Shown here: positions 1-60,773 of the stretch, piece by piece
Layout: each line of letters opens with the position of its first letter
Numbering within the stretch: position 1 is the first letter of the stretch
Source of the DNA: Limisphaerales bacterium
GTDB lineage: Bacteria; Verrucomicrobiota; Verrucomicrobiia; Limisphaerales; UBA11358
Assembly (NCBI GenBank): GCA_003161635.1
Contig: PMOA01000060.1
Location: 1 to 60,773 of the forward strand
Reading direction: 5' to 3'
Length of the DNA: 60,773 nucleotides
Program-made: the position numbers and the translations under genes
Notes under the pieces: model-generated
Database searches by the model: none
Told to the model about the DNA's origin: nothing
Seen by the model: the letters and a program-made list of their open reading frames with translations, nothing else

Positions 1-34
1 GCCGGCGGGGCGCGCTCCGCGCGCACCCGCCGGC
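1..34. repeat. GC-rich hairpin
   Basis: gccggcggg(1-9)/cccgccggc(26-34) plus gcgcgc(10-15)/gcgcgc(19-24), 3-nt loop, one bulged A. Confidence 0.7.
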
Positions 35-74
35 AAACCCAACCACGGAGTCGCCATGCGTGACCACGTTACGA

Positions 75-413
75 CTACTCCAGGGGCAACACGGAACCCG
101 CCCGAATGATGACCCCGTTCTTGGCGTCAAAACCGTTCGGCTCCATCAGATCGAACTCCACCACCAATTTTTGCCCCTCCTTGAACGTGCAGGAGCATTC
201 CTTGGCAGCCTGTTCGACGGTCTGGACGCTGCGAGGGCACCAGGTTTGGACCGTGGGTGCCTTCCCATCGGCACACTGAACTTCGTAGAGGTTCACAATG
301 CCGACGACCTTTTTTGCTTTGTTTTGAACTTCCTTGTGGCGATGAGCCACAAACTTGGCGAGGACCACGCGGCGGCCCGCCAAGAACTGTTCGACTGCGA
401 TTTGCTGTTTCAT
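75..413 (-). CDS. Small hypothetical mobile-element protein, possibly OB-fold ssDNA-binding
   Basis: 112 aa, beta-rich, basic; ATG overlaps the stop of the upstream ORF (ATGA). Confidence 0.6.
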   Translation of the reverse strand: MKQQIAVEQFLAGRRVVLAKFVAHRHKEVQNKAKKVVGIVNLYEVQCADGKAPTVQTWCPRSVQTVEQAAKECSCTFKEGQKLVVEFDLMEPNGFDAKNGVIIRAGSVLPLE

Positions 414-580
414 ATTCCCTTTTGGCTTACCACGCGACAGACGACGCCACAGTCTTCGCCGTTGGTGATTACAACGATTAGTCCATCATTGACCCCATCC
501 ACGCTGAACAGGCGGGTGAAGTGGCCGGCGAACATCTGGTGACGTTCAAGCGACCTGTTTGTGTGAAGAATTACGTTCAC
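410..580 (-). CDS. 56-aa hypothetical protein (below ORF-track cutoff)
   Basis: GTG at 580, MNVILHTNRSLERHQMFAGHF...VVSQKGI*, TGA overlaps the ATG of 75..413, suggesting translational coupling. Confidence 0.5.
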   Translation of the reverse strand: MNVILHTNRSLERHQMFAGHFTRLFSVDGVNDGLIVVITNGEDCGVVCRVVSQKGI

Positions 581-646
581 GCGCTAACTTTAGCGCGTGT
601 AGAAAATCTGTCAGGAGATTGGGACAGCCTAGGAGGGGGTGCTGTC

Positions 647-1555
647 CTAAACCGGTGGCTCTTGCTCTGGATTTGGCCTTGGCCCCGGTGGCCGTTTCGT
701 TGTCAATCCAAGACGTTCACGCCGTTTCTTCAACGTGCCGGGCATCACACGTTGCCCCGTCATCACCAGAATTGCGTCCGAAAGTTCCTCGGCAGTGAGG
801 AGATTGTATTTTCTGCGAAGCCAGTTCAGCACCAGTTCGTGATTGATTGGATCTATTTCGCGTTTAGGTTCCTGCCAAACACGGGCGAACTCGCACATCC
901 ACTCCGTTCCAATGGGATTGCTGCGCTGCCATTCCTTCACCAAATCCTCAGTCCAATAATGAGCCATTTCGGCAAAATACGCTTCAACTGCTTCATGTTC
1001 AATTTTCTCACGCTCTCGCGGTTCTTCAGTCGTGTATGCTTTTTCCATCAGCGTAACGGTCTTCGGCTGCAGTCCGGCCAGCACCTTTAGCCTAGCCTGA
1101 TACAGGTCTTGCTCCTCGATTGATGATTTCCTGTCAGGACGACTGTAAGTAATCGGAATGCCATCGGGACGACTTTCAATGTAAGCCAGATCATCCTTGG
1201 ACGCCTCAAACATTGAGGCCAACTTTCGTAGTTCCGCCTTACTCATATTGACGAAGTTGACCATTTCATCGAACTTTTTCCGCGCATCTGCTTCCGTTGC
1301 GTTCGGTTCAAGATAAAAGATTTCGTCAGGTTCTTCCCGCCCGTCTTCGTAACGTTGCCAGTGAACAACCACCCAAATCTCCTTATTCCCCATGATGGCG
1401 TTATACATTGGATACATGGCTTCTCCCGGCTGAAAACCTACCTGGTTCGCTTTGAATCTGCCCAAGCCAACAATATCCCGATACCACACTGGCACTAGCT
1501 CAATGCGATCCTGAAACTCAACAAGCCAGACGCCTGTGTATGGAGGAATAATCAT
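647..1555 (-). CDS. Hypothetical island protein, basic C-terminus possibly DNA-binding
   Basis: 302-aa ORF with natural composition; ends LLTAEELSDAI...GTLKKRRERLGL. Confidence 0.7.
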   Translation of the reverse strand: MIIPPYTGVWLVEFQDRIELVPVWYRDIVGLGRFKANQVGFQPGEAMYPMYNAIMGNKEIWVVVHWQRYEDGREEPDEIFYLEPNATEADARKKFDEMVNFVNMSKAELRKLASMFEASKDDLAYIESRPDGIPITYSRPDRKSSIEEQDLYQARLKVLAGLQPKTVTLMEKAYTTEEPREREKIEHEAVEAYFAEMAHYWTEDLVKEWQRSNPIGTEWMCEFARVWQEPKREIDPINHELVLNWLRRKYNLLTAEELSDAILVMTGQRVMPGTLKKRRERLGLTTKRPPGPRPNPEQEPPV

Positions 1556-2028
1556 TTTCTTTTCGGCGATGGTATCCGCCCCGTTCCTGAATTTATAAAC
1601 ACCATCGGTTCAAAATTGATTTGCCACATTTTCCCCTCTGGCACAAAGACTTTCGCGCTGTCCGCTTTGCTCCCATCACAAAAGACTTTGCGCCAGCCCG
1701 ATATTGGCGCGACCAAAGCAGCGTAACCGTTCTCCGAACCGCCTCCGGCTAATTCTCCGCCCGGTAACACCGCTTCCGTCGCGATACGCCTTCGGTTTCT
1801 GATTGGTAGCGGGGACCGGAACGATTCGTCGTCCTTTTGCATTTCCCTGTTAAGGTGACGCTGGTAAATTTTCGGCACGCACAACCAGTCCTTCAACGGC
1901 TAATAATTCCTCGACACGGTTCAGAAATGGGCGTATTCAGCGAACACTGAACACGCTCCTTAAATAGGAATGGGGTTTCGAATTCAAATTTGATTGCCAA
2001 AAGACGAATTGATTCCAAAATTGACCTT

Positions 2029-2295
2029 GTGAAATTTGATTCCCAAAAAATCATTCAATACTTAAATACTAAATGGGCAGTCAAGCCATGCCCAATGTGC
2101 GGTATTATCAAGTGGAACGTTTCCGATAAGCTTTTCGAACTTCGAGAATATCATGGTGGAGATCTTGTGATCGGCGGACAAGCGTCAATTATACCGTTGA
2201 TACCAATTATTTGTAGCAATTGTGGCAACACGATTTTCATAAATGCAATTGTTGCCGGTGTTGAAATTCCTGGTATTCCCCCTCCTGCAAAATGA
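2029..2295 (+). CDS. Small zinc-ribbon protein (CPMC...CSNC)
   Basis: Two CxxC pairs; GTG 2029 (alternative TTG 1990); TGA overlaps next ATG. Confidence 0.8.
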   Translation: MKFDSQKIIQYLNTKWAVKPCPMCGIIKWNVSDKLFELREYHGGDLVIGGQASIIPLIPIICSNCGNTIFINAIVAGVEIPGIPPPAK

Positions 2296-3230
2296 GCTTC
2301 GAGGTAACACAAAATTTTGAATTGGTTTCCCACGAAAAAGGAAAGGCCTATCCAATTTCAGTCAAAGAATGGGAATATCTAAAAGAGCAGATTGGGCAAA
2401 TAGAAGAGCGAGGAAACTTTTGGCAAACGATTGGTTCAATTTTATTGGGGGCAGCCGGCACTGCTGTTCTGAACAGTTTTACAGCGACGTTCCCTACGCC
2501 TCCAGAAGGAAGCCAGTCCATTCCCAAAATCCTGAATTGGGCTTTTTTTCTGATTACTGGCCTTTCTGGATTACTGGCCTTTTTCTTTGGACGCAGTCAA
2601 AAAAAACTCCAAAAGCAATTTGCTCAGAATGTTGTCAGACAGATGGAACTCATCGAGGGGCGTTTCCAAAAAGAAAATTCAATTCAAACAGTTAATCAGA
2701 GGTCTGTTCGGTTTGTTGCTGCCATAACACTAAAACATTTTGCGACAGGAAAGTTCCTTGCGTCATGCCCCAAAAATCACAACCACAAAGGTTCGTCAAA
2801 TCAGCAAATGGTTTATGCTGCAAGTATTTCTGATTCGTATTCTGTGTGGATGCTTAAAGGCCCTCATGGCAAACCCGAAGATTACAACCGCGATAAACCT
2901 GTCAACAATAGCGACATAATTCGCCTCGAACATTTGCTAACAAGAAGGAATCTTCACAGCCACGGTGATCGTCTTTCCCCCATTTCACCACAGCAGGAAA
3001 TCACAGCTTGGGGATCGAATGGTGTGTGCGACGAAAACGATAATTGGCGTGTGGAGATAGAGGGTGGAGGGCAATTGCTCACGGGAAAACGACTGAGACT
3101 AATACATTGCAACACAAATATTGCATTGCACTCGCACATCGCATCTCAACCAGAATTTCTAGATGGCAATCAGGAGGTAACCGGATTTGGCGACAGGGAT
3201 AATAATGCTTTTTGGATTGTCGAATCCTAA
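2292..3230 (+). CDS. 2TM membrane protein with C-terminal MIR (SDF2-like) beta-trefoil domain
   Basis: Two hydrophobic helices (~aa43-63, ~80-100); three repeats ITLKHFATGKFLAS / IRLEHLLTRRNLHSH / LRLIHCNTNIALHSH, each followed by QQMV/QQEIT/NQEVT and a Trp, the MIR repeat pattern. Confidence 0.85.
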   Translation: MSFEVTQNFELVSHEKGKAYPISVKEWEYLKEQIGQIEERGNFWQTIGSILLGAAGTAVLNSFTATFPTPPEGSQSIPKILNWAFFLITGLSGLLAFFFGRSQKKLQKQFAQNVVRQMELIEGRFQKENSIQTVNQRSVRFVAAITLKHFATGKFLASCPKNHNHKGSSNQQMVYAASISDSYSVWMLKGPHGKPEDYNRDKPVNNSDIIRLEHLLTRRNLHSHGDRLSPISPQQEITAWGSNGVCDENDNWRVEIEGGGQLLTGKRLRLIHCNTNIALHSHIASQPEFLDGNQEVTGFGDRDNNAFWIVES

Positions 3231-3251
3231 CGGAAGGCTCATTGGCAGTCG

Positions 3252-3274
3252 CGGACACCAAAACGGACACCAAA
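3252..3274 (+). repeat. Tandem direct repeat CGGACACCAAA (12-nt period), probable integrase arm sites
   Basis: Copies at 3252-3262 and 3264-3274, about 100 bp before the tRNA fragment. Confidence 0.6.
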
Positions 3275-3368
3275 GGAGTTAAAACCGGTATAGTCGGGTT
3301 ATGACGAATTATGTTGAATAGTGAATGAAATCGGGTATATTTGGAGTGCAACAGCGGGGTAAATTGAC

Positions 3369-3389
3369 CGATTCCGACCCTCGCCTCCA
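3369..3389 (+). mobile_element. att site: duplicated 3' fragment of a tRNA, probably tRNA-Cys
   Basis: CGATTCCGACCCTCGCCTCCA = partial T-loop, T-stem, acceptor strand, U discriminator, CCA; no 5' half upstream. Confidence 0.75.
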
Positions 3390-3470
3390 TCAACGACTTA
3401 CGACGAAAATGGGTGACAAAAACCCCCATTTTTGCGAGGGTTGAAAACCGACCTCCGCCTCCCTTTCAAA

Positions 3471-3499
3471 TTCATGTTGGTCGCGGCGATGAACCCGAC
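3471..3499 (+). mobile_element. Possible att scar derived from comM/yifB
   Basis: Encodes FMLVAAMNP, a conserved ComM/YifB AAA+ motif, isolated from any comM ORF. Confidence 0.5.
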
Positions 3500-3606
3500 C
3501 GACTTTCTTTATTGGTGTCCCCGATTGATCCGGGAAAGCCAATACTTTTCTGCGCCATTTGCTCTGGATTTTCGCATTGAAGAGCAGAGAGTAATGCCGT
3601 CTGCAC

Positions 3607-4044
3607 ATGACAAATCCTCCTGATCGCGAAGTGGCCGTCTTTGGCGCTGCCCGGCGGCTGCCGGCCGGGGAGCGAGCAGCCTATCTCAATGAAGCCTGCG
3701 TCGGTGACGCGGCCTTGCGCCAGCGCGTCGAAGAACTGCTTAAGGCCAGTGAACAAGCCGGCGCGTTCCTCGAAAGCCCGGCAGCGGTGCCGCTTGGACC
3801 GGGCGGCACCATCCATCTTGAGTTGAGTCCCACCGAAAAACCCGGTGACCGCATCGGCCGCTATAAATTGCTCCAGCAAATCGGCGAAGGCGGCTGTGGC
3901 GTGGTCTATATGGCCGAGCAGACGGAACCAGTCCACCGTCGCGTCGCGCTCAAGGTCATCAAGCTCGGCATGGACACCAAAAGCGTCATCTCTATCGATA
4001 GTTTGACTTCTTTGTCACAGACGCGGGAGGCCAACTGTCTATAG
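3607..4044 (+). pseudogene. Truncated Hanks-type Ser/Thr kinase (PVC ECF-associated type)
   Basis: ERAAYL..AC.GD..LR..VE.LL N-terminus, IGEGGCGVVY, VALKVIK; similarity ends at ~3990, no catalytic loop. Confidence 0.85.
4013..4039 (+). promoter_or_regulatory. Putative ECF41-type promoter
   Basis: TGTCACA-N16-TGTC, one mismatch to the ECF41 consensus TGTCACA-N16-CGTC, 40 nt before the sigma ATG. Confidence 0.55.
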
Positions 4045-4078
4045 TGCAGAACCAAATAATATAAGGAATATAAGAACT

Positions 4079-4996
4079 ATGCAAAGCCAGGCGGAAATTT
4101 TTACTGAGTTACGGCCCGTCTTGATGACGCTCGCCCTGCGCATATTGGGCAGCGAAGTGGAGGCCGAGGATATGGTTCAGGAAACTTATCTGCGGTGGGA
4201 GCGAGCCGCCGCCACCGAAGTGCGCTCGCCAAAGGCATTTCTGACGACCATTGTCACCCGCCTCTGCCTTAACCATCTGAAGCTGGCCCGAGTGCGTCTG
4301 GAGCATGCGGACGCACCTTTGCTGCTGGACCGCTTGCCCTCCGACGCGCGCAGTCCGGCGGAGCAGGCCGGGTTCGCCGATGCGCTCACCGAGGCGTTTA
4401 TGTCCGCGCTGGGCAATCTCTCGGCGACCGAACGAGCGGTGTATCTCCTGCGCGAGGCCTTCGCGCTCGATTACGGCGATATTGCTTCGGTGGTGGACCG
4501 CAGCGAAGAGAACTGCCGCCAGATTTTAAAACGTGCCCGGGAGCGGATTGTGTCCAGGGAATCCACCGCCCGACCAGGCCGAGAGCAAACCCAGCGCGTT
4601 GTTTCGGAATTCCTCAACGCGTCTGAAACCGGTGAACTCGAGCCGCTTTTGAGGTTGCTGTCGGATGAAGCCGCGCTGGCCCGGGATCCGGGTGACCTGA
4701 CCAAGCCTGCGCCGCCCTTGATTCATGATCGCGAAATCATGTTCCAAACTCTCGGGAATGCCCTCGCGCAGATGCGCAACGCCAGCGACCGTTTTGTCCT
4801 TTTTCCCATCGGCCAGGACTACGCCTATGTGGCCCGCCGCGGCACAACCGCCAGGGGAGCAATTTTGTTGCGGGTCATTGATCAGAAGGTGGCGGTCGTG
4901 CGGCTGGTGAGTTGCCCGGTGCTGCTGCACCAGCTCCAGATTCTGATGGCTCTGAGCCTCGGTGGAGATGCTGGAAGCGATCCTCACAGCAATTGA
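4079..4996 (+). CDS. ECF sigma factor, SigJ/ECF41-like, with SnoaL-like C-terminal extension
   Basis: AEDMVQETYLRW, ERAVYLLREAF, EENCRQILKRAR, F..A...G.L..LL.LL. Confidence 0.85.
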   Translation: MQSQAEIFTELRPVLMTLALRILGSEVEAEDMVQETYLRWERAAATEVRSPKAFLTTIVTRLCLNHLKLARVRLEHADAPLLLDRLPSDARSPAEQAGFADALTEAFMSALGNLSATERAVYLLREAFALDYGDIASVVDRSEENCRQILKRARERIVSRESTARPGREQTQRVVSEFLNASETGELEPLLRLLSDEAALARDPGDLTKPAPPLIHDREIMFQTLGNALAQMRNASDRFVLFPIGQDYAYVARRGTTARGAILLRVIDQKVAVVRLVSCPVLLHQLQILMALSLGGDAGSDPHSN

Positions 4997-5156
4997 ACAA
5001 TGAAGGGAGAACGCCGCACGGTTCGCAAAGTTTTGGGGACTCCGACAACCCCTGTTTTGCCAGACACAGAACATGGAACCCCGTGAATTAATGGTTCTAT
5101 CCCCGAACGAGGATTCGTTCCAACTGTAAAAGTCGGAAACAACAATAGGCAAACAT

Positions 5157-6527
5157 ATGAAAACCATTAACTACAGAATCGGTGGTATGAGAAAAAGACT
5201 TTTTAGCATCGCCGCCGCGACGTCGAGTCTAGCTCTTTTGTGGCTGGTTAGCGCCTATGTCATCCGAGCAGCTCCCGGACCGCAGGCCGACCTGGAATCA
5301 CAGACCATTTCGGTGGAGCTGAACGCTTTATTGAAAGTAAACGAGGGCCGGAACATCTTCCGGTATGACACGTTCGGGGATCAGGCATTCTGGGGTGACG
5401 CCCTCAAGCTGCACCAGGCGATTGAGGGAGCCAATCTGGGCGGGGTCGGCCCCGGTGTAAGCCCCAGCACCGCTTTGGCCGTTGGATTGAAAGTGGACGT
5501 GGATACTTTGCCCCAGTCTCTGAAAAGGAAATTGGCCGCCGGGCAGGTGGATTTGAACGACCCGGCCAATACATTGGCGCTGCTGAAGCTCAATGCGGTT
5601 GTCGGCGTGACGGGTTTCTTTGACCGGCAGAATCGCCTGACTTCTCTCGGAATTCAATGTGCCTTGTGTCACTCGACTGTGGACAACTCGTTTGCGCCCG
5701 GTATTGGACACCGCCTTGACGGCTGGCCCAACCGCGATTTGAACGTCGGAGCCATTATCAACCTCGCCCCAGATCTCTCTCCGTTCGCCAATGCCCTGCA
5801 AGTGGATGAACCCACTGTGCGCACCGTCCTGCAAAGCTGGGGCCCCGGCAAATTCGATGCGGAGCTGCTGATGGACGGGCAGGCCTTTCGTCCGGACGGA
5901 AAATCCGCCGCCACACTGCTGCCTGCGGCCTTTGGCCTGGGCGGAGTCAATCTCCACACCTACACCGGCTGGGGTTCGGTCCCATATTGGAACGCCTTTG
6001 TGGCCAACCTGGAAATGCAAGGTTCAGGCCGGTTTTTCGACCCGCGCCTCAACGATGCCAATACCTTCCCGGTGGCCGCCCGCCTAGGCTTCGCGAATAT
6101 CAAGGCCGACAATGACCTGATCACCAGCAAGCTGGCAGCGCTGCAATTTTATCAACTGGCCCTCCCGGTTCCCAAGCCGCCGCGCGGCAGCTTTAACGCC
6201 GCCGCCGCCGCCCGCGGCAAGTCTCTATTCGAGGGCAAGGCCAACTGCGCCACCTGTCATGTGCCGCCACTTTACACAGAACCGGGTTGGAACATGCACA
6301 CGCCCTCGGAAATCGGGATTGACGATTTCCAGGCCAATCGCTCGCCCGACAAGCGCTACCGCACCACGCCACTGGGCGGACTCTTCGCCCGGGCCAAAGG
6401 CGGCTTCTACCATGACGGACGGTTTCCGACGCTGCTGGACGTAGTGAACAGCTACAACACGCGTTTCAACCTGGAGCTTACGCCACAAGAGAGTCAGAAC
6501 TTGGTGGAATACTTGAAGTCGCTCTGA
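5157..6527 (+). CDS. Exported di-heme cytochrome c protein (peroxidase-like superfamily)
   Basis: N-terminal signal/TM, CALCH and CATCH motifs, YRTTPL..L, FYHDGRF, LVEYLKSL. Confidence 0.85.
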   Translation: MKTINYRIGGMRKRLFSIAAATSSLALLWLVSAYVIRAAPGPQADLESQTISVELNALLKVNEGRNIFRYDTFGDQAFWGDALKLHQAIEGANLGGVGPGVSPSTALAVGLKVDVDTLPQSLKRKLAAGQVDLNDPANTLALLKLNAVVGVTGFFDRQNRLTSLGIQCALCHSTVDNSFAPGIGHRLDGWPNRDLNVGAIINLAPDLSPFANALQVDEPTVRTVLQSWGPGKFDAELLMDGQAFRPDGKSAATLLPAAFGLGGVNLHTYTGWGSVPYWNAFVANLEMQGSGRFFDPRLNDANTFPVAARLGFANIKADNDLITSKLAALQFYQLALPVPKPPRGSFNAAAAARGKSLFEGKANCATCHVPPLYTEPGWNMHTPSEIGIDDFQANRSPDKRYRTTPLGGLFARAKGGFYHDGRFPTLLDVVNSYNTRFNLELTPQESQNLVEYLKSL

Positions 6528-6528
6528 T

Positions 6529-6841
6529 CGCTCAGGGGCACTCCCTCATTGCCAGTTTGAAAGGCGAGGACGTGGACTGGACGAATGGCACCGTGAGTTT
6601 CTTCCGCAAAAAAACCGGCGTGCCCGTCATTGTCCACTTGGGCACGGAAGCATTAAACCTATTCAAAGACCTGCCCGCCGAAGGCGTGTTGTTTCCGTAC
6701 CCGGAACGATTCGCGCAGGAGGCTTTGGGCCACAACAGCAAGGCGGTGCATCGCGCCTACGCCAAACGCGCCCTGATGAAAATCCCGTCACTGGAAGATT
6801 ACGAACACCGGGCAGCCGCAAAGGTCCAACCGGCAGCATAA
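6529..6841 (+). pseudogene. Tyrosine integrase C-terminal remnant
   Basis: LKGEDVDW, RKKTG, YPERFAQEALGHNSKAVHRAY (box II H and Y); N-terminus and the HxxR segment missing. Confidence 0.8.
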
Positions 6842-7018
6842 ACGCTCGGATGGTTCAATTGGTAAAAGTAGCTGGGGTAAAAGCCGTGGCGTGTGAGAGA
6901 GCAAATGCCGCGCAATGTTGTCAGCGGCAAATCTTATCGAGGGATTTATATTCGCGGCTCGAAGTCGCGAATCGCGGTTGAGTTGAAGGCAACTTTTGAT
7001 ATCATCGTAAACACTTTT

Positions 7019-8017
7019 ATGAAAACCTTGCCAATCTTGGTGGCGATTCTGGCGGCGGCCTTAACTTCTTCCGCCGCACCAATCGCGATTGAAGACATTT
7101 CACCGCATTTGTCCACGAATGCCCAAATCATCTGGAAAGCACCGACCAGCACCCTGCCCAAAAATCTTTGGGTTTATAAAATTCTTCCCAACTCATTTAC
7201 CGCGCCGGTAATTTCCAATGCAGTGGTGCTGGCTTCATTTCAGAGCAAGGGATTTCCGCAGCCTTCGACCAACCAAATAATTCTTTGGGATCATAATCGC
7301 AAGGGCGATGATCCCCTCGCTGGTGCGTTTTGCATTCTGCCTGATGCTGAGGTGATACAGTTCACAATGCGGAATCATGCTGCTGGTTCCTCCGAGGCCA
7401 TTCCAAGTGATGAGATGATTGCGAAGCGGGCGTGGGACTGCGTTGCTCAACTGGGCATTGACCGTGCGCAATTATCGCAAGGAGGAATACAAAACAATGG
7501 GTGTGAATACGACGGCAAAGGCGGGCTGGCGACCAACGACTATGTCTGTGGGCGAGCGATTACCCTCGTTCGAAAAATTGACGGGGTGGATTTTCAAGCT
7601 GAAAGCGAAGGCTTCTCGATTGAGTTTGGCAGTCATGGCACAATCCGGTCTTTCGGTCTTCATTGGCCGAATCTTGAACGCTTTGATAACCGTCAAACTG
7701 TCAGTCCCAAACAAATCATTCGTTTCATCAGGGCCAACAAAACTCCTGTGTTTCCAAATGAAAACGAGGAAACCTTTTTTCAAAGGGTCAAATCCCTGTC
7801 CCAGGCCAAAACCTTCACCATCACCAAAATCACGCTATATTATGGCGAGGGCATCTTTGGTGAAACGCCAAAGGAAAACGAGACGCCGAAATATGTTACT
7901 CCTTATGCAGAGCTTCAGGCCGTTGCTGATCTCGGCAATTCCAATTTGACTGTCCGGCTAGCTGCTCCAATCATTTTGTCAGACGTGAACCAGATATTGG
8001 GGCACAAAGCCAAGTAA
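7019..8017 (+). CDS. Secreted hypothetical protein
   Basis: Signal peptide MKTLPILVAILAAALTSSA; 332 aa. Confidence 0.75.
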   Translation: MKTLPILVAILAAALTSSAAPIAIEDISPHLSTNAQIIWKAPTSTLPKNLWVYKILPNSFTAPVISNAVVLASFQSKGFPQPSTNQIILWDHNRKGDDPLAGAFCILPDAEVIQFTMRNHAAGSSEAIPSDEMIAKRAWDCVAQLGIDRAQLSQGGIQNNGCEYDGKGGLATNDYVCGRAITLVRKIDGVDFQAESEGFSIEFGSHGTIRSFGLHWPNLERFDNRQTVSPKQIIRFIRANKTPVFPNENEETFFQRVKSLSQAKTFTITKITLYYGEGIFGETPKENETPKYVTPYAELQAVADLGNSNLTVRLAAPIILSDVNQILGHKAK

Positions 8018-8065
8018 ATCTTAAAGGATTCAGTGTCCCCTAGCCTGTTATTACGCCGACGACAA

Positions 8066-8343
8066 CTAACCACCCACCGCCACTGACTTGCCGACTCGCG
8101 AAGAATCAATGTCCAGCAAACCATTCGGCGGAAGGTTTTTCTTAGCGGCATTTCTCTTTTGCCAATGCTGGTTCAACGCATTTGTGACTTTTGCCAGCCA
8201 AGTGCGGTCTTTGACCTGTTCCAGCAGTTCCGACGCCGCAAAAAACTTGACGCTGTTCGGCGGCGGATTGCCCAGCGGCTTGAGCAACCGCACCGCCACC
8301 AGAATCGGCACATCATGCGGCTGGCAATTCAGCACCCAAGCTA
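8066..8343 (-). pseudogene. 5'-truncated mobile-element protein (HTH/excisionase-like)
   Basis: AWVLNCQPHDVPILV..RLLKPLGNP..VKFF..KDRTWLAKVTNALNQHWQKRN; no natural start. Confidence 0.55.
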
Positions 8344-8501
8344 TCACCTTGCTGGCTGACCCTGATTGGCTGGACGATGCCACGAAAATCATCGGCCAAT
8401 ACTGGCGGCGAAAGAACGCCCAGCGCCATGGTTTGACCTTGGAAAAACTGGCGGACGCTGCCCCTGTGGACTCCGTTGCCCCATCCAAAAATTGTTTCTA
8501 A
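8343..8501 (+). pseudogene. 5'-truncated paralog of the adjacent remnant, opposite strand
   Basis: ADPDWLDDATKIIGQYWRRKNA aligns with KDRTWLAKVTNALNQHWQKRNA. Confidence 0.5.
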
Positions 8502-8706
8502 AAGGCGTTAGGACAATTTGAAACGCATCACCAGTGGAGCGAACGGCAAGAAACGCGCCGATTATCCGCGCAACTCTTTGCAGTTAAACTGCTAGTTGCG
8601 ATTTTGGCTTGCCAAAGATTTTTGTGATTTTTGTTGGACATCGTGCCTAAGTTTTGCTATTTTTGTTATCAGATATGTTTGGGCCAACAAGCAGAATTAT
8701 AAACCC

Positions 8707-9324
8707 ATGAAAAAAACCAATTTAAGTTCATATTCGTCGGCGCTGGTTTTGGCGGCCGGTCTTTTCGCGGCAACTTTCCCGGCGGCAGGTCAATCTATAC
8801 TCATCGACATAAATCAGAGCAACCCTTCCGCCGTGCAATTCATCGCCACCGGTGCCAGCCCCATCGTTAATGATTTCAGTGTGTATAATTTATTCGGTGT
8901 GGATCTCAACAGTTACTTCACCGCCTCCGTAGCCGGCGGAGGTGCCGCCACCGGCAGCCTCATTCCCGCCGGGACAACCGCTGCCTACACCCAATGGTTC
9001 TCCGACAATCTGCTCAATAGCCCCAACACTGTGGATTTGAATTTGTATACCAGTAGCAACCCGCAGCTTCAGAATTTCAGCATCTCTAGCGCAGCTTTTA
9101 CCGGCACGGCAAACATTAATTTGTCTAGCTTGCTCGCAGATCTTCCTACCACCGGCACGAGCGGTCCGATCTATTCCGGAGACAGCCGTTCGTCGGGCCA
9201 GTTGATTGGCACTTGGCAGGTCGTGCCCGAGCCGTCGGTGGAGGCGCAACTGGCGCTGGGCGCAGTGGTGTTTGCGGGACTGGCGCTCGTCCGTCGCGCA
9301 CGCCGCGTGGCGGCCCGCCGGTGA
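8707..9324 (+). CDS. PEP-CTERM sorting-domain surface protein
   Basis: Signal peptide, S/T/N-rich body, VPEPS + TM helix + RRARR tail. Confidence 0.9.
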   Translation: MKKTNLSSYSSALVLAAGLFAATFPAAGQSILIDINQSNPSAVQFIATGASPIVNDFSVYNLFGVDLNSYFTASVAGGGAATGSLIPAGTTAAYTQWFSDNLLNSPNTVDLNLYTSSNPQLQNFSISSAAFTGTANINLSSLLADLPTTGTSGPIYSGDSRSSGQLIGTWQVVPEPSVEAQLALGAVVFAGLALVRRARRVAARR

Positions 9325-9469
9325 GTTTCTCGCTTGCGCGATTTTTGTTTTCTCCATGCCTCGGTGTCACCGAGGCGGATTCTTCCTTGCTCCAAAGTGA
9401 CCGGAGCGGTTGCTATTTAGTCAGCTAACGTGGCGAAGCATGGCAAGGCTTGTGTGATGCCCGCGAGAA

Positions 9470-9493
9470 AAACCTTCAACGAAACCTTCAACG
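9470..9493 (+). repeat. Tandem AAACCTTCAACG x2, probable integrase arm sites
   Basis: Perfect 12-bp tandem repeat about 150 bp before the arsC breakpoint. Confidence 0.6.
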
Positions 9494-9647
9494 ATTTCTT
9501 CAATAACCGAGTAAGAAGCGGGTAAGTGGCGGGTTAAGTCAGAAAGTTGGCGGATAGTGTCAAAAACCGCTTGAACCCCTATAAATCAAGTGTTAAAATA
9601 GCCTTGCAAATCAGGGTATTGAGGCTGGCAGTCGGTGAAGACCTCGT

Positions 9648-9974
9648 TCGAATCCGACCGGCCATGTTCATCCGCTGGCCATCAAGGTCATGGGCGAAGC
9701 GGGCATTGACATTTCCAGTCATCGCTCGAAACACCTGAAGGGATTTTTGGATCCGCCGGTTCACACCGTCATCACCGTTTGCGGCAACGCGGACCGGGCG
9801 TGCCCGATTTTCCCCGGCCAGGCAAATCGCCATCACTGGCTGTTTGACGACCCGGCCAAAGCGACCGGTAATGAAGAAGAAATCCTCGCCTGCTTCCGCC
9901 GTGTCCGCGATGAGATACGGCGCGTGTTTGAGGCCTACGCGGCAGGGTTGAGGGATGCAAAGCCCACTCGGTAG
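9648..9974 (+). pseudogene. arsC: 3' part of thioredoxin-type arsenate reductase (LMWP family), interrupted by the island
   Basis: SNPTGHVHPLAIKVMGEAGIDIS..ITVCGNAD..CP..HW.FDDPA..FRRVRDEI; the CX5R P-loop N-terminus is absent. Confidence 0.85.
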
Positions 9975-10032
9975 GGCGGAGCTGCTGCTCCGCCTTGATA
10001 AACGAAAGGCGGCGGAGCACCGCCGCCCTACC
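9970..10032. repeat. GTAG-type REP doublet (REPIN-like)
   Basis: GGTAGGGCGG...CCGCCCTACC with two internal hairpins; same family at 17433-17491 and 27115-27164. Confidence 0.8.
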
Positions 10033-10071
10033 ATTACGAGTGCTTGAAAACTGTGCCGTCGGTTTGCGCTC

Positions 10072-11112
10072 CTAATCAAATCTCCAACCGACCAGCAATG
10101 GAAATCCAGCAAGAAATTGTTCCGCCGTCAATCGCTTGCCGCTTTCGCGCTGCAACTCCAGAATCCGCAGCGCGCGCTCGCCACAACCAACTACAATGCC
10201 GGTTTTGTCCGCCGACAAAATCTCCCCCGGCCTTCGCTCTGAAGCTTCGGCCCGGCAAGCTGCTCCACTGGACTTTTCAACCACTTCCGCCTTCCAGATT
10301 TTTATCATCTTGGAGGGAAGCGCTTCGTCGCTTTCCTTACTTTTTGCAAATGAAGGCACTGACGAAGCAGTGCCCTCCATCGCTTTTGGCAAAAACGTAA
10401 ACGCGCCGGGCCAGGGCGTGAAAGCGCGCAGCCGGTTCCAAATTTCTCGCGCGGGCCGGTTCCAATCAATGCGGCCGTCTTCTTTTTTGATTTTTGCCGC
10501 GTGGCTCGCGCCGGCGGCGGGTTGCGGCGCCGGCTGGATTTTTCCGGCAACATAATCAGGCATGGTCTGGACGAGCAGTTCCGCGCCGAGTTGCGCGAGC
10601 CGGTCGTGAAGCGTGGCCGAGTCGTCTTCGAGACGAATGGGCGTGCGGCGTTGCGAAACGATTGGGCCGGTGTCCAGGCCCGCGTCCATTTTCATGATGG
10701 TGACGCCGGTCTCGGTGTCGCCGTTGGCAATGGCCCACTGAATCGGCGCCGCGCCACGATATTTGGGCAGCAGCGAAGTGTGCACGTTCAAACAGCCGTG
10801 GCGCGGCAAATCCAGGATCGCCAGCGGCAAAATCTGTCCGTAAGCCACGACGATGATGAGGTCAGGCTGTAAAGCGCGAAGTCCGGCGATGAATTTTTCG
10901 TTGCGGGCGCGTTCGGGTTGCAACACGGGCAGACCAAGCCGTAGTGCGAGCGATTTGACGGGTGATGGTTGCGGTTTGAGATCACGGCCTTTGGGCCGGT
11001 CGGGCTGCGTGACGACGGCGGCGATTTGAAATTGTGGATTGCCCGCCAATGCCTGGAGACTGGGGCAGGACAGTTCCGCCGTGCCCATGAAGATGATTCG
11101 CAACGCCGTCAT
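10072..11112 (-). CDS. fmt: Methionyl-tRNA formyltransferase
   Basis: IIFMGT, VVTQPDRPKGR, NVHTSLLPKYRGAAPIQW, PWPGA; two extra segments in the C-domain. Confidence 0.97.
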   Translation of the reverse strand: MTALRIIFMGTAELSCPSLQALAGNPQFQIAAVVTQPDRPKGRDLKPQPSPVKSLALRLGLPVLQPERARNEKFIAGLRALQPDLIIVVAYGQILPLAILDLPRHGCLNVHTSLLPKYRGAAPIQWAIANGDTETGVTIMKMDAGLDTGPIVSQRRTPIRLEDDSATLHDRLAQLGAELLVQTMPDYVAGKIQPAPQPAAGASHAAKIKKEDGRIDWNRPAREIWNRLRAFTPWPGAFTFLPKAMEGTASSVPSFAKSKESDEALPSKMIKIWKAEVVEKSSGAACRAEASERRPGEILSADKTGIVVGCGERALRILELQRESGKRLTAEQFLAGFPLLVGWRFD

Positions 11113-11156
11113 GCGGACAGCGAAAGGGAAATTGCGCTCAGGCGAAAGGAAAAACT

Positions 11157-11420
11157 GTAGCGGCACGCTTCCAGCGTGCCGGTGATGGCGGCTTCCAGCC
11201 GCCAAGTTGGGTGGGGATGCCGGTCATGCCCCGGGTTCTACGAGGCTGAATCCTGGGAGCGCCGGTGTCCACCCTCCGCAGTGCTGCTACGCCCGTCCTC
11301 CGCCGTAGCCTCGCTACGGAGGGTGGAGAGGACGGGTCTCACCGGCGTGTTTGCCGAGGGACTGGCCGGCGGGACGCCAGTCGTCGCTCCGCTATGCCCC
11401 GGCAAGCCGGCGCTCCCGGG
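11157..11420. repeat. Composite REP cluster with nested insertion
   Basis: GTAG...CTAC unit (11157-11240) plus GGGAGCGCCGG...CCGGCGCTCCC unit holding a 69-nt nested palindrome. Confidence 0.75.
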
Positions 11421-11436
11421 GAAAAGAGTCGCGCGA

Positions 11437-12018
11437 TCAATGTTTGACGGCGATGCGCAGAATGTCGGCGAGGACCCTGGCCGGCGTCTGGTCCGCGTTA
11501 ATTTCATGCACAAGGCGCTTGCCGTAAAACTTGAGGACGGGCTTGGTTTCCTTCTCGTAAGTCTTGAGCCGCTGGCGGATGACATCGAGATTCGCATCGT
11601 CGAGGCGGTTTTCCTTGATGGCGCGGCGCTGAATGCGGGCAACGAGATTCTCCGGATTGACCAAGCGCAGATAATAAACGCCGGCCACATCGAGCGAGTC
11701 ACTCAACATCCCGGCCTGCTCCACGTTGCGTGGGATGCCGTCGAGCACCAGCGTGTCCTCGTCGGGATGAAACCGTCCAGCGGCAATGGTCTGGCCGATG
11801 GATTCGCGCCAGAGGGCGACGGTGGTTTCATCCGGCACCAGTTCGCCCCGACTGGAGTAGGCGACAAAAATCCTCCCCAGTTCACTGTCGGTCCGGAGGT
11901 TGCGGAAAACGTCGCCGCACGCGCAATGAAAGAAATGCGGAATGACTCCGAAGATTTTGCCCTGGGTGCCCTTGCCCGAGCCGGGCGCGCCGAACAAAAG
12001 AATGCTGCGATATTTCAC
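11437..12018 (-). CDS. adk: Adenylate/nucleoside monophosphate kinase
   Basis: GAPGSGKGTQ P-loop, G.LVPD, LDGIPR, R.DD. Confidence 0.88.
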   Translation of the reverse strand: MKYRSILLFGAPGSGKGTQGKIFGVIPHFFHCACGDVFRNLRTDSELGRIFVAYSSRGELVPDETTVALWRESIGQTIAAGRFHPDEDTLVLDGIPRNVEQAGMLSDSLDVAGVYYLRLVNPENLVARIQRRAIKENRLDDANLDVIRQRLKTYEKETKPVLKFYGKRLVHEINADQTPARVLADILRIAVKH

Positions 12019-12962
12019 GCGCCTTTGGGTTTGAGTTGAACCTCCACGATTTCAGCGAACGGCACCATGACTTCCTGTTTTGCCGCACCTTGGGCGACCT
12101 CCACATGCATTTCATTGGTGGCGATGCGCGTGATGCGCTCGACAACGAATAGCGCGCGCCCCGTTTTCACGGTCAGCATCAGGTTTTTTTCGGCTTCGCG
12201 CCGGATCATGCTGAAGAAACCGGAAAACTTCGTCTCAAAAAAACGGCGGTTAAACGTGAATTGTCCGCGCTGAAAAATCTGCGGCGCGCCGGGCTCAGCG
12301 GCCGGCGCCGCCGATGATTTCCCCTGCCATGAAGCCTCAACGATGTGAATTCCAGCCGTCACGGGCTGTGCGGCGTCCGGCACGGTAAAAGTGTGCGGCG
12401 CGGCTTCGGGTGGCGTTGCGACCGGCTCGGGGGCTGCAACGCGCACGGGCATCGCGAGAAAAATAATCGGCCCCAAAATCGGCAGCACCACCGCCACGCC
12501 CATTACCAGCGCAATCGGCCGCGACCGCACCACGGCAATCTCATAGCCCGCGAAAATGTTCGCCGCGTAAATCAGCATCAGCACGACCAGCCCGACTGAC
12601 GACGAAAACAGGGCGCCGAACAGGGATTGTTTCGGCGGCAATTCCAAGCGCGACACTTCGTGAACTTTTACTTCTCCCGCTTTCACTCTTTCTGGTGGTG
12701 GAGTTTCAATGAACGGTTCCGCGAGCGGTTTGATTTTGGGATTGTTCGCCAGTTGCTTGAGCGCGTCCTGGGAAAATTTCGTCCACGGCACGCGTTGGGA
12801 GTATTTGTCCACGTCCAGCCGGAAAACGACGCCGTTGTCGTTGTACGAAATCACGTCGCCGGTCACCGACGTGCCGTCGGTCAAAGGAAACGTGTCCGCG
12901 CCAACGGCGACAAACAGTCCGCAAAGCCAGAGACCGAAAATTGTCCAAAAGATTCTGCGCAC
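12015..12962 (-). CDS. Hypothetical membrane protein
   Basis: Signal peptide, two central TM helices; 4-nt overlap with adk. Confidence 0.8.
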   Translation of the reverse strand: MRRIFWTIFGLWLCGLFVAVGADTFPLTDGTSVTGDVISYNDNGVVFRLDVDKYSQRVPWTKFSQDALKQLANNPKIKPLAEPFIETPPPERVKAGEVKVHEVSRLELPPKQSLFGALFSSSVGLVVLMLIYAANIFAGYEIAVVRSRPIALVMGVAVVLPILGPIIFLAMPVRVAAPEPVATPPEAAPHTFTVPDAAQPVTAGIHIVEASWQGKSSAAPAAEPGAPQIFQRGQFTFNRRFFETKFSGFFSMIRREAEKNLMLTVKTGRALFVVERITRIATNEMHVEVAQGAAKQEVMVPFAEIVEVQLKPKGA

Positions 12963-13003
12963 GAAAAACTTTTAACAAATGCAAACGCGATGCGAAAGAA
13001 AAT

Positions 13004-14425
13004 TCAGCGCGCGTTCCCCAATTCGCCAATCAAATCCTCGATGACCCAGTTTGCCCGCGCCGCCTGCAATTTGTCCGCCGCCGCGCCGTGCTGCCAGACG
13101 GCAAAACGAATTAATTTACTGACGTCGGCTTGCAACGGCCGCTGCGCGAGCAATCCCGCGATGTAACCCGCCAGCACGTCGCCACTGCCGCCCTGCGCCA
13201 GATGCGGATTGCCGGACGAATTCACAAAAATTTCGTCTTCGCTCCGGCCCACGAGCGTCTGATGTCCCTTCAACACGACCCAGCAATTGCCGTAACGCCG
13301 CGAGATTTCGCGCACCGCCTGCGGACGGTTCAACTGGACCTGCTGTGTGGTCGTATTCAGCAACTGCGCCGCTTCGCCGGGATGCGGCGTGACGATGCGG
13401 ATGGCATTTTTTGCCGACGGTCCCATCGGCAGCCAGTCCAGGGTGCTGGCGTCCACGACCACCGGCAAAAGCGAGTCGCGCCAAATCCGCCGCGTGGTCG
13501 TCGGGGACATGACATCAGCCAAACCGGGCGCTGCCAGCCCGGGACCCACCAGAACGGCGTTCACCGTATCGAGCAGTCTAAAGTCAGGCGTCCACAAATT
13601 CACCATCACCGCCTGCAATTGCGCCGACACCATATGATAGACGGATTCCTGGGTGAAAAGAGTAATCAAGCCGGGCTGGGCGCGTTGCGCGGCGCGGGCG
13701 GCCAAAACCGCCGCGCCGTGAAAGCCAAAACTGCCGGCGATGATCCCCAAATGCCCAAACGCGCCCTTGTGACCGGACACCGATCGGCGCGGGGGGAAAT
13801 TTTGAAAATCTTCCGGCAACGTCCAATTCAACTCACTCGTCTGCGGACACGGAATCAGGCCGACGTCGTCCGCGACTTCGAGCCGGCCGACAAACGGCCA
13901 CGCGTTGTGCGCGAGCAAACCGGTTTTGGGCGTGCCGATGGTCAATGTGACCGCCGCTTCAATCGCCACGCCCGGCGATGCGGGGTCGCCGGTGTCGGCA
14001 TTCAAGCCGGATGGCACGTCCACCGCCAAAACTGGAATTCCCGACCGGTTGACAGTCTCGATGATTTTTTTCCAGTCGTGGGTCAGCGGCCGGTCAAGTC
14101 CGATGCCGAACAAGCCGTCAATGACCAACGCCGGTTTTTGTAACAGCACCCGCTCGAGTTCCGGCAGGTCGTTTTCGGGCGCGGCGATGTCGAGGGTTTC
14201 GACGCGGCGATCGGTCAAAAATTCCCGTGCGGCGCGGGCGTCGTCGCCGTTGTGGCCTTTGCCGGCGAGAATCAAAATCGCGTCGCCGGGCCGCGTGAGT
14301 TGCAACGCGCGTTGCGCGATTTTTCCGCCAACGCGATGGATGACTTCGGCCTCGGTCTGACCGGTTTCCCACGTGGCCCGTTCCCATTCACGCATTTGCG
14401 CGATGCTGATTACCGGAAGTGACAT
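13004..14425 (-). CDS. nnr: Bifunctional NAD(P)H-hydrate epimerase/dehydratase
   Basis: GKGHNGDD, DGLFGIG, DVPSG, HKG.FG, TPHPGEA, GGSGDVLAG. Confidence 0.95.
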   Translation of the reverse strand: MSLPVISIAQMREWERATWETGQTEAEVIHRVGGKIAQRALQLTRPGDAILILAGKGHNGDDARAAREFLTDRRVETLDIAAPENDLPELERVLLQKPALVIDGLFGIGLDRPLTHDWKKIIETVNRSGIPVLAVDVPSGLNADTGDPASPGVAIEAAVTLTIGTPKTGLLAHNAWPFVGRLEVADDVGLIPCPQTSELNWTLPEDFQNFPPRRSVSGHKGAFGHLGIIAGSFGFHGAAVLAARAAQRAQPGLITLFTQESVYHMVSAQLQAVMVNLWTPDFRLLDTVNAVLVGPGLAAPGLADVMSPTTTRRIWRDSLLPVVVDASTLDWLPMGPSAKNAIRIVTPHPGEAAQLLNTTTQQVQLNRPQAVREISRRYGNCWVVLKGHQTLVGRSEDEIFVNSSGNPHLAQGGSGDVLAGYIAGLLAQRPLQADVSKLIRFAVWQHGAAADKLQAARANWVIEDLIGELGNAR

Positions 14426-14843
14426 GGCGCGAGCCTAGCAAAATTTCCCGGGGAAGCGAAAGCGGAAAACCGCAAGGGGCGCGGGCTGCCGGCTGCTCGC
14501 GCTGGAGTTCAGGCTTCAGCCGCAACTATTCAGTCTGGGAGAAACGAAATTAACGCAAAGAAGCGGAGGCGCGAAGCGGATGAAGCCGGTTCAATCCTGC
14601 CCGCCAAATAGTAACCGTGGCCAACCTGGCCAGAGAACCATTCTTCCGCTGCGTCTTTGCACCGCTTGCTCGCGACACCGACTTTGTCGCGTGCTCGCGG
14701 AAACGGAGTTTATTGGAGTTGCGCCTTTGCGTTGAAACCTTTTTGAATACTTACGGTTTCAGCCTGCATTACGGGAACAATCCCACAGTGCGCGGGATTG
14801 AACTCCAACATCTCGCGGACAAGCTGTCCGCGCTCCGGTGCTT

Positions 14844-14883
14844 TCGTCACCCAATTGTCACAAGGTTGTCACCCAACCGAAAT
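14844..14883 (+). promoter_or_regulatory. Tandem Pho boxes
   Basis: TCGTCAC(14844)/TTGTCAC(14855)/TTGTCAC(14866)/CCGAAAT(14877) at an exact 11-bp period, 24 nt before the phoB-like ATG. Confidence 0.8.
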
Positions 14884-14906
14884 TGTGTGACGATGGCGCG
14901 CGTGAT

Positions 14907-15599
14907 ATGCAACCAAGGGTGAAGCCGCGAATTTTAGTGGTGGATGATGAACCGGAAGCGGTTGAACTCGTGGAGTTCAACCTCAAGCAGGCCGGCTATG
15001 CGGTGACGACGGCGGCGGACGGCGCGGAGGCGCTGAAAAAGGCGCGGTCGCAAACACCGGATTTGATCGTGCTCGACGTGATGCTGCCGGAAATGGACGG
15101 CTTTGAGATTTGCAAGACGCTGCGGCTCGACCCGGCCACCGCCAGGGTCCCCATCATCATGCTCACGGCCAAGGCCGCGGAGATTGACCGCGTGCTCGGC
15201 CTCGAACTGGGCGCGGATGATTACCTGACCAAGCCGTTCAGTCCGCGCGAACTTCTGCTCCGCATCAAAAAAATCCTTTCGCGGGGCGAGACCGGAGAAA
15301 AACCGCGCGACCAGATGCGGTTCGGGGACTTGCTGATTGACGTGCCGCGGCATCTGGCAAGCTGGAAGGACCGGCCGTTTGAATTGACGGCGACCGAGTT
15401 CAAGCTGCTTACCACCCTCGCGCAACGCTCCGGTCGCGTGCAATCCCGAGACGCTTTGCTTCGGGACGTGTGGGAATACGACAGCCTCATTGATACGCGC
15501 ACGGTGGACACGCACATGCGCCGCCTCCGCGAAAAACTCGGTCCCGCATCAAAGCATCTGGACACCGTCCGCGGCGTCGGTTACCGGTTTGTGGAATGA
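14907..15599 (+). CDS. phoB: OmpR/PhoB-family response regulator
   Basis: LVVDDE, LDVMLP, GADDYLTKPF, RTVDTHMRRLREKL, TVRGVGY; Pho boxes upstream. Confidence 0.85.
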   Translation: MQPRVKPRILVVDDEPEAVELVEFNLKQAGYAVTTAADGAEALKKARSQTPDLIVLDVMLPEMDGFEICKTLRLDPATARVPIIMLTAKAAEIDRVLGLELGADDYLTKPFSPRELLLRIKKILSRGETGEKPRDQMRFGDLLIDVPRHLASWKDRPFELTATEFKLLTTLAQRSGRVQSRDALLRDVWEYDSLIDTRTVDTHMRRLREKLGPASKHLDTVRGVGYRFVE

Positions 15600-15611
15600 G
15601 CAAAGGTTGGG

Positions 15612-15709
15612 AACATCGAACATTGAACATCCAACATCCAACGCCCAAATGTCAGCAACCGGGCGTCATTGGATGTTGGGTCCCGCTTTGCGGGATTGAA
15701 TGTTGGATG
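15612..15709. repeat. Heptamer tandem repeats in inverted arrangement
   Basis: (AACATCS/AACATTG)n at 15612-15642 facing (TTGGATG/TTGAATG)n at 15669-15709. Confidence 0.7.
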
Positions 15710-15735
15710 ATTCTTCAATTTCACTTTCCCCAACC

Positions 15736-16908
15736 ATGTGGCCGTTCCTGACCATCGTCGCGGTTGCCGCAACCGTTGTAATTCATTTCTGGTGGCGGCA
15801 TAAATTTCTCCACCAACGGCGGCAGATGCAGGCCGAAATGGAGGAGCTTCAACGACGGCAGCAGCAAACAACGACTGCCGCCAAGGCCCAGCAACAGGTC
15901 CTGTTCAACAGCATGTTGGAGGGGTTGCTTTTGCTCGACCGCAACCGCCGGATTTACCTCGCCAATCGCGCGTTCAAAAATCTTTTCGGACTGAAAACCG
16001 AGCTGCGCGGCAAAACCGTCATGGAAGCCCTGCGCGTGCATGAACTCGCCGCGCTGGTCGAGCGCGTCGAAAGCGGCGGACAGGTGCTGGATTATGAATT
16101 GAAATTGCCGGAGTTGAGCGAGCGCTGGCTGCAGGTCAACGCCGCCGCCATTTCCAATTCCGCCGGCGAACGCGAAGGCACGATTCTGGTCTTCCACGAT
16201 CTGACGCGGCTCAAGCAGCTCGAGCGCACGCGCGAGGAATTCGTCGCCAACGTCAGCCACGAATTGCGCACGCCGCTCTCGCTCATCAAAGGTTACGTCG
16301 AAACGCTGCTCGACGGCGCGCGCGACAACCCCGAAGTCGCCGAGCGCTTTCTCAAAATCATCGAACGCAACGCCAGCCGGCTCGATTTGCTGATTCAAGA
16401 CTTGCTCACCATTTCCGCACTGGAATCCGGGCGGATTACATTGAATTTGCAGCCTGTCCCGCTGCGTCCACTCGCCGAAAAAATTCTGGCCGACCTCAAA
16501 ACGCGCACCGACGCGAAAGACGTGAAACTCGTCAACGATTTGCCCGAACTCACCGCGATGGCGGACGCGAACCGGCTCGAACAGGTCCTCGCCAACCTCG
16601 TGGACAACGCCATCAAATATGGCCGCGCGGAAGGCACGGTCACGGTGGGCGGGCGCAAGGACGATGCGGATAAGATTGAAATTTTTGTGCAGGACGACGG
16701 GCCGGGCATTCCGTCCGAGGCGCTCGACCGCGTATTCGAACGGTTTTATCGGGTGGACAAGGCGCGCTCGCGCGAGCAGGGCGGGACGGGTCTGGGTTTG
16801 TCCATCGTCAAACACATCGTGCAAAACCACGGCGGCAAAGTCTGGGTGAAAAGCGAGTTGGGCAAGGGCGCGACGTTTTTCTTCACGCTGCCACCGGGAG
16901 AGAAATAA
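15736..16908 (+). CDS. phoR: PAS-domain sensor histidine kinase, PhoR-like
   Basis: One TM, PAS, FVANVSHELRTPL, NLVDNAIKY, FERFYRVDKARSRE.GGTGLGL. Confidence 0.85.
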   Translation: MWPFLTIVAVAATVVIHFWWRHKFLHQRRQMQAEMEELQRRQQQTTTAAKAQQQVLFNSMLEGLLLLDRNRRIYLANRAFKNLFGLKTELRGKTVMEALRVHELAALVERVESGGQVLDYELKLPELSERWLQVNAAAISNSAGEREGTILVFHDLTRLKQLERTREEFVANVSHELRTPLSLIKGYVETLLDGARDNPEVAERFLKIIERNASRLDLLIQDLLTISALESGRITLNLQPVPLRPLAEKILADLKTRTDAKDVKLVNDLPELTAMADANRLEQVLANLVDNAIKYGRAEGTVTVGGRKDDADKIEIFVQDDGPGIPSEALDRVFERFYRVDKARSREQGGTGLGLSIVKHIVQNHGGKVWVKSELGKGATFFFTLPPGEK

Positions 16909-16944
16909 ACTTGGTCGGCAGGCGCGCCGGTTTTATAGTCGGGC

Positions 16945-17424
16945 ATGGTTCACGTTGGCATTGGCTATGACGTTCACGCGCTGGTCGCGGGACGCAAACT
17001 CATTCTCGGCGGCGTCGAGATCCCGCACTCCAAGGGCCTGGACGGCCATTCGGACGCGGACGCGCTCATGCACGCGATTTGCGACGCGGTCCTCGGCGCG
17101 CTCGGCGAGGAGGACATCGGCCATTTTTTCCCGAACACCGACCCGCGCTGGAAAGGCGCGCCCAGCAAGGTGTTTCTTGAAGAAGCCGCCAGGCAGGTTG
17201 CGAGGCGCAAAGGCAAAATTGTGAACGTGGACGCGACCATCATCGCGCAGGAGCCCAAAATTTATCCGCACATTGCCGAAATGAAGACGCGCATTGCCGC
17301 CGCGCTCGGTGTTTCCGAAAAGCAAATCGGCGTGAAAGCCACCACGAACGAAAAGATGGGGTTCGTTGGACGCGAGGAAGGCATCGCCGCGATGGCGGTC
17401 GCCAGCATCAATTTGCCGGAATAA
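16945..17424 (+). CDS. ispF: 2-C-methyl-D-erythritol 2,4-cyclodiphosphate synthase
   Basis: GIGYDVH, GHSDAD, DIG.FFP, KATTNE. Confidence 0.97.
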   Translation: MVHVGIGYDVHALVAGRKLILGGVEIPHSKGLDGHSDADALMHAICDAVLGALGEEDIGHFFPNTDPRWKGAPSKVFLEEAARQVARRKGKIVNVDATIIAQEPKIYPHIAEMKTRIAAALGVSEKQIGVKATTNEKMGFVGREEGIAAMAVASINLPE

Positions 17425-17497
17425 ATTTGCAAGGTAGGGCCGCGTTGCCGCGCGGCCCCAATTTTGGGACGAGCAGCAGCTCGTCCCTGCCGAAAAA

Positions 17498-17767
17498 ATG
17501 CCCAAGGCTGAAATCAGTTGGAAGCGGGTCACGGAAGATGGCGTGAAGCTGCAGGTTAATGCCCAGCGCGTGAGCCGCGAGTGGCGGTTCTTCCAACGCG
17601 AAAAGCGTTTCGATCAATGGCAACCCGTGCCCGAACCGCCGCTGGAGGACTGGCTGGAATTGCTCGACGCGGTGCAACGGCTCATCACGCGCCGCCGTTT
17701 GCAGCCGGAACACGAGGAGCGTCTTCGCCGCCGGATCCGCGAACGGTTTCCCGAGGCGAAAATTTAG
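17498..17767 (+). CDS. Hypothetical protein
   Basis: 89-aa ORF in operon orientation. Confidence 0.7.
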   Translation: MPKAEISWKRVTEDGVKLQVNAQRVSREWRFFQREKRFDQWQPVPEPPLEDWLELLDAVQRLITRRRLQPEHEERLRRRIRERFPEAKI

Positions 17768-17814
17768 TGCGCCTGTGGCTGGACAAACCGGGGCGATTTG
17801 GATTAAAGCACACC

Positions 17815-18933
17815 ATGTACATACCTTTTCGGCTGGCCATGGCATTGTCTCTCGGCGCAATCCTGACCGGAGGTTGCGTCCCGGAGAAGGGCAAAACGGA
17901 CGCCGGCGAAAAAACCACCGGCCTTTTCCAGAACTGGCCGACGAATGCCGACCCTAAAACCGTCGGTGAAAAGGTGGCGCGGAATTTTCTCCAGCGCGAT
18001 TATCTGACCAACAAGGCTGGTTTCATCGTTTATCCCGAAGCCTGCACCGCGTTCGGCGCGCTGCGTTTCGCGGGGGCAACGGGCGACAAGGAATTGTTGC
18101 AAAAACTCGCCGGGCGTTACTCAGTGATTTTGACACCGGAAGGTCAAAAACTGGTTTCGACCAATCGCCATGTGGATTTCCGCGTCCTGGGCATTGTGCC
18201 GCTGGAAATTTACCTGGAGACGGGCGACACGCGTTACCTCAACCCCGGACGCGACCTCGCCGACCAGCAATGGGAAGACCCGTTGCCCGACGGCCTCACG
18301 CGCGAAACCCGCTGGTGGGTGGACGACGCGTTCATGATCGGCAGCCTGCAAATCCAGGCCTATCGCGCGACGAAGGACCCGAAATACGCCGACCGGGCCG
18401 CGACCCAACTCGCCGCCTACCTCGATCAATTGCAAAAAACCAACGGCCTGTTTTATCACGGCCCGGAAGTTCCGCACTTTTGGGGCCGGGGCAACGGCTG
18501 GTTCGCGGTTGCGCTCGCCGAAGTGCTCAGTTCGCTTCCGCCGGACCACCCGAAATACGCGCGGTTGATGGACGGCTATCGCAAAATGATGGCCGGGCTG
18601 CGGCGTTATCAAGCGCCATCCGGTTTGTGGCGGCAGCTCATTGACAACGACCAATCGTGGGTCGAGACCTCCTGCACGGGCATGTTTACCTATGCGATGA
18701 TTGTGGGTGTCCAGCATGGCTGGCTGGAGGCAAAGGAATACGGCGATTGCGCGCGCAAAGGCTGGATTGGCTTGTGCGGCTATGTTGATGCGGATGGCAA
18801 CGTCCGCGAAATTTGCGTCGGCACGGGTCAGAACCAGGACACGGAATACTATTTGAACCGTTCGCGTGCCGTCGGCGACTTGCACGGCCAGGCGCCCGTG
18901 TTGTGGTGCGCCTGGGCGCTGGCGCAAAAATGA
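17815..18933 (+). CDS. GH105/GH88 unsaturated glycosyl hydrolase, lipoprotein
   Basis: Lipobox LTGGC, WWVDD, GLFYH, FWGRGNGW, SGLWRQ, ETSCT. Confidence 0.9.
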   Translation: MYIPFRLAMALSLGAILTGGCVPEKGKTDAGEKTTGLFQNWPTNADPKTVGEKVARNFLQRDYLTNKAGFIVYPEACTAFGALRFAGATGDKELLQKLAGRYSVILTPEGQKLVSTNRHVDFRVLGIVPLEIYLETGDTRYLNPGRDLADQQWEDPLPDGLTRETRWWVDDAFMIGSLQIQAYRATKDPKYADRAATQLAAYLDQLQKTNGLFYHGPEVPHFWGRGNGWFAVALAEVLSSLPPDHPKYARLMDGYRKMMAGLRRYQAPSGLWRQLIDNDQSWVETSCTGMFTYAMIVGVQHGWLEAKEYGDCARKGWIGLCGYVDADGNVREICVGTGQNQDTEYYLNRSRAVGDLHGQAPVLWCAWALAQK

Positions 18934-19002
18934 ACGGCCGCCGCCCCAAACGAACGACCCGTGCGCCCGCCGGATTCGCGAGCGGTTTCCCGGGGCGAAA
19001 AA

Positions 19003-19368
19003 TCAGTGCGCGTGCGGCTTGGCGTATTCGACCATGCCGGTAATATCGATCGCCACGACCGGGTCATTGCCCACGACCCACGCGTCGTGACCCGGCGGGA
19101 GCAGTGAAACTTCACCCGGCCCGAACTCCGCCAGGCTGCCGTCGTCCATCAGCACGGCCAGCCGTCCAGAGACGTGATATTGCAGATGTGGCGCTTCGCA
19201 ACTTTTGGTTTTCATCAACGCCTTGAGCGACGTTGACCATTTCCAGCCCGGCTGGAGTGTGGCGCGACCAAACGTGACCCCGCCGAGCGTGATGAGTTCG
19301 AGTTTGCCCTTGTCGAACGTGCGAAGTTCATCGGGTTTCGACAGGGTTTTGCTTTGCATTTTGGCCAT
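19003..19368 (-). CDS. Cupin-domain protein
   Basis: PGWKWS..C..PH..Y..SG; PPGHDAWVVG. Confidence 0.88.
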   Translation of the reverse strand: MAKMQSKTLSKPDELRTFDKGKLELITLGGVTFGRATLQPGWKWSTSLKALMKTKSCEAPHLQYHVSGRLAVLMDDGSLAEFGPGEVSLLPPGHDAWVVGNDPVVAIDITGMVEYAKPHAH

Positions 19369-19480
19369 AATTTCCTTTCATTTTGTTCTTTAGCTGAGCT
19401 GGTCAAACGTAAGCCGGTAAAGTTGATTGGCAAGCACTTTCCCGAAGTGGAAATTGAACTGCGCCGGAAAGTTACGGAGG

Positions 19481-19722
19481 GGCGCATCTCAGTTTTTAAG
19501 CAGGTCGCGGAGCGACCTGATGATGGTAGCCGTGGCTGTTCAAGCCACGGTGAACAGCACAAAACGGCCGCCGTCGCGGAGCGACGGTTGAAACACGAGC
19601 CTGACGAGATTTCAGGCGTCGCTCCGCGACGCAAGACCAATGGACGCATTTCCGTGGGATAAATCCCACGGCTACAGTCAAATCTCGCTCCGCAAGGTGC
19701 TGCGCAAAAAGTGAGATGCGCC
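19481..19722. mobile_element. Non-autonomous MITE-like element with TIRs and 15-bp flanking direct repeat
   Basis: Ends GGCGCATCTCAgTTTTT / AAAAAgTGAGATGCGCC; GGAAAGTTACGGAGG at 19466-19480 and 19723-19737; internal GTCGCGGAGCGAC palindromes. Confidence 0.8.
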
Positions 19723-19791
19723 GGAAAGTTACGGAGGCTGAGATTCATTTTCTCCTGACAAAACAACCCTGTCCCCTTACATTTCACGCGG

Positions 19792-20556
19792 ATGGCCAAA
19801 CCGCCTTTGATTCTTGTTTCACCGAGCATCGAAAAACGGGGTGTCGAATTTCATGACCTTTCCGTCAGCCTTTCGGTCAAATACGAAAATGCCGTGCTCG
19901 AGGCCGGTGGCATCCCCGTCACCACGCCAACGACGACTGACCGGCAAATGCTCGCTGAAATTGTCCGCCGCACGGATGGTGTGTTGTTGACCGGCGGTGA
20001 CGACATCAATCCCGACCTTTACGACAAAAACCTTCCGCGAGCCGTCCGCAAAGCCGTCGGCCTGACGCCCGATGGCGGCGGGCGTGATTTGCGCGAACTG
20101 GTTTTAATTGATGAAATTTTTCGCCAGCACAAACCGCTTCTGGCAATTTGTCGCGGGCATCAATTGTTGAACATCGCGCTCGGCGGCCGGTTAATTGCGG
20201 ACATTCGCCGCCAGATGCCCGGCGCGCTGAACCATTGGCGCATGGACAAAGCGGGTGAATTAGTGCATGAAGTGCCATTGACATCGAGTTCGTTGCTGGC
20301 CAAGATGGTGGGGAAGCGGATTTTGGGTGTGAACAGTTCGCATCATCAGGCCGTCTTGAAACCGGCGGAACCGTTAATGGCTGTGGCGCGAACGCGTGAT
20401 GGAATAGTTGAAGCGATGGAATTGAAGCCGGACGCGGCGCGGGCAATGCCGTTTTTGTTGAGCGTGCAATTTCATCCCGAACGATTGACCGAACGATATG
20501 CTGACCACCGGGCGATTTTTCGCCGGTTTGTCGAAGCGTGCAGGCGGAGACGTTAA
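19792..20556 (+). CDS. Peptidase C26 / gamma-glutamyl-GABA hydrolase family amidotransferase
   Basis: LLTGGDD, AICRGHQLLN, VNSSHHQA, VQFHPE. Confidence 0.92.
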   Translation: MAKPPLILVSPSIEKRGVEFHDLSVSLSVKYENAVLEAGGIPVTTPTTTDRQMLAEIVRRTDGVLLTGGDDINPDLYDKNLPRAVRKAVGLTPDGGGRDLRELVLIDEIFRQHKPLLAICRGHQLLNIALGGRLIADIRRQMPGALNHWRMDKAGELVHEVPLTSSSLLAKMVGKRILGVNSSHHQAVLKPAEPLMAVARTRDGIVEAMELKPDAARAMPFLLSVQFHPERLTERYADHRAIFRRFVEACRRRR

Positions 20557-20558
20557 AC

Positions 20559-21902
<1,344 letters not shown>

Positions 21903-21944
21903 ATCTCAAACGAGACAGGCTGCAAACAATGCCGCCTATTCACT

Positions 21945-22340
21945 GTTAGACCGACTCGCGCATTATGAAAATTACTGAGTCCACTTGGTCGCCGTTTCAG
22001 TCGCTAGAGGTTCGCGACATTTGCGAGCATCTCACTGCCAACGAAAAGCGAAAGCTTCTCAATCAGGCAGCCAACTATGGGCGACATACGGCTTGGATAT
22101 TTGCTCTGCCTTGCGGGTTGGTAGCGATGATATTCTTTCACTCTGTCGTTATGGGTTCCGTCCTACTTGCACTTCTCCCTATTTATTGGTTCGCGTTAGT
22201 GTGGCCTCGGATTCGATCCCATCAGAAGCGAGTCCGAGAGATGTTGTGCATGACAGAGTATGCCAGAGCACGAGGATACCGTCCCGATGTTTTGAGCATG
22301 TTTGCTTTTCCGTGGTCACACCAGAAACCGTCGGTCTAAC
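21945..22340 (+). mobile_element. Orphan integron-type gene cassette with truncated attC
   Basis: GTTAGACCGAC (21945-21955) and its exact complement GTCGGTCTAAC (22330-22340) overlapping the stop codon. Confidence 0.65.
21965..22339 (+). CDS. Hypothetical 2TM membrane protein (cassette cargo)
   Basis: 124 aa, AT-richer than neighbours, two hydrophobic segments. Confidence 0.75.
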   Translation: MKITESTWSPFQSLEVRDICEHLTANEKRKLLNQAANYGRHTAWIFALPCGLVAMIFFHSVVMGSVLLALLPIYWFALVWPRIRSHQKRVREMLCMTEYARARGYRPDVLSMFAFPWSHQKPSV

Positions 22341-22370
22341 ACTTAGATAGGCTGCAAATTTTCTTCAGAT

Positions 22371-22490
22371 TCAAAGTTTTTCCAGTTCTTCCCGAAGTAA
22401 TTTCGTCAGTGGTTGAATGGTCTTCGCGCTGAATTCAAATTTGCAACCCGCCGCTTGAAACAATTCCGCCAACGGGCATGAACCGCCAAG
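22371..22490 (-). pseudogene. Diverged duplicate of the pepF 3' end
   Basis: LGGSCPLAELFQAAGCKFEFSAKTIQPLTKLLREELEKL* vs gene tail LGGSRPLPELFSAAGCPFRFDAATIKPLIQLAGAELAKL*. Confidence 0.9.
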
Positions 22491-22496
22491 CACAAC

Positions 22497-22627
22497 GTAG
22501 CGCAGGCATTCCTGCCTGCGGGTTCTGGCGACTTTCCAGTCGCCAGTCCTTGAAAACAAACCGCGCCCGCTGTCAAACACGGGACAGGAATGTCCCGTGA
22601 ACCCGCAGACAAGAATGTCTGCGCTAC
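22497..22627. repeat. GTAG REP doublet
   Basis: GTAGCGCAGGCATTCCTGCCTGCG...CGCAGACAAGAATGTCTGCGCTAC; same family at 34737-34835. Confidence 0.85.
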
Positions 22628-24435
22628 AGCTTTGCCAACTCCGCACCGGCCAGTTGAATCAACGGCTTGATCGTTGCCGCGTCGAATCGAAACGGGCAGC
22701 CGGCGGCGGAAAACAATTCCGGCAACGGGCGCGAGCCGCCGAGCGCGAGCGATTTTTTGTAGTCGTTCAACGTCTTTGCCTTGTTGCGTTTTGAATTCGC
22801 CCAGACCTGCAGCGCGCCGAGCTGCGCGATGCCGTATTCGATGTAGTAAAACGGGTGAGTGAAAATGTGAAGCTGCCGGTGCCAGAGATTGGCCCGCGCC
22901 GCTTTGTACCCACTCCAATCCACGTCCCCGCCGAAACGGTCCATCAATTCCAGCCACGCGGCGGCGCGCTCGGCGCGGCTGTGGCCGGGCTGAGTGTAAA
23001 TCCAGTGCTGGAACTCATCCACCGTGGCAATCCACGGGAAAACTCCGATGATACCTTCCAAATGAACCCGCCGCGCGCGGTTCGCGTCGGCGGCGGAATA
23101 AAATTCCTCGATGAATTCGTTGCCGAGCAGTTCCATGCTCATTGAGGCGACCTCGCAGAATTCAATGGGCGGGCTGTTGCGATAGGCATGCAAATCCTCG
23201 TTGCGCGCGGCCAGCGCGTGAAAGGCATGGCCGGCCTCGTGCAGAATCGTCTCCACGTCGCGCTGCTGGCCGACGGCATTCATAAAAATGAACGGCACGC
23301 GCGCCTCGGCCAGCGTCTGCTGATAGCCGCCCGGGGCCTTGCCTTTGCGATTGTCGAGGTCGAGCAGGCGCAGGTTCTGCATTTGCCGGAAACCGCCCGC
23401 GAGTTCGCCGTCCAGCCGGTCAAAAATTTTCTGCGTGCGCGAAACCATTTCGTCCACCGGCCCGAACGGTTTCAACGGCGGACGATTCTGCGGGTCAACC
23501 GCCAAATCCCACGGACGCAGGTGGCCCGGATGCAATTTGTCGAGGCCCAGTTGGTGGCGGCGGGCGGCGTGGAGTTCGCGCACGGCGGGCATGACTTCCC
23601 GGGCGACCGCATCGTGAAAACGCGTGCAATCCTGCGGCGTGTAATCGAACCGGCCGAGCCGGCGGAAGGCGTAATCGCGATAATTTTTGAACCCGGCGTT
23701 CCGGGCGGTTTGCTGGCGGAGTTCGATGAGCCGGTCGAAAATTTCGTCGAAATTGTCCACCTCCTGCAAACGCCGTCTGGCCACCAGTTCCCAGGCCTCC
23801 TGGCGCAGCGCGCGGTCCGGCTCTTCCAGGTAACAGCCCATCTGAACGAGCGTCTTTTCATCGCCGCGAAAGTTCACCGTGAGCGAGCCGGTCAATTTCT
23901 GGTATTGCTGGCAGAGCTTGGCGTCCTCGGTTTCAAGCGCGACGTTTTCCTGCCGGAACAGCTCGACGTGATTCTTTACGTCGCGGTCAAAGACTTCATA
24001 ACGCCGGAACGCCGGCCTCCGGCCCGACTCGTTGTCAACGGTTCGAGCCGGACCGGAGGCCGGCGCTCCAATCGCAAGCAGTTCGACGCGCTGCGGATGG
24101 GTGACGTAAATTTTTTCGAGCGCGAACTGGCGCGGCTTGAGTTGCGGCTCGACGTTTTCGACGAAATACAGATACGCCTTCTCCGCCTCGGCATTATCCG
24201 TGTGGCAGGTCATGGCGATGTAACGGCGGGACGATTCCTCGTCCAGCGCGGCGGTGAGTTCGCTCCAGTCGAGCAGCCAGCGTTCGAGGTCGGCGGCGAA
24301 TTTACATTGCGCGGCGCGTTTTTCCAACTGGTCGAACAGCGGCGCGATTTGCGGCCAGTCGCCGAGGTCAATGGTTTGCGGAACAAAGGTCCGGACTTTG
24401 TGGGCGGGCAATTTTCCAAACGGCAACAAATTCAT
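22624..24435 (-). CDS. pepF: M3-family oligoendopeptidase
   Basis: HEAGHAFH zinc motif, KAPGGY, EVASMSME, PFYYIEY. Confidence 0.92.
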   Translation of the reverse strand: MNLLPFGKLPAHKVRTFVPQTIDLGDWPQIAPLFDQLEKRAAQCKFAADLERWLLDWSELTAALDEESSRRYIAMTCHTDNAEAEKAYLYFVENVEPQLKPRQFALEKIYVTHPQRVELLAIGAPASGPARTVDNESGRRPAFRRYEVFDRDVKNHVELFRQENVALETEDAKLCQQYQKLTGSLTVNFRGDEKTLVQMGCYLEEPDRALRQEAWELVARRRLQEVDNFDEIFDRLIELRQQTARNAGFKNYRDYAFRRLGRFDYTPQDCTRFHDAVAREVMPAVRELHAARRHQLGLDKLHPGHLRPWDLAVDPQNRPPLKPFGPVDEMVSRTQKIFDRLDGELAGGFRQMQNLRLLDLDNRKGKAPGGYQQTLAEARVPFIFMNAVGQQRDVETILHEAGHAFHALAARNEDLHAYRNSPPIEFCEVASMSMELLGNEFIEEFYSAADANRARRVHLEGIIGVFPWIATVDEFQHWIYTQPGHSRAERAAAWLELMDRFGGDVDWSGYKAARANLWHRQLHIFTHPFYYIEYGIAQLGALQVWANSKRNKAKTLNDYKKSLALGGSRPLPELFSAAGCPFRFDAATIKPLIQLAGAELAKL

Positions 24436-24486
24436 GCGCGCAAAGGATAGGGAAAGCTGGCCCGAGGGAAATGAATTTTACACAAC

Positions 24487-25302
24487 TCATTGTGCGCGCC
24501 GAAGGACGACGCCCTCGAACCGCCATTTCTGCCGAAATTCGTCATAGGACATTCTGTCCAATCCATCCAGCGGATCACCGACGACGACCTCGGAATCGGT
24601 GACTTCGAGAACAGCAACATAGTGGTCAACCATGAAAGTGAACTTGATGACCGCCAGGGTAAGCCCGGCATTTTTCAATTCAGAAATGTCCTTGAATGCG
24701 TGATATTCAGCGATCAACCCGTCCTTGCCATAACGTTCCTGCAGAACTTGCGCAAGAATGTCCGGCGGCGTGCCGGTCGCGGCAGTGGTATGTGACAGAA
24801 TCGCAATTTGACCCTCTTCAGCTGGAAATCCGAGTTTGCGAAGGGCGGTCACGGCGGTGGCGGGACCGCAGGTGTAACTGGTGCTTTGCCGGCAGATTCC
24901 ATTTGGATCAATCTTCGTCTGAAGCCGGGCAAGATAATTTTGGTTGAACGCAGGCGCAAGAAACGGCCAAACGGACATGCCAAAAACAATCACCGCCATC
25001 AGCACACAAATTACGGCGCGATCCCGCTTTTGCGGCAACCGGGAAAGTGGCGTTGTCAAAACCATTGTGGCAACAAAACCAATGACGGCAAATTTCCTGC
25101 GGCCCAGCATCAACCACGAAATCGGCGGTGCAAACCACGTCGCGGGTTTATGAATGGCAAAGCCGTAGAGAAGAATCAACGAAAGTGGGATGAAATAGCC
25201 AAGCATCCAATAAGGTTTTTTCAGCCGCGAAAACCAAAATCCCAACCCTGCACCCGACAAGGCGAACAAGGCATCAGCCAACGACTCAAGCCAGGGAATC
25301 AT
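24487..25302 (-). CDS. Membrane protein with C39-type cysteine peptidase domain
   Basis: Four N-terminal TMs; RQST.YTCGPA, HYV, VGDP. Confidence 0.85.
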   Translation of the reverse strand: MIPWLESLADALFALSGAGLGFWFSRLKKPYWMLGYFIPLSLILLYGFAIHKPATWFAPPISWLMLGRRKFAVIGFVATMVLTTPLSRLPQKRDRAVICVLMAVIVFGMSVWPFLAPAFNQNYLARLQTKIDPNGICRQSTSYTCGPATAVTALRKLGFPAEEGQIAILSHTTAATGTPPDILAQVLQERYGKDGLIAEYHAFKDISELKNAGLTLAVIKFTFMVDHYVAVLEVTDSEVVVGDPLDGLDRMSYDEFRQKWRFEGVVLRRAQ

Positions 25303-25351
25303 TTGCCTTCAGCATAAACGAGCCCCCCGCGAGGAAAATGAATTTTGCGCC

Positions 25352-25561
25352 TTAGAACCTGGTTCTGACACCGCACGCGCGCACGAGACACCAGCCGCGC
25401 AGGGATTCAAAAATGGCGAACAGTCCCGCCACCACAAAAATCAGCCCCAGCCAGAGCCGGTAGTCCACAAGGACAATGCCCGCGATGAGACACAACGTGC
25501 CGATGACGCCGCGCGCCATGCGACCGCGGAAATTAAGGTTGGGCTTGAAGAAGCGGCTCAC
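25352..25561 (-). CDS. Small DUF2892-like membrane protein
   Basis: Two TMs, GWC..RACG.RT ending. Confidence 0.7.
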   Translation of the reverse strand: MSRFFKPNLNFRGRMARGVIGTLCLIAGIVLVDYRLWLGLIFVVAGLFAIFESLRGWCLVRACGVRTRF

Positions 25562-25654
25562 GGTGAAAAGTTAGCACGATGCGTGCCCAAAGCCAACAAG
25601 TTCGTTGCCGGAGACGCTGGCCAGCGTCAGCAGGTTTCGGCATAATAACGGAGC

Positions 25655-25876
25655 GTGGATTTGCTCAATGAACATTATCTCTGGGCGTCGTGTATCTGGG
25701 GCGCGATTGCCAGTGGTTATCTGATTTACGGCTGGCGCCAGCGGGCCGCGATACCGTTTGTCGGCGGCGTGGCGATGACTGCCGCATCCTTTTTAATCAG
25801 CAGCGCGTTACTGATGTCGCTGGCTTGTATCGCGCTGATGTTCGCGGTTTACTGGCTGTTGAAACAGGGGTATTGA
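25655..25876 (+). CDS. Small membrane protein
   Basis: 73 aa, three hydrophobic segments. Confidence 0.7.
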   Translation: MDLLNEHYLWASCIWGAIASGYLIYGWRQRAAIPFVGGVAMTAASFLISSALLMSLACIALMFAVYWLLKQGY

Positions 25877-25889
25877 TTCGCCCATTCAA

Positions 25890-27035
25890 ATGAAAATGAC
25901 CAGGGTTCACTGTCTCGGCCTCGTTCTCGCGCTGCTGGTGCTCAATTCCTGCACCTTTGCGCCTGGCCCATCCACGACGCAGAATTCCCAACCGCATCCA
26001 ACCGCGCCGGAACTGCCAGCCGGCCGCTGGACGCTGCGAATTCCCGCGGCGGACGCGCGCTTCCGATATGAGGGCCGCTTTGATTTTTCCGATTCGAATG
26101 CGTCGGTGATCGTCTGGCAGGCCAGCCGAATCAGCCTCGACTTCGAGGGTGACGCGGTCGGCCTGCTCTTCGATGACGCCAAAGGCCAGTGCTTTTTCAA
26201 CGCGGAGGTGGACGGCTCGAACACGGTCGTTGAAATCCGGGAAGGAAAACCGGCCCAGCCCGCAACGCTCGCGGGCTTTGGCCCCGGGCGTCACCACCTG
26301 ATGCTCTTCAAGCGCAGTGAAGCGGACGCCGGCACGGTCCGTTTTCGCGGTGTCGGGTTGACCGGCGGCGCAAAGGCTTGGGTGCCGCCGCCGCCGGTTT
26401 ACCAGCTCCGGATGGAATTTTTCGGCGATTCGATCACCGTCGGCGCCTGCAATGAAGACGGCGACACCGACCAGTGGGACAATCGCCGTACGCACAACGC
26501 CGCCCTCAGTTACGCCGCCCTGACGGCTGCCGCGTTCTCGGCCGATTACCGCAACATTGCCGTCAGCGGCATGGGCATCGCCACCGGCTGGGTTGACCGG
26601 AAGGCCGGCGAGGTGTGGGACAGAATCTATCCCAACCCCGCATCGCCGCGGGCGGACCTGACGCAATGGGTGCCGCAGGTCGTCTTCGTGAATTTTGGCG
26701 AAAACGACGATTCCTATCCGAGAGCCCACGGACAACCGTTCCCCGAAGGTTACACCGACGGCTACATCGCACTCGTCCGCGCCATCCGCACGGCGCATCC
26801 GACCGCCCACATCGTGCTCCTGCGCGGCGGCATGTTTGGCGGCGCGCAAAGCGAACCCTTGCGCCAGGCCTGGGAATCCGCCGTCACTCAACTCGAAGCC
26901 ACCGACCAAGGCATCAGCCATTTCGTCTTTAAACACTGGACCCAAAACCATCCGCGCGTGGCCGACGACCGCGCCCTGGCCGATGAGTTGATCGCCTGGT
27001 TGAAGCAGCAAAAATTTATGCGCGCGTACCGTTAA
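25890..27035 (+). CDS. SGNH/GDSL carbohydrate esterase (CE2-like)
   Basis: FFGDSITVG, IAVSGMG, NFGEND, HP; N-terminal YEGRF beta domain. Confidence 0.88.
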   Translation: MKMTRVHCLGLVLALLVLNSCTFAPGPSTTQNSQPHPTAPELPAGRWTLRIPAADARFRYEGRFDFSDSNASVIVWQASRISLDFEGDAVGLLFDDAKGQCFFNAEVDGSNTVVEIREGKPAQPATLAGFGPGRHHLMLFKRSEADAGTVRFRGVGLTGGAKAWVPPPPVYQLRMEFFGDSITVGACNEDGDTDQWDNRRTHNAALSYAALTAAAFSADYRNIAVSGMGIATGWVDRKAGEVWDRIYPNPASPRADLTQWVPQVVFVNFGENDDSYPRAHGQPFPEGYTDGYIALVRAIRTAHPTAHIVLLRGGMFGGAQSEPLRQAWESAVTQLEATDQGISHFVFKHWTQNHPRVADDRALADELIAWLKQQKFMRAYR

Positions 27036-27068
27036 TCGGCTTCCGATAAACGGCCGATTCAAACACGC

Positions 27069-27105
27069 AAAAAACCCGGAAGCCAGTCGCCCGGCTTCCG
27101 GTTTT
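27069..27105. terminator. Bidirectional intrinsic terminator
   Basis: AAAAAAC-CCGGAAGCC...GGCTTCCGG-TTTT between convergent genes. Confidence 0.75.
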
Positions 27106-27168
27106 GAATCGTTTGGTAGGGACGCGCTGCCGCGCGTCCGGCGGACCAGCAGATCCGCCCTACCTCGT

Positions 27169-28461
<1,293 letters not shown>

Positions 28462-28587
28462 TTATTTTTAAATTTTCCAACTTCAAAATCCGAAGCGGAC
28501 ATAATAAAAGTTGCGCGCGGCGAGTCAAGAAAGCGTTGCCGGCTGGACCGGACAGGCTGCATTTTGACCCCATCATTCTTTTCCCTC

Positions 28588-28710
28588 CTGGGCGCGCCGG
28601 CGTCCACCCTCCGCAGTAGCCTCGCTACGGAGGGTGGAAAGGACGGGTCCCGCCGGCTGGCCGCGTTGCAATGGACAGTTCCACCTGCCGACGAGACGCC
28701 GGCGCTCCCA
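28588..28710. repeat. REP doublet with nested 45-nt palindrome
   Basis: CTGGGCGCGCCGGCG[45 nt]TCCCGCCGG...GACGCCGGCGCTCCCAG. Confidence 0.75.
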
Positions 28711-28727
28711 GAGCCGGCTATCCGGCT

Positions 28728-29996
28728 TCACTCAAACCATGCCAGCTTTGATTTGTTGGTGAAGTAGAGCAGTCCCAGCAACCGCATCTCAACGGTGATC
28801 CCATAGAGGCTGATGAACGTGCTGATAACTGTCGGCAGCACAGGTATTCCGGTCAATTCTAACAACATTCGGCTGCCGTGCATCAAGGCAATGATCACGA
28901 GGAATATCCCGCAAATAGTCAGATAGGGCAGCGGAACCTTTCCGATGCCGGAAAAAATGATGATCGGGTTCAGGCCGGTAATGCCGTCCGCAAGACATAC
29001 GGTCAGGATGGCCATCGGCAGACAGAAAAGCCCCAGCAACAACAGCGGCAAACCGGCCAGCGGCGAGACGAACAACATGACCGCGATGCCGGGGCCAAGA
29101 CAGAGGAACCAGATGACGCCAAACCGAAAAAAGGGAATCGCCAGATCGTCCCAAAAGCCCGATATCTCCGGCCAATCGGGCATTTTCTCTTCACCTTGGG
29201 AAGAGGCCTGGACAATGTTTTGCATGAACGCAAACAGATAACCGACACTCATGATGAGACAGAGCCAATAAGCCAGTCCCAAAACCCCCGCAAACTTGAA
29301 GTGGGACAAAACCCAACGCCCGCCATCAAGGAAGCTAAAAACGATCGTTCCGCAAACCAGCAGAATCGCGCCATCCTTCTTGAGGGGATAGGAAAATGCC
29401 TCCCGCCAAAGGGCAAAGAAATTGGTGAGAGCCGGGGCCGCCAGGCGCCGGTATTCGGAAACGCTGACACAACTGCCGCCGCACTTGGGGCAATTTTGGA
29501 AAAACTTCATGCCGCCGCGCGTTGTCTTGACGCAAGCCGCACACAGCATCGCTCCGCAACGGATACAAGCCCACTTGGCTGCAACTTCGGGATGTTGGAC
29601 ACAGACCTCGACGTTGTTTGCGGCAGGAGTTTCGACCAGATTGACCGCCTTGGCACCCTCACTCACGGCCAGCGGCGTTTCCACGGAAATCCGCACCGGT
29701 TGCCTGACGGGGTCACCCTGACAAATCATGTTGACGGTACCCAGACAAAGCACCTGCCCCGGCTGAAGCACTGCCGATTGAATGGGTTGTCCATCGAGAA
29801 ATGTGCCGTTGGTGGAACCAAGATCCCGTACCGTGATGACATCGTCCTTCAGGTCAATCTGGCAATGATGGCTGGAAACGGAATTGTCGCTGATTTGAAA
29901 ATCGTTGTCCTCGGTCCGTCCCAACCGGTTCAATCCCGGTTTGAGCAGGATCTCCTGCAAGCCGTGCGGACTTCCTTCCATGCGCAGTCGCACCAT
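28728..29996 (-). CDS. FHA + B-box-like Zn finger + multi-TM protein
   Basis: LGR, VSSHH, DLGSTNGTF; CxxH..CxxC..CxxC..CxxC; about six TMs. Confidence 0.85.
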   Translation of the reverse strand: MVRLRMEGSPHGLQEILLKPGLNRLGRTEDNDFQISDNSVSSHHCQIDLKDDVITVRDLGSTNGTFLDGQPIQSAVLQPGQVLCLGTVNMICQGDPVRQPVRISVETPLAVSEGAKAVNLVETPAANNVEVCVQHPEVAAKWACIRCGAMLCAACVKTTRGGMKFFQNCPKCGGSCVSVSEYRRLAAPALTNFFALWREAFSYPLKKDGAILLVCGTIVFSFLDGGRWVLSHFKFAGVLGLAYWLCLIMSVGYLFAFMQNIVQASSQGEEKMPDWPEISGFWDDLAIPFFRFGVIWFLCLGPGIAVMLFVSPLAGLPLLLLGLFCLPMAILTVCLADGITGLNPIIIFSGIGKVPLPYLTICGIFLVIIALMHGSRMLLELTGIPVLPTVISTFISLYGITVEMRLLGLLYFTNKSKLAWFE

Positions 29997-30100
29997 AAAT
30001 CCAATGGGTTTAAATTATCTGATTCTTGGCCTTCGATTTCAAAATAAAATTAAGGAGCCGGACCATCCCGGTCAATTCATTTTGACAATCCCCGGCGCCT

Positions 30101-31264
30101 TTGTTAGACGGGCGCACTGTGAGCGTACTGCTGGTCAACTACGACGGATTCGCCTTCCGGGACGGCGAAGAAGATCAGGCGCTTTCCGGCCGCCTCCTGT
30201 TCACCCTCAGCTATCTCCGGTTTGAGCATGTGGATGGCACCTGGGAGCTGCCGTTGCAACGCCTGACCCTCGATCAAAACTCCGCCGGCAACCTGATCTT
30301 TCACGACGAAGAAACCGGTTGGTGGTTTGAATCTTCGGACGTGCGGATTTTGAATGATATTTTTCTGCTCCGGCAGACGCACCTCCGGACCCAGGCGCGG
30401 GAATTGCGCGAACGGCGCGAAGGGAATCGCAGTCTCAAATACGCGCTGATATTTTTGGCCGGGTTTGCCGGTTTTTTTTTCATCGGGTGGTTGCTGGTAA
30501 AGGCCGCCGCCAATTCCCTGGCCAATCACGCCCCCGTTGCGTGGGAGGAACACCTGACGGACAAGGTCATCGCCGAACATCCGAAATTGTTCGTCATTGA
30601 CACCAATGATGCCCGCATTACCGTCGTCACCCAGTTGGTGGCGCGCCTTGCCGCCGCCCTGCCGCCGGCGGAGCGCCGTTATCAATTTCGAGCCGCCCTC
30701 ATTGACCGGCCTGTGGTCAATGCCTTTGCCCTGCCGGGCGGAAGAATTTTCGTTTTCACCGGCTTGCTGGACCGCGTCCAAAAACCGGAGGAACTGGCCG
30801 GCGTGCTCGCGCACGAAATGGCCCATGTCACGCAACGGCACGGCCTGCGAAAACTCATCGCCGGCGGCGGACCTTATTATGTCCTGCGGCTGTTCGTCAG
30901 CGACCAGCAGGGAGTATTGTCAGTCATCAGCGCCGGCTCCCAGTTGCTGGTCAACCAGTATTATTCGCGCGACGTGGAACGCGAGGCGGACACGATTGGA
31001 TGGCATTACCTGATGGCAGCCAACATTGACCCGCGCGGACTGGCCGATTTTTTCCAGCTTCAGACGGAGAGCGAAGCCACCACCACCATCCCCGAAATGT
31101 TTCGCAGCCATCCCGCCACCAGCGAGCGCATTGCTTCCCTGAACCGGCTCTGGGAAAAGAGCGAGCGGAAAAGCGGGTTTGTCCAATTGCCAGCCATGAC
31201 CAACGCCCCCCTTACATCCCTTCAGGAGCGGCTTCTTCGCTCCTTCAAATCACCTCCCAAATAG
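30101..31264 (+). CDS. M48-family metalloprotease
   Basis: NAFALPGG, LAHEMAH, YSR..EREAD, SHP; start uncertain. Confidence 0.9.
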   Translation: MLDGRTVSVLLVNYDGFAFRDGEEDQALSGRLLFTLSYLRFEHVDGTWELPLQRLTLDQNSAGNLIFHDEETGWWFESSDVRILNDIFLLRQTHLRTQARELRERREGNRSLKYALIFLAGFAGFFFIGWLLVKAAANSLANHAPVAWEEHLTDKVIAEHPKLFVIDTNDARITVVTQLVARLAAALPPAERRYQFRAALIDRPVVNAFALPGGRIFVFTGLLDRVQKPEELAGVLAHEMAHVTQRHGLRKLIAGGGPYYVLRLFVSDQQGVLSVISAGSQLLVNQYYSRDVEREADTIGWHYLMAANIDPRGLADFFQLQTESEATTTIPEMFRSHPATSERIASLNRLWEKSERKSGFVQLPAMTNAPLTSLQERLLRSFKSPPK

Positions 31265-31329
31265 CCTGGAAAGGATCACCGCGTCCATTTTGCATTGCCA
31301 CTGTGCGTTTTTTTGCTATGAATTTCCAC

Positions 31330-31395
31330 GGCAATGGAGTTTGCCGTCCCATCATGGGAAAACCGTCCCGATTCATCGGGACTGATGACTTCTAC
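31330..31395 (+). ncRNA. Fluoride (crcB-motif) riboswitch aptamer
   Basis: GGCAATGGAGTTTGCC...AAACCG-stem-CTGATGACTTCTAC matches the GGCGAUGG..CGCC..AAC..GCUGAUGAC.CCUAC consensus. Confidence 0.9.
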
Positions 31396-31500
31396 CTGGG
31401 AGGGACGGCGTGCCGCCGTCCCTGAAAAAAATAAATGGGCCGGCAATATGCCAGCCCTCCCATAATCGGGAAAATTTTGGCTCCAGGCAGGAGTTTGTTT

Positions 31501-32730
31501 ATGCATGAGAACATTTGGTTTGTGGCGGCCATCTGGATGGGATTGGCATTCATCGCCAGCTTGATTTCCATCCGCGTCGGCATTTCCGTCGCACTCATAG
31601 AAATCCTGGTGGGTGTCATCGCCGGCAACATTCACTTCGACGGCGGCCAGCACATTTTACAAACGACCGATTGGATCAACTTCCTGGCGATGCTGGGCAG
31701 CGGCGTGCTGACGTTTCTGGCGGGCGCAGAAATTGACCCGGTCTCGTTGCGCGCCAATCTTCGCGCCAGCATGGCGATTGGCGTGCTGTCGTTTTTTCTT
31801 CCGTTTGTCTGCGTGTGGCTGTTCGCGCAATTCGTGCTCGGCTGGCCGTTGCATCAGGCGCAAATCGCCGGCATTGCGTTGTCCACCACGTCCGTCGCCG
31901 TCGTTTACGCGGTGATGATCGAAGGCGGTTTTGGCCAGACTCCACTCGGCAAAACGATTCTGGCGGCGTGCTTCATCACGGATTTAGGCACGGTGCTGGC
32001 GCTCGGCTCACTTTTTGCCGACTTCAACATCTGGCTGGTGGTTTTCGTGGTAGTCACGGCGGTAGTGCTTTGGTTCATGCCGAAGTGGACCCAGTTCATC
32101 ATCACCAAACTTGGCGCGACGCGCGTGAGCGAGCCGGAAGTAAAGTTCATCTTCCTCGTGCTGTTTTTTCTCGGCGGGCTGGCGTCCACCGCTAAAAGCG
32201 AAGCGGTGTTGCCCGCCTATCTGGTCGGCCTCGTCGTCGCGGGCGTGTTCCTGCGCGACAAAACGCTCGTGCACCGGATGCGCACCATCGCGTTCACGAT
32301 CTTCACGCCTTTTTATTTCATCAAGGCGGGGCTTTTCGTCTCGCTGCCCGCCTTGTGGTCGGCGCTGGGTGTCATCATGATTCTGCTGCTGATAAAAATG
32401 GTGACGAAATTCATCGGGGTGTGGCCGCTCACCAAGGTTTTTTACATGCGCAACCGCGAGGCGAATTACACCACGCTGCTGATGTCCACCGGGTTGACAT
32501 TCGGCACCATCTCCGCACTGTTCGGCCTGCAAAACCATATCATTGACCAGGCCCAATACACCGTGCTCGTCACCGTCGTCATTCTCAGCGCGTTCGTGCC
32601 GACGCTCATCGCGCAAAAATTTTTCCAGCCCACGATTGAAACAATGGTCGAATGGGGCAAAATTTACAGCGAACGAATCAACAGCAAGAAAAACATCCCA
32701 ACATCGGATGTCGGGGCAACCGGAAAGTGA
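31501..32730 (+). CDS. Cation:proton antiporter (CPA2 family)
   Basis: About 12 TMs, FLAGAEID, LSTTSVAVV, FITD; AGGAG SD. Confidence 0.9.
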   Translation: MHENIWFVAAIWMGLAFIASLISIRVGISVALIEILVGVIAGNIHFDGGQHILQTTDWINFLAMLGSGVLTFLAGAEIDPVSLRANLRASMAIGVLSFFLPFVCVWLFAQFVLGWPLHQAQIAGIALSTTSVAVVYAVMIEGGFGQTPLGKTILAACFITDLGTVLALGSLFADFNIWLVVFVVVTAVVLWFMPKWTQFIITKLGATRVSEPEVKFIFLVLFFLGGLASTAKSEAVLPAYLVGLVVAGVFLRDKTLVHRMRTIAFTIFTPFYFIKAGLFVSLPALWSALGVIMILLLIKMVTKFIGVWPLTKVFYMRNREANYTTLLMSTGLTFGTISALFGLQNHIIDQAQYTVLVTVVILSAFVPTLIAQKFFQPTIETMVEWGKIYSERINSKKNIPTSDVGATGK

Positions 32731-32736
32731 GGCGTT

Positions 32737-33162
32737 ATGTTCAAAAAAATCCTTGTCGGTTACGACGGCTCCAAAGGCGGCAAGGCCGCGCTCCAGCGCG
32801 CGGCGGTGCTGGCCAAAGGATTCAACGCCGACCTCTGCGCCTTTTGGGTGCGTGAGTTGCTGCCGCGCCATTCCGATCTGCCCGGCGAATACGAGGAGGA
32901 AGCTGAAGCGGCGGACGAATACTTCAAGGCGCGACAGCGCGAAGTCCAGGAAGTGGCCACGCAATACGGAATCAACCTCCCTTGCGAAACGCGCCGGGGC
33001 CACGCGGCCAAAACCATTTTGCGCTTCGCCGACGAAGGCGGCTACGACCTGATTGTCATCGGCCACAGCGATCATTCCGAGTTATGGGGCCGCCTGCTCG
33101 GCGACACCGCCGACCGCATCAGCGACCACGCCCATTGCAGCGTGTTGATCGTCAAATCCTGA
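32737..33162 (+). CDS. Universal stress protein
   Basis: ILVGYDGS, DLIVIG, LLGDTA..I..HAHCSVLIVK. Confidence 0.95.
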   Translation: MFKKILVGYDGSKGGKAALQRAAVLAKGFNADLCAFWVRELLPRHSDLPGEYEEEAEAADEYFKARQREVQEVATQYGINLPCETRRGHAAKTILRFADEGGYDLIVIGHSDHSELWGRLLGDTADRISDHAHCSVLIVKS

Positions 33163-33344
33163 CCCCGCCGTTGGGCCATGAACGAATTGCCCAATCAAAT
33201 CGCGTCGCGGCTGAAAAGTGGCGGCCGGCGCGAATTGGTTTCGGAGGACATTGGCCGGTTGGTGGGCGCGCAGCAGGCGCACGGCTTTCCGCAAAGTTGA
33301 ACCATTTGACACCGGGTCGCTGCGCGAAGAAAATGGAGGCTGAA

Positions 33345-33824
33345 ATGAATATTGTTCCAAAATCCAAAACCGAAGCCCCGGTGATTCTCATCCGCCTGAT
33401 GGTTGGCGGCGTGTTTTTCATTGAAGGTGTGTTGAAGTTTCTTTACCCGGACGCCTTGGGCGCGGGACGGTTTGCCAAAATCGGCATTCTCTTCCCGCAA
33501 ATCATGGGTCCGTTCGTCGGCGGCGTGGAAATTGTCTGCGGCGCACTGGTGTTGATCGGTTTGCTGACCCGGCTCGCGGCCATTCCCCTGCTCATCAACA
33601 TTTCGGTGGCCATCCTTTCGACCAAAATTCCCATCCTGCTGGGGCACGGTTTTTGGACGTTCACGTTGCCCGACCTGCCGCGTTACGGTTTCCTGAGCAT
33701 GATGCACGAGGCGCGCACGGACTTTTCCATGGTCCTCGGCCTGGTCTTTCTGCTGTGCGTTGGGGCGGGACGATGGTCGGTGGACGGGCAACTGGCGGCA
33801 ACCGGCAAGGAAACCATGAAATGA
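33345..33824 (+). CDS. DoxX-family membrane protein
   Basis: LIRLMVG.VF, VEIVCG..V.IGLLTR, GAG.WSVD; GGAGG SD. Confidence 0.9.
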   Translation: MNIVPKSKTEAPVILIRLMVGGVFFIEGVLKFLYPDALGAGRFAKIGILFPQIMGPFVGGVEIVCGALVLIGLLTRLAAIPLLINISVAILSTKIPILLGHGFWTFTLPDLPRYGFLSMMHEARTDFSMVLGLVFLLCVGAGRWSVDGQLAATGKETMK

Positions 33825-34663
33825 AAACCTGCCAGCCCTCGCAAAAGCCATTTACAACTTTCACCACCCGGTTTAATTCCAGCCTCACCCGGACATCAAT
33901 CACATGGGCGGCCATGCTGTTTGTCTTTTCAACGCTTGGACTCCTTGCCGGCCCGCCGTTTGTCACCGACGACCCCGAACCGGTGGATTATCAACATTGG
34001 GAGTTTTACATCGCTTCACAACACGCCCAGACGTCGGATGGCTGGTCCGGCACCGCTCCGCACTTCGAACTGAATTACGGCGTCATCACCAACGTGCAAC
34101 TCCACCTCATTGCGCCATTGGCCTATGACGCCCCGAAAAATGGCGCGGCGCAATACGGCTACGGCGACACGGAACTGGGCGTCAAATTCCGTTTCCTCCA
34201 GGAAACATCCCTGCTCCCGCAAGTCGGCGTGTTCCCCCAGGTCGAAGCTCCGACCGGCGACAGCGCGCGCGGGTTGGGCAGCGGACAATGGCAGGCGTTC
34301 CTGCCGTTGTGGCTCCAGAAAAGTTTCGGCGACTGGACGATTTACGGCGGCGGTGGCTACGGCATCAACCCGGGCGCGGGAAATCAAAACTGGGGCTTTG
34401 GCGGCGCGGTAGTCCAGTGCCAGGTGCGGGACAATATTCTAGTCGGCGGCGAAATTTACCATCGCACCGCCATGCAAACCGGCGGCCGGAGCGACACCGC
34501 GTTCAACGTGGGAACCGTCATTGATTTCACCGAACACCAGCATCTGCTCTTCTCCGCCGGCCGTTCCCTTGACGGCCTGACTGATTTTCAAGTTTACATC
34601 GCCTGGCAATTCACCTTCGGCCCGGAACTCTTTCATTCGATTGCCAGTTCGTTTCGAAAATGA
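33821..34663 (+). CDS. Outer-membrane beta-barrel (MetA-phenol-pathway-like)
   Basis: Signal then GPPFVTDDP, GYGDTELGVKFRF, PTGD..RGLGSG, aromatic C-terminal strand. Confidence 0.75.
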   Translation: MKTCQPSQKPFTTFTTRFNSSLTRTSITWAAMLFVFSTLGLLAGPPFVTDDPEPVDYQHWEFYIASQHAQTSDGWSGTAPHFELNYGVITNVQLHLIAPLAYDAPKNGAAQYGYGDTELGVKFRFLQETSLLPQVGVFPQVEAPTGDSARGLGSGQWQAFLPLWLQKSFGDWTIYGGGGYGINPGAGNQNWGFGGAVVQCQVRDNILVGGEIYHRTAMQTGGRSDTAFNVGTVIDFTEHQHLLFSAGRSLDGLTDFQVYIAWQFTFGPELFHSIASSFRK

Positions 34664-34736
34664 AAGCGAATTCCACACCGCCAGGAGATGCAACCCGGCA
34701 CTGTTCTTGGTCGGGAAGTCTGGGCCGGGAGCGCCG

Positions 34737-34835
34737 GGCGACTGGAAAGTCGCCCAAACCCGCTGACAAGAATGTCCGCGCTACGTGTAGCGCAGGCTTT
34801 CCAGCCTGCGGGTTCTGGGGACTTTCCAGTCCCCA
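34737..34835. repeat. GTAG REP units, tail-to-head
   Basis: ...GTCCGCGCTAC GT GTAGCGCAGG...; same family as 22497-22627. Confidence 0.8.
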
Positions 34836-34937
34836 GTTTAAGAACGGTGTCGAGTTGCACCCATCGCCAGGGCCGGCCTTGAGCCGGACTTGTGCGTTAG
34901 CCGCCAAGTTGAGACGCTGACACGTGACGTGCATTCC

Positions 34938-36176
34938 ATGAACGAAACGCGGGAAATCCTGGCCATCGCCATTTTCGCCTTCACCTACGTTCTCATCAGC
35001 GGGCGGCGGTTGAAAATTCTTCCCCTCAACCGTCCCGCCGCGGCGTTGCTCGGCACGGTGCTGATGGTCACCGCCGGCGTGCTGACGCCCGAGCAGGCTT
35101 ACCGCGCAGTGGATTACAACACGCTCGTGCTGCTGCTGGGCATGATGCTCATCTCGGCGTATCTGAGCCTGGCCGGTTTCTTCGACTGGGCGGCCGGGTA
35201 CATCTTGAAAGCGGCGAAGACCCCGCAACGGTTGCTGCTCTACCTCATCGTCGCCTCGGGCGCGCTCTCGGCGTTGCTCGTCAATGACACGGTGTGCCTC
35301 ATGCTCACCCCGCTGGTCGTGGCCGTGATCGTGCGCGGGCGGTTGCCCCTGCCTCCGTATCTGCTGGCCCTGGCCATGAGCGCCAATCTCGGCAGCGTGG
35401 CCACCCTCGTCGGCAATCCGCAAAACATGATCATCGGCAGCCTCTCCCAACTCCCGTTCGTCCGTTTCTCCGCGTCGCTGCTGCCCGTGGCCGTCGTTGG
35501 CCTGGCCATTGAATACGCCGTGCTTCGTATCGGCTTCGGCAAAATGCTTCGCGCGGCCCGGATCGAGCGGAGTGAAGCCCACGCGCGCCCGCTCGACCGC
35601 CCGTTGACGACGATTACGCTGGCCGCGCTGGCGCTCGTGTTTGCCGGTTTTGTCGCCGGCTTCAACCTGGCCTGGACGGCCCTGGCGGGCGGAGCGTTCG
35701 TGATGGTGCTGGCGCGCCGCGACACACACCAGGTGCTCAAGCTCGTGGACTGGCATCTGCTCGTGTTCTTTGCCGCGTTGTTCGTCGTGGTGGAAGGGTT
35801 GAACACCACCGGCCTGCCGGACCAGGTTTACTCGCACTTGCGCGGCGTGTTCGGCGCCACGGAAACCTCGCAGGCCTGGAACCTCACGTGGTTTTCGGTG
35901 GCCGGCTCCAACATTTTTTCCAATGTGCCGTTCGTGCTCGTGGCCGGGAAATGGATTCCCAATTTCGCCAATCCCGCCCTGATGTGGAAGGTGCTGGCGC
36001 TGGCCACCACCTTCGCCGGCAACCTCACCATCCTCGGCTCGGTGGCCAACATCATCGTCGTGGAATCCGCCCGGGGCCATTGCGAAGTGGGTTTTTGGGA
36101 TTACGCCCGATTCGGCATCCCGATCACGATTCTGACCACGGTCGCCGGCATGGCGATCCTGCTCCTCCTCGGCTGA
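34938..36176 (+). CDS. ArsB/NhaD (SLC13-like) anion permease
   Basis: [41 protein letters not shown]. Confidence 0.9.
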
Positions 36177-36178
36177 CC

Positions 36179-37393
36179 ATGGCGAACAACCCTTCAACCC
36201 CACGCTTCCGCTGGCTCAACCGTACCGTGCTCGGCATCGGGCTGGCGTCGCTGCTCAGCGACTGGTCGCACGAAATCGCCACCACCGTCCTGCCCGCGTT
36301 CCTCGCTTCCATGGGCGCGGCGGCGGCGTGGCTGGGCGTGATTGAAGGCGTTGCCGACGGTCTGTCCAGCTTCGCCAAGATGGCGTCCGGCTTTTACACG
36401 GACAAACTGCAACGCCGCAAACCCATCGCCGTCGTTGGCTATCTCGTCACCGCGCTCGGCACGGCGTCTTTTGGACTGGCCACCGCAGCATGGCACATTT
36501 TGATTTCGCGGTCGCTCGCGTGGCTTGGACGCGGCGTGCGCACGCCCGTGCGCAAGGCGCTGCTTGCCGCTGCCGTCACGCGCGAAACCTACGGTCGCGC
36601 CTTCGGCTTCGAGCGGATGATGGATACCATCGGCGCGATTGTCGGTCCAGCCACGGCTTTTCTGTTGCTCGCCGCGTTGCAACACAATTACCGCCGCGTT
36701 TTCCTGCTGACGCTTATTCCCGGGGTTTGCGCCGCCGGCTTGATCGCGTTTTTCGTCCGGGAAAAGGAGCGCCGACCCGTGGCGCACGTCTCGTTCGGCG
36801 CACGTCTGCGTTTGCTGCCGCGGCCTTACCGGAAATTTCTCGTCGCCGTCGGAATTTTCGGCGCGGGCGACTTCGCCCCCTCGTTGTTGATCCTGCTGGC
36901 GGCGCAAAAGCTCGCGCCGGAGCTGGGCGCGGCCAAAGCGGCCAGCGTCGCGGTCGGATTTTACGTGTTGCGGAACATTTTTTACGCCGGGTTCGCCTAC
37001 GTGGCGGGCTGGCTCGCGGACCGTTTCAAAAAACAGTTCGTGCTCGCGTCCGGTTACGCGCTGGCGGCGGTGATGGCGTTGTTGATTGTGGCCGCGCCGA
37101 TGACGATTGGGCTGCTCGGCATCATTTTCATCCTCAGCGGCATCTATGTGGCGATTGAGGAAACGCTGGAAGACTCGTTCTGCGCGGAACTGGTGGGCGA
37201 GGAACATCATGGCATGGCGTTCGGCGTGCTGGCCACCGTGAACGGCGTCGGCGATTTCCTGTCGAGCATCATCGTCGGCGCGCTGTGGACGATGGCAGGC
37301 ACAAGCGTGGCGTTTGGTTACAGCGCGGTTTTGTTCTGCCTGGGCGCATTGCTGGTTTTGCGGACAAGACCGGTAACCACGGATGGACACTGA
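36179..37393 (+). CDS. MFS transporter
   Basis: 12-TM pattern, G..TDKL.RRK, GRAFGF.R.MDT.GA.VGP. Confidence 0.92.
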   Translation: MANNPSTPRFRWLNRTVLGIGLASLLSDWSHEIATTVLPAFLASMGAAAAWLGVIEGVADGLSSFAKMASGFYTDKLQRRKPIAVVGYLVTALGTASFGLATAAWHILISRSLAWLGRGVRTPVRKALLAAAVTRETYGRAFGFERMMDTIGAIVGPATAFLLLAALQHNYRRVFLLTLIPGVCAAGLIAFFVREKERRPVAHVSFGARLRLLPRPYRKFLVAVGIFGAGDFAPSLLILLAAQKLAPELGAAKAASVAVGFYVLRNIFYAGFAYVAGWLADRFKKQFVLASGYALAAVMALLIVAAPMTIGLLGIIFILSGIYVAIEETLEDSFCAELVGEEHHGMAFGVLATVNGVGDFLSSIIVGALWTMAGTSVAFGYSAVLFCLGALLVLRTRPVTTDGH

Positions 37394-37745
37394 TAACCAC
37401 CAGCCTTCGTTTGTTTCGCGCTCGCGCTCCGCTTACAAAACTTTGTCCCACGTGGGACAAAGTTTTGTCATGTCGGATTAACGTTGAAAATGCGCCGCGG
37501 GATTCGGCGCGACGAGTGCGGCACAGATTTCGTGTGGTTTCTGCCTTCATCCGATTTCGGCGCGATAAGCGCATTTTTCGCGATTGGTTTTCTGCCGCCC
37601 CGATGGGGCTTGGAAAATTATTTTTTGGGCCGTTTACCCAAAGCGTTGCCTTGGGCTATTTTTTGTCAGCCTTGCAGGCTTTTAATTCGTGTCCATTCGT
37701 GTAATCCGTGTCGCCTCTTTGTGTCTTTGTTCCTTTGTTGTTCAA
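37376..37745. repeat. Composite nested repeat region
   Basis: AACCACGGATGGACAC / ATTCGTGTCCATTCGTG arms enclosing several palindromes. Confidence 0.6.
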
Positions 37746-37798
37746 TCCACGACCGTTGGGAAGGACGAAGCGTGAGGTGCGAGGCGAGCGGGCAGGAA

Positions 37799-38446
37799 CT
37801 ATTGCTGTTTGTCCTTGGGATAATAAGGACCGTAAAGCAGCCCGTGGTCCTTGGGCGTCAACAGCAGAGCATTTGCCATTCGCGAAACGTCATGAGCTTG
37901 ATCGGTGGATGAATTAATGGCCTGATCAACCGCAGCCACGATCAAATCGGCAAAGATGTTTCCACTACCGCCGGAGTTTTGCTGGGCGGTGGCGGTGCCT
38001 TCCCAAAGGACCAGCCCGGTTTTTGTATCCACGAGCTTTGCTTGAACGGCGACAATGGTGGCGCTGTTGATCACCTGATACTTCGTCCCGTATTGCTTGA
38101 GCGTGACGTAAAGGACCGCATCCGCGCCAATGATGTCCCTGATTTTGTCCAGCGGAGCCTGGTGCATTTCGCCGGCGGTGGGCATGCCGTTTTCCTTCAT
38201 GAACTGGTCAACGACTACCACCGGGTATACGTAATATCCCATCTCGGCCAGCGGCATCGTAACCGTGGAGAAGTAACCGTAGGTGCCTTCAACCGCCGTG
38301 CTTTCGTTGAGCGGCGGCAGCACGAGAATGGACCGCGGCGGATGCGCGCGAAAGTTGGTGTAATCGTAGGGCTTGGTCGCACACCCGACGAGCATCACGG
38401 TCAATGCCAGGGCGCACAATCCCAGTCTTAAATGGCGCGTTTTCAT
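37799..38446 (-). CDS. DUF799-family lipoprotein
   Basis: LVGC lipobox, PRSILVLPPLNES, GADAVLY. Confidence 0.88.
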   Translation of the reverse strand: MKTRHLRLGLCALALTVMLVGCATKPYDYTNFRAHPPRSILVLPPLNESTAVEGTYGYFSTVTMPLAEMGYYVYPVVVVDQFMKENGMPTAGEMHQAPLDKIRDIIGADAVLYVTLKQYGTKYQVINSATIVAVQAKLVDTKTGLVLWEGTATAQQNSGGSGNIFADLIVAAVDQAINSSTDQAHDVSRMANALLLTPKDHGLLYGPYYPKDKQQ

Positions 38447-38802
38447 TTCGTCACCAGATTGGTCATCATGCGGTCCATGAACACGGTGGATTCCGGGAAC
38501 TGGACCTTTTCCTTTTCAAACTCCTGCCGGGCGAGGTCAGTTTTGCCCATTTGGTAGTCGAGGTAACCCAAGTACGCATGAAATCCCGGCGGAACGGGCT
38601 TGTTGGCTGAGGCGGCCTTCTGCAAATCCTCCTCCATCTTCAGCACCTGCGCTTCCGGCGGGAGCTTGCCCGGTTTCGCATAGGTGACATAAGCAAGTTC
38701 TTCGTAGTGGCCCCAATAGTAAACGGTCGGGGACTGGCATCCCGCGACCAGCACCGGGACGGCCAGCAGCCACAGCGGCAGTTTTACGCGGGCGTTGTTC
38801 AC
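38443..38802 (-). CDS. DUF4810-family lipoprotein
   Basis: VAGC lipobox, YYWG.Y, VPPGFHA.LG, FE.EK..FPES. Confidence 0.88.
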   Translation of the reverse strand: MNNARVKLPLWLLAVPVLVAGCQSPTVYYWGHYEELAYVTYAKPGKLPPEAQVLKMEEDLQKAASANKPVPPGFHAYLGYLDYQMGKTDLARQEFEKEKVQFPESTVFMDRMMTNLVTK

Positions 38803-39482
38803 TATTTCTCCGGCTTCCATTTGCCCTGTTCCACACCTTCCACCAGCCGGTTGACGGCTTCGCGAATTGCGAGATCCAAGACCTTCCCATTCAACGTGGA
38901 GTCGTAGCTCGCCGCACCTCCAAATCCCAGTACTTCGCGATTGCTGAGCGCGTATTCACCGGCTCCCTGAGTCGAATATACAACCTCCGAAGTAATCACA
39001 TCCACGATGTTCAAATTCACCTTGGAATAGGCCACCTGCTTCTTGCCGCTGCCGAGGATGCCAAACAATTGCTGGTCGCCGACTTCCTTGCGGCCGAATT
39101 CCGTGACTTCACCGGTGACAATGTAATTGGCCCCCTTCAGCTTCAGTTGCTGCCCATTGATGGAGGCCTCATTCGTTAGCGAATGCATGTTGTCGCGGTC
39201 CACCACAAGAAAACGTCCGGTTTGTTGCAGGTCAGTGATGAGGATGGTCTTGGCCTGCCCGCCCAGCCGATCCACACCGTCCGAAAAGAGGCCGCGCATA
39301 TAGGACGAATGATTGTCACAGTTCCCCACCATCAATGTGCTCCTGGGTCCGTTGTAGGGGGTGCCCGCCGATGCCACGGTCTCGGGTTTGATCGCCTGAT
39401 GCGATTCGGTCGCGCAACCGGCCAGGCCGGCGCCAACGAGCATCGCCAAAAATAAATGACTGAGTGTTTGAAACGTTTTCAT
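38802..39482 (-). CDS. CsgG/HfaB-family lipoprotein
   Basis: LAGC lipobox, LQQTGRF.V.DR, G.VTEFGR, STQGAGE. Confidence 0.88.
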   Translation of the reverse strand: MKTFQTLSHLFLAMLVGAGLAGCATESHQAIKPETVASAGTPYNGPRSTLMVGNCDNHSSYMRGLFSDGVDRLGGQAKTILITDLQQTGRFLVVDRDNMHSLTNEASINGQQLKLKGANYIVTGEVTEFGRKEVGDQQLFGILGSGKKQVAYSKVNLNIVDVITSEVVYSTQGAGEYALSNREVLGFGGAASYDSTLNGKVLDLAIREAVNRLVEGVEQGKWKPEK

Positions 39483-39672
39483 GCGACTGTCCTTTCTGTT
39501 GTTAGATGCGAGTTCGGCCATATTTTAAAATCTTAATTCCGAATCTTTCTGACGAAGTTAGATTTATGATTCTTGGAAGTAAAGTCCTGTTTAATTGAGT
39601 CAACTCGCGCGTATTTCGCGGTTCAAAATTGAATTGTCCCCTGCTCCATTTCGCGGCAAACTTCTTGTTCCT

Positions 39673-40977
39673 ATGCAACAGGTAAACCTTGGCATGATTG
39701 GCGGCGGCACCGTGGGCAGCGGCGTGTTTCACGCGCTCCAGCTCAACGGCGGCCTCATGGCCTCGCGCATCGGCGTCAAGGTCAACGTCCGCAAGGTCGC
39801 CGTGAAGGCCTTCAACGAGCCGCGACCGTACCCGATTTCGCGTTCGCTCATGACGACCGACTGGCAAAGCGTCGTCAACGACCCGCAGGTGGACATCGTC
39901 ACCGAACTCGTCGGCGGCACGGGCATTGCCCGGACGATGGTCCTGACCGCGCTCAAGCTCGGCAAGCCGGTCGTCACGGCTAACAAGGCGCTGCTGTCCG
40001 CGCACGGCGAAGAGCTGTTTGCCGCGGCCAAAAAATACGGCACGAATCTTTATTACGAGGCGAGCGTCTGCGGTGGCATTCCCATCATCAAATCGCTGCG
40101 CGAAGGTTTTGTCGGCAACCGCATCAACGCGCTGTACGGCATCGTCAACGGCACCTGCAATTACATCCTCACCCGGATGAAGCTGGAAGGCGCGGACTTC
40201 GCTGCCGTGCTCGCCGACGCGCAAAAGCACGGTTACGCCGAGACGCCGCCGGACCTGGACATTGACGGCCACGATGCCGCGCACAAGATCGGCATTCTTG
40301 CGTCACTGGCGCACGGTTTCTGGGTGAACCCGAAAAAAATCCACGTCGAGGGCATCCGGCAGATCAGCGCGCTCGACATCAAATTTGCCGGCGAACTGGG
40401 GTACACGATCAAACTTTTGGGAATCATCAAGCGGATCGGCGGCGGCTGCCAGGTGCAGGTTTCGGTTTACCCGACGCTCGTGCCAAACGCACATGTTCTC
40501 GCCAGTGTGAACCACGTCTTCAACGCCGTGTTTGTGCGCGGCGACATCGTCGGCGACACGTTGTTTTACGGACGCGGCGCCGGCAAGGACGCCACGGCGA
40601 GCGCGGTGTTGAGCGATTTGGCGGACGCGGCGCTGGACTTGAAGTCCGGCAGCAAACAACGCGTGCCGCCGTTTGTGCCGCACGAATGCGCTGGGGCGGT
40701 CGTGCCGATTGAAAACGTCGTGTCGCAGTATTTCCTCCGGCTCAACGTCGTGGACCGCCCGGGGACACTGGCGAAAATCGCCGCCATTTTCGGCGCGGCG
40801 AAAATCGGGATTTCATCCGTCATCCAGCCCGAAGGCCACGAAGGCAAAAGTGTGCCGCTGATTTTCATGCTGCATTACGCCACCAACGGCGCGGTAAACG
40901 GCGCCTTGAAAAAAATCGGCCGGCTGCCGGTCGTCAAAGGCAAACCGGTGATGCTGCGCGTGGAAAATTTTGAGTGA
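39673..40977 (+). CDS. hom: Homoserine dehydrogenase (with ACT domain)
   Basis: GGGTVG, VVTANKA, EASVCGGIP, NGTCNYIL, GRGAG. Confidence 0.97.
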   Translation: MQQVNLGMIGGGTVGSGVFHALQLNGGLMASRIGVKVNVRKVAVKAFNEPRPYPISRSLMTTDWQSVVNDPQVDIVTELVGGTGIARTMVLTALKLGKPVVTANKALLSAHGEELFAAAKKYGTNLYYEASVCGGIPIIKSLREGFVGNRINALYGIVNGTCNYILTRMKLEGADFAAVLADAQKHGYAETPPDLDIDGHDAAHKIGILASLAHGFWVNPKKIHVEGIRQISALDIKFAGELGYTIKLLGIIKRIGGGCQVQVSVYPTLVPNAHVLASVNHVFNAVFVRGDIVGDTLFYGRGAGKDATASAVLSDLADAALDLKSGSKQRVPPFVPHECAGAVVPIENVVSQYFLRLNVVDRPGTLAKIAAIFGAAKIGISSVIQPEGHEGKSVPLIFMLHYATNGAVNGALKKIGRLPVVKGKPVMLRVENFE

Positions 40978-41026
40978 CTTATATCGGCGAATTGCCTTTT
41001 GAAGTGAATTCAGCCATCTTAAAGAC

Positions 41027-41212
41027 ATGAGCGATAAGCAGCTTGCCTTGAAAACGATTGAGCGCCTGCCCGACGACGCGAGTTTGGATACCATCGCGCA
41101 GCGGTTGGAATTTGTTGCTGGAATTCGCAAGGGACTGGATCAAATCAAAAAGGGCGAGACCGTGCCGCACGAAGAGGTCAAACGCCAACTGGCGACATGG
41201 CTTTCAAAATAA
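41027..41212 (+). CDS. Putative type II antitoxin
   Basis: 61 aa, LPDDA..I..I.KGL..I.KG..VPHEEVK; overlaps toxin gene. Confidence 0.8.
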   Translation: MSDKQLALKTIERLPDDASLDTIAQRLEFVAGIRKGLDQIKKGETVPHEEVKRQLATWLSK

Positions 41213-41511
41213 TCTGGTCGCAGCAGGCGCGGGAGGATTTACGGGACATCGTGACTTTCATTGCTCTCGACAATCCGACCGCCGCCGAGTCTTTTGGATA
41301 TTTGCTGATGACGAAGGTGGATGCGCTGGCGCAATTTCCACGATTGGGACGGGCGGTGCCGGAAGAAAATGATGAAGATATTCGTGAAATCATCTTTCGC
41401 TCTTATCGGATTGTTTATCAGGTGATTGAGAAACAGCAGGTTGTGGCTATCGCGCGGGTCTGGCACGGTGCGCGGGGCGAGCCTGAAATTCCTGAGCAAC
41501 TGAATTTTTAA
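41197..41511 (+). CDS. RelE/ParE-family toxin
   Basis: IIWS..A..DL..I, FP..GR.VPE, YRIVY, RVWHGAR. Confidence 0.9.
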   Translation: MAFKIIWSQQAREDLRDIVTFIALDNPTAAESFGYLLMTKVDALAQFPRLGRAVPEENDEDIREIIFRSYRIVYQVIEKQQVVAIARVWHGARGEPEIPEQLNF

Positions 41512-41513
41512 TC

Positions 41514-42734
41514 ATGTTGATCGTTCAAAAATACGGTGGCACTTCGGTGGGCAACACCGACCGCATCAAAAACGTCGCGGCGCGCGTGGCAAAATATCGC
41601 ACGCAGGGCGACCAGGTCGTCGTCGTTGTCTCCGCCATGAGCGGCGTGACGGATAATTTGATCAAGCTGGCCAAGGAAATCATGCCGCTGCCGAATGAAC
41701 GCGAGATGGACGTGCTGCTCGCGACCGGCGAACAGCAGACCATCGCGCTCACGGCCATGGCGCTGCACGCGCTGAACGTGCCCGCGGTATCGCTCACCGG
41801 CGCGCAAGCGGGCATCGTCACCGACGTGGTCCATACCAAGGCCAGGATTCACAACATCACGCCGAAGAAAGTCCACGAGCTTTTGAAGCAGGGCAACGTC
41901 GTCATCGTCGCCGGCTTCCAGGGCGAGACGCCCGAAGGCCAGATCACGACGCTGGGGCGCGGCGGTTCGGATTTGACGGCCATTGCGCTCGCTGCCGCGC
42001 TCAAGGCCAATCTTTGCCAGATTTATACGGACGTGGACGGCGTCTATACCGCCGACCCGCGCATCGTGCCGACCGCGAAGAAGCTGCAGGAGATTTCCTA
42101 CGACGAAATGCTCGAACTGGCGAGCCTCGGCGCCAAGGTGATGCAGTCGCGCTCGGTTGAATTTGCCAAAAAATTTGGAGTGGTTTTTGAAGTCCGCTCC
42201 AGTTTGAACAACAACCCCGGAACCATTGTGAAAGAAGAAACCAAAAGCATGGAAGGCGTCGTTGTGCGCGGCGTCTCGCTCGACAAAAACCAGGCCAAAG
42301 TCACGCTCGTCGGCGTGCCCGACAAACCCGGCGTGGCCGCGCGCATTTTCAAGGCGCTCGGTGACGCGGCGGTCAATGTGGACATGATCGTGCAAAACGT
42401 CAGCCATGGCAGCCCCGACAAAGTCGGGGCGACCGACCTTTCGTTCACCATGGACAAGCCGGATTTGCTCAAGGCGCAGAAGGTCATTGACCGACTGAAA
42501 AAGGAAATCGGCCTGCGCGACGTGATCACCGCCGAAAAAATCGGCAAGTTGTCCATCGTCGGCGTCGGCATGAAGAGCCACACGGGCGTGGCGGGAAAAC
42601 TGTTTGAAACGCTGGCCAGGGAAGGCGTGAACATTGACATGATTTCCACCAGCGAAATCAAAATCTCCGTTGTCATTGATCTGGCCAAGGGCGAAGCCGC
42701 GATGAAGGCCGTCCACGCGGCGTTTATCGGGTAG
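41514..42734 (+). CDS. lysC: Aspartate kinase
   Basis: VQKYGGTS, TTLGRGGSD, TDVDGVYTADPR, two ACT domains. Confidence 0.97.
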   Translation: MLIVQKYGGTSVGNTDRIKNVAARVAKYRTQGDQVVVVVSAMSGVTDNLIKLAKEIMPLPNEREMDVLLATGEQQTIALTAMALHALNVPAVSLTGAQAGIVTDVVHTKARIHNITPKKVHELLKQGNVVIVAGFQGETPEGQITTLGRGGSDLTAIALAAALKANLCQIYTDVDGVYTADPRIVPTAKKLQEISYDEMLELASLGAKVMQSRSVEFAKKFGVVFEVRSSLNNNPGTIVKEETKSMEGVVVRGVSLDKNQAKVTLVGVPDKPGVAARIFKALGDAAVNVDMIVQNVSHGSPDKVGATDLSFTMDKPDLLKAQKVIDRLKKEIGLRDVITAEKIGKLSIVGVGMKSHTGVAGKLFETLAREGVNIDMISTSEIKISVVIDLAKGEAAMKAVHAAFIG

Positions 42735-42783
42735 AGAGCCGGACGGAACAATTGCCGTCAGCACTTCCTGCCCCGGCGGCTCG

Positions 42784-43440
42784 TTATTTCGGCTCGATGG
42801 CAATCACCCACAGGTCCGTTTTGCCCAGGTTGTGGCCGATGTGGGTCGTGGCGCGCCGCCAGGCGATCTCGCCGGTTTTCAAGGTGGCGTTTTCCTTCCG
42901 GCCATCCGGCAGGACGTGCTCCAGTTCCGCGCCCGAGAGGCAAATTATGACGCGGTCGTGATGGCGGTGCAGCGGCTCGCTCTTTCCCGCCGCCATTTGA
43001 ATGTCGTAAACCCGCCCATACTGGTTCTCGAAGATTACTTTGTAATTCGGAGCAAGGCCGGCAGGACCCCACGTCTCCGAACTGCCCTTCCCGAGGTATT
43101 CGGTCCAAACGACCCACAGGGCCACAGAACCGGCGTTCTTCATGGTTCCAGACTGTGGCGGCTGAAAAATAACATCGCCACGCTTGACGGCTTCCGTCCG
43201 GGACTTTCCTTGGGACGGGGTTGTTTCAACCGATCCGGCGTCGAGATAGACCACGACGCCGGCGCGTTCACCCGGCAAAGACAGGGCCTCGCCCGGCGCC
43301 AGGGTTTGCTCCACAACCAGCACCTTGTCATTACGAACCTTTTCGGTCTGGTCGCCCCCTGGCACAACCGTGGCGGGAAGCAAAATCAAGGCAAGTCCGC
43401 AAAACCAGCTTTGAGAAGTTCCGGGTATCCATGCTCTCAT
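42784..43440 (-). CDS. Exported bicupin-like protein
   Basis: Signal-like N-terminus, two cupin-like halves, HRH motif, IEPK end. Confidence 0.7.
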   Translation of the reverse strand: MRAWIPGTSQSWFCGLALILLPATVVPGGDQTEKVRNDKVLVVEQTLAPGEALSLPGERAGVVVYLDAGSVETTPSQGKSRTEAVKRGDVIFQPPQSGTMKNAGSVALWVVWTEYLGKGSSETWGPAGLAPNYKVIFENQYGRVYDIQMAAGKSEPLHRHHDRVIICLSGAELEHVLPDGRKENATLKTGEIAWRRATTHIGHNLGKTDLWVIAIEPK

Positions 43441-43562
43441 GCAGGCAAGGTTAGTGAGCCCGGCTGTCTTCGTCGAGCATGACCTTCCTAACCGTAATGT
43501 TCCCAGATGCGCGTCGCCGGCACACTCCGACAGATTCCCGAAAGACGCAGATTAAAAACCAT

Positions 43563-43591
43563 TTGACGTGACCGGATGTGATGGTTACCTT
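43563..43591 (+). promoter_or_regulatory. Sigma70-type promoter of the leuA leader
   Basis: TTGACG-N17-TACCTT. Confidence 0.6.
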
Positions 43592-43597
43592 GCCGTC

Positions 43598-43669
43598 GTG
43601 AATCGTAATTTGAATCTGAACCTGTTGCTGAACGCGCGGCGGTTGCGCCGCGCGGCGGTCGGGTTCTGA
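43598..43669 (+). CDS. Leucine attenuator leader peptide MNRNLNLNLLLNARRLRRAAVGF
   Basis: 6 Leu in 23 codons including CTG-TTG-CTG, upstream of a terminator and leuA. Confidence 0.85.
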   Translation: MNRNLNLNLLLNARRLRRAAVGF

Positions 43670-43689
43670 TTGCGTCACGAAATTTATCG

Positions 43690-43727
43690 AACCCCACTGC
43701 CAAACGGCGGTGGGGGTTTTTGTTTTT
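43690..43727 (+). terminator. Attenuator terminator
   Basis: CCCCACTGCC-AAAC-GGCGGTGGGG followed by GTTTTTGTTTTT; 5' arm can alternatively pair with GCGGTCGGGTTC in the leader. Confidence 0.85.
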
Positions 43728-43950
43728 AACCACGAATGAACACGGATAAACACGGATGGCAAAAGCTGAAGCTGGCGGAGCGCGGCTGTGTCCCGCAAAG
43801 CGGGATCAGCCGCAGCGCGGCCGCTTACAGAGAAGTCTCACGCAAGTTCCAACACTTTAACCGTAGCGTGGCTGCTGCGACTGGTGCTGCGCACACAGTC
43901 GCGCTCCGGCGGCGCATTTTATCCGTGTCCATCCGTGTTTATCCGTGGTT
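43728..43950. repeat. Nested repeat element in the leuA 5' UTR
   Basis: (ACACGGATAA)-type tandem arms in inverted orientation enclosing a GGAGCGCGGC...GTCGCGCTCC REP doublet. Confidence 0.75.
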
Positions 43951-43973
43951 TAATTCGGTCAACGTCTGAGTTT

Positions 43974-45629
43974 ATGCACAAACAACCGTCGAAAAAATAT
44001 CGTCCGTTCCCGCCGGTCAGCCTGCCCGACCGGCAGTGGCCCAACCGTGTCCTCAAGCACGCGCCCATCTGGTGCAGTGTGGATTTGCGCGACGGCAATC
44101 AGGCGCTCGCCGTACCGATGAACGTCGGCCAGAAACTTGAGTTGTTCCAGACGCTTGTGAAATGCGGCTTCAAGGAAATCGAAATCGGCTTTCCGGCCGC
44201 ATCGAATACCGAGTTCGCATTCAACCGCCGGCTCATCGAGGAAAAACGCGCGCCGGACGACGTGTGGCTCCAGGTGCTCGTGCAGGCGCGTGAAGATTTG
44301 ATTGAGCGCACTGTTGAATCGCTTGTCGGCGCGAAGAAGGCCATTATTCATCTTTACAACTCGACCTCCCCCGCCCAACGCCGCGTCGTGTTCGGCAAAT
44401 CGAAGGAGGAAATCGTCGGGGTCGCCGTGCGCGGCGCGCAATGGATCAAAGACCGGTTGCCGCGCCTCAAAGGCACGGAAGTCATGCTCCAGTATTCGCC
44501 GGAAAGTTTCAGCGCGACGGAAGTTGAATTTGCGAAGGAAATTTCCGAAGCGGTCATGGATGTGTGGCAGCCGGCGCCAAAGCGGAAAATGATTTTGAAT
44601 CTGCCGGATACCGTCGAGGTCGCCATGCCGAACGTTTATGCCGACCAGATTGAATGGATTTGCCGGAACATCAAAAACCGCGGGTCACTCATCATCAGTT
44701 TGCACACGCACAATGACCGTTGCACTGGCGTGGCGGCGACGGAACTCGGCCTGCTCGCGGGCGCGGACCGCGTCGAAGGCACGCTCTTCGGCAACGGCGA
44801 GCGCACGGGCAATCTCGACATCGTCACCGTGGCATTGAACCTTTACCAGCACGGCATTGATCCGAAGCTGGATTTCAAGGACCTCAATTCCATCATTGAC
44901 GTTTATGAGCGTTGCACAGGCATGACCGTGCCAGCGCGCCAGCCTTATGCGGGCGAACTAGTCTTCACCGCGTTCAGCGGTTCGCATCAGGACGCCATCA
45001 GAAAAGGTTTGAACGAGTGGAAGAGCGACCGCCGCGAATACTGGGACGTGCCCTATCTTACGATTGATCCGACGGACATCGGGCGCGAATACCGCGAGGT
45101 CATCCGCGTCAACAGCCAGTCCGGCAAAGGCGGCGTGGCGTATTTGCTCGAAAGCGAATTCGGCATCGAATTACCGAAGGACATGCAGCGTGAGTTTGGG
45201 CCGATCGCAAACGACGAGGTGGACAAGCTCGGCCGCGAAGTTTCCGGCACGGAGTTGAAGAAGATGTTCTGGAAAGAATACATTGACCGCACTTCGCCGT
45301 GGGAATATGTCAGCTTCAAAACTGAAAGCGAAAATGGACAAGTGCGCTGTCGCGGGAAATTCGCTCATGCTGGCGGACCAGCCGCAGAATTTTCCGGCGA
45401 AGGCAACGGCCCGCTGGCCGCTCTCGTTCACGGATTCGGAACAATCGGGGTGCGTTTCGAAATTGCAAATTACAGCGAGCACGCCTTGAGTTCCGGCGAA
45501 GAGGCCATTGCGATTGCTTACATTCAAATCAAGCACGCCGACGGCAAGTCGCGCTGGGGCGCGGGTGTGGACACGAACATCGAGCTCGCGTCCGTGCGTG
45601 CCGTGCTCAGCGCGTTGAACCGGTCGTAA
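43974..45629 (+). CDS. leuA: 2-isopropylmalate synthase (yeast/actinobacterial type)
   Basis: WCSVDLRDGNQAL, YSPESF, LHTHNDR, GNGERTGN, IRVNSQSGKGG. Confidence 0.97.
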   Translation: MHKQPSKKYRPFPPVSLPDRQWPNRVLKHAPIWCSVDLRDGNQALAVPMNVGQKLELFQTLVKCGFKEIEIGFPAASNTEFAFNRRLIEEKRAPDDVWLQVLVQAREDLIERTVESLVGAKKAIIHLYNSTSPAQRRVVFGKSKEEIVGVAVRGAQWIKDRLPRLKGTEVMLQYSPESFSATEVEFAKEISEAVMDVWQPAPKRKMILNLPDTVEVAMPNVYADQIEWICRNIKNRGSLIISLHTHNDRCTGVAATELGLLAGADRVEGTLFGNGERTGNLDIVTVALNLYQHGIDPKLDFKDLNSIIDVYERCTGMTVPARQPYAGELVFTAFSGSHQDAIRKGLNEWKSDRREYWDVPYLTIDPTDIGREYREVIRVNSQSGKGGVAYLLESEFGIELPKDMQREFGPIANDEVDKLGREVSGTELKKMFWKEYIDRTSPWEYVSFKTESENGQVRCRGKFAHAGGPAAEFSGEGNGPLAALVHGFGTIGVRFEIANYSEHALSSGEEAIAIAYIQIKHADGKSRWGAGVDTNIELASVRAVLSALNRS

Positions 45630-45636
45630 TCAAATG

Positions 45637-45688
45637 ACACGCTAAAGCGTGGACACCAAACGTTTGGTGTCCACCCTTCAGGGTGTTC
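45637..45688. repeat. REP units downstream of leuA
   Basis: ACACGCTAAAGCGTGGACACCAAAC-GTTTGGTGTCCACC; related to the gcvP insert at 56635-56695. Confidence 0.7.
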
Positions 45689-45802
45689 GGACAGGAAAGG
45701 AAACCGCCTGCATGCGACACCAGCCAGCGGCACTATGTTTTGTAACCAAGCTATTTCCCGCTCGTCAAATAGGGACGAATGGTTTAGTTTCCAGACCCGA
45801 CT

Positions 45803-46798
45803 ATGAAATTACGGCGCGCTTTTGTTTGCGGAATCGCGGGCATCGTTCTTGCCGGCGGAAGGCTTTTTGCGGCGGACAGCAATCCCACCAACGCGGTGGC
45901 GACCACTGCGGCGGTTTATGTGCCGGACACCTCTCATCAAAACGACCCGTTGCCCGATGGCGTGCTGGCTTGGGATGAGCTGACGAAGGAGACCACGGTG
46001 GCGGCGGATGCCGGCAATGCCAGTTTTGTTTTCAGCTTCACCAACATAGCAACGGTTCATGAAACCGCCTTGGTCACCAACGTCACGACCATCACCAACA
46101 TCACGGCAGCCACCAATTCGTTTTATTTCTGGTTCAAAAAAATTTCCTTCGTCACCAACTTTTCCACGGCCACCAGCATCACGACGAACAACGTTACCAA
46201 GCCGGTTCCCGTGGCCATTCTGGAAGTTCATCCGTCCTGCGGTTGCACGACGGCACAATTGCCGCCGTTGCCCTGGATTATTCCCGCCGGCACCAACGGA
46301 CAGTTTGGCCTCACAGTCAACCTGGCTGGAAGAACCGGAATGCAGGTCAAAACGGTCAATGTCAGGACCGACAAGGGCTACAAACAGCTCATCCTCAAAA
46401 TCACCATTCTGCCGCCGGTGGTTCCAACCCAATCCGATGCCGACCGCGCGCGTGCCCTGGAAATGGCCAAAGCCGACCGGCAGGCGGTTTTTCGCGGCGA
46501 TTGCGCGACCTGCCACGTCAAACCCGGCGAGGGCAAATACAGCAAGACACTTTACGACGCTGTCTGCGGCATCTGCCATGAATCCAAAACACGCGCCAGC
46601 ATGGTCACGGATTTGCACAACATTAAAACTCCGACCAATATGGATTTCTGGCAAACCTGGATTGCGCATGGCCGGGCCGGCTCGCTCATGCCCGCGTTTT
46701 CCACCGCCGATGGCGGTCCGCTCTCGGAAATGCAAATCGCCTCCCTCGCCGGTTATCTGAACATGACGATTCCTTCGCAACTCCCTGCAAATAAATAA
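45803..46798 (+). CDS. Exported DUF1573-like Ig domain + cytochrome c protein
   Basis: Signal peptide, PSCGCT, CATCH and CGICH, SLMPAF. Confidence 0.8.
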   Translation: MKLRRAFVCGIAGIVLAGGRLFAADSNPTNAVATTAAVYVPDTSHQNDPLPDGVLAWDELTKETTVAADAGNASFVFSFTNIATVHETALVTNVTTITNITAATNSFYFWFKKISFVTNFSTATSITTNNVTKPVPVAILEVHPSCGCTTAQLPPLPWIIPAGTNGQFGLTVNLAGRTGMQVKTVNVRTDKGYKQLILKITILPPVVPTQSDADRARALEMAKADRQAVFRGDCATCHVKPGEGKYSKTLYDAVCGICHESKTRASMVTDLHNIKTPTNMDFWQTWIAHGRAGSLMPAFSTADGGPLSEMQIASLAGYLNMTIPSQLPANK

Positions 46799-46933
46799 CT
46801 AAACTCGGATTCCAGCGGGGAATTTGATTTTTTTTGATTTTTTTGTTGTCAACTTGGACATTATTGTCTATATTCTGGACAGTTTGTTACGAAAATTCAG
46901 TTTTTATGATGTAAAATGTAGGAATGGAGGCTT

Positions 46934-47506
46934 ATGGCTGTTTCAGCGCAATTAAGACCAGACACCGGCTCCAGACTTTTTTTTGTGAAAGATCATGTCT
47001 GCCAAATATCGTGGTCTGGATTTTTCCGACAATGCTGGGCTCTGATAATTTTGGCGGTCTTGGGTACATTGAGCTATCTGTTGATCAGCCGTTTCATCGG
47101 CCAGTTCGTCCAAGTGCAAGGCTCCAGCATGTATCCCACCCTGACCGACTCGGGACGTTATTGGTTGAACCGGTTCTCCTATGTCATAAGCGAGCCGCGA
47201 CAAAACGACATCGTCGCGTTGAAAGACCCGCGCGATAATACACTTGAGGTCAAACGCATCATCGCCATGCCGGGACAATGGGTTGGTCTCAAAGACGGCA
47301 GGGTTTATGTCAATGGCAAGCTGTTGAATGAACCGTATCTCCTGGCCAAAACACCGACCTATGCCTACGAAAGGAATGCGAACGAGTTCATTTGCATCGG
47401 CAATGACAAATTCTTCGTCATGGGCGACAATCGCAACAACAGCATGGATAGCCGCACCTTCGGAGCCGTCCCGCGTCAAAACATCATCGGCAAGGTGATC
47501 GAATAG
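46934..47506 (+). CDS. lepB: Signal peptidase I
   Basis: SSMYPTL, VKRIIA, GDNRNNSMDSR. Confidence 0.93.
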   Translation: MAVSAQLRPDTGSRLFFVKDHVCQISWSGFFRQCWALIILAVLGTLSYLLISRFIGQFVQVQGSSMYPTLTDSGRYWLNRFSYVISEPRQNDIVALKDPRDNTLEVKRIIAMPGQWVGLKDGRVYVNGKLLNEPYLLAKTPTYAYERNANEFICIGNDKFFVMGDNRNNSMDSRTFGAVPRQNIIGKVIE

Positions 47507-47594
47507 CGCGTTGCCCGCCGGCCGGTTCGCACCCGGCGCCGGATCCGGCGAGTCACCGCTTGCGTTAATCGCCTGCGGGGCTAACCTGTCAACC

Positions 47595-48704
47595 ATGATG
47601 GTAAAACTGGTTGACGCAAACCCTCGATCACAAATCGCCCGGCTCGGCGAACGGATTTTAAATAGCGGCCAGATTTCCCGCGACGAGGCGCGGTCGTTGT
47701 TTAATCTCGAAAACTCCGCCGACATTTTCGATTTGCTGTCCTGGGCCAACCGCATCCGCGAAAAATTCAAGGGCAACAAAATTCATCTCTGCTCCATCGT
47801 CAATGCCAAGGCCGGAGCCTGCTCGGAAAATTGCAGTTTTTGCGCGCAATCGTCGTTTTACCAGACCGGCTCGCCCAAATACGGCTTCGTGGATCCCGAA
47901 CCCGTTGCCGAAGCCGCGGATGAAGCCAGCAAAAATGGTGTCACCGCCGTCGGGCTCGTCGCCGCGTGGAAAGGCCTCAACGAAGGCCCGCTGCTCGATG
48001 AGGTTTGCGCCCGTGTGCGCGAGTTGAAAGCCGGCGGCAAAACGCGTCCCGACGTCTCGCTCGGCATCATCAAAAGCCAGCGCGTTGCCGACCGGCTCAA
48101 GGAAGCCGGCGTCGAGTGTTACGGCCACAATCTCGAAAGTTCGCGCCGGTTTTTCCCGCAGACCTGCACGACGCACACCTACGACGACCGCTTGGAGACC
48201 ATCGGTTATTTGAAAAAGGCCGGCATCAAGATTTGTTCCGGCGGCATCATCGGCATGGGCGAGACGCGCGAAGACCGCTGCGACCTCGCGTTTTCGCTCA
48301 AGGAAATCGGCGCAAACGTCGTGCCGGTTAACATCCTCAACCCGATTCCCGGCACGCCATTTGAAAAAAACGAGCCGCTTTCGGTCATGGAAATTTTGAA
48401 GACCATTGCCTGCTTCCGGTTCATTTTGCCGCGACAGGAAATCATGATCGCCGGCGGACGGACGGTGAATCTGCGCGACGCGCAAAGCCTGATTTTCATG
48501 GCCGGCGCGAGCGCGATGATGGTCGGCAATTATCTCACCACGCTCAACCAGCCGGTTGAGAAGGACTTGCAAATGCTCAAAGACCTCGGCCTCGATCCGA
48601 GCTGGGACAAACACGGCTTCAGCGACCAGGAAGAAACCCCGATGCATCGGGACTGCGGAAAAGATAATTGCGAAACGGAAGCCGAACTAGCGATCGCGAA
48701 ATAG
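47595..48704 (+). CDS. bioB: Biotin synthase
   Basis: CSENCSFCAQS, HNLE, CSGGIIGMGET, AGGR, VGNYLTT. Confidence 0.96.
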   Translation: MMVKLVDANPRSQIARLGERILNSGQISRDEARSLFNLENSADIFDLLSWANRIREKFKGNKIHLCSIVNAKAGACSENCSFCAQSSFYQTGSPKYGFVDPEPVAEAADEASKNGVTAVGLVAAWKGLNEGPLLDEVCARVRELKAGGKTRPDVSLGIIKSQRVADRLKEAGVECYGHNLESSRRFFPQTCTTHTYDDRLETIGYLKKAGIKICSGGIIGMGETREDRCDLAFSLKEIGANVVPVNILNPIPGTPFEKNEPLSVMEILKTIACFRFILPRQEIMIAGGRTVNLRDAQSLIFMAGASAMMVGNYLTTLNQPVEKDLQMLKDLGLDPSWDKHGFSDQEETPMHRDCGKDNCETEAELAIAK

Positions 48705-48725
48705 TAACCGCGAACCACACGAAAC

Positions 48726-49676
48726 ATGAGTGAAAGGGTGGTAAATCTCTTCCTTTATGTGGAACGTAACCTCATCAAGAGTCTTGGTGCGGTTGCACAC
48801 GATTTCGAAGGCGATGACAATTCGGCCAAGGTTTTCCTCCAACGTCGAGCGGGTGTTGATGCTTCTCTTGCGACTCGTTATCCACTCCCTATCGCGGACA
48901 TCAAATCCTGGTTGGGAGTTGATGCAGGGCAAGGCTTGTCTCTTGAAATATTTTCTTATCTTAGGAGAATCGGAAAGAGTATTTGGCTTTTTGAGGGTCC
49001 GCTTCGAGACCTTCAGGCTCCAGAGATTCCACTTGTCTGTATCACGCCGATTGTGGACGGAAAACCGCTCATCGATAGCGTTGCGCATGTAAATCCACCG
49101 GCCTGCCCAGTAATCGTTTCTGAAGTATTCGATGGCATCATGAGGCGAACCGATTGGCTGGCTGCATACGTTACGCCTTCAGGCTTAAATGTGCATGATT
49201 TACTCCATGATGACTTCACCGAGGCCATCAAGCTTCTTTACGCGCACAAACATTACACATCAGCAATTAAGCTCCTCGTATCCTTGGTTGATACAGTGGC
49301 TTTTCTCGATCTTGGAGATGTCACAGGCAATTACGAGATATGGCTCTCCAAACATGCTACGCTTACCCAGGTCGGCGTGACACCCTCTGAATTATGGGAG
49401 TTCAGAAATGCAGTTTTGCACATGACCAATCCACTCTCTCGAAAAGTGCTGTCTGGCAAGGTGCTTGCCCTCACTTTCTACACCGACCCCACCTTCAAAA
49501 GTGTTCGCATCGACCCAGATAGCGGCACGAAGATGTTCTCTTTTGAGGCTCTTTATGAGGCAATCGTAGAAGCTGTTGACGCATGGACGAAATCGTATTC
49601 TCAAAACTTGTCCAAACAATTGGAGTTTATCCAGCGTTACGACACCATTCTACGGAAGGGTGAACTTCAAAATTGA
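48726..49676 (+). CDS. Hypothetical protein with possible HEPN-like C-terminal domain
   Basis: AT-richer; helical region AIKLL..LVDTVAFL and RNAVLH (RX4H). Confidence 0.65.
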   Translation: MSERVVNLFLYVERNLIKSLGAVAHDFEGDDNSAKVFLQRRAGVDASLATRYPLPIADIKSWLGVDAGQGLSLEIFSYLRRIGKSIWLFEGPLRDLQAPEIPLVCITPIVDGKPLIDSVAHVNPPACPVIVSEVFDGIMRRTDWLAAYVTPSGLNVHDLLHDDFTEAIKLLYAHKHYTSAIKLLVSLVDTVAFLDLGDVTGNYEIWLSKHATLTQVGVTPSELWEFRNAVLHMTNPLSRKVLSGKVLALTFYTDPTFKSVRIDPDSGTKMFSFEALYEAIVEAVDAWTKSYSQNLSKQLEFIQRYDTILRKGELQN

Positions 49677-49730
49677 GACCAAAGAGATCGAGTTCGACCG
49701 AGACAAGTTGGAGGCGACATTCATTTCCCA

Positions 49731-49945
49731 GCGCCGTAGGCGCGACATCTTTGTAGAATTACAAACCAAAAATTCTCCAGGCATATTCCGTCCTTTGCCA
49801 GAAGATTTCGCTCCTACGGAGCTTTGGCCGTTTTTGATTGTCCCACTACAAAGATGCCAGCCCTACGGGCTTCGAAAAATTGAATTCGTGTTAATTCGTG
49901 CAATTCGTGTCAAAAACTTCTTTGCGTCTCCGCGCCTTTGCGTGA
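49731..49945. repeat. REP/tandem-repeat cluster
   Basis: GCCGTAGG..CATCTTTGTAG / CTACAAAGATG..CCTACGG inverted arms; (AATTCGTG)3. Confidence 0.7.
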
Positions 49946-49955
49946 AATTCTCCGC

Positions 49956-50765
49956 GTGCAAAAGCTCGGCAAAAATCATGGTGGCTACCACGGCGAGACG
50001 ATTGACATCCGCGCCGTCCTGCGCGACGTCGAAACCGCCGCGCAACAACATGGCTGGACATTCGAGCCGTTTGGGAGGCAGGGCGATTTCAACCTGCTCG
50101 CCTTCCATCGCCAGCCACTCTCAACTCTCAACCCCTTGGCGCGGCGAAGCGAAGCGGAGACGGCTCAACTCTCAACCCGTGTTTACCTCAGCACCGGCAT
50201 TCACGGCGACGAGCCTGCCGGGCCGCTCGCGGCGTTGCGCCTGCTCCAGGAAAACCAATGGCCGGCGAACGCAGAACTTTGGTTCTGCCCGTGCCTGAAT
50301 CCGATGGGTTTCGTTTTGAACCGCCGGGAGAACGACAAACGTATTGACCTCAACCGGCAATACCGGCACTTGGAAACAGCGGAGACGCGCGCGCACATCG
50401 CGTGGCTGGAGCGCCAGCCGCAGTTCGACCTCTGCCTCTGCCTGCACGAAGATTGGGAATCGCACGGTTTTTACGTTTACGAATTGAATCCGGAAAACCG
50501 CCCATCACTGGCCGAAGCCATGATTGCGCGCATCGCAGAAGTCTGCCCGATTGATCCATCTGAAATCATCGAAGACCGCCCGGCCCGGGGCGGCATCATC
50601 CGTCCGAACCTTGATCCGCATACGCGACCGCAATGGGCCGAGGCGTTTTATTTGATCGTGAACAAGACGAAGCTGTCCTACACACTCGAAACGCCGTCGG
50701 ATTTTCCGTTGACCACCCGCGTCAACGCGCTCGTCACCGGCGTGAACGCCGCGCTGGCAAAATAG
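49956..50765 (+). CDS. M14-family metallocarboxypeptidase/deacylase
   Basis: GIHGDEPAG, NP.G, DLNR, LHED, TLETPS; start uncertain. Confidence 0.88.
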   Translation: MQKLGKNHGGYHGETIDIRAVLRDVETAAQQHGWTFEPFGRQGDFNLLAFHRQPLSTLNPLARRSEAETAQLSTRVYLSTGIHGDEPAGPLAALRLLQENQWPANAELWFCPCLNPMGFVLNRRENDKRIDLNRQYRHLETAETRAHIAWLERQPQFDLCLCLHEDWESHGFYVYELNPENRPSLAEAMIARIAEVCPIDPSEIIEDRPARGGIIRPNLDPHTRPQWAEAFYLIVNKTKLSYTLETPSDFPLTTRVNALVTGVNAALAK

Positions 50766-50798
50766 GACAGGCTGGCAGCCGGTCCTGCTCCTCCTGTT

Positions 50799-51242
50799 TC
50801 AAGCCGATTCGGCGTTCCTTTGCTTCATCCAAACCTTGCCAAGTTCGGCCAGCGTTTTGTCTTTCATCACCCGCTCGGCCAGCGGGAAAACAATCCGTTC
50901 CTCACGGTCAAAGTGTTTGCGCGATGCGGTCACGGCGAGCAGCAACAACTGTCGCGCTTCGGGCAGCCGCTTGGCGGCCTTCACCCGCAGCAGGCTGTTG
51001 TCAATTTCCTGATGTTCGTGTTCAAAACTGTCGCGCTGGCCAAGTTGTTCCAGGTAATGATTCAGTGGAGCGAACACCAAATCTTCCTCGGTCTTGCCGT
51101 GTGCGAGCAGCAACCCTTCCATCAATCCAGCCCATCCTTTCACCTCGGCCAGCGTTTTCAGCTTCGGCACGACGTGTTCGATGTGGTCGAAAATATTGTG
51201 GAACACGACGTGTTCCGCCAAAAGTGCATCGGTTATCTTCAT
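50799..51242 (-). CDS. Hemerythrin/HHE-domain protein
   Basis: L.AEH, H..TEE..VF, EHEHQEI, HFDREE..VFP. Confidence 0.88.
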   Translation of the reverse strand: MKITDALLAEHVVFHNIFDHIEHVVPKLKTLAEVKGWAGLMEGLLLAHGKTEEDLVFAPLNHYLEQLGQRDSFEHEHQEIDNSLLRVKAAKRLPEARQLLLLAVTASRKHFDREERIVFPLAERVMKDKTLAELGKVWMKQRNAESA

Positions 51243-51260
51243 GTTCCTCGAAAGTTTACA

Positions 51261-51347
51261 TCAAGAAATGAAAGTGTCCATCCCCGCGCAGTTGCAAACC
51301 GGGTTGCGATCGCCAAAGACGTTGTCAATGCGGCTGGCGTGCGGCCA
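51261..51347 (-). pseudogene. Diverged orphan copy of the gcvP 3' end (copy 2)
   Basis: WPHASRIDNVFGDRNPVCNCAGMDTFIS* vs gene [28 protein letters not shown]. Confidence 0.9.
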
Positions 51348-51594
51348 TAAATTGCCATGTCCCTGCGGTCGAAAGGCCAGTTCCGGGACGCTTGCAGAAT
51401 GGCCTGGGCTTTGGGGCAGGTGATCACGATGGTCGCATCGTCCTCGACCTTGGGATAAACATCCGGCTTGATGTGCTGCGTCATGGCAAAAGCGGAGACG
51501 AGCCGCTGGCCACCACGAACCACGTCGCCAGGTCCGCGCCGTAACAGCCAAAATCATTCACCGCACCGCCACCGTTGAGCACGGGATCAGTCAA
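51338..51594 (-). pseudogene. Internal fragment of a Gfo/Idh/MocA oxidoreductase, frameshifted
   Basis: LTDPVLNGGGAVNDFGCYGADLATW / fs / TQHIKPDVYPKVEDDATIV..QAS.NWPFDR.DM.IYGRT. Confidence 0.75.
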
Positions 51595-51685
51595 CGGGAA
51601 CTTCATTTTCAAAGGCAATCGTCGTTGGAAACTGCCAAGTCAATGTTGTGGTGCGTGAAACACCACCCAACAACATCAAAACGTC

Positions 51686-52555
51686 CTACTTGAGGACTGA
51701 GGTTCTTTGCATCAGCCAGCTTACGTCGCCCACCCCGGCTTGAGCCGCCACCTGCGTGTTAAGGGGTCCATTGTAAGTGATAAGATTTGAATCCCTCCAT
51801 TTATGAATCTCAGAATGGCCGTCGGCAAAAGAAATTCCGCAGGCATCATTATGGTAAGTGGCCGGCTTATCCACCCAACTATTTGGATCTGTGCAGAACC
51901 AACCGTCGTTGATGCTCCATGGATTTTCATCCAACATGACCCAGCAATTCGCAGCTCCCATTACAGCAATATCACCTTGTTTCCTGAATATTCTGTAATT
52001 CGGATTAAGCGGCGCCATGCTTGTCATAATATGATCCACTATCGGACTCATGTATCCATTCATGGATATGCTGCGGACAGTTGGTGCATCCACGCCTCCC
52101 GGTGGAACTGTTTGTCCAAAAAACACCGTCCTCGGATCGGCTGGACACTTGAAGAGCGCAACATTTGGAGCGTAAGGAAATATCAATCCCAGTTTTAGCA
52201 AATTTACATTTGCCGCCGCCGCAGGCTTTTGCATGTCGCCATAAATCCACTGATTCTCGGGATTTCCTGGATCGGTATAAGGATTTGGCAGACCGGTGAC
52301 CTGAAGAGACCCTTGACCCGATGTTGGAACAATCCGGTCATTATTGTCCGTGCTGTAAATTAGCCAGCCATGCTGAATCTGGCGCAGGTTGTTCAAGCAT
52401 TGAAACGCTTGGGTATTGGGACCGGTTTTGGCCAATGCGGGCAGAAGCATCATCGCCAACAAACCGAGCGTGGCTATCACGACGAGCAACTCAACGAAGG
52501 TAAAAGCGTCGGCGGCTTTGGACTTCGATATTAATTTGTAGTGTCTGGAATTCAT
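51686..52555 (-). CDS. Prepilin-type N-methylation / H-X9-DG domain protein
   Basis: AFTFVELLVVIA..LLPAL, C.NNLRQ, FKCPAD, HNDACGISFADGH. Confidence 0.9.
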   Translation of the reverse strand: MNSRHYKLISKSKAADAFTFVELLVVIATLGLLAMMLLPALAKTGPNTQAFQCLNNLRQIQHGWLIYSTDNNDRIVPTSGQGSLQVTGLPNPYTDPGNPENQWIYGDMQKPAAAANVNLLKLGLIFPYAPNVALFKCPADPRTVFFGQTVPPGGVDAPTVRSISMNGYMSPIVDHIMTSMAPLNPNYRIFRKQGDIAVMGAANCWVMLDENPWSINDGWFCTDPNSWVDKPATYHNDACGISFADGHSEIHKWRDSNLITYNGPLNTQVAAQAGVGDVSWLMQRTSVLK

Positions 52556-52574
52556 AAGCACGAGAGTTGTTGTT

Positions 52575-55500
52575 TCAATTGGCAACGACGCGATAAAATC
52601 TCTGCCCGGAGGAGGGTGACGGGTCAGTCGTGTATGCCCGGTTTCCCAAAACCGTAATCGTCCCGCCCACTTCTTGCCAACTGCTGTCGCTCAAGTCATT
52701 TTTAAATTGAACGTGGTAGCTCAGCCCGGAGACAAACGGCCAACTGATGACGGGACCATCGCCAGGAGCGGCACCAAGGGTAACGTCGGCATAGAAAAAT
52801 GTGAAGGCAACGATATCAGCGGCTTGATTGAAATCATTGACAACGGAATCACTTGCCCAACTTTGAAAAATGATCGTCCGCCCGTCGGCGCTGAAGACCG
52901 GCATCAAGGAACGGTTGTTCGCCGTTGCGCCGGACAGGCTCGTGCTTAAAAGGATTGTCTCACCGCTCAAGCGATCGTTGACGAACACGTCGGGAAGGCC
53001 GTTAATATCCCCAGCCACCAGGTTCGTGGCCGCGCTGCGATAAACCACGAAGCGGCCATCGGCGCTGATATCTGGAGAATCGGATGCGTCATTGCCCCCA
53101 ACGCTGACGAGAAAATTTGTTCCGGTTTGAAAATCGTAAAGATAAACATCCTGAACTGTGTTGGCATCGCCAGTGGCATTGATAGCGCTGGTTGCATAAA
53201 CGAGCCATCGTGCATCGCCGCTAAACCGCAGGCCTGGATGGGAGGTAAAGGTGCCCGCGCTGGCCACCCAATTGGAATTGATGGAAAGGCCCACCACATT
53301 CAAACTTGCCGGCGTGCCTGCCAGATAGGCCAGCCGCCGGCCATCGGGACTGATTGAAACAGCGGTTGGCGAAGCAGCATTGGTATAAATCCGCGCGGCA
53401 GCCAGTGTGTCCCAGACATACAAACGCACGGTCGTCCCACTGAGTATGCCCGCGTAAACGACGAAACGTCCGTCCGGAGTCATGGCCGCTGCAGAAACGC
53501 CTGTTCCCGAAGTTGCCGTGGTCAACGCGTAATTGGTTCCTTGCTGCACATCGCGCAAGAACAGATTGTCAATCCCGCTGCCGAACGAGCCTGCCGTCAA
53601 ATTCGACGCTTTACTGTGGAATAAAACATAGCGACCATCCCGGCTGATCGCAGGCGAAAAGGAGTTGCTGTTCCCGGGATGAATGCCGTCCAAGCTCGCG
53701 CTCACCAGCCTCGTTGTTCCGGTCTGCAGGTCGCGAAGGAACACATCCTGAGTGATGTTTGCGTCACCCGCGATGAGGTTGTTGGCATAACTGGAGAAAG
53801 CCACATAGCGACCATCCCCGCTGATGGCTGGCTCAAAGGAAAATCCTGAAGCAGCAACTCCATTCGTATCCGCACTCACCAAAACGTTCGTGCCGAGGAG
53901 AAGATCACGCACGAACACGTTGCGCTGACTGTTGGTGTCGCCAAGAATCAGATCATCCGCGTCACTGCTGAACGCCACGTAGCGCCCGTCGGCGCTGACG
54001 GATCCTGGATAAAGCCCGCTGATGCCATTTGGCGTATGAGAGGTCAACGTTGGATCGGGAACGGAAATCAATTCCGTCGTTTCCGCGACCGTATCGCGCA
54101 CAATGACGTCGGCTGCATGGTTGCGGTCGTTGGGCACCAGGTTTCCATTCATGCAATCGAACACGACGAATCGGCCATCGGCACTCAAGCCGGGAACGGT
54201 CATGGGAGGCACGCCCGCACCAACACCATTGGTATCCCCATCCACCAATTTCGTAATGCCGGCCTGCTGGTCGCGGACATACACATGAAATTGTCCGTCA
54301 AATGTATTGGCCACCAGATTTGTTCCGCTGCCAACGAAGGCGACGAATTGCCCGTTCGAACTGACCAATGGCGAACTGCAAATCCCATCTGACACCAACC
54401 CGCTGTCGCGATTCATGCTGACGAGTGTGTTTGTCCCGGTTTGCGCGTCCCACAAATAGATCGCCGTGTTCACTGCCGGCGAGTTGCCCGCCACGTTGGC
54501 GACAAACGCGATGAACCGTCCATCGGGTGTCATATCCAGGGTATAAAAATCGCCCAAAGGCCCGGAAATCACGTTGGCGTTCGTGCCCACGATATCCGTG
54601 CCGCTGGTCTGCATATTCTGCCGCAGAACAAGGCCGTTCGCGTTGAAGCTCGGTGGATTGGTTGCGGTTTCAAACGCCACAAAATTGCCATCCGAACTGA
54701 TACTTGGGCAGTAAGAAACCACGTTCGACGTGCCAAGCAAAGAATACGCGATGGATCGCGCATTGACGCTCGCCCACTTGGTTTGCGCTGTGGTCAGGTC
54801 TCGAATGTAAATTTCGCCTGCAGTCGTTACCCCGGGCATGAGGTTGGTGGCACTGCTGGAAAAGGCGACGTAGCGGCCATCTGGCGTGATCACCGGCGAT
54901 TCCGAACTACTCGTCAACGCGGTGGAATTCGTAGATGTCGCGCCGACGCTGACAAGTGCTGTGGTCGAACTCTGCAAATCACGAACAAACACATCGGTGA
55001 TTTGGTTTGTGTCACCTGCCACCAGATTTGTTGCCGCGCTGACGAACGCCACATAACGCCCGTCGGGCGTCATCACCGAATTGCGCGACACCCCGTTGGC
55101 AGTCCCGCCGTAAAGGCTCGCGCTGGCGAGCATCGTCGTGCCGTTTAGTAGATCGCGCACGAATACATCACTGGCGTTGTTGGTATCATTGGCCACCAAA
55201 TCACTGGCGACACTTTCGAAGAGCACATATTGGCCATTGGTGGAAATTCCTTGCGGCCATGAATTCCCGTTGCCGCCGCCCGTTCCCGAAAGATTGACGC
55301 TGATCAACCGGGTCGTGCCGTTGGTCCGGTCGCGAAGATACACATTCATGCTGACAGGAAACAGGGAAGGAATGGCCACGCCGTTGCTGTTTAAGATCAG
55401 ATTGCTTGCCGTGCTCGCAAACAATACATAACGCCCATCCGGGCTGATCATCGCATCCACCGAATCTCCTCCGGCACCGGCTGAAGTCAGGAGAGAAGGA

Positions 55501-55619
55501 TCGGGTTGTGAAACCAGTTGTAAAAAAGCGGCCGTCACCGGCAAAACACATCCCAAAAGAACGACAGCAACTATTTTGCACTTCGAAAGAAGAAACGATT
55601 TTTGGAAAGTGGCATGCAT
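52575..55619 (-). CDS. Large secreted PD40/TolB-like beta-propeller repeat protein
   Basis: Many S.DGR.VAF.S.A.NLV..DTN...DVFVRD repeats; C-terminal ISWP..Y.VQ...L....W..QRFYRV domain. Confidence 0.88.
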   Translation of the reverse strand: MHATFQKSFLLSKCKIVAVVLLGCVLPVTAAFLQLVSQPDPSLLTSAGAGGDSVDAMISPDGRYVLFASTASNLILNSNGVAIPSLFPVSMNVYLRDRTNGTTRLISVNLSGTGGGNGNSWPQGISTNGQYVLFESVASDLVANDTNNASDVFVRDLLNGTTMLASASLYGGTANGVSRNSVMTPDGRYVAFVSAATNLVAGDTNQITDVFVRDLQSSTTALVSVGATSTNSTALTSSSESPVITPDGRYVAFSSSATNLMPGVTTAGEIYIRDLTTAQTKWASVNARSIAYSLLGTSNVVSYCPSISSDGNFVAFETATNPPSFNANGLVLRQNMQTSGTDIVGTNANVISGPLGDFYTLDMTPDGRFIAFVANVAGNSPAVNTAIYLWDAQTGTNTLVSMNRDSGLVSDGICSSPLVSSNGQFVAFVGSGTNLVANTFDGQFHVYVRDQQAGITKLVDGDTNGVGAGVPPMTVPGLSADGRFVVFDCMNGNLVPNDRNHAADVIVRDTVAETTELISVPDPTLTSHTPNGISGLYPGSVSADGRYVAFSSDADDLILGDTNSQRNVFVRDLLLGTNVLVSADTNGVAASGFSFEPAISGDGRYVAFSSYANNLIAGDANITQDVFLRDLQTGTTRLVSASLDGIHPGNSNSFSPAISRDGRYVLFHSKASNLTAGSFGSGIDNLFLRDVQQGTNYALTTATSGTGVSAAAMTPDGRFVVYAGILSGTTVRLYVWDTLAAARIYTNAASPTAVSISPDGRRLAYLAGTPASLNVVGLSINSNWVASAGTFTSHPGLRFSGDARWLVYATSAINATGDANTVQDVYLYDFQTGTNFLVSVGGNDASDSPDISADGRFVVYRSAATNLVAGDINGLPDVFVNDRLSGETILLSTSLSGATANNRSLMPVFSADGRTIIFQSWASDSVVNDFNQAADIVAFTFFYADVTLGAAPGDGPVISWPFVSGLSYHVQFKNDLSDSSWQEVGGTITVLGNRAYTTDPSPSSGQRFYRVVAN

Positions 55620-55927
55620 ACCGTGTGTTCCATCAATTCTGCTTGCAGGGCAAGCATGGCAGCGCGAATAAGCGCGGTCAATTCAAAAAAAGAAGCTTTC
55701 CTGAATAAATTGCCTGTTTTCCCTGTGCGGAAACAAAGAACCACAACAAGGAGTCTTGTCGCTTCCTTCATCAATTAATTCCCTGCAAACCACGCAACTT
55801 CGGGGATGGTGCTTGGTCGAGTTTGCCAGAACCAATATGCGTTTGATTGTCATGCGTCACACAATGACCATGCCACTGTATTGAGATTACCTGTTTATCT
55901 GGCTTTCGCAATCCTGTCGGGTGCGAC

Positions 55928-55966
55928 TTAATTCTCGTAATTCTCCATCCCCACGCACGAGCAGAC
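55928..55966 (-). pseudogene. Diverged orphan copy of the gcvP 3' end (copy 1)
   Basis: VCSCVGMENYEN* vs gene [12 protein letters not shown], separated from the gcvP stop by a 33-nt repeat. Confidence 0.8.
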
Positions 55967-55999
55967 CCGCCTTTGCTGCGCTATGGCGAGGCAAGCCGT

Positions 56000-58900
56000 T
56001 TAGCTTTGATATATTTCCATTCCGATACAGGAACACACAGGATTACGATCGCCATACACGTTGTCCACGCGGCTGACGTGCGGCCAGAATTTGTAGTCAC
56101 GCAGGCCCGGCACCGGGTATGCCGCCTGTTCGCGCGAGTAGGGGCGATTCCAAGCATCGCTGGCAATTTGATCCGCTGTGTGCGGCGCGTTCTTGAGCAG
56201 GTTGTTCTGCCGGTCCGCCGCGCCGGATTCGATGGCGGTCATCTCGGCGTGAATGGAAATCATCGCGTCGCAGAAACGGTCCAGTTCGACCTTCGATTCG
56301 CTTTCCGTCGGCTCGACCATCAGCGTGCCGGCGACCGGCCACGAGAGCGTCGGCGCATGAAAACCGTAATCCATCAGCCGTTTCGCCACGTCCTCGGCGG
56401 TGACACTCTTGAACTGGCGCAAATCAAGGATGCACTCGTGCGCGACCCGACCTTTGCGCCCGCGATACAGCACCGGGAAATAATTTTCCATGCGTTTGGC
56501 GATATAGTTGGCGTTCAGGATGGCAAACTTGGTGGCTTCAGTCAGGCCGTCCGGGCCCATCGCGGCAATGTAAGCCCAGGAAATCGGCAAAATGCCCGCG
56601 CTGCCCCACGGCGCAGCGGCCACCGGGCCGATACGTTGGAGTTCAACCTTTAGGTTATTCCCGGCACCCGAACACGCTGAAGCGTGAACTCCAACACGGT
56701 CGAGTCGTGACGTAAAAACCGGGTGTCCTGGTAAAAACGAAACCAGGTGTTTGGCCACGCCAATCGGCCCGACGCCCGGCCCGCCGCCGCCGTGCGGAAT
56801 GCAGAATGTCTTGTGCAGGTTCAAATGGCAGACGTCCGCGCCGATGTCCGCCGGACGGCACAAACCGACCTGTGCGTTCATGTTCGCCCCGTCCATGTAA
56901 ACCTGTCCGCCGTTGGTGTGGATGATTTCGCAAATCTCCTTGATCGTCTCCTCAAACACGCCGTGCGTGGACGGATACGTGACCATCAGGCAGGCGAGGT
57001 CGGCTTTGTGCGACTCGGCTTTGGCGCGCAAATCAGCAACGTCAATGTTCCCGTTCTTGTCGCAGGCGACGGCAACGACTTTCAGCCCGGCCATGACAGC
57101 ACTGGCGGGGTTCGTGCCGTGCGCGGAGGTCGGGATGAGGCAGACGTTGCGGTGCGCTTCGCCCCGGCTTTCGTGATAAGCGCGGATGACGAGCTGGCCG
57201 GCGTATTCGCCCTGTGAACCGGCGTTGGGTTGCAGGGAAATTCCGGCGAACCCGGTGATTTCCAAAAGCCAGTCCTCAAGTTGTTGAAACAAAATCTGGT
57301 AGCCGCGCGCCTGTTTCAGCGGCGCAAAGGGATGGAGTTTTGCAAACTCCGGCCACGAAATCGGCAGCATTTCAAAGGTGGCGTTCAGCTTCATCGTGCA
57401 GGAGCCGAGCGGAATCATCGAAGCCGTCAGGGAGAGGTCGCGCGATTCGAGCCGCTTGATGTAGCGCAGCATTTGGGTCTCAGAGTGGTAGGAGTTGAAG
57501 ACCCGGTGGATAAGGAAAGGTGTGGTTCGGGCGAAGTGTGACGCAATTCCACTCTCATTAGCACCGGGCTTCAGCCCGGTGTTTGAGGTGGCGGAAATTG
57601 AAACCGTTTTAACGGTTTCGCGCGCGGACGAGGAAGCCGTTGAAACGGCTGGTATGTCGTCGTTCATTTTCACACCTGGCTGAAGCCCGGTGCTAATGAG
57701 ATCTGCGGCTACATCCGCCACTGTGAAACCTATGGCCTTGTCACCCTTAAAAATCTGCCAGATCTCGATGACGTCGCTTTCGCTGGTCGCTTCGTCGAGC
57801 GAGATGCCCAGCGTATGGTCGTCAATTTCGCGGAAATTCATCCGGTGCGCTTCGGCAGTTTTGAGAATGTTCGCTGCCGGCTTTTGGCCGAGTTCGATGC
57901 GAATCGTGTCAAAAAACGTGCTGCCAGCATCCTGCTGGCAGTTCTGACCTTTTGAATTATTCTGCCGGCGGGACGCCGGCAGCACGTTGTAACCCAGTTT
58001 TTCCAGGCCGGCGGCGAGAATTCCGGTCAGGGCGTGAATCCGCTGCGCGATTTTCTTCAAGCCTTCCGGCCCGTGATAAACGGCATACATGGACGCCATG
58101 TTCGCCAGCAACGCCTGCGCGGTGCAGATGTTACTGGTGGCTTTTTCACGACGGATGTGTTGTTCACGCGTCTGGAGCGCGAGGCGCAAAGCGGGTTTGC
58201 CGCGCGAATCCTTCGAAACGCCGACGATACGTCCGGGCAGGCTGCGTTTGAACTGGTCACGCGTGGCGAAAAACGCCGCGTGCGGGCCGCCGTAGCCCAG
58301 CGGCACGCCGAAGCGTTGCGCGCTGCCGATGGCGATGTCCGCGCTGAATTCCCCCGGCGGTTTCAATAATGTGAGTGCCAGCAAATCAGTCGCAACCGCG
58401 ACCATCGCTCCAGCAGCGTGGGCTTTTTCGACGAACGGCGCGTAATCGTGGATGGCGCCAAACGTGTCGGGATATTGCACCAGCGCACCGAAGACTTTTC
58501 CGTCGAATTGAAAACTCTCGTGATTACCCACGACAACTTCGATGCCGAGAGCTTTGGCGCGCGTCCGGACAACTTCGATGTTTTGCGGATGACAACTCTG
58601 CGAGATGAAGAAAATGTTCCGGTTGTCCTTGAGCGCATGACACATCGTCATGGCCTCGGCGGCGGCGGTGGCTTCGTCAAGCAGCGACGCATTGGCGATG
58701 TCGAGGCCGGTGAGATCGGCGACCATCGTCTGGAAATTCAGGAGCGCTTCGAGCCGGCCCTGGGAAATTTCGGCCTGATAGGGCGTGTATTGCGTGTACC
58801 AGCCGGGGTTCTCCAAAACGTTGCGCTGAATCACCGCCGGTGTGATGCAATCGTAATAGCCCATGCCGATGAACGAGCGGCAGACCTGGTTTTGCGACGC

Positions 58901-59149
58901 GATTTCCTTCAACGCGGCGAGGACTTCATGTTCACTGCGGGCGGCGGGAAGTTGAAGCAAACGCCCGAGTCGAATCGGTTTGGGAACGGCGGCGTCAATC
59001 AACGCGTCGAGGCTCGCGTAGCCGAGTTGCTTGAGCATTTCGCCGGCGTCGGCAGGACGCGGGCCAATGTGGCGGCGGACAAACCGGTCGGGATGCGGCG
59101 CGTTTTCGACGGGCTTCAAAATTTTATTCTGCTTTTCGGAAAAAGCCAT
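56000..59149 (-). CDS. gcvP: Glycine dehydrogenase (decarboxylating), GCS P protein
   Basis: [50 protein letters not shown]; three in-frame palindromic inserts. Confidence 0.98.
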
Positions 59150-59392
59150 GCGCGGAAACTAAAGTTGCGGCACGGCAATGCAAGCGGATTCAGGGCAAAA
59201 CGATGGCAAAACCCGCCGTTATTTTTACATAAAACCAGCAACCGGCACGGGTTGGGGATGCCCCAATATATGGCATAAGCCGGCCGGCATGGCCACAATT
59301 CATTGTGTTTTTAGACGTTTTTTTGACCAAATAAAGGTTGTGTTAAATCGTCGATTTTTCTATTCTTTTTAAGCTTTCACGGACCCGGTTAA

Positions 59393-60773
<1,381 letters not shown>

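Follow-up and report, generated by a model that had tools for sequence, protein, structure and literature searches.

Two open reading frames (ORFs) running in the same direction were called in the window, the 60,773-base DNA stretch analyzed here at its full length. Gene 1, located at 2029–2295 on the plus strand, encodes an 88-aa Zn-ribbon protein, and gene 2, located at 2292–3230 on the same strand, encodes a 312-aa protein composed of two transmembrane (TM) helices, a long helix, and a MIR β-trefoil. For gene 1, homolog alignment favored the GTG start at 2029, and a TTG start at 1990, giving a 101-aa protein, is possible. The gene 1 stop and the gene 2 start share an ATGA at 2292–2295, a 4-nt overlap, and the GC content was 0.43 over 1844–3250 versus 0.567 across the window; thus, the AT-rich, coupled gene pair of the original prediction was confirmed. 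The complete cassette lies in this low-GC segment (1844–3250, +), and contig C2 of this genome has a second copy of the region, in which the flanking sequences 1631–1843 and 3251–3389 are only 12 nt apart. Together with the GC drop, this indicated that the pair occupies a discrete 1.4-kb insert in this genome. The noncoding stretch upstream of the pair (1844–2028, +) holds a weak σ70-like site at 1994–2021 (TTGCCA-16-CAAAAT; 9 of 12 consensus matches in a consensus scan), which is only a candidate promoter, because sites of this kind were no more frequent there than expected from shuffling.

Both flanks of the insert are dispersed repeats. The left one, repeat A (1631–1843), stops at the ATG of a minus-strand ORF, and its copies in the same genome showed 81–88% identity on contigs C23, C2, C116, and C35 and 72% on C34; its depth in DNA runs was very high. 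The right one, repeat B (3251–3389), shares 92% identity with C2:60669–60806 and has short copies on contigs C129 and C138 of the same genome. A 1546-bp contig, obtained in DNA runs from two studies, covered 1735–3280 with 0 differences. In addition, one DNA contig of run X9 joined 1814 to 3251; this joint was considered as an empty-site allele and was not distinguishable from the paralogous C2 copy. The ends of the insert showed no convincing repeats, either direct or inverted. The metatranscriptome runs X19 and X20 gave contigs on the repeated flanks only, with zero cover at 2016–3247. The pair had earlier been placed as the last cargo of an integrated element before a tRNA att scar. Neither part of that placement was confirmed: ARAGORN called no tRNA gene anywhere in the window, Rfam gave no match at E ≤ 1 over 1–9000, and a pattern search found no T-arm-like motif near the pair; the opposite-strand genes upstream of the pair matched no PHROG, Pfam, or PADLOC family, and what is seen instead is the discrete 1.4-kb insert.

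Gene 1 carries the Cys motif CPMC...CSNC, and C21, C24, C62, and C65 were invariant across 24 aligned sequences, which bears out its description as a Zn-ribbon protein. Its homologs form at least 50 clusters of 82–115 aa, none with a Pfam domain, and no Pfam, NCBIfam, or PADLOC model scored above its cut-off against gene 1 itself. Comparisons with YgiT-type fingers (E 0.032 and 0.0046) and with the MqsA family (E 0.069) stayed below threshold, and the best hit of a profile search against the PDB (E 0.046) was not meaningful. Residues 44–62 form a hydrophobic, Pro-rich stretch with a Kyte-Doolittle mean of 1.63. When the Zn-ribbon and the 2TM core of gene 2 were modeled as a complex, two runs without controls gave an ipSAE of 0.00, a value that speaks neither for nor against binding.

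Residues 1–133 of gene 2 (2292–2690, +) constitute a conserved 2TM core that we designate type A. Hydrophobic helices were located at residues ~47–65 and ~80–100 from the sequence and at 43–64 and 77–132 in the AF2 model (pLDDT 89.9; the core and the MIR domain were folded as separate models). The two TM helices originally proposed were thus supported by both approaches, and the proposed coiled linker has to be corrected to a long helix continuous with TM2. The resulting layout is a predicted cytoplasmic N-terminal segment, TM1 at ~43–64, a short loop, and TM2 plus the long helix at 77–132. Five K/R residues were counted in the N-terminal tail, 1 in the loop, and 7 after TM2; on this distribution, by the positive-inside rule as the sole basis, we infer an N-in/C-in topology, which would place the MIR domain on the cytoplasmic side. 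The predicted periplasmic loop of ~12–15 residues is poorly conserved. The invariant residues W27 and G53 and the nearly invariant M118 and E122 are cytoplasmic or in the membrane. Profile searches collected 1463 core-family clusters (50% identity) at E ≤ 1e-3, of which 677 also passed E ≤ 1e-10, distributed over many phyla, and a metagenome scan with the narrow core alignment (A12) gave a single locus. Homolog numbers of this order, for the core and for gene 1, greatly exceed chance. Among the best 150 family representatives, 90 were ≤150 aa long, and most members have no C-terminal domain. When 45 long members were scanned, the C-terminal additions were DnaJ-like_C11_C in 12 and MIR, 3keto-disac_hyd, Laminin_G_3, DUF6250, and MPTase-PolyVal in 1 each. 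Comparisons by sequence and by fold named no relative: the best PDB profile hit (E 0.017) was not meaningful, Foldseek of the core model returned nothing at E ≤ 0.001, and the ESM Atlas yielded unnamed clusters only, one of them 60% viral.

The remainder of gene 2 (residues 137–312; 2700–3227, +) is a MIR β-trefoil with three MIR motifs by three methods, as originally proposed. Pfam PF02815 matched residues 177–298 (E 1.2e-9; 38.8 bits versus a cut-off of 25.6), the nearest PDB sequence was the SDF2-like 3MAL (E 6.6e-22), and the AF2 model (pLDDT 95.6, pTM 0.91) contained 12 strands and was matched by Foldseek to 3MAL (TM 0.91), 1T9F (0.90), and the Pmt2/3/4 MIR domains (0.86–0.89). Motifs 2 and 3 contain LHSH, and motif 1 contains LASC; the same motif 1 loss was found in the homologs P0002, P0003, and P0008. 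In Pmt2, as described in PMC7759382, site alpha has the LH(S/T)H histidine pair at its bottom. The earlier label "eukaryote-like" is not specifically apt here. The domain belongs to a broad bacterial MIR family (homologs P0002–P0022 matched PF02815 at E 6.9e-21 to 5.2e-12), many members of which are fused to hydrolases, lectins, or other modules (Spherulin4, Exo_endo_phos, α/β-hydrolase, B_lectin), and P0021 and P0022 start with a hydrophobic stretch that by eye resembles a signal peptide. Fusion of MIR to the type A core was rare, with three 90%-identity clusters including that of the window. In the MIR tree, the window protein, P0002, and P0003 grouped with P0008 (support 0.988), which holds the nearest MIR domain outside the window's architecture. 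P0008 is a MIR protein with a C-terminal 2TM part that weakly matched PADLOC RTasSLATT (E 2e-4); for the TM segments of either P0008 or P0017, hhalign detected no relation to type A or to the type B family described below.

We then examined what accompanies the Zn-ribbon gene elsewhere. A co-directional ORF began ≤40 nt from the Zn-ribbon stop in 36 of 39 genome loci, and BLAST clustering assigned 23 of these ORFs to the type A core and 6 to a second family. Similarly, the reverse search from the 2TM core found the Zn-ribbon directly upstream in all three new strong matches (L087, L089, and L090). A third conserved gene was absent from the 39 loci and the window. The second partner family, type B, is Pfam CyanoTRADDas_TM (PF20712; E 3.7e-11, 2.4e-12, and 3.5e-14), which also follows the Zn-ribbon in 24 of 28 viral loci inspected by eye. 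Types A and B showed no homology (hhalign probability 1.5%), and type-B-linked members occur in at least two places of the Zn-ribbon tree. Thus, the two genes are obligately linked, and the 2TM partner has been exchanged between unrelated families. What is conserved as a unit is a Zn-ribbon together with a 2TM protein of ~130 aa; of the two, the Zn-ribbon stays constant, and MIR does not belong to the core. Identity to the window's Zn-ribbon was 47–59% for type-B-linked and 35–58% for type-A-linked members; that the Zn-ribbon keeps 50–60% identity despite unrelated partners is hard to reconcile with a tight, specific antitoxin-toxin interface.

The distribution of the pair was extremely patchy. 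None of 40 relatives contained it, and in one other family it was present in 4 of 401 genomes. In complete E. coli genomes it occurred in 14 of 5426, plasmid-borne every time, and it was found on 15 plasmids of 2676–2680 bp (13 from E. coli and 2 from Salmonella), one of which, examined individually, carried the pair as its sole cargo beyond rep, mobA, and rop and had no phage genes. By hhalign (probability 100%, E 5.6e-43), the 2TM protein encoded by the E. coli plasmid belongs to type A. The Zn-ribbon was further detected in 32 IMG/VR viral loci and in 0 of 50,697 GenBank phage records. Across 21 viral loci that were examined, terS, terL, and portal genes followed the pair closely and in the same direction; in prophages, the pair sits within the rightward lytic block beside the terminase genes and outside the lysogeny module. 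Among the 117 viral neighbors scanned, the terS family phrog_2606 was found 15 times, terL families 12–17 times, and portal 7 times, with no endolysin-type neighbor among the top families. The majority of genome loci, in turn, were outside recognizable prophages. The 143 chromosomal neighbors included Eco57I (3), N6_Mtase (2), Methylase_S (2), BsuBI/PstI (1), integrase (3), IS66 (1), and portal (1), so that defense and mobile genes made up about a dozen of the 143, a small absolute number. The neighborhood analysis upheld the co-occurrence of the Zn-ribbon and 2TM genes, and the apparent enrichment of restriction-modification and integrase genes was modest. These data demonstrated that the cassette is horizontally mobile on plasmids, prophages, and genomic islands.

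Searches of family libraries and the literature retrieved no described system with this architecture, in agreement with the original prediction. No PADLOC, NCBIfam, or Pfam model matched either window protein, MIR excepted, and neither the two window proteins nor the pair from the E. coli plasmid hit any family of PADLOC-DB v2.0.0 at E ≤ 1; type B versions of the pair likewise had no match in PADLOC-DB. Pfam SLATT and SAVED families, as well as PF20712, were absent from the window protein at E ≤ 1. Among relatives, weak PADLOC matches covered the TM regions of two proteins (LeoBC, E 9.6e-4 and 0.0091; CARF_2M, E 0.027), and SLATT-type matches were also weak (DUF4231, E 0.0078 in 1 of 45; SLATT_1, E 0.12 in one type B partner). 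Beside the pair, no signal-producing enzyme such as a nucleotide cyclase was conserved, and the top neighbor families included no cyclase. Holin matches were below threshold (Phage_holin_5_1, E 0.003 in 1 of 45; Phage_holin_10, E 0.25), and the prophage neighbors were terminase and portal genes, so that a holin family match with an endolysin neighbor was not obtained. The literature search, the scope of which ended short of the supplementary tables of defense predictions, returned no paper on the pair, on bacterial fusions of MIR to a 2TM protein, or on the two RefSeq proteins that the E. coli plasmid encodes, and MIR is nowhere mentioned in PMC7016017.

We tentatively favor, with a confidence somewhat short of even, the explanation that the pair is a membrane-effector conflict cassette resembling a toxin-antitoxin (TA) or abortive-infection system, to which MIR has been added as a cytoplasmic sensor. 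The 2TM protein, anchored in the inner membrane by its two-helix hairpin, would be the effector, possibly toxic, that disturbs the membrane once released or triggered, oligomerizing through its TM hairpin and long helix. The Zn-ribbon, taken to be a cytoplasmic protein, would act as a regulator or sensor that either restrains the effector or switches it on, and the payoff may be anti-phage defense or stabilization of the carrier element. The MIR trefoil on the window's effector would most likely provide a ligand- or protein-binding input or a localization input; it is not a general sensor of the family, because most members have no C-terminal domain. Gene linkage, partner swapping, patchy mobile spread, a TA-like layout, variable C termini, and the occurrence of MIR with membrane modules all fit a conflict function. 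Bearing against it, no known-family match so far ties either protein to defense or toxicity, and the prophage position by the terminase genes would also suit a phage-serving lytic function. The membrane-effector design originally proposed fits the comparative evidence, namely the PF20712 partners and P0008, whereas MIR fusion as the defining feature does not.

An unlikely alternative is a nonlethal exclusion or protection module, which would block DNA entry or superinfection, or guard the envelope, without killing, in the manner of the superinfection- or entry-exclusion proteins of prophages and plasmids. Carriage by prophages, and as the only cargo by a tiny plasmid, would suit such a role, as would the small size of the inner-membrane protein, the shortness of its outer loop, and the lack of a toxin or pore family match for the 2TM protein. 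The pattern of conservation argues otherwise: the ~12–15 loop residues vary, whereas the conserved W27, G53, M118, and E122 are cytoplasmic or in the membrane, which is odd for a protein meeting incoming phage parts outside. Furthermore, the alternative partner owes its name to an association with TRADD-N proteins, which are predicted cell-suicide or immunity proteins, and the sister MIR protein P0008 is weakly SLATT-like.

A function serving the carrier rather than defending the host, such as lysis timing or membrane remodeling together with the packaging genes, or counter-defense, appears rather improbable. The viral loci in which the pair precedes terS, terL, and portal in the same direction, all 21 of them, and the weak holin matches fit such a function. 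Against this, most genome loci lie outside recognizable prophages, no phage genes are present on the E. coli carrier plasmid, and the window copy is an isolated insert; moreover, the endolysin-type neighbor is absent among the top families, and the GenBank phage records do not contain the Zn-ribbon. Least probable, and very unlikely in our judgment, is an ordinary cellular membrane pair, for example an extracellular MIR lectin or carbohydrate-binding anchor with a zinc-binding chaperone or regulator: Pmt2 MIR domains do bind mannose and O-mannosyl peptides (PMC7759382), and bacterial MIR homologs are often fused to hydrolases or lectins, two with a signal-peptide-like start by eye, but the 7 K/R residues directly after TM2 predict a cytoplasmic MIR, most of the family has neither MIR nor another C-terminal domain, the distribution is patchy and on mobile carriers, and the window's clade has lost the His pair of MIR motif 1.

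Returning to the conflict cassette, a bolder version of it, which we regard as a long shot, is that bacterial membrane-perforating effectors acquired their ligand-sensing head from a cytoplasmic MIR clade on more than one occasion, on the type A core and on the weakly SLATT-like module of P0008. The ligand of the trefoil would then be either a phage product or a signal, such as a small phosphorylated sugar or a compound that is inositol-like or derived from a nucleotide, and its binding would open a 2TM pore, with the Zn-ribbon setting the threshold. If true, this would be a prokaryotic counterpart of the ligand-binding MIR/β-trefoil region through which IP3 and ryanodine receptor channels are gated, and the pair would be a new, very widespread two-gene immune cassette of a Zn-ribbon with an exchangeable 2TM effector. 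More cautiously, the window's MIR fusion and P0008 suggest that bacteria use a cytoplasmic MIR trefoil together with membrane modules, a pairing that bears on the origin of MIR regions in eukaryotic channels and ER proteins.

Judged from sequence, the cassette is a good candidate for a conflict or defense module. If it is one, it represents a large unnamed family, given the 1463 clusters of its core, with an unusual architecture in which a small Zn-ribbon stays constant, whereas the 2TM partners, unrelated to each other, and the C-terminal domains can be swapped. If it is not, it is still an uncharacterized, highly mobile membrane pair beyond current family libraries. In either case, its natural occurrence on a 2.7-kb E. 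coli plasmid makes it directly testable in a laboratory host.

Among known systems, SDF2, SDF2-like proteins, and protein O-mannosyltransferases (PMTs; 3MAL, 6ZQP, 6P28, and 9FD1) have the fold, the family, and the three MIR motifs in common with gene 2. The PMT MIR domains are described as luminal, whereas the window's MIR follows a 2TM hairpin and is predicted to be cytoplasmic. The window protein also differs from PMTs in having no glycosyltransferase and in carrying LASC instead of LH(S/T)H in motif 1. In signaling-based defense, CBASS 2TM-SAVED proteins and SLATT effectors join a sensor domain to a 2TM membrane effector. They resemble gene 2 in the two-helix hairpin, the cytoplasmic globular domain (predicted here), and mobile carriage; unlike them, the window protein has no SLATT or SAVED match and no cyclase, and its partner is an 88-aa Zn-ribbon. 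Type II TA pairs, some of which have a zinc-finger antitoxin (MqsA/YgiT) or a membrane toxin, commonly show 4-nt overlaps. The cassette shares with them two small, co-directional, overlapping genes with the smaller one first and carriage by plasmids and prophages; it differs in having no HTH and only subthreshold YgiT/MqsA matches. Finally, PF20712 (CyanoTRADDas_TM), although not homologous to the window's core, occupies the same slot directly behind the same Zn-ribbon family.

The gene pair noticed in the window is real, and it is wider in scope than the original prediction saw. Gene 1 (1990/2029–2295) is an ORF of 101 or 88 aa, the start of which was placed at GTG 2029 on the basis of a homologue alignment, and the co-directional gene 2 (2292–3230) is a 312-aa ORF. 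The stop of gene 1 and the ATG of gene 2 have ATGA in common, and the GC content was 0.40 to 0.45 over both genes and 0.43 for 1844–3250, compared with 0.567 for the whole window, which makes this an AT-rich stretch. The gene 1 product, a Zn-ribbon, carries the motif CPMC...CSNC, and all four cysteines were invariant in an alignment of 24 homologues. A hydrophobic proline-rich stretch (residues 44–62, window 2158–2214; Kyte-Doolittle mean, 1.63) with a conserved IPVIPV-like motif directly precedes the second Cys pair and might serve as a contact for the membrane or for the partner's hairpin. Gene 2 encodes two hydrophobic helices, and residues 1–133 gave a confident AF2 model (pLDDT 89.9), in which an extended N-terminal segment is followed by a helix (24–36), TM1 (43–64), a short loop, and a single long helix (77–132) that begins as TM2. 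The predicted combination of a Zn-ribbon and two TM helices was thus supported. Five Lys and Arg residues precede TM1, one is in the loop, and seven directly follow TM2; this distribution predicts an N-in/C-in hairpin, so the MIR domain would be cytoplasmic.

The C-terminal 176 residues of the gene 2 protein formed a MIR trefoil by three methods, in agreement with the original prediction. Pfam PF02815 matched above its cut-off (E 1.2e-9), the closest solved sequence was the SDF2-like protein 3MAL (E 6.6e-22), and the AF2 model (pLDDT 95.6, 12 strands) had as its best Foldseek matches 3MAL (TM 0.91), 1T9F, and the MIR domains of Pmt2, Pmt3, and Pmt4. An alignment of 25 MIR domains showed LHSH in all three MIR motifs of most bacterial members; the window protein keeps it in motifs 2 and 3 and has LASC in motif 1, and motif 1 LHSH is also lost in the homologues P0002, P0003, and P0008. 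In Pmt2-MIR, which is reported to bind mannose and O-mannosyl peptides, the LH(S/T)H histidines make up the floor of both ligand cavities (PMC7759382). Only 3 of 27 gene 2 matches were full-length relatives, namely P0001 (the cluster of the window protein itself), P0002 (58% identity), and P0003 (53%); the remaining ones had the MIR domain alone in common, joined to Spherulin4, Exo_endo_phos, alpha/beta-hydrolase, B_lectin, or other parts. In the MIR tree, the window protein, P0002, and P0003 clustered with P0008 (support 0.988), a 382-aa metagenome protein with an N-terminal MIR, a C-terminal 2TM and helical part, and no evident signal peptide by eye. This C-terminal 2TM part is unrelated to either 2TM partner family of the Zn-ribbon (types A and B, below) and weakly matched the PADLOC model RTasSLATT (E 2e-4). 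P0017 represents a third 2TM-MIR fusion, unrelated to the other two. Among the MIR homologues P0004–P0022 are bacterial domains with three near-perfect LHSH motifs, whose fusion partners also include papain-like-looking parts; two of these proteins start with an apparent signal peptide. Closely related, too, is P0026, a protein of Naegleria fowleri (E 8.5e-22).

Homologues of gene 1 made up at least 50 clusters of 82 to 115 aa, none with a Pfam domain. When the Zn-ribbon alignment was scanned against one genome per species, 39 loci were recovered from Planctomycetota, Bacteroidota, Acidobacteriota, Pseudomonadota, Bacillota, Cyanobacteria, and others. In 36 of them a co-directional ORF began no more than 40 nt from the stop of the Zn-ribbon gene, and no third conserved gene was found at these loci. 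By BLAST clustering, 23 downstream ORFs (24 including the window), most of 125 to 150 aa, were type A, that is, homologous to the 2TM core of gene 2 (residues 1–130), and six formed a second family, type B; other small 2TM proteins occurred at further Zn-ribbon loci (L030, L034, L035, and L036). Reverse linkage gave the same picture, as the three new strong matches of 2TM-core searches (L087, L089, and L090) all had a Zn-ribbon directly upstream. Type B partners matched Pfam CyanoTRADDas_TM above cut-off (E 3.7e-11, 2.4e-12, and 3.5e-14) and showed no relationship to type A (hhalign probability 1.5%). Type B-linked Zn-ribbons resembled that of the window (47 to 59% identity) just as much as type A-linked ones did (35 to 58%). 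In the Zn-ribbon tree, whose resolution is low because the protein is short, type B-linked sequences were spread over two or more positions, and one type A-linked sequence lay inside the main type B group. The Zn-ribbon is the constant part of the cassette.

Scoring of the type A core profile against 1.84 billion representatives yielded 1463 clusters at E<=1e-3 and 677 at E<=1e-10. Among the best 150 members, 90 were of 150 aa or shorter, 27 of 151 to 199 aa, and 33 of at least 200 aa. C-terminal additions were scanned in 45 members of at least 165 aa, and DnaJ-like_C11_C was found in 12, and MIR, 3keto-disac_hyd, Laminin_G_3, DUF6250, and MPTase-PolyVal in one each. The commonest add-on is thus not MIR but DnaJ-like_C11_C (DUF3395; ~70 aa), which was also seen at loci L004, L008, L010, and L022. 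Because most members are short and the additions vary, the module consists of the Zn-ribbon and a small 2TM protein, to which MIR is a rare add-on.

Position 1 of the window is also position 1 of contig C95, and the cassette is flanked by dispersed repeats of the same genome. The 1631–1843 flank has copies on five other contigs, the 3251–3389 flank is 92% identical to a stretch of contig C2, and on C2 both flanks sit 12 nt apart. The 1406 low-GC bases between them (1844–3250) hold the pair and its upstream region alone. Given this arrangement, the pair is a discrete, recently acquired insert, for which no terminal repeats were found. The tRNA att scar proposed beside it could not be recovered: ARAGORN reported no tRNA in the window, Rfam had nothing at E<=1 within 1–9000, and no T-arm-like motif lay near the pair. 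Copies of the flank repeats, which had no Rfam match, were located on contigs C2, C23, C116, C35, C34, C129, and C138 of this genome; in DNA runs the contig depths of these repeats added up to 10 to 30 times the depth of unique neighbouring sequence (up to 322 versus 9.3 in run X7), indicating that the repeats are common in the community. The insert stretch was met again in peat metagenomes from several studies, and in two of these a 1546-bp contig spanned the insert and both junctions with no differences; RNA contigs did not cover the cassette. Nearby are an ECF sigma factor gene, a 145-aa Ser/Thr kinase-like N-terminal fragment (3607–4044; Pkinase E 0.02), and a 94-aa ORF like the C-terminus of a tyrosine integrase (6557–6841; phrog_1 E 2.7e-4), which is probably a remnant. 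The kinase fragment seems to be one of a family of paralogues, in truncated form; its DNA (3368–3980) is 84% identical to C9:37778–38391, with parts on C153, C96, and C50. On C2, an ORF resembling an integrase N-terminus by eye follows the same repeats (L043, 1934–2410). Minus-strand ORFs upstream of the cassette had no family match.

By tblastn, the Zn-ribbon was found on 15 plasmid records of 2676 to 2680 bp (13 Escherichia, 2 Salmonella), all typed mobilizable. The one examined (L080, a 2678-bp ColE1-like mobilizable plasmid of E. coli) carries, apart from a rep fragment, mobA, and rop, nothing but the pair, which lies at 826–1499 and encodes proteins of 90 and 134 aa; the two genes overlap by 4 nt, and each is annotated as hypothetical. 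The 2TM protein of this plasmid belongs to type A (hhalign probability 100%). Of 5426 complete E. coli genomes, 14 had near-identical copies, always on such plasmids and never on the chromosome, and two Salmonella records had them as well. IMG/VR contained 32 Zn-ribbon loci, and in 28 inspected by eye the partner was type B in 24, type A in two, and another 2TM protein in one, with one locus ending too early. Among four viral partners scanned with Pfam, L049 and L055 passed the PF20712 cut-off, L075 was sub-threshold, and L073 had no match. At 21 viral loci the three downstream genes were mostly the terminase small subunit, terminase large subunit, and portal, and a transcriptional regulator was common among flanking genes; none of 50,697 GenBank phage records matched. 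Chromosomal neighbours (the two nearest large ORFs per side, 143 proteins) included Eco57I (3), N6_Mtase (2), Methylase_S (2), BsuBI/PstI (1), phage integrase (3), IS66 transposase (1), SPP1 portal (1), HTH_3 (3), and SDH-type ClpP-like protease (3); these counts are suggestive rather than a measured enrichment. The cassette has a very patchy distribution: a search of 40 relatives of the window's genome, 24 of them congeneric, gave no match, and 4 of 401 genomes of another taxonomic family (that of G041) had one, one match being doubtful.

The obligate gene coupling, the constant Zn-ribbon with swappable membrane partners and C-terminal domains, the extreme patchiness, and the carriage on tiny plasmids, prophages, and islands are together best fitted, albeit tentatively, by a selfish or defensive two-gene cassette. 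The 2TM protein would be the candidate membrane-acting effector and the Zn-ribbon its putative regulator or sensor, with the window's MIR as a possible additional cytoplasmic input. That the cassette is a non-lethal exclusion module is unlikely, and that it serves the phage or plasmid carrying it is less likely again; an ordinary membrane or lectin role is improbable. 

As for known systems, neither the Zn-ribbon nor the type A core of this presumed selfish or defensive cassette had a model above cut-off in Pfam (2025 copy) or NCBIfam (June 2026), the latter giving sub-threshold zinc-finger matches alone, such as the YgiT type; PADLOC-DB v2.0.0 had no match, and PHROGs had a single weak partial one (phrog_4293, E 1.4e-4). 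No description of the cassette was found in the literature, although it may figure among the candidates listed by recent defence-prediction papers. The claim of a new MIR-effector module stands in part: the literature and PADLOC searches gave no match to the cassette, but MIR is not its defining part, and what is new is owed more to the Zn-ribbon/2TM cassette than to the MIR fusion.

Follow-up and report, generated by a model that had tools for sequence, protein, structure and literature searches.

Na+/H+ antiporters are described as the second commonest riboswitch-associated class (PMC11139923), and a riboswitch-CLC-NhaP arrangement has been described in C. difficile (PMC11477304). The Enterobacter cloacae FRM operon is described as riboswitch-ppaC-uspA-eno-gpmA-crcB-orf5249, transcriptionally activated with two mRNAs, and it provides an experimental precedent for fluoride induction of distal array genes (PMC5533749). 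The usual first genes behind the riboswitch encode Fluc (CrcB) or CLC-F. In the window analysed here, the whole stretch of 60,773 nucleotides, an RF01734 aptamer also lies directly upstream of a cation/proton antiporter, and, as in the FRM operon, a multi-gene array with a universal stress protein (USP) gene stands behind a single fluoride riboswitch. However, the antiporter is a KTN-less CPA2 protein that always comes with USP, the assembly yielded neither Fluc nor CLC-F, and the switch seems to act on translation. In contrast to the FRM operon, with its crcB and its fluoride-inhibited enzymes, there is no known exporter in the array, no enolase under the switch, and the predicted platform masks a Shine-Dalgarno (SD) sequence. 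The features of the locus are as follows.

27169-28458, minus strand: enolase, on the strand opposite to the switch (PF00113, 1e-123)
30101-31264, plus strand: gene for an M48 peptidase, marking the conserved left edge of the locus (PF01435, 7.1e-34; synteny with L051 of the closest relative)
31321-31401, plus strand: fluoride riboswitch aptamer, RF01734 (49 bits, E 1.4e-10, model positions 1-64, full)
31387-31503, plus strand: predicted expression platform (MFE folds, tail/SD pairing)
31501-32730, plus strand: cation/proton antiporter of the CPA2 type, 409 aa, consisting of the membrane domain alone (PF00999, Na_H_Exchanger, 1.2e-39)
32737-33162, plus strand: USP, 141 aa (PF00582, 1.3e-29)
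33345-33824, plus strand: DoxX-family small membrane protein (PF07681, 7.5e-14)
33821-34663, plus strand: predicted 12-stranded outer-membrane barrel, COG4313/Phenol_MetA_deg-like (homologues, AlphaFold, Foldseek)
34687-34868, no strand, ends approximate: REP/MITE-like palindromic repeat of ~180 nt in the barrel-permease spacer (BLAST, spacer comparison)
34938-36176, plus strand: ion-transporter-superfamily permease, CitMHS/ArsB-like, 412 aa (PF03600, 5.8e-69; PF02040, 1.7e-14)
36179-37393, plus strand: uncharacterised MFS transporter, 404 aa (PF07690, MFS_1, 3.6e-29)
37434-37468, no strand: perfect palindromic repeat after the MFS gene (matches on 7 other contigs)

The covariance-model score of the aptamer, well over the RF01734 gathering score of 34, bears out the fluoride riboswitch of the original prediction. 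It is the sole Rfam match in the window and the sole fluoride riboswitch across the 4.31-Mb assembly. MFE folds of the leader have z values of -6.1 and -4.5, and the 3' tail of the aptamer (31387-31400) is predicted to pair with 31482-31495, a strand that contains the SD sequence AGGAG (31489-31493) 7 nt from the ATG at 31501. The same tail/SD helix recurs in the leaders of six out of seven relatives. A REP-like hairpin element (31397-31463), with 13 further copies elsewhere in the assembly, is located in the loop of this helix. Judged from the predicted pairing, the switch looks SD-sequestering and would control translation of the first cistron, CPA2. Another CPA2 start, ATG 31435, was rejected as lying upstream of the homologues' beginnings; the start at 31501 was taken from homologue alignments.

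The CPA2 protein scores under the cut-off of TIGR00932, the CPA2 model, and far below the cut-offs of the NCBIfam Kef models. Its nearest solved relative is KefC (8bxg, E 7e-6, aligned residues 7-369), whose QD site reads TD here with the Asp retained. However, the identity is weak, and unlike the glutathione-gated K+ efflux systems KefC/KefB, also CPA2 proteins, the antiporter has neither a KTN/RCK domain nor a KefF/G partner, with an adjacent USP gene instead. The ATG of USP follows the TGA of CPA2 after a 6-nt gap, and USP is probably translationally coupled to CPA2. The C-terminal block of USP is invariant in 8/8 sequences.

CPA2 orthologues occur in five of 41 sampled genomes, and all five sit no more than ~930 nt downstream of a riboswitch. 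Among 80 metagenome loci, a same-strand riboswitch lies upstream of CPA2 in 67, and 11 of the remaining 13 run into a contig end, with <750 nt of upstream sequence. USP follows CPA2 in 71/80 loci; the other nine end at CPA2 or within 121 nt of it. This linkage indicates that the CPA2-USP pair is a dedicated, putatively fluoride-responsive module. Our literature search found no paper characterising a riboswitch-linked antiporter of this kind or testing what the antiporter-USP pair does, in line with the original prediction.

We have compared the locus to related ones. The gene next to 106 riboswitch copies was crcB in 43, CPA2 in 32, DUF190 in 12, AAA16 in 8, and dynamin and enolase in one each, with no query gene in nine; DoxX, barrel, permease or MFS came first in 0/106. 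In the closest relative the order is M48, riboswitch, crcB, DUF190, barrel, an antisense gene of 916 aa, permease, MFS and hom, and CPA2-USP-DoxX in the present genome occupies the position of crcB-DUF190. The synteny of the two loci shows a conserved site at which, as far as gene order tells, CPA2-USP-DoxX replaces crcB-DUF190, an exchange that is new here. Enolase, a single-copy gene (one tblastn locus in the assembly), is on the minus strand and so is not under the switch, in agreement with the original prediction; the same divergent enolase is present in 15 of 80 MFS-anchored loci. On the other side, the palindrome after the MFS gene is likely the end of the array, and the gene after it is convergent, on the minus strand.

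All six genes after the aptamer are co-oriented as predicted, five of them identified by Pfam/NCBIfam and the barrel by its homologues and a structural model. The barrel protein itself has no Pfam match even at E 10, and PF13557 is matched by 30/46 of its homologues. Its AlphaFold model (pLDDT 89.9) retrieved FapF (5o68, 3.7e-11) and the COG4313 channel 4rl8 (5.2e-9) in Foldseek, with TM-scores of 0.66-0.73. From the homologues and this model, the fourth gene is predicted to encode a real barrel, resembling the COG4313/Phenol_MetA_deg channels and FapF; unlike these, it falls below Pfam detection and has no fap amyloid genes nearby. We know of no fluoride link for such barrels. The best solved chain for the permease is ArsB (1.9e-15), and its scores against the NCBIfam ArsB models are far under cut-off. 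A sequence search found no solved relative of the MFS protein.

We propose to read the locus as one version of a fluoride island built from modules, with a translational switch on CPA2-USP, the distal pairs as neighbours and no known exporter, and put the probability of this reading at roughly 55%. A different reading, possible though doubtful to us, is that all six genes form one fluoride-responsive transcript, on which untranslated CPA2 would lower their expression by polarity (e.g. Rho) or mRNA decay; the MFS protein would be an accessory fluoride-related transporter, with barrel and permease travelling along. The short junctions noted in the original prediction are borne out by the sequence (6 nt between CPA2 and USP, an ATGA overlap of DoxX stop and barrel start, and 2 nt between permease and MFS), and no strong terminator was predicted in the 182-nt USP-DoxX gap. 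One RNA-library contig of 963 nt (X16, record 11) covers 33085-34047, from the end of USP through the gap and DoxX to the barrel start, and another bridges permease and MFS. Distal genes may therefore be co-transcribed, in which case polarity from translational repression of CPA2 could reach them; however, such contigs are not proof of a single transcript, and RNA libraries can hold DNA. The 274-nt barrel-permease gap contains the ~180-nt repeat, which has 78 BLAST matches assembly-wide (self-match included) and in which many RNA-library contigs have loose ends (34735-34787). The repeat is missing in loci L058 and L059, where the spacer is 92 nt.

The surroundings of MFS bear on the same question. 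A same-strand riboswitch lies upstream of MFS in 24/80 loci, at identities down to 67%, and in 17 of these no opposite-strand ORF was called in between. Six further MFS loci carry crcB without a riboswitch, two of them in the order MFS-crcB-DUF190, and three kinds of riboswitch cassette have barrel-MFS behind them; barrel-permease-MFS of L059 stands directly behind a riboswitch-AAA16 unit, with gaps of 92 nt and 9 nt. This recurrence of MFS beside riboswitch or crcB units fits a functional link, but is suggestive only because the same colinear block continues in related loci into the housekeeping genes hom-thrC-AK. Against a single fluoride-responsive transcript, MFS is the first gene after a riboswitch in 0/28 cases among MFS-anchored loci, the antisense gene splits barrel from permease in the closest relative, and we could find no MFS orthologue in genome G022, which does have riboswitch-CPA2-USP. 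Second riboswitches precede AAA16 modules, and downstream modules that seem to be fluoride-controlled have a riboswitch of their own.

The absence of Fluc and CLC-F from the array, as originally noted, extends to the whole assembly (94.6% complete, 159 contigs). No CrcB was detected in it by HMM or tblastn. Its two CLCs (602 and 615 aa) score nearer to ClcA (1e-33 and 2e-30) than to CLC-F (2e-13 and none), and both have 0/3 of the CLC-F signatures given in PMC11139923. The organism thus appears to be without both known fluoride exporters. A conventional exporter might have been missed, in the unassembled 5% or by divergence, leaving the locus an ordinary accessory antiporter operon. This would agree with the crcB carried by three of the five CPA2-bearing sampled genomes (G011, G028, G037) and with one conserved CLC that has an unusual putative selectivity filter (GSTNL, GREGG). 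We consider it improbable, however. The crcB of relatives occupies the very site that is contiguous and crcB-less here, and the Pfam CRCB model detected crcB in 33/41 sampled genomes and 11/14 controls. Another seven related genomes with a crcB-less site (G017, G022, G041-G045) likewise yielded no CrcB, so its chance loss from all these assemblies is unlikely; CLC-F, checked in five of the seven, was found in none. The CLC with the unusual filter is extended at its C-terminus by a long stretch (602 aa vs 421 for the solved CLC-F chain).

The original prediction of a fluoride-controlled six-gene exporter spanning both membranes, a reading on which fluoride would be expelled by either permease or MFS and let through the outer membrane by the barrel, can draw on the missing known exporter, an anion-type permease with MFS and a channel-type fold, but is very improbable given a predicted SD helix acting on the first cistron, distal genes that never come first, the antisense gene, no periplasmic adaptor (membrane-fusion) or TolC-type partner in the array by Pfam/NCBIfam, orthologues in relatives mostly away from riboswitches (at a riboswitch locus for only 1/10 permeases and 2/6 barrels, elsewhere for 9/10 and 4/6), DoxX behind a methyltransferase and with no riboswitch at loci L061 and L064, methyltransferase-DoxX-barrel-MFS arrays without any riboswitch, crcB-less genomes that do not share permease or MFS (G022 gave no MFS orthologue, and its permease orthologue is away from the riboswitch) and, to our knowledge, no need of a small anion for a dedicated outer-membrane channel.

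According to the modular reading, the fluoride island would sit at a fixed chromosomal site in peat-associated, Limisphaerales-like Verrucomicrobiota, with the M48 peptidase/divergent enolase on one side and the hom operon on the other, and its presumably ancestral first cassette, crcB-DUF190, would have been swapped for CPA2-USP-DoxX in the present genome. DoxX-barrel and permease-MFS would be two tightly coupled gene pairs that are neighbours by inheritance, perhaps reached by read-through and not directly under the switch. The aptamer would be an ON switch at the level of translation. In the absence of fluoride its 3' tail would pair with the SD sequence of CPA2; with fluoride the tail would enter the aptamer pseudoknot, freeing the SD sequence for translation of CPA2 and, by coupling, of USP. 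CPA2 may be an exchanger of cations and protons similar to Kef, probably under the control of USP, that tunes cytoplasmic pH and the pH gradient and would thereby set fluoride accumulation as HF enters. As to the direction of exchange, we lean slightly toward a Kef-like proton influx that would lower the gradient. The locus is thus a known kind of regulon, placed in an unusual, exporter-less and apparently free-living lineage, that of a peat bacterium.

The original prediction placed six co-oriented genes behind a fluoride aptamer, and this array is borne out by Pfam and NCBIfam assignments together with the junctions read from the sequence:

31321-31401, + strand: fluoride riboswitch (Rfam RF01734)
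31501-32730, + strand: CPA2 antiporter (Pfam Na_H_Exchanger)
32737-33162, + strand: USP (Usp), after a 6-nt gap from CPA2
33345-33824, + strand: DoxX protein (DoxX), after a 182-nt gap from USP
33821-34663, + strand: barrel protein, ATGA overlap with DoxX, no Pfam or NCBIfam family of its own
34938-36176, + strand: permease (CitMHS, weaker ArsB), after a 274-nt gap from the barrel gene
36179-37393, + strand: MFS protein (MFS_1), after a 2-nt gap from the permease gene

The aptamer itself is confirmed by a full-length match to RF01734 (model positions 1-64 of 64) that scores 49 bits, where the gathering score is 34. It is the sole Rfam family found by cmscan in the window and a single copy in the 4.31-Mb, 159-contig assembly. 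In the minimum-energy fold of 31321-31520, the 3' tail of the aptamer (31387-31400), which contains the pseudoknot strand, pairs with the SD-holding segment 31482-31495, with z-scores of -6.1 and -4.5. This predicted helix would be an expression platform competing with the 3' pseudoknot strand, and it is also predicted in six of seven leaders from relatives, with CPA2 or crcB as the first gene; the locus L041 is the sole exception. The terminator scan found no + strand hairpin with a U-run in the leader from the aptamer to the SD region, where its only + strand site, at 31479-31495, is a short stem covering the SD itself. The predicted helix, its recurrence in relatives and the lack of a leader terminator suggest that the riboswitch acts as a translational ON switch on the first cistron. 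It should be mentioned that the leader is ~80 nt longer here than in three relatives (L059, L062 and G022). A GC-rich hairpin element at 31397-31463, found at 13 further places in the assembly, is inserted in the loop of the helix, separating the aptamer tail from the SD.

An AGGAG lies 7 nt 5' of the CPA2 start at ATG 31501; the ATG at 31435 was ruled out as the start, since alignments with homologues begin only at residue 22-25 of the longer ORF. The first product appears from its sequence to be a divergent member of the CPA2 subfamily, with a Na_H_Exchanger membrane domain scoring 136.7 bits (Pfam cut-off 26.2) and a score of 100.6 bits against NCBIfam TIGR00932 that does not reach the cut-off of 238.3. 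The closest solved relative is KefC (E 7e-6), and the ion-site Asp is retained. In contrast to KefC, the 409-aa protein has no KTN/RCK C-terminal domain; the membrane domain alone is found, and the KefC alignment stops at residue 369. The USP scores 104 bits against a Pfam cut-off of 24. ATP-binding USPs carry the motif G-2x-G-9x-G(S/T), to which the USP here does not conform, Asp replacing the second Gly of the motif in a C-terminal block (G-H-S-D...G-D-T) that is invariant in 8/8 sequences. The CPA2 stop precedes the USP ATG by 6 nt and the spacing is alike in relatives, suggesting that USP is translationally coupled to CPA2. Co-folding of the CPA2 and USP alignments gave a score of 0.00, which makes no call either way.

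The linkage of this pair to the riboswitch was evaluated in 41 related genomes, 24 of them from the same genus, in which ~9 kb downstream of each riboswitch was annotated. ORF calling by a GC3 rule was crude: a DUF190 gene in one locus (L047) escaped it, and some of the small antisense ORFs called are probably spurious. The riboswitch is found in 20 of these genomes and crcB in 33, the common arrangement being riboswitch-crcB-DUF190. CPA2 orthologues occur in only five of the 41, in all five just downstream of a riboswitch. A metagenome scan with the CPA2 alignment yielded 80 loci (78-96% identity), which were searched with a covariance model trained on 29 local riboswitches; the RNAalifold consensus gave this model only 6 base pairs, nonetheless matches reached E 1e-22. 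All 78 riboswitch copies found lie on the CPA2 strand, and a copy is upstream of CPA2 in 67 loci. Eleven of the remaining 13 have <750 nt of upstream sequence, and the other two (L188 and L215) have sufficient flank and no match, weak or divergent riboswitches possibly being missed by the model in such cases. CPA2-USP is therefore riboswitch-linked in 67 of the 69 loci whose upstream flank is long enough, arranged as riboswitch-CPA2-USP (30 loci), riboswitch-crcB-DUF190-CPA2-USP (25) or riboswitch-DUF190-CPA2-USP (12). USP directly follows CPA2 in 71/80 loci, and the remaining nine loci stop at CPA2 or no more than 121 nt from it. This linkage to both riboswitch and USP indicates that CPA2-USP is a dedicated fluoride-response module, and defines, at the level of genomic context, an orthogroup that is almost always riboswitch-linked.

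The retention of DUF190, the usual partner of crcB, under the switch without crcB in 12 metagenome loci (e.g. L153, L158, L163 and L164) suggests that DUF190 may have a fluoride-related role of its own; no relevant connection between DUF190 and fluoride was found in the titles and abstract openings of the literature searched. A second enolase, 55-56% identical to the window enolase, lies behind CPA2-USP under the riboswitch in L055 and L059 and in 25 of the 80 loci from the CPA2 metagenome scan. In this genome, the single housekeeping enolase is divergent from the switch.

The closest relative, G001, carries at the corresponding locus (L051) the order M48-riboswitch-crcB-DUF190-barrel-[916-aa antisense gene]-permease-MFS-...-hom, and the window the order M48-riboswitch-CPA2-USP-DoxX-barrel-permease-MFS-...-hom, with 81-89% DNA identity over the shared parts. 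From this synteny, CPA2-USP-DoxX occupies the position of crcB-DUF190 in G001. The locus also illustrates how a single chromosomal site swaps fluoride cassettes, namely crcB-DUF190, DUF190 alone, CPA2-USP, enolase and AAA16-dynamin. No such site was found in the literature searched, to which Baker 2012 and Stockbridge 2012 did not belong. Between MFS and hom, a lipoprotein trio (GNA1162-like, DUF4810 and CsgG-like) lies at 37799-39521 on the - strand, and it is missing at that position in several relatives; a perfect 34-nt palindrome at 37434-37468 has matches on seven other contigs.

It had been proposed that all six genes form a fluoride exporter spanning both membranes. The fourth gene probably does encode a real outer-membrane barrel. 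No Pfam domain was found in its product even at E 10. A search at E<=0.001 gave 2757 relatives, and PF13557 is matched by 30 of 46 aligned homologues and not by the protein itself. Its AlphaFold model (pLDDT 89.9) matches two structures whose titles name outer-membrane proteins, FapF 5o68 (3.7e-11) and the COG4313 channel 4rl8 (5.2e-9). The predicted fold is COG4313/FapF-like instead of that of a TolC-like factor (OEP), and neither a HlyD/MFP adaptor nor a TolC-like factor was found by Pfam and NCBIfam among the six products, which speaks against such an exporter. An assignment of the permease as an ArsB arsenite carrier was rejected, its NCBIfam ArsB scores (97.9 bits vs 457 and 82.8 vs 415) being below the cut-offs and its best Pfam family being CitMHS. 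Homologues of the MFS protein bear only generic 'MFS transporter' names in the Atlas, and no solved structure related to it was found by a PDB sequence search. A true two-membrane pump under a fluoride switch is seen in a relative with crcB elsewhere (G006, locus L057), where a riboswitch directly precedes a full RND set (OEP, HlyD and AcrB) and a Na_Ca_ex/Cation_ATPase_C protein at 1778-9083.

Fluoride control of all six genes is likewise not supported, the distal genes never being first after a riboswitch and their orthologues lying mostly away from riboswitch loci. The first gene within 400 nt of the riboswitch, scored with 17 query genes for 106 copies in the CPA2- and MFS-anchored sets, is crcB in 43 cases, CPA2 in 32 (a count inflated by the set anchored on CPA2), DUF190 in 12, AAA16 in 8, dynamin and enolase in one each, and none of the queries in 9. 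DoxX, barrel, permease, MFS, GAF or USP is never the first gene (0/106), nor is MFS within its own anchored set (0/28). Orthologues of the permease, at 71% identity or more, lie at 10 places in nine relatives, and only that of G001 is at a riboswitch locus; two of six places with barrel orthologues (at least 68%) are at such a locus, and in L061 and L064 the order methyltransferase-DoxX-barrel-MFS has no riboswitch. Downstream AAA16-dynamin modules, which seem to be fluoride-controlled, bear their own second riboswitch in L059, L121, L160, L168, L170, L209 and L219, which fits switches that act locally. A module of this kind (AAA_16 ATPase and dynamin-family GTPase) with its own riboswitch is also seen in L036; to our knowledge it has no recognised role in fluoride stress. 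Four fluoride riboswitches lie within 20 kb in another relative (L037, G019:C12:16437-36436), heading NuoH/Mrp-like membrane subunits, enolase, a MutS-domain protein and others.

For MFS the evidence is divided. A genome scan gave 80 loci (66-97% identity), with titles mostly from Verrucomicrobiota/Limisphaerales; 25 of these contain 28 riboswitch copies, all on the MFS strand, and the riboswitch is upstream of MFS in 24. Six further loci have crcB and no riboswitch, two of them in the order MFS-crcB-DUF190. These arrangements speak for some link between MFS and the fluoride unit. Against it, the MFS block usually continues directly into hom-thrC-AK, and a search of G022, a genome with riboswitch-CPA2-USP, yielded no MFS orthologue. 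MFS orthologues in L085 and L114 (79% and 69% identity) precede a distant crcB-DUF190 pair, 31-33% identical to the genus crcB. MFS as a recognised riboswitch-associated class found no confirmation in the excerpts searched, a scope outside which the gene lists of Baker 2012 and Stockbridge 2012 lie.

The gaps within the array were also considered. The barrel-permease spacer is 92 nt in L058 (whose MFS is 97% identical) and L059 as compared with 274 nt here, the additional ~180 nt consisting of a palindromic repeat that is present in many copies across the assembly. The shorter spacer and the inserted dispersed repeat indicate that the 274-nt gap is a recent accident. The element, at 34687-34868, is REP/MITE-like, with 78 BLAST matches in the assembly and a short flanking CGCCAGG duplication. 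In the 182-nt USP-DoxX gap, no + strand terminator was found by the scan, which returned 23 sites against 11.7 expected, mostly intragenic. The consensus promoter scan returned two sites against 2.0 expected; the candidate at 33306-33334 was given no weight, as its start would fall inside the DoxX ribosome-binding site. Parts of the locus are represented among RNA-library contigs of soil and wetland origin, at 95-99% similarity. In library X16, one (record 11) spans 33085-34047, from the end of USP across the gap and DoxX to the start of the barrel gene, and another (record 15) crosses the permease-MFS junction; a contig across genes is not equivalent to one transcript, and RNA libraries may contain DNA. 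None of the contigs listed bridges 34728-35079, where the repeat breaks assemblies. Read-through into DoxX-barrel is possible; for the four distal genes, the data do not support direct regulation by the riboswitch.

Both known exporters, Fluc/CrcB and CLC-F, had been reported as missing from the array, and neither was found by searching the whole assembly (94.6% complete, 1.0% contamination). PF02537 has no match among seven scored candidates, and tblastn with the CrcB and DUF190 proteins of two relatives found none. The two CLC genes (602-615 aa) are nearer to ClcA (1.4e-33 and 2.4e-30) than to the solved CLC-F (2e-13 for one, no match at 1e-10 for the other), and both have none of the three CLC-F signatures, GNNLI/GMGLI, GREGT/V and GEVTP, listed in PMC11139923. 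These signatures were likewise not found in eight CLCs of G017, G022, G042, G043 and G045. One CLC of 602-605 aa (L002, G000:C127) is conserved, with orthologues in L138-L140, L142 and L144, and its filter region reads GSTNL or GSSDL, GREGG and GVFTP, unlike CLC-F. It also departs from the canonical CLC filter pattern, GSGIP. CrcB was also not found in seven relatives, namely G017, G022 and G041-G045, five of which were checked for CLC-F too; completeness, where known, is 83-95%. G041-G045 carry L058, L059, L062, L061 and L134, and were picked for a crcB-less locus before crcB was counted anywhere else in the genome; such related genomes are non-independent. Three other relatives (G011, G028 and G037) bear both CPA2 and crcB. 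Since crcB occupies the same chromosomal site in relatives and this site is contiguous here, we think that the loss of the exporter is real.

In the proposed physiology, fluoride would free the SD and allow CPA2 and USP to be translated. CPA2 would exchange K+ or Na+ for H+, and the always-adjacent USP, with its invariant C-terminal block, would be its likely regulator. According to PMC11139923, entry of HF lowers the cytoplasmic pH, and the amount of fluoride trapped inside scales with the pH gradient, so an antiporter could help in two ways. CPA2 may expel protons or, like Kef, may admit protons and thereby shrink the pH gradient; we lean slightly toward the latter for an organism with no exporter. 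In acid peat, HF entering and fluoride leaving through a passive channel would amount to a proton leak, and loss of Fluc could for this reason be adaptive. At least 93% of the words sampled from the stretch occur in each of fourteen DNA runs, of which 10 carry a peat metagenome label and eight are flagged as possible sources. With a probability of about 30%, we propose that an apparently free-living lineage of peat Verrucomicrobiota has lost both exporters, has kept the riboswitch and relies for its defence mainly on a Kef-like CPA2-USP module, gated by the riboswitch, to reset the pH gradient. A bolder form would make CPA2-USP, or the conserved neighbouring MFS, a third kind of fluoride exporter.

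Associations of the riboswitch with antiporters and with USP are already described in PMC11139923, PMC5533749 and PMC11477304. Neither a characterised riboswitch-linked CPA2-USP pair nor an apparently free-living, riboswitch-keeping lineage lacking both exporters was found in the literature searched, which was without Baker 2012 and Stockbridge 2012. According to the review PMC11139923, >85% of the strains surveyed have Fluc or CLC-F, and those with neither tend towards intracellular symbionts with reduced genomes. In contrast to these symbionts, the present case is a 4.3-Mb environmental genome with a fluoride switch in which neither exporter is seen. It would offer a natural background for measuring the roles of riboswitch-linked antiporters and USPs without a masking exporter.

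Follow-up and report, generated by a model that had tools for sequence, protein, structure and literature searches.

Two displaced tails of gcvP in a Limisphaerales bacterium, best read as footprints of foreign DNA acquired without a mobile element

Prophage-like elements such as e14 or phage 21, which enter the icd gene of E. coli at its 3' end, bring a replacement gene end with them. Homology-facilitated illegitimate recombination (HFIR) is well established by laboratory work; how much of natural gene gain it accounts for is, to our knowledge, not known. HFIR has been described in the natural transformation of Acinetobacter baylyi, Streptococcus pneumoniae, and Pseudomonas stutzeri, with microhomologies of 3–10 bp (PMC6382021). 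Insertion hotspots that are free of mobile genetic elements (MGEs), with recombination in the flanking core genes, have been described as well (PMC5635113), and according to one study of such regions, the sources of homologous recombination cannot be separated by any specific hallmark (PMC12359135).

Here we analyse a window of 60,773 nucleotides, the whole of the stretch examined, from a Limisphaerales bacterium (contig PMOA01000060.1 of assembly GCA_003161635.1). It contains three 3' ends of gcvP, a functional tail, relic 1, and relic 2, at the positions given by the original prediction and on the minus strand (Table 1). The best reading of the two leftover tail copies behind the intact gcvP is that they are footprints of approximately 4.8 kb of foreign DNA, which entered by ordinary recombination rather than with a mobile element. 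The mechanism itself is known; the footprints are unusually clear here and recur across the genome.

The locus resembles HFIR, as described in the source cited above, in having a homologous crossover as an anchor in a shared gene, a nearby illegitimate joint at a microhomology of a few bases, and foreign DNA between the two, without mobile-element functions. By contrast, HFIR has been shown in the laboratory, whereas the events considered here are deduced from natural genomes of uncultured peat Verrucomicrobiota. The joint is located inside the anchor gene itself, and therefore a displaced gene tail records each event. As in the MGE-free hotspots (PMC5635113, PMC12359135), the same conserved pair, gcvP and hemerythrin/AstE/bioB, encloses very different cargo in related genomes, integrases and transposases are absent, and the flanking core gene is a mosaic. 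The hotspot studies model double homologous recombination; in the present case, one of the two sides is illegitimate, and the scar that it leaves can be counted. As with e14 or phage 21, the gene is kept intact by a 3' end that came with the insert, and its native counterpart is found as a pseudogene fragment on the far side. The locus differs in having neither an integrase nor a fixed crossover site; in addition, an unrelated gene contributed the fragment that forms the far arm, and the sequence already changes upstream of the repeat.

Table 1 Features of the gcvP locus, listed from the start of gcvP towards its ancestral downstream neighbor (positions in the window).
Feature	Positions	Strand	Remarks
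gcvP, glycine dehydrogenase P-protein, 1049 aa, intact	56000..59149	-	Pfam GDC-P E 3e-200, GcvP2_C E 1.5e-57
Native part of gcvP, putative homologous anchor side	56171..59149	-	7.8% divergence from G112; blastn 91% over window 59800-56718
Putatively imported gcvP 3' end with working tail (...GMEIYQS and stop, EAYQS-type)	56000..56170	-	max-chi2 change-point
Functional gcvP tail	56000-56086	-
33-nt copy of a dispersed short repeat	55967..55999	-	Immediately past the gcvP stop; ~28 genome copies
Relic 1, displaced gcvP tail RVCSCVGMENYEN and stop (ENY-type)	55928..55966	-	In frame with gcvP, 33 nt past its stop
Native-type gcvP downstream spacer and stub of a DuOB-domain gene (its first ~34 codons)	55751..55927	-	ORF start 55853
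Two-gene cassette with upstream region	51679..55749	-	82.4% nt over 4087 nt to Verrucomicrobiia MAG L089/G179
PD40 beta-propeller protein, 1014 aa	52575-55619	-	Pfam, NCBIfam
Pseudopilin-like protein, 299 aa	51686-52585	-	Pfam, NCBIfam
Spacer with hairpin after the pseudopilin gene	51607..51678	-	L089 homology stops at 51679
Internal fragment of a Gfo/Idh/MocA-like oxidoreductase	51345..51606	-	76% nt to own paralog C74:33734-34927
Illegitimate joint, TGG common to oxidoreductase and gcvP	51345..51347	-	7/9 with imperfect flanks
Relic 2, displaced native gcvP tail WPHASRIDNVFGDRNPVCNCAGMDTFIS and stop	51261..51347	-	Colinear with G100 and G011 working tails
Hemerythrin-domain gene, ancestral downstream neighbor of gcvP	50799..51242	-	Pfam Hemerythrin E 4e-12

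Relic 2 is identified as the native tail of gcvP by comparison with G100 and G011, the sister species (the closest species is G112): together with the 18-nt spacer behind it and the beginning of the hemerythrin gene, it is colinear with the working gcvP tails of both. The end of the G100 tail, GMDTFIS followed by the stop codon and CKLSRNMKITDAL, corresponds to relic 2 together with its spacer and the start of the hemerythrin gene, and G100 aligns with window positions 51354–49918 as a single block. Of the 26 tails compared, that of G011 is nearest to relic 2 (65/75). Relic 2 is detected by tblastn with E values of 1e-7 (full gcvP) and 2e-11 (last 40 amino acids), and over 78 nt it shares 76% identity with the functional tail, at a spacing of 4739 nt. 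The first 18 nt of the relic are odd: they are identical to the working copy at 17 of 18 positions and differ from G011 at 6 of 22. The true joint could be a little further in, or sequence may have been exchanged between the copies. A separate gcvP paralog, which had been named as a source of relic 2 that would undermine the proposal, was not found by tblastn against the genome, in which gcvP is the sole full copy.

The hemerythrin gene, now 4.76 kb from gcvP, was formerly 18 nt behind it. It has the same position in G112, G017, G011, and G100, with 87–93% amino acid identity, and the neighboring gyrB is common to G017 and G112 (98% amino acid identity). The predicted ancestral arrangement, gcvP followed directly by hemerythrin, is found in relatives: hemerythrin is 8–361 nt from the gcvP stop codon in 7 of the 26 examined, and in five more the distance is 0.8–4.0 kb. 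The tails of G100 and G011 are of the relic 2 type.

The working tail, which is full length and keeps gcvP intact, differs from the displaced tail by 24%, and the two match different species; the working one is closest to G042 and G145 (62/75). Over gcvP positions 1650–3147, the sequence differs from that of G112 by 7.8% up to position 2980 and by 28.6% beyond it; this position corresponds to ~56170 in the window (chi2 70; 0/300 permutations). The change-points relative to G100 and G011 are at positions 2976 and 2979, and were reached in 0/300 or 0/500 permutations. These permutation tests ignore variation of rates among sites, for which the contrast with other reference genomes is the sole control; the jump at ~56170 is absent in comparisons with G004, G022, G016, G069, G145, and G042. 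We read the change-point as a homologous crossover at ~56170–56174, in keeping with the proposed role of gcvP as the anchor; it indicates that gcvP sequence itself was imported. Positions 1000–1600 and 2400–2500 of gcvP also vary, and relative to G017 the maximum change-point is at 2409 instead; the gene is therefore mosaic elsewhere, and the change-point alone is not unique evidence.

Rather than one acquisition of ~4.6 kb, the insert is a patchwork with at least four illegitimate junctions, and its segments differ in their nearest relatives. Its 4.8 kb comprise the EAYQS-type gcvP end, the 33-nt repeat, relic 1, the 34-codon DuOB stub, the cassette of beta-propeller and pseudopilin genes, and the oxidoreductase fragment, and homology at the four junctions is slight or absent (TGG; GGTC; ~1 nt at 55750). 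The repeat, counted in the genome with at most five mismatches to a 31-nt pattern, has an 18-nt core with 38 matches, compared with 4–11 for five shuffled cores; it has no notable fold (z -0.04). The same repeat is positioned right after the gcvP stop codon in G069, G145, and G042. Relic 1 matches working gcvP tails of other genomes at 28/28 bases (G023) and 29/30 (G012, G014). Because the junction between the repeat and relic 1 is common to G069 and G145, the event that formed it predates this genome; relic 1 probably arrived ready-made, and two successive captures within this genome, as originally proposed, are not required. Adjacent to it, the window positions 55751–55967 are identical at 161 of 217 nt (74%) to the gcvP end of G013 and the start of its 236-residue DuOB gene (PF22557, E 2e-46).

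The only two cargo genes identified by Pfam among the ORFs of the insert encode the beta-propeller and prepilin-like proteins that had been predicted between the relics. The N_methyl motif of the pseudopilin-like protein scores 17.4 bits, under the cut-off of 21.2, and its N-terminus matches that of GspG with an E value of 3e-5. A propeller gene followed by a pseudopilin gene is found at all seven homolog loci of relatives. The related cassette of L089/G179 belongs to a distant genome, where it occupies another locus with unrelated flanks; the gcvP of that genome is only 69% identical in amino acids and has a different tail. The hairpin behind the pseudopilin gene has a folding energy of -20.1 kcal/mol (z -1.6), which 14 of 200 shuffled sequences equal. 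Propeller, pseudopilin, and oxidoreductase genes are absent behind gcvP in 26 relatives, and the DNA of the insert is therefore foreign at this place. A donor was not found among 163 genomes of the genus, in which the best nucleotide identities are at most 67% for the propeller, 79% for the oxidoreductase fragment, and 84% for the imported gcvP end. Insertion by a transposon or insertion sequence was considered and rejected: the insert ORFs include no transposase (Pfam), no inverted repeat was found at the insert ends among the 25 longest pairs, and what flanks the insert as a "repeat" is a diverged gene tail of 87 nt rather than a target duplication.

The right joint is placed by the oxidoreductase fragment, which lacks ~230 N-terminal and ~70 C-terminal codons and is shifted in frame by a 1-nt deletion near 51513. 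It is identical to the C74 paralog at 191 of 250 nt, and no oxidoreductase is near gcvP in any of the genomes examined. Oxidoreductase homology extends up to TTTATGG, whereas gcvP homology starts with TGGCCGCACG, so that the two overlap by 3 nt, a length inside the range given for HFIR (PMC6382021). The oxidoreductase homologs in C74, G138, and G065 read TTTATGG or TCTACGC and then GCAAACC or GCAGACC (YGQT or YAQT); the window has CCGCACG after TTTATGG, and past the joint its oxidoreductase frame is unrelated. Since the three homologs continue with GCAAACC, the segment CCGCACG is gcvP sequence, which leaves TGG, located 84 nt downstream of the crossover, as the exact overlap. The 10-mer TGGCCGCACG, originally taken as a 10-nt microhomology at the joint, does occur exactly twice in the window (51338–51347 and 56077–56086), but it is not the overlap. 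Two matches are also reached in 9 of 100 shuffled sequences, so that the count is weak alone; the 10-mer has the same gcvP position in 8 of 20 aligned relatives. If an oxidoreductase ortholog natively carried TATGGCCGCACG beside a gcvP-type tail, the joint would pre-exist in a circular element.

Tail relics are found in 8 of 27 genomes overall, and in 5 of the 20 that were fetched regardless of their tails. Relatives contain the relics RNPICTCAGMEAYQS (G004), KFRAHVGRVDNVFGDRN (G021), and RMDNVFDDRNPVC (G022), and others in G023, G042 (45 amino acids), and G027 (~120 amino acids). The left ends of relics, WPH (28 aa), VCSC (13 aa), RNP (15 aa), FGDRNP (18 aa), an internal 17-aa piece, 45 aa, and ~120 aa, vary between genomes, which argues against a fixed crossover site. 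The cargo behind gcvP in relatives includes a Pel9A-like protein with a sigma factor, GH28, DuOB with DUF488, a Schlafen-like helicase, two-component systems, a sulfatase, or a pseudopilin, or there is none. With pectinases, sigma factors, and two-component systems among the cargo, a hotspot for swapping surface proteins is too narrow a description. Among 50 ORFs behind gcvP in relatives, none matches integrase or transposase families (E <= 1e-6), and the contig of the locus (C95) has no match to the tyrosine integrase family PF00589, of which the genome has 15. An integrase-free insertion hotspot behind gcvP is the best explanation of these observations. Of the original prediction, the gcvP anchor, the ancestral state, and the integrase-free hotspot thus stand; the 10-nt microhomology, the single acquisition, and the restriction to surface cargo do not, and the two captures are not required.

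We consider it rather likely that the relics are footprints of HFIR at this hotspot. The ancestor would have had gyrB and gcvP as neighbors with hemerythrin downstream of gcvP, as G112, G017, G100, and G011 still do. Incoming linear foreign DNA would have contained the 3' part of gcvP from another lineage and whatever followed it. On the left side, it would have paired with the resident gcvP and crossed over at ~56170; on the right, its far end within the oxidoreductase gene would have been joined illegitimately at TGG inside the resident gcvP. By this event, 4823 nt (56170–51348) would have taken the place of 84 nt of native gcvP, the imported tail would have kept the gene intact, and the native gene would have left its final 87 nt as relic 2, still attached to hemerythrin. 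The import would already have been scarred by earlier events of the same kind, which would account for relic 1 behind the repeat, the DuOB stub, the cassette, and the oxidoreductase fragment; these scars may stem from the donor lineage or from earlier rounds here. The observations show that relic 2 is the native tail, where the change-point is, where the joint is and how long, the patchwork, the recurrence in relatives, and the lack of integrases; from them we infer the route of uptake, a dependence on RecA, and the order of the older events. Genes for ComEC and DprA are present, but 10 of 14 control genomes have each of them too.

An insert-borne gene end that keeps gcvP intact does not discriminate between HFIR and integrative elements, which share it. 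A decayed site-specific element, with an att site mimicking the 3' end of gcvP and an integrase that was later lost, would have supplied the working tail and displaced the native tail to its far end. The first 18 nt of the two copies, identical at 17 positions, could be read as an att core, and a dispersed repeat is positioned at one junction; yet the divergence jump begins 84 nt upstream of this supposed core, and the relic left ends of 13 to ~120 amino acids do not share the crossover core expected of independent insertions. Moreover, the far arm would be an in-frame internal piece of an oxidoreductase, with homology ending exactly at the joint, and integrases are missing from the insert, from the contig, and from the insert ORFs of relatives. 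Such an origin is very unlikely. Joining at microhomologies during replication or repair, by template switching or by end joining after breaks, could have placed own or co-resident DNA behind gcvP within the lineage, without a homologous anchor. This would agree with the four junctions of little or no homology and with the paralogs that the genome contains of each piece of cargo: C2 has one of the pseudopilin (82% nt), C74 and C67 have propellers, and C74 also has the oxidoreductase. The insert pieces are 18–24% diverged from these paralogs and hence are not recent internal copies, the working and displaced tails match different species, and the change-point indicates that gcvP sequence itself was imported. 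The strong one-directional bias of tail relics in the genome (see below) is consistent with an anchored import, in which the gene has to be restored. We regard joining of this kind as improbable.

The probability that strain variants of gcvP ends were wrongly joined during metagenome assembly or binning is close to negligible. The genome is a metagenome-type assembly of 159 contigs, and gcvP ends of other strains occur in the same samples, with loose ends at 55937, 55967, and 56095 and an X13 contig that joins 55967 to 56226. Against this, the two junction regions (51347/8 and 55928–56000) are bridged with 0 differences by Logan contigs from four runs of four different studies, none of them flagged as a possible source, spanning 51207–52258 and 52232–56087 or more, and at least 96% of the sampled words are held by 18 runs of 12 studies. 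The joints share only 3–4 nt, which is too little to mislead a k-mer graph, and G069 and G145 independently have the same double tail. Misassembly, named beforehand as a refutation, is thus not borne out.

In this genome, 19 of 2500 long ORFs have a relic-like copy of their tail downstream on the same strand, compared with 1 upstream on the same strand, 0 downstream on the opposite strand, and 1 upstream on the opposite strand. Approximately 0.8% of long genes therefore have a tail fossil, nearly all downstream and on the same strand. The 18 loci other than gcvP come from the ORF scan of this genome alone; in three cases the copy continues beyond the stop codon and could be a plain duplication, and another locus, on C116, is a few kb from an integrase gene. 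The intervals of 17 relics contain no integrase or transposase among 26 ORFs.

The practical consequences at the locus are modest: a surface-type cassette of propeller and pseudopilin was gained, and the hemerythrin gene was severed from gcvP. At this locus, the two ends of such an event can be read to the base in an uncultured lineage of soil and peat, the native arrangement persists in sister species, and similar fossils accompany gcvP in other species as well as ~18 other genes of this genome. Should the pattern seen across the genome hold, tail relics would provide a simple count of integrase-free acquisitions and a way to date their order, because older relics are positioned further from the gene. 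It is possible, but in our view doubtful, that one-sided recombination, homologous at one end and illegitimate at the other, has a general and countable hallmark in displaced tails, and that this route rather than mobile elements is a main way of gene gain in this lineage of peat Verrucomicrobiota. If so, a scan of genomes for tail fossils would be a measure of natural HFIR, which present population-genomic methods are unable to tell apart from other recombination.

The gcvP gene (minus strand) has no second full copy anywhere in the genome (G000; 4.3 Mb, 159 contigs). Downstream of its working tail lie two displaced copies of its 3' end, relic 1 and relic 2. Relic 2 is 76% identical to the working tail (78 nt compared), and relic 1 is 28/28 and 29/30 identical to working gcvP tails of relatives (genomes G023, G012 and G014). 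A 4823-nt insert (56170–51348) separates a crossover in gcvP from relic 2; its segments (a) to (f) are listed in gcvP orientation.

Features of the gcvP locus and related loci (window positions unless a contig, C, or a relative's locus, L, is given)
Feature	Position	Strand	Details
gcvP, intact	56000–59149	-	Pfam GDC-P, E 3e-200
gcvP linker inserts	57500–58150, 56650–56750		gcvP positions ~1000–1600, 2400–2500
Relic 1	55928–55966	-	Reads RVCSCVGMENYEN*; 33 bases past gcvP stop, in gcvP frame
Relic 2	51261–51347	-	Reads WPHASRIDNVFGDRNPVCNCAGMDTFIS*; 4.7 kb beyond relic 1; hemerythrin gene start 18 bases later
(a) Imported gcvP end	56170–56000	-	Tail type ...EAYQS*, that of G042, G069, G145
(b) Dispersed-repeat copy, 33 nt	55967–55999		~28 genome copies
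(c) Relic 1 + 176 nt			74% identical to G013 gcvP end, spacer and first DuOB-gene codons
(d) Cassette, PD40 propeller protein and pseudopilin-like protein	55749–51679		82.4% over 4087 nt to Verrucomicrobiia MAG
(e) 72 nt with hairpin			Between cassette and oxidoreductase fragment
(f) Oxidoreductase fragment, Gfo/Idh/MocA-like, internal	51345–51606	-	Last segment of insert; 76% (191/250) to own paralog on C74
DuOB-gene stub	55683–55853	-
Second repeat copy in window	~11378–11408
316-aa ORF	48726–49676	+	Between bioB and AstE-like gene
Relic-like locus besides gcvP	22624–24477
Example relic loci, G000	C128:54243–55751, C53:8810–10573, C143:19111–21006, C59:64748–65767, C8:49227–50702, C80:2801–4228
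Paralogous cassette, G000	C2:30033–34973
DuOB-domain gene, relative's locus	L045:1217–2553
gcvP end and copy, G027	L050:958–1125, 4272–4541

Comparison with related genomes identifies relic 2 as the native gcvP tail. The original prediction expected relatives to have gcvP directly before the hemerythrin gene with a tail like relic 2, and this arrangement has been found. In the sister species G100, the end of the working gcvP, ...GMDTFIS*CKLSRNMKITDAL, matches relic 2, the spacer and the hemerythrin start, and window positions 51354–49918 align with G100 in a single blastn block. The closest to relic 2 among 26 tails is that of another sister species, G011 (65/75). In the closest species, G112 (amino acid identity of 88% for gcvP, 98% for gyrB, 93% for hemerythrin and 94% for bioB), the order gyrB <-> gcvP -> hemerythrin -> AstE-like <- bioB is that of the window minus the insert. 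The 26 relatives comprise 20 from the first search and a biased set of six picked later for matching the tail region of the window or bearing a relic; the hemerythrin gene lies 8–361 nt past gcvP in seven of them (G017, G011, G008, G010, G112, G100 and G145), 0.8–4.0 kb past it in five (G069, G001, G022, G021 and G163), and was not found within the fetched stretch in 14. The arrangement in the relatives also excludes the origin of relic 2 from a separate gcvP paralog. Further along the window, a 316-residue ORF has a GC content of 47.5% compared to 56.8% for the genome. It matches nothing in Pfam or NCBIfam, nor, by tblastn, in the loci of the 26 relatives, and is probably another insertion.

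The left boundary of the insert is, judging from the alignments, a homologous crossover inside gcvP. In a maximum chi-squared change-point analysis restricted to gcvP positions 1650–3147, the divergence between the window and G112 rises from 7.8% to 28.6% at position 2980 (window 56170; chi2 70; 0/300 permutations), with the caveats that gcvP is mosaic in its linkers too and that permutations ignore rate variation along the gene. The change-point lies at 2976 against G100 and at 2979 against G011 (0/300 and 0/500 permutations, respectively), and there is no comparable jump against G004, G022, G016, G069, G145 or G042. Below 56260 the window and G112 stay almost identical for ~88 bases and diverge after that. 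The relative G017 was dropped as a breakpoint reference, its maximum chi-squared peak being at 2409, in a variable linker, and not near 2980. The linker inserts of gcvP are long and poorly conserved, and their nearest relative shifts along the gene, being G001 or G022 in one stretch and G112 elsewhere. The mosaic character of the gene thus extends beyond the insertion event studied here.

At its right boundary the insert ends in an illegitimate joint. The oxidoreductase fragment adjoining relic 2 lacks both gene ends and contains a 1-nt deletion. The sequence at the joint is TTTATGG GCAAACC (YGQT) in the C74 paralog and in the G138 ortholog, and TCTACGC GCAGACC (YAQT) in the G065 ortholog; past it the oxidoreductase homologs run on as GYV.VPQ.... 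In the window, TTTATGG CCGCACG stands there instead, with gcvP sequence thereafter. The homologs have GCAAACC or GCAGACC at this place, so CCGCACG comes from gcvP. The exact overlap between oxidoreductase and gcvP is TGG, 3 nt (7/9 when the imperfect flank AAxTTxTGG is counted), not the 10-nt microhomology originally proposed; both window copies of that 10-mer, TGGCCGCACG, simply mark where the two gcvP tails begin. Two copies were also reached by 9 of 100 shuffles, so the 10-mer was ruled out as an unusual repeat in statistical terms. The TGG overlap falls inside the range of 3–10 bp quoted for homology-facilitated illegitimate recombination (HFIR) in PMC6382021.

With at least four illegitimate junctions, the insert is a patchwork, and its nearest relatives differ from segment to segment, none of them above 74–84% identity. 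About 34 codons of the DuOB-domain gene remain in it. A full DuOB gene (PF22557) followed by a DUF488 gene lies directly behind gcvP in G013, and in G100 a DuOB gene follows a detached relic of the gcvP tail (NPVCACVGMEVYQN*), the two lying on a different contig from gcvP itself. The dispersed repeat of ~31 nt, consensus GGCTTGCCGCGCCATAGCGnAGCGAnGGCGG, which occurs at ~28 places in the genome, directly follows the stop codon of gcvP in G069, G145 and G042 as well. The flanks of the cassette in the Verrucomicrobiia MAG are unrelated to those in the window, and the propeller gene is followed by the pseudopilin gene in 7/7 homolog loci of relatives. Neither a near-identical donor, searched for with the whole cargo and with the gcvP end, nor one with the segment order of the insert was found among 163 genus genomes, a tally including one unpublished genome, G117, on which no claim is based. 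A contig scan with the propeller detected a relative with 80% amino acid identity (locus L089); that genome was rejected as donor, its gcvP not being of the donor type. The paralogous cassette on C2 encodes a 1313-residue secreted protein and then a pseudopilin-like protein with 72% amino acid (82% nucleotide) identity to that of the window, and the secreted protein and the window propeller protein share the C-terminal end ...RFYRV. Such two-gene cassettes seem to form a family in this organism. A reading of the C74 propeller and the C2 pseudopilin as the separated halves of a single paralogous cassette was rejected, as C2 has its own 1313-residue upstream gene. An Rfam scan of 51000–59500 (E <= 1) gave four sub-threshold chance matches and nothing else. 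In folding calculations neither the 33-nt repeat (z -0.04) nor the hairpin past the pseudopilin gene (z -1.6) stands out.

Relic 1, which is of the ENY type, does not appear to have been made in this genome alone. Double tails occur in G069 (...GMEAYQS*, repeat, RVCTCVGMENYT*) and G145 (...GMDAYQS*, repeat, RACTCAGMETYPG*), with the same repeat-to-relic joint as in the window, GGCGGG|TCTGC or GGCGGG|CCTGC. In G042 the EAYQS tail is followed by the repeat, and no relic is present. The arrangement is reversed in G004, where ENYT* is the working end and an EAYQS-type relic lies 60 nt behind it. The double tails and the reversed order imply that the genus carries two types of tail in circulation, with repeated displacement of one by the other. 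This genome probably received the double tail preassembled, together with the imported gcvP end; the alternative is repeated formation of the same repeat-to-relic joint.

At least 96% of sampled words of 51100–56300 are present in 18 metagenome runs from 12 studies, and those of the runs that carry an organism label are all peat metagenomes. In four runs of four studies, none flagged as a possible source, contigs span 51207–52258 (or from 51100) and 52232–56087 (or to 56300) with 0 differences. Both junction regions are therefore bridged, which excludes misassembly, a possibility raised with the original prediction and less likely than recombination as an account of the locus. Loose contig ends occur at 55937, 55967 and 56095, and one contig of run X13 links 55967 to 56226, skipping 258 bases (window 55937–56226; also in X12). 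These ends indicate that the same samples harbour other strains with other gcvP ends, in which the relic-1-type tail seems to be the working end.

HFIR is the simplest account of the locus. The conserved 3' part of gcvP would anchor linear foreign DNA through homologous pairing, and the far end of that DNA would join the resident gene 84 nt further down, through the 3-nt microhomology. A complete tail would come with the import, so that the essential gcvP survives, and the native tail would be left behind as a neutral fossil. Successive rounds would move older fossils and stubs away from gcvP. An internal microhomology-mediated rearrangement is less likely. Also less likely is the reading of the locus as decayed integrative elements. 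The claim that it lacks an integrase holds: PF00589 has no match on the contig of the window, and 0/50 ORFs downstream of gcvP in relatives match integrase or transposase families (E <= 1e-6). ComEC and DprA are present, which is uninformative.

The region behind gcvP is an integrase-free hotspot. A uniform tblastn survey, in which 27 tails were compared with as much as 10 kb of downstream sequence (E <= 1e-3, a threshold missed by the 13-residue relics of G000, relic 1, and G145), detected relics in 8/27 genomes (G000, G004, G021, G022, G023, G027, G042 and G069), including 5/20 relatives fetched without regard to tails. G012, G013 and G100 hold more relics, located either at the end of a contig or on a contig that does not carry gcvP. 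The left ends of the relics are all different, and the cargo past gcvP varies by species. In G027, from another family of the same taxonomic order, the working gcvP stops early (...VCACAGK*), and 3.2 kb further downstream, past GntR and DUF6159 genes, there is a gcvP-end copy of ~120 residues interrupted by a single stop.

Tail fossils may also be frequent and directional throughout the genome, a lead for which reads and relatives were checked at the gcvP locus alone, 1 of 19. The last 40 residues of 2500 crudely called, non-overlapping ORFs of at least 200 residues were compared with same-strand sequence up to 10 kb downstream, outside the ORF itself. Copies were found for 46 ORFs; 19 are relic-like, with no more than 60 residues covered among the last 250, and the others are neighbouring paralogs. 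The same filter gave one copy upstream on the same strand, none downstream on the opposite strand and one upstream on the opposite strand. The relic-like copies comprise the last 19–60 residues, are 70–96% identical in nucleotides to the working tails, and mostly end at the stop codon. Three, on C116, C37 and C114, extend beyond it and may be ordinary duplications; an integrase gene lies a few kb from the C116 relic. The intervals carry an Ig-repeat giant protein, a PEP-CTERM protein, histidine kinases, and glycosyl- and methyltransferases, and 0/26 ORFs in 17 intervals match integrase or transposase families (E <= 1e-5).

Hotspots free of mobile genetic elements are already described in PMC5635113, and one-sided patterns are acknowledged, without a hallmark, in PMC12359135. 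A literature search of limited coverage for HFIR footprints in genomic islands found no description of displaced gene tails, which does not amount to their absence in print. Thus, HFIR and hotspots free of mobile genetic elements are known as kinds; the gcvP locus adds a very clean natural example from an uncultured lineage, together with a lead that directional fossils of this type may be frequent genome-wide.

What the first reader, a model, noticed from the sequence alone, without database searches (positions are those of the whole stretch)
56635..57988. gcvP carries three in-frame palindromic elements from three different families
Seen: 56635-56695 (GTTGGAGTTCA...TGAACTCCAAC), 57553-57701 (perfect 24-bp terminal inverted repeats, internal hairpins, about 50 aa) and 57915-57988 (AACGTGCTGCC...GGCAGCACGTT). 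Together they add roughly 95 aa, accounting for a 1049-aa protein versus the usual ~960. With fmt, pepF and the M14 gene, that makes at least seven coding insertions in 61 kb. Established: Rickettsia palindromic elements are the precedent. Inference: a dense multi-family system creating new protein loops, or alternatively hairpins removed or bypassed at the RNA level.
Basis: partly seen in the sequence, partly recalled or inferred. Interest (0 to 1): 0.75.

Follow-up and report, generated by a model that had tools for sequence, protein, structure and literature searches.

The report
Three mobile palindromes translated inside gcvP
A glycine-cleavage enzyme gene of a peat-soil Verrucomicrobiota bacterium carries three small mobile palindromic DNA repeats inserted in frame in flexible surface loops, a free-living counterpart of the coding palindromes known from Rickettsia.

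Summary
gcvP (56000-59149, minus strand, 1049 aa) contains three palindromes at the stated coordinates. Each belongs to its own dispersed family in this 4.3-Mb draft genome: 25, 24 and 23 places.

None of 19 orthologues from related genomes has these segments. Among 75 homologues, they are the only stretches of 5 or more residues present in at most 10%. A confident AlphaFold model (pLDDT 89.2) is disordered only there and at the N-terminus.

Family E2 (149 nt) is the two ends of a Y1 (IS200-like) transposase unit without the gene. The unit occurs once in this genome and is conserved across phyla.

E1 and E3 sit in frame in many housekeeping genes, including DnaE, IleRS, ValRS, ProRS and ClpB.

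Independent DNA contigs confirm E1 and E3. One RNA-library contig carries E3 unspliced.

Net gain is 83 aa, not about 95.

The phenomenon is already described: Rickettsia RPEs, and intragenic REPs in Opitutus terrae (PMC3733652). This is a new, well-documented member. Translation is inferred, not shown at protein level.

The parts
56000..59149 (-). gcvP, single-chain glycine dehydrogenase (decarboxylating), 1049 aa, intact frame
   Evidence: ORF. TIGR00461 scores 1499 bits against a cut-off of 859. PDB 4lgl matches at E = 0. The model matches 4lhc at target-normalised TM-score 0.97.
56635..56695 (.). E1 copy, 61 nt. An outer stem GTTGGAGTT/AACTCCAAC encloses two small hairpins. It encodes [20 protein letters not shown] (about aa 819-838) and replaces a 7-aa ancestral loop, for a net gain of 15 aa.
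   Evidence: (family of 25 places). DNA contig of run X10 spans 56416-57409 with 0 differences.
57553..57701 (.). E2 copy, 149 nt. It has 30-nt terminal inverted repeats that each contain a hairpin, plus two inner hairpins. It encodes about 50 aa (aa 484-533) in the linker between the GcvPA-like and GcvPB-like halves.
   Evidence: family of 24 places; RNA-parameter fold -89.6 kcal/mol. Its two halves flank the Y1 transposase gene at C155:3848-4192.
57915..57988 (.). E3 copy, 74 nt. Two inverted arms of the form AACGTG + CTGCCGGC-loop-GCCGGCAG. It encodes [24 protein letters not shown] (aa 388-411) and replaces a 6-aa loop, for a net gain of 18 aa.
   Evidence: (family of 23 places). DNA contig of X10 spans 57755-58150 with 0 differences. 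RNA-library contig of X15 spans 57735-58051.

Best explanation
The three palindromes are copies of three non-autonomous mobile repeat families built like REP doublets (REPINs). Each end is a short terminal motif plus a GC-rich hairpin, and the two ends are inverted. They inserted into gcvP after this species split from its sampled congeners.

They most likely move as single-stranded hairpin DNA through HUH/Y1 (IS200/IS605-type) transposases and leave no target-site duplication. For E2 the likely source is identified: a single-copy Y1 transposase gene whose two flanks together make up an E2 element.

Selection then keeps only insertions that land in permissive loops, have an open frame and restore the reading frame. 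At two sites this involved loss of the ancestral loop residues. The surviving copies are transcribed and translated as disordered surface loops of an otherwise normal GcvP.

Shown here: family membership, lineage-specific insertion, the link of E2 to a Y1 gene, absence of duplications, in-frame state in many genes, loop location, and retention of E3 in one RNA-library contig. Inferred: the transposition chemistry, the cognate enzymes of E1 and E3, translation into protein, and neutrality.
For: Families and insertion.
- The families occupy 25, 24 and 23 places.
- No flanking duplications are visible at 14, 13 and 16 full-length copies.
- All 19 relatives' GcvP lack the three inserts. The only stretches of 5 or more residues present in at most 10% of 75 homologues are 395-408, 490-530 and 819-828.

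Link of E2 to a transposase.
- E2 halves flank the Y1_Tnp gene at C155:3848-4192 (Pfam 76.7 bits).
- Among 80 related transposase loci, E2-model hits lie just upstream in 77 of 77 testable loci and just downstream in 69 of 72.

Hairpins.
- Compensatory changes keep the arm hairpins paired: E3 in 7 of 16 pairs, with 100% and 98% of cells paired; E1 in 5 of 10 pairs.

In-frame state.
- 29 of 72 family places lie in open frames of at least 280 aa. Pfam names 21 of the 26 such frames outside gcvP.
- The copies give recurrent peptides: VGVQA.ACS...LKLELQR for E1, and QRAAGVPPA...RQDAGST for E3.

Location in the protein.
- The AlphaFold model has pLDDT 89.2 and pTM 0.91. pLDDT falls below 50 only at 1-3, 5-9, 394-398, 403-408, 496-526 and 819-833. 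The core matches solved GcvP structures at target-normalised TM-score 0.96-0.97.
- Site 2 lies between the GcvPA-like part (31-390) and the GcvPB-like part (555-992).

Reads.
- Contigs of an independent DNA run span E1 and E3 with 0 differences.
- One RNA-library contig (X15) spans E3 with at least 31 nt on both sides. Two more cover E3 with one short flank. No joint skips E2 or E3.
Against: - No peptide evidence exists. RNA libraries can contain DNA, and contigs hide rare spliced forms.
- E1 has no RNA cover in the runs laid.
- No transposase flanked by E1 or E3 arms was found in this draft genome. The one E3 arm pair 1 kb apart that was looked at in a congener proved to be two separate short elements.
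- The C155 protein scores just under NCBIfam's IS200 cut-off (53.7 against 55 bits). It does not hit the RAYT model at E of 1e-5 or better.
- At sites 1 and 3 the element replaces the ancestral loop rather than simply interrupting it. Plain insertion does not explain that by itself.
- A hairpin of about -90 kcal/mol inside a coding region is a considerable obstacle to translation.
Confidence: 0.85

Rival explanations
1. The hairpins are removed from the mRNA, or bypassed by the ribosome as in phage T4 gene 60 or mitochondrial byp elements (examples recalled), so the mature protein lacks them.
For: The elements fold very stably: E2 reaches -89.6 kcal/mol. E1 has no cover in the three RNA runs laid. 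One RNA contig of X16 joins 56614 to 56748.
Against: - That joint skips 133 nt, which is not a multiple of 3. It does not coincide with the E1 ends, and the contig is only about 95% identical. It fits a relative with the short loop type.
- RNA-library contigs carry E3 with its flanks, and no joint skips E2 or E3.
- All 29 intragenic family places found are open in the host frame, although an open frame was part of the definition of intragenic.
- In 0 of 10 same-strand ORF pairs beside the remaining E1/E3 copies did both ORFs match one Pfam family. Four pairs had no match on either side and are uninformative. Removal before translation would lift the need for open, in-frame copies.
Confidence: 0.04
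2. The inserts are kept because they now do something. They might act as mRNA structures that pause translation between domains, since E2 sits exactly at the GcvPA/GcvPB junction. Or they might act as new protein surfaces. This does not exclude a mobile origin.
For: Arm hairpins stay paired through compensatory changes even in intragenic copies. Other species carry different palindromes at the same two gcvP sites: L005 at site 2, and L002/L004 and L006 at site 3.
Against: - Compensated variants can be inherited from different master copies rather than selected in place.
- Recurrence at the same loops is what purifying selection on insertion position predicts.
- The inserts are predicted to be disordered and are absent from 19 of 19 relatives.
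Confidence: 0.08
3. The inserts are an artefact or decay: chimeric metagenome assembly through repeats, or gcvP is an unexpressed pseudogene.
For: The genome is a draft of 159 contigs. Contigs of other runs often break at the E2 ends (loose ends at 57552).
Against: - Contigs from a different study span E1 and E3 with 0 differences. Fourteen of the 20 runs listed, which come from 13 studies in all, hold at least half of the sampled words.
- The frame is intact over 1049 codons. The PLP-lysine motif HLNLHKTF is visible in the translation and conserved in the alignment (the identity of the motif is recalled).
- RNA-library contigs cover most of the gene.
Confidence: 0.02

Closest known systems
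Rickettsia palindromic elements (RPE-1 to RPE-10; Ogata et al. 2000, 2002, as summarised in passages of PMC10969869 and PMC3733652)
   Same: Dispersed palindromic repeats from several families are inserted in frame in unrelated housekeeping genes. They encode recurrent peptides at sites compatible with the fold.
   Different: The host is a free-living peat Verrucomicrobiota bacterium with a 4.3-Mb genome, not a reduced intracellular one. E1 and E3 are 50-115 nt REP-doublet-like elements. No sequence relation to RPEs was tested. One family (E2) is tied here to a Y1 transposase unit.
Intragenic GTAG/CGTC REPs (Di Nocera et al. 2013, PMC3733652; abstract and passages read)
   Same: REP monomers and dimers encoding 20-30 aa lie inside genes, many of them for DNA replication or repair and for tRNA synthetases. 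The highest count of GTAG-type copies is in Opitutus terrae, also a verrucomicrobium. DnaE, UvrD-type helicases and aaRS genes are hit here too.
   Different: E1, E2 and E3 lack the GTAG or CGTC end tag. E3 begins AACGTG in most copies. Relatives' gcvP at site 3 does carry GGTAGGG...CCCTACC elements. Three different families in one gene were not found described in the passages read.
REPIN-RAYT systems (Bertels and Rainey 2011, PMC3116915; search listing and abstract only)
   Same: Two inverted REP hairpins separated by a spacer form a non-autonomous unit. A single-copy Y1 transposase gene is flanked by its own repeat type. Several such pairs coexist in this genome.
   Different: REPINs are extragenic by definition. 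Here 11 of 25 E1 places and 16 of 23 E3 places lie in long open frames. Spacers vary in length: full-length E3 copies range from 58 to 115 nt. The C155 enzyme does not match NCBIfam's RAYT model.
TIRtrons / TIRYT: tyrosine transposases flanked by long terminal inverted repeats (PMC3733652, passages)
   Same: The C155 Y1 gene is flanked by about 75-nt inverted ends that contain self-complementary tracts. Those ends form a moderately abundant repeat family. Relatives occur in Verrucomicrobiota and Acidobacteriota.
   Different: No alignment to the published TIRYT groups was made; the supplementary alignment was not seen. A coding insertion of such an element is not mentioned in the passages read.

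Membership tests
GcvP (single-chain glycine dehydrogenase, decarboxylating) | Full-length match to the curated family model and to the fold of solved P-proteins | tested here: met
   TIGR00461 scores 1499.1 bits against a cut-off of 859.2. 4lgl matches at E = 0. Target-normalised TM-score is 0.96-0.97.
REPIN (REP doublet forming a hairpin) | Two inverted copies of a short palindromic REP, present as a dispersed multi-copy family | tested here: met
   Arm hairpins and inverted arrangement are shown. They are paired with compensatory changes. The families occupy 23-25 places each.
REPIN (REP doublet forming a hairpin) | Cognate single-copy RAYT gene flanked by the same repeat | tested here: inconclusive
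   E2: a Y1 gene is flanked by E2 halves, but it does not hit NCBIfam REP_Tyr_transpos at E of 1e-5 or better. E1 and E3: no model hit within 1.2 kb of any of the 10 Y1 matches. The genome is a draft, 94.6% complete.
REPIN (REP doublet forming a hairpin) | Extragenic location | tested here: not met
   29 of 72 places lie in open frames of at least 280 aa. 21 of the 26 frames outside gcvP are supported by Pfam.
GTAG- or CGTC-tagged REP superfamilies (PMC3733652) | Conserved GTAG or CGTC tetranucleotide at one end of the stem-loop | tested here: not met
   E1 starts GTTGGAG, E2 starts TCTCATTA and E3 starts AACGTG. None carries GTAG or CGTC at the end.
DDE-type MITE | Target-site duplication flanking the terminal inverted repeats | tested here: not met
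   No repeated flank is visible at 14 E1, 13 E2 and 16 E3 full-length copies (inspection of printed flanks).
IS200/IS605 Y1 (HUH) transposase (the C155 gene) | Match to the Y1_Tnp domain | tested here: met
   PF01797 scores 76.7-77.1 bits against a cut-off of 23. NCBIfam transpos_IS200 scores 53.7 bits, just under its cut-off of 55. An HVH and a later Y..Q are seen by eye in the translation; the motif assignment is recalled.
Rickettsia palindromic elements | Sequence homology to an RPE family | not tested
   No RPE sequence was available from a tool. Only the mode of insertion is compared.

The most novel reading that the evidence does not exclude
The loops are not merely tolerant. Palindromic elements of different families have repeatedly replaced the same two gcvP loops in different species: site 2 here and in L005, and site 3 here, in L002/L004 and in L006. 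That could point to a targeted process, such as insertion at transiently single-stranded or hairpin-prone sites with loss of the resident loop, or copy-in by template switching. Under that reading, the retained and compensated hairpins would serve in the mRNA, for example as a pause between the two halves of the enzyme. This would make REPIN-like elements a regular generator and exchanger of protein loops in Verrucomicrobiota.
Probability: 0.1. Interest if true: 0.7.

Novelty: new member of a known kind. Interest (0 to 1): 0.45.

Why it matters
The case shows that coding palindromes are not a peculiarity of reduced intracellular genomes. In an abundant free-living peat bacterium, several repeat families sit in frame in essential genes, including DnaE, three aminoacyl-tRNA synthetases, ClpB and TsaD. 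Three of them sit in gcvP alone.

About 27% of the 510 highly repeated short intervals lie in long open frames, against 61% for random placements.

The genome offers a natural series for two questions: how proteins absorb 15-50 aa disordered loops, and how HUH-transposase-driven repeats are filtered by selection. One family comes with an identifiable transposase unit that can be tested in vitro.

For annotation, such inserts explain over-long orthologues and split HMM hits in metagenome-assembled genomes.

Tried and rejected
- The first AlphaFold job, with a 20-sequence alignment, gave mean pLDDT 52.6 and was discarded. A 76-sequence alignment solved this.
- A 150-sequence alignment was too large for the fold server.
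- A search for an autonomous E3 element followed the one E3 arm pair 1 kb apart that I noticed in the congeners' matches (G017). It turned out to be two separate short elements, one in frame in an AcrB-like ORF.
- E1 and E3 models find nothing next to any of the 10 Y1 matches of this genome.
- RNA cover of E1 was 0 to 1.2 in the three RNA runs, so nothing can be said for E1.
- RNA cover of E2 cannot be assigned to gcvP, because other E2 copies contribute. One X16 contig reaches from the right arm into the flank, but only 30 nt of it lie in the element.
- The X16 joints 56614>56748 and 56620>56754 (133 nt) were considered as excision and rejected. They are not at the element ends, the skip is not a multiple of 3, and the contig is about 95% identical.
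- The split-gene test on neighbours of non-spanning copies had no Pfam match on either ORF in 4 of 10 pairs.
- Model coordinates could not be read in scripts. Distances of the inserts from the PLP site and the dimer interface were therefore not computed.
- The supplementary tables of PMC3733652 (lists of intragenic REPs, TIRYT alignment) were not opened and may already list similar genes.
Full report
**1. The observation**

The region lies in one open frame, 56000-59149 on the minus strand, 1049 aa. The frame is gcvP. TIGR00461 scores 1499 bits against a cut-off of 859. Its closest solved relatives are the Synechocystis, human and E. coli P-proteins.

- E2, 57553-57701: 30-nt arms, 97% complementary, with the first 24 bp perfect.
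- E3, 57915-57988: 27-nt arms, 85% complementary.
- E1, 56635-56695: 26-nt arms, 77% complementary.

**2. They are members of three dispersed families**

BLAST and four rounds of nhmmer against the window's own genome (4.31 Mb, 159 contigs, 94.6% complete) give 25 distinct places for E1, 24 for E2 and 23 for E3.

The three share one design. Each end is a short terminal motif followed by a GC-rich hairpin, and the two ends are inverted.
- E1 is about 55 nt: GTTGGAGTT, CAAGC-TTTA-GCTTG, spacer, CAAGC-TGAA-GCTTG, AACTCCAAC.
- E3 is 58-115 nt: AACGTG, CTGCCGGC-ATCTT-GCCGGCAG, a variable spacer, and the mirror arm.
- E2 is about 148 nt: TCTCATTAAC, CACCCGGC-TTCA-GCCGGGTG, two inner hairpins of the type AACCGTTTYAACGGTT, and the mirror arm.

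Changes in a hairpin are compensated within the same arm, not in the opposite arm.
- In 14 intragenic E3 copies, 7 of 16 hairpin pairs show double changes, and 100% and 98.2% of cells are paired. None of 500 shuffles reaches the observed covariation score.
- In 9 intragenic E1 copies, 5 of 10 hairpin pairs show double changes.

This is the anatomy of REP doublets (REPINs). No target-site duplication is visible at 14, 13 and 16 full-length copies. That argues against DDE-type MITEs and for HUH/Y1 chemistry; the mechanism itself is inferred from established knowledge of IS200/IS605.

**3. A transposase for E2**

Pfam Y1_Tnp finds 10 matches in the genome, six of them full length. Each full-length gene has its own palindromes on its flanks.

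The gene at C155:3848-4192 is flanked on the left by one E2 half in reverse orientation and on the right by the other half. The halves match E2 model positions 74-149 and 76-149. An E2 element is therefore this unit with the gene removed.

Among 80 related transposase loci from public genomes, the E2 model hits just upstream in 77 of 77 testable loci. It hits just downstream in 69 of 72, and on both sides in 66 of 80. The best matches, at 76-87% identity, are mostly named Verrucomicrobiota, Verrucomicrobiae or Limisphaerales MAGs; two of the six have other names. More distant ones are from Acidobacteriota, Bacteroidota and others.

The unit corresponds to what Di Nocera et al. call a TIRtron or TIRYT (PMC3733652, passages read).

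The protein is a Y1 transposase by Pfam (76.7 bits). It falls just under NCBIfam's IS200 cut-off (53.7 against 55 bits) and does not hit the RAYT model.

For E1 and E3 no flanked transposase was found. The one E3 arm pair 1 kb apart that I followed up, in congener G017, is two separate short elements. E1 hairpins share the centre GCTGAAGC/GCTTYAGC with E2 hairpins (by eye). Mobilisation by the same or a related enzyme is therefore possible but untested.

**4. The inserts are lineage-specific and sit in permissive loops**

GcvP was recovered from 19 related genomes, 14 of them from the same genus. None has the three segments.

Net gains against the nearest orthologues are:
- Site 1: +18 aa. The 74-nt E3 fills all 24 codons between GY and FFDT, where relatives have 6-13 codons.
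- Site 2: +50 aa, that is 149 nt plus 1.
- Site 3: +15 aa. E1 plus 5 nt stands where relatives have EKNSKQH.

The total is 83 aa. At sites 1 and 3 the ancestral loop is gone, so the events were insertion plus loss. I cannot order these steps.

In an alignment with 75 homologues (19 relatives and 56 diverse representatives), the only stretches of P0001 of 5 or more residues occupied by at most 10% of sequences are 395-408, 490-530 and 819-828.

The AlphaFold model built on that alignment has mean pLDDT 89.2 and pTM 0.91. pLDDT falls below 50 only at 1-3, 5-9, 394-398, 403-408, 496-526 and 819-833. Its core superposes on solved P-proteins at target-normalised TM-score 0.96-0.97.

Site 2 lies between the part matching GcvPA (31-390) and the part matching GcvPB (555-992). 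In other organisms these two halves are separate polypeptides.

Other species carry different strongly folding inserts at the same loops. L005 has one at site 2 (-68.7 kcal/mol). L002/L004 and L006 have them at site 3, of the GGTAGGG...CCCTACC kind.

**5. The same families are in frame in many other genes**

29 of the 72 family places lie inside open frames of at least 280 aa with at least 25 aa on each side. This breaks down as 11 of 25 for E1, 2 of 24 for E2 (one of them a weak partial match) and 16 of 23 for E3.

Pfam supports 21 of the 26 frames outside gcvP. They are Mfd, GH20, CstA, RecJ, HrpB, a P-type ATPase, RNase D, a UvrD-type helicase, DUF58, RsmB, IleRS, a U32 peptidase, a DinG-type helicase, ProRS, ValRS, TsaD, a heptosyltransferase, DnaE, ClpB, a GH106 enzyme and a cation-efflux protein.

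The copies are read in few frames and give recurrent peptides: E1 gives VGVQA(L/S)ACS...LKLELQR, and E3 gives QRAAGVPPA...RQDAGST(F/L) or NVLPASRRQ.

E3 copies are open in 1-6 of six frames, and in 3-6 in all but two. Thirteen of the 24 E2 places are closed in all six, and the gcvP copy is open in one frame only. E2 inside a gene is therefore the rare event.

Genome-wide, 14-mers present at least 8 times mark 2278 intervals, 1.65% of the genome. Of the 510 intervals of 40-200 nt, 140 (27.5%) lie in open frames of at least 300 aa, against 1241 of 2040 (60.8%) random placements. Antisense open frames in GC-rich DNA inflate both figures.

**6. RNA-level removal**

If the hairpins were cut out or bypassed, copies that break the frame should be tolerated inside genes. 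None was seen.
- All intragenic copies found are open in the host frame, although that was part of the definition.
- In 0 of the 10 same-strand ORF pairs abutting the remaining E1/E3 copies do both ORFs match one Pfam family. Four pairs had no match on either side and say nothing.

The sequencing-run search listed 20 runs from 13 studies that hold the stretch or part of it. Fourteen hold at least half of its sampled words, and all of those hold at least 94%.

Contigs of four runs were laid on the gene:
- In DNA run X10, from a study other than the possible source, one contig covers 56416-57409 and another covers 57755-58150, both with 0 differences. They confirm E1 and E3 in place. A third contig runs from the first base of E2 to 57753.
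- In RNA-library runs, X15 has a contig covering 57735-58051 that spans E3 with 180 and 63 nt of flank.
- X16 (57851-58006) and X17 (57895-58099) cover E3 with one short flank each.
- No joint skips E2 or E3.
- E1 is not covered in RNA.
- The X16 joints 56614>56748 and 56620>56754 skip 133 nt, do not match the element ends, and sit on a contig about 95% identical. I read them as a relative with the short loop.

Contigs cannot exclude rare spliced forms, and RNA libraries can hold DNA.

**7. Comparison with what is known**

In-frame palindromic repeats are established for Rickettsia RPEs (passages in PMC10969869 and PMC3733652).

Di Nocera et al. 2013 (PMC3733652) report intragenic GTAG and CGTC REPs in several species. 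The highest GTAG count is in Opitutus terrae, a verrucomicrobium. Many lie in replication, repair and tRNA-synthetase genes and encode 20-30 aa. The present case matches that picture.

A literature search for Verrucomicrobia, REPs and intragenic repeats returned only that paper as relevant.

What this case adds:
- three non-GTAG/CGTC families in a single gene;
- a 149-nt TIRtron-derived element in a coding region;
- recurrent hits on the same loops in congeners;
- a structural model that isolates the inserts as the only disordered parts.

I therefore class it as a new member of a known kind.

**8. Distribution**

The E3 arm pattern, with up to 3 mismatches, occurs in 9 of 41 genomes of the genus. 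Counts are G000 35, G018 22, G009 15 and G017 5, with single matches in five others. The reversed control gives 0 everywhere. Expansion is therefore patchy and recent in a few lineages.

**9. Open points**

- Translation is not shown at protein level.
- The enzymes that move E1 and E3 are unknown.
- Loop replacement at sites 1 and 3 is unexplained.
- How the ribosome copes with the E2 hairpin of -89.6 kcal/mol is unknown.

Noticed in passing
window 24006-24069: A palindrome with 26-nt arms, 88% complementary (GGAACGCCGGCCTCCGGCC.../...GGACCGGAGGCCGGCGCTCC), lies in frame in the Peptidase_M3 (pepF-like) ORF 22624-24435 (-). It sits N-terminal to the Pfam domain. It belongs to another high-copy family.
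   Followed up: partly
window 10311-10379: The fmt ORF (10072-11205, -) is 377 aa. Its Formyl_trans_C match spans 131 residues for a 100-position profile. A 19-nt-arm inverted repeat, 84% complementary, lies in that stretch. Family membership was not tested.
   Followed up: partly
window 50120-50178: The M14-like ORF (AstE_AspA hit) holds two exact direct copies of CTCAACTCTCAACCC 44 nt apart. These are made of high-copy 14-mers.
   Followed up: partly
window 19572-19631: A CGTC-type REP doublet (CGTCGCGGAGCGACG ... CGTCGCTCCGCGACG). The same GGTCGCTCCGCGACC-type palindromes flank the Y1 transposase gene at C149:20863-21207. This indicates a second repeat/transposase pair in the genome.
   Followed up: no
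window 22521-22627 and 34735-34838: Two composite repeats of about 105 nt, each made of several hairpins (GGCGACTGGAAAGTCGCC, GTAGCGCAGGC...GCCTGCG types). The second lies in a 530-aa open frame that has no Pfam support.
   Followed up: no
window 51270-51353 (-): A 28-aa stretch 64% identical to the C-terminus of GcvP (aa 1020-1047) lies about 4.6 kb from the gene, in a 98-aa open frame. It may be a remnant of a duplication or rearrangement.
   Followed up: no
L137 (G017:C5) 525-592 and 1487-1552: In a congener, one E3 element is in frame in an AcrB-like ORF, giving the peptide ...QRAAGGTPAEPTDGIAGKMPATRF.... A second E3 element lies just upstream of that gene.
   Followed up: partly
G000 contigs C149, C15, C99, C118, C155, C53: Six full-length Y1_Tnp genes are each flanked by a different palindrome type. 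The one on C15 has an in-frame TGA.
   Followed up: partly
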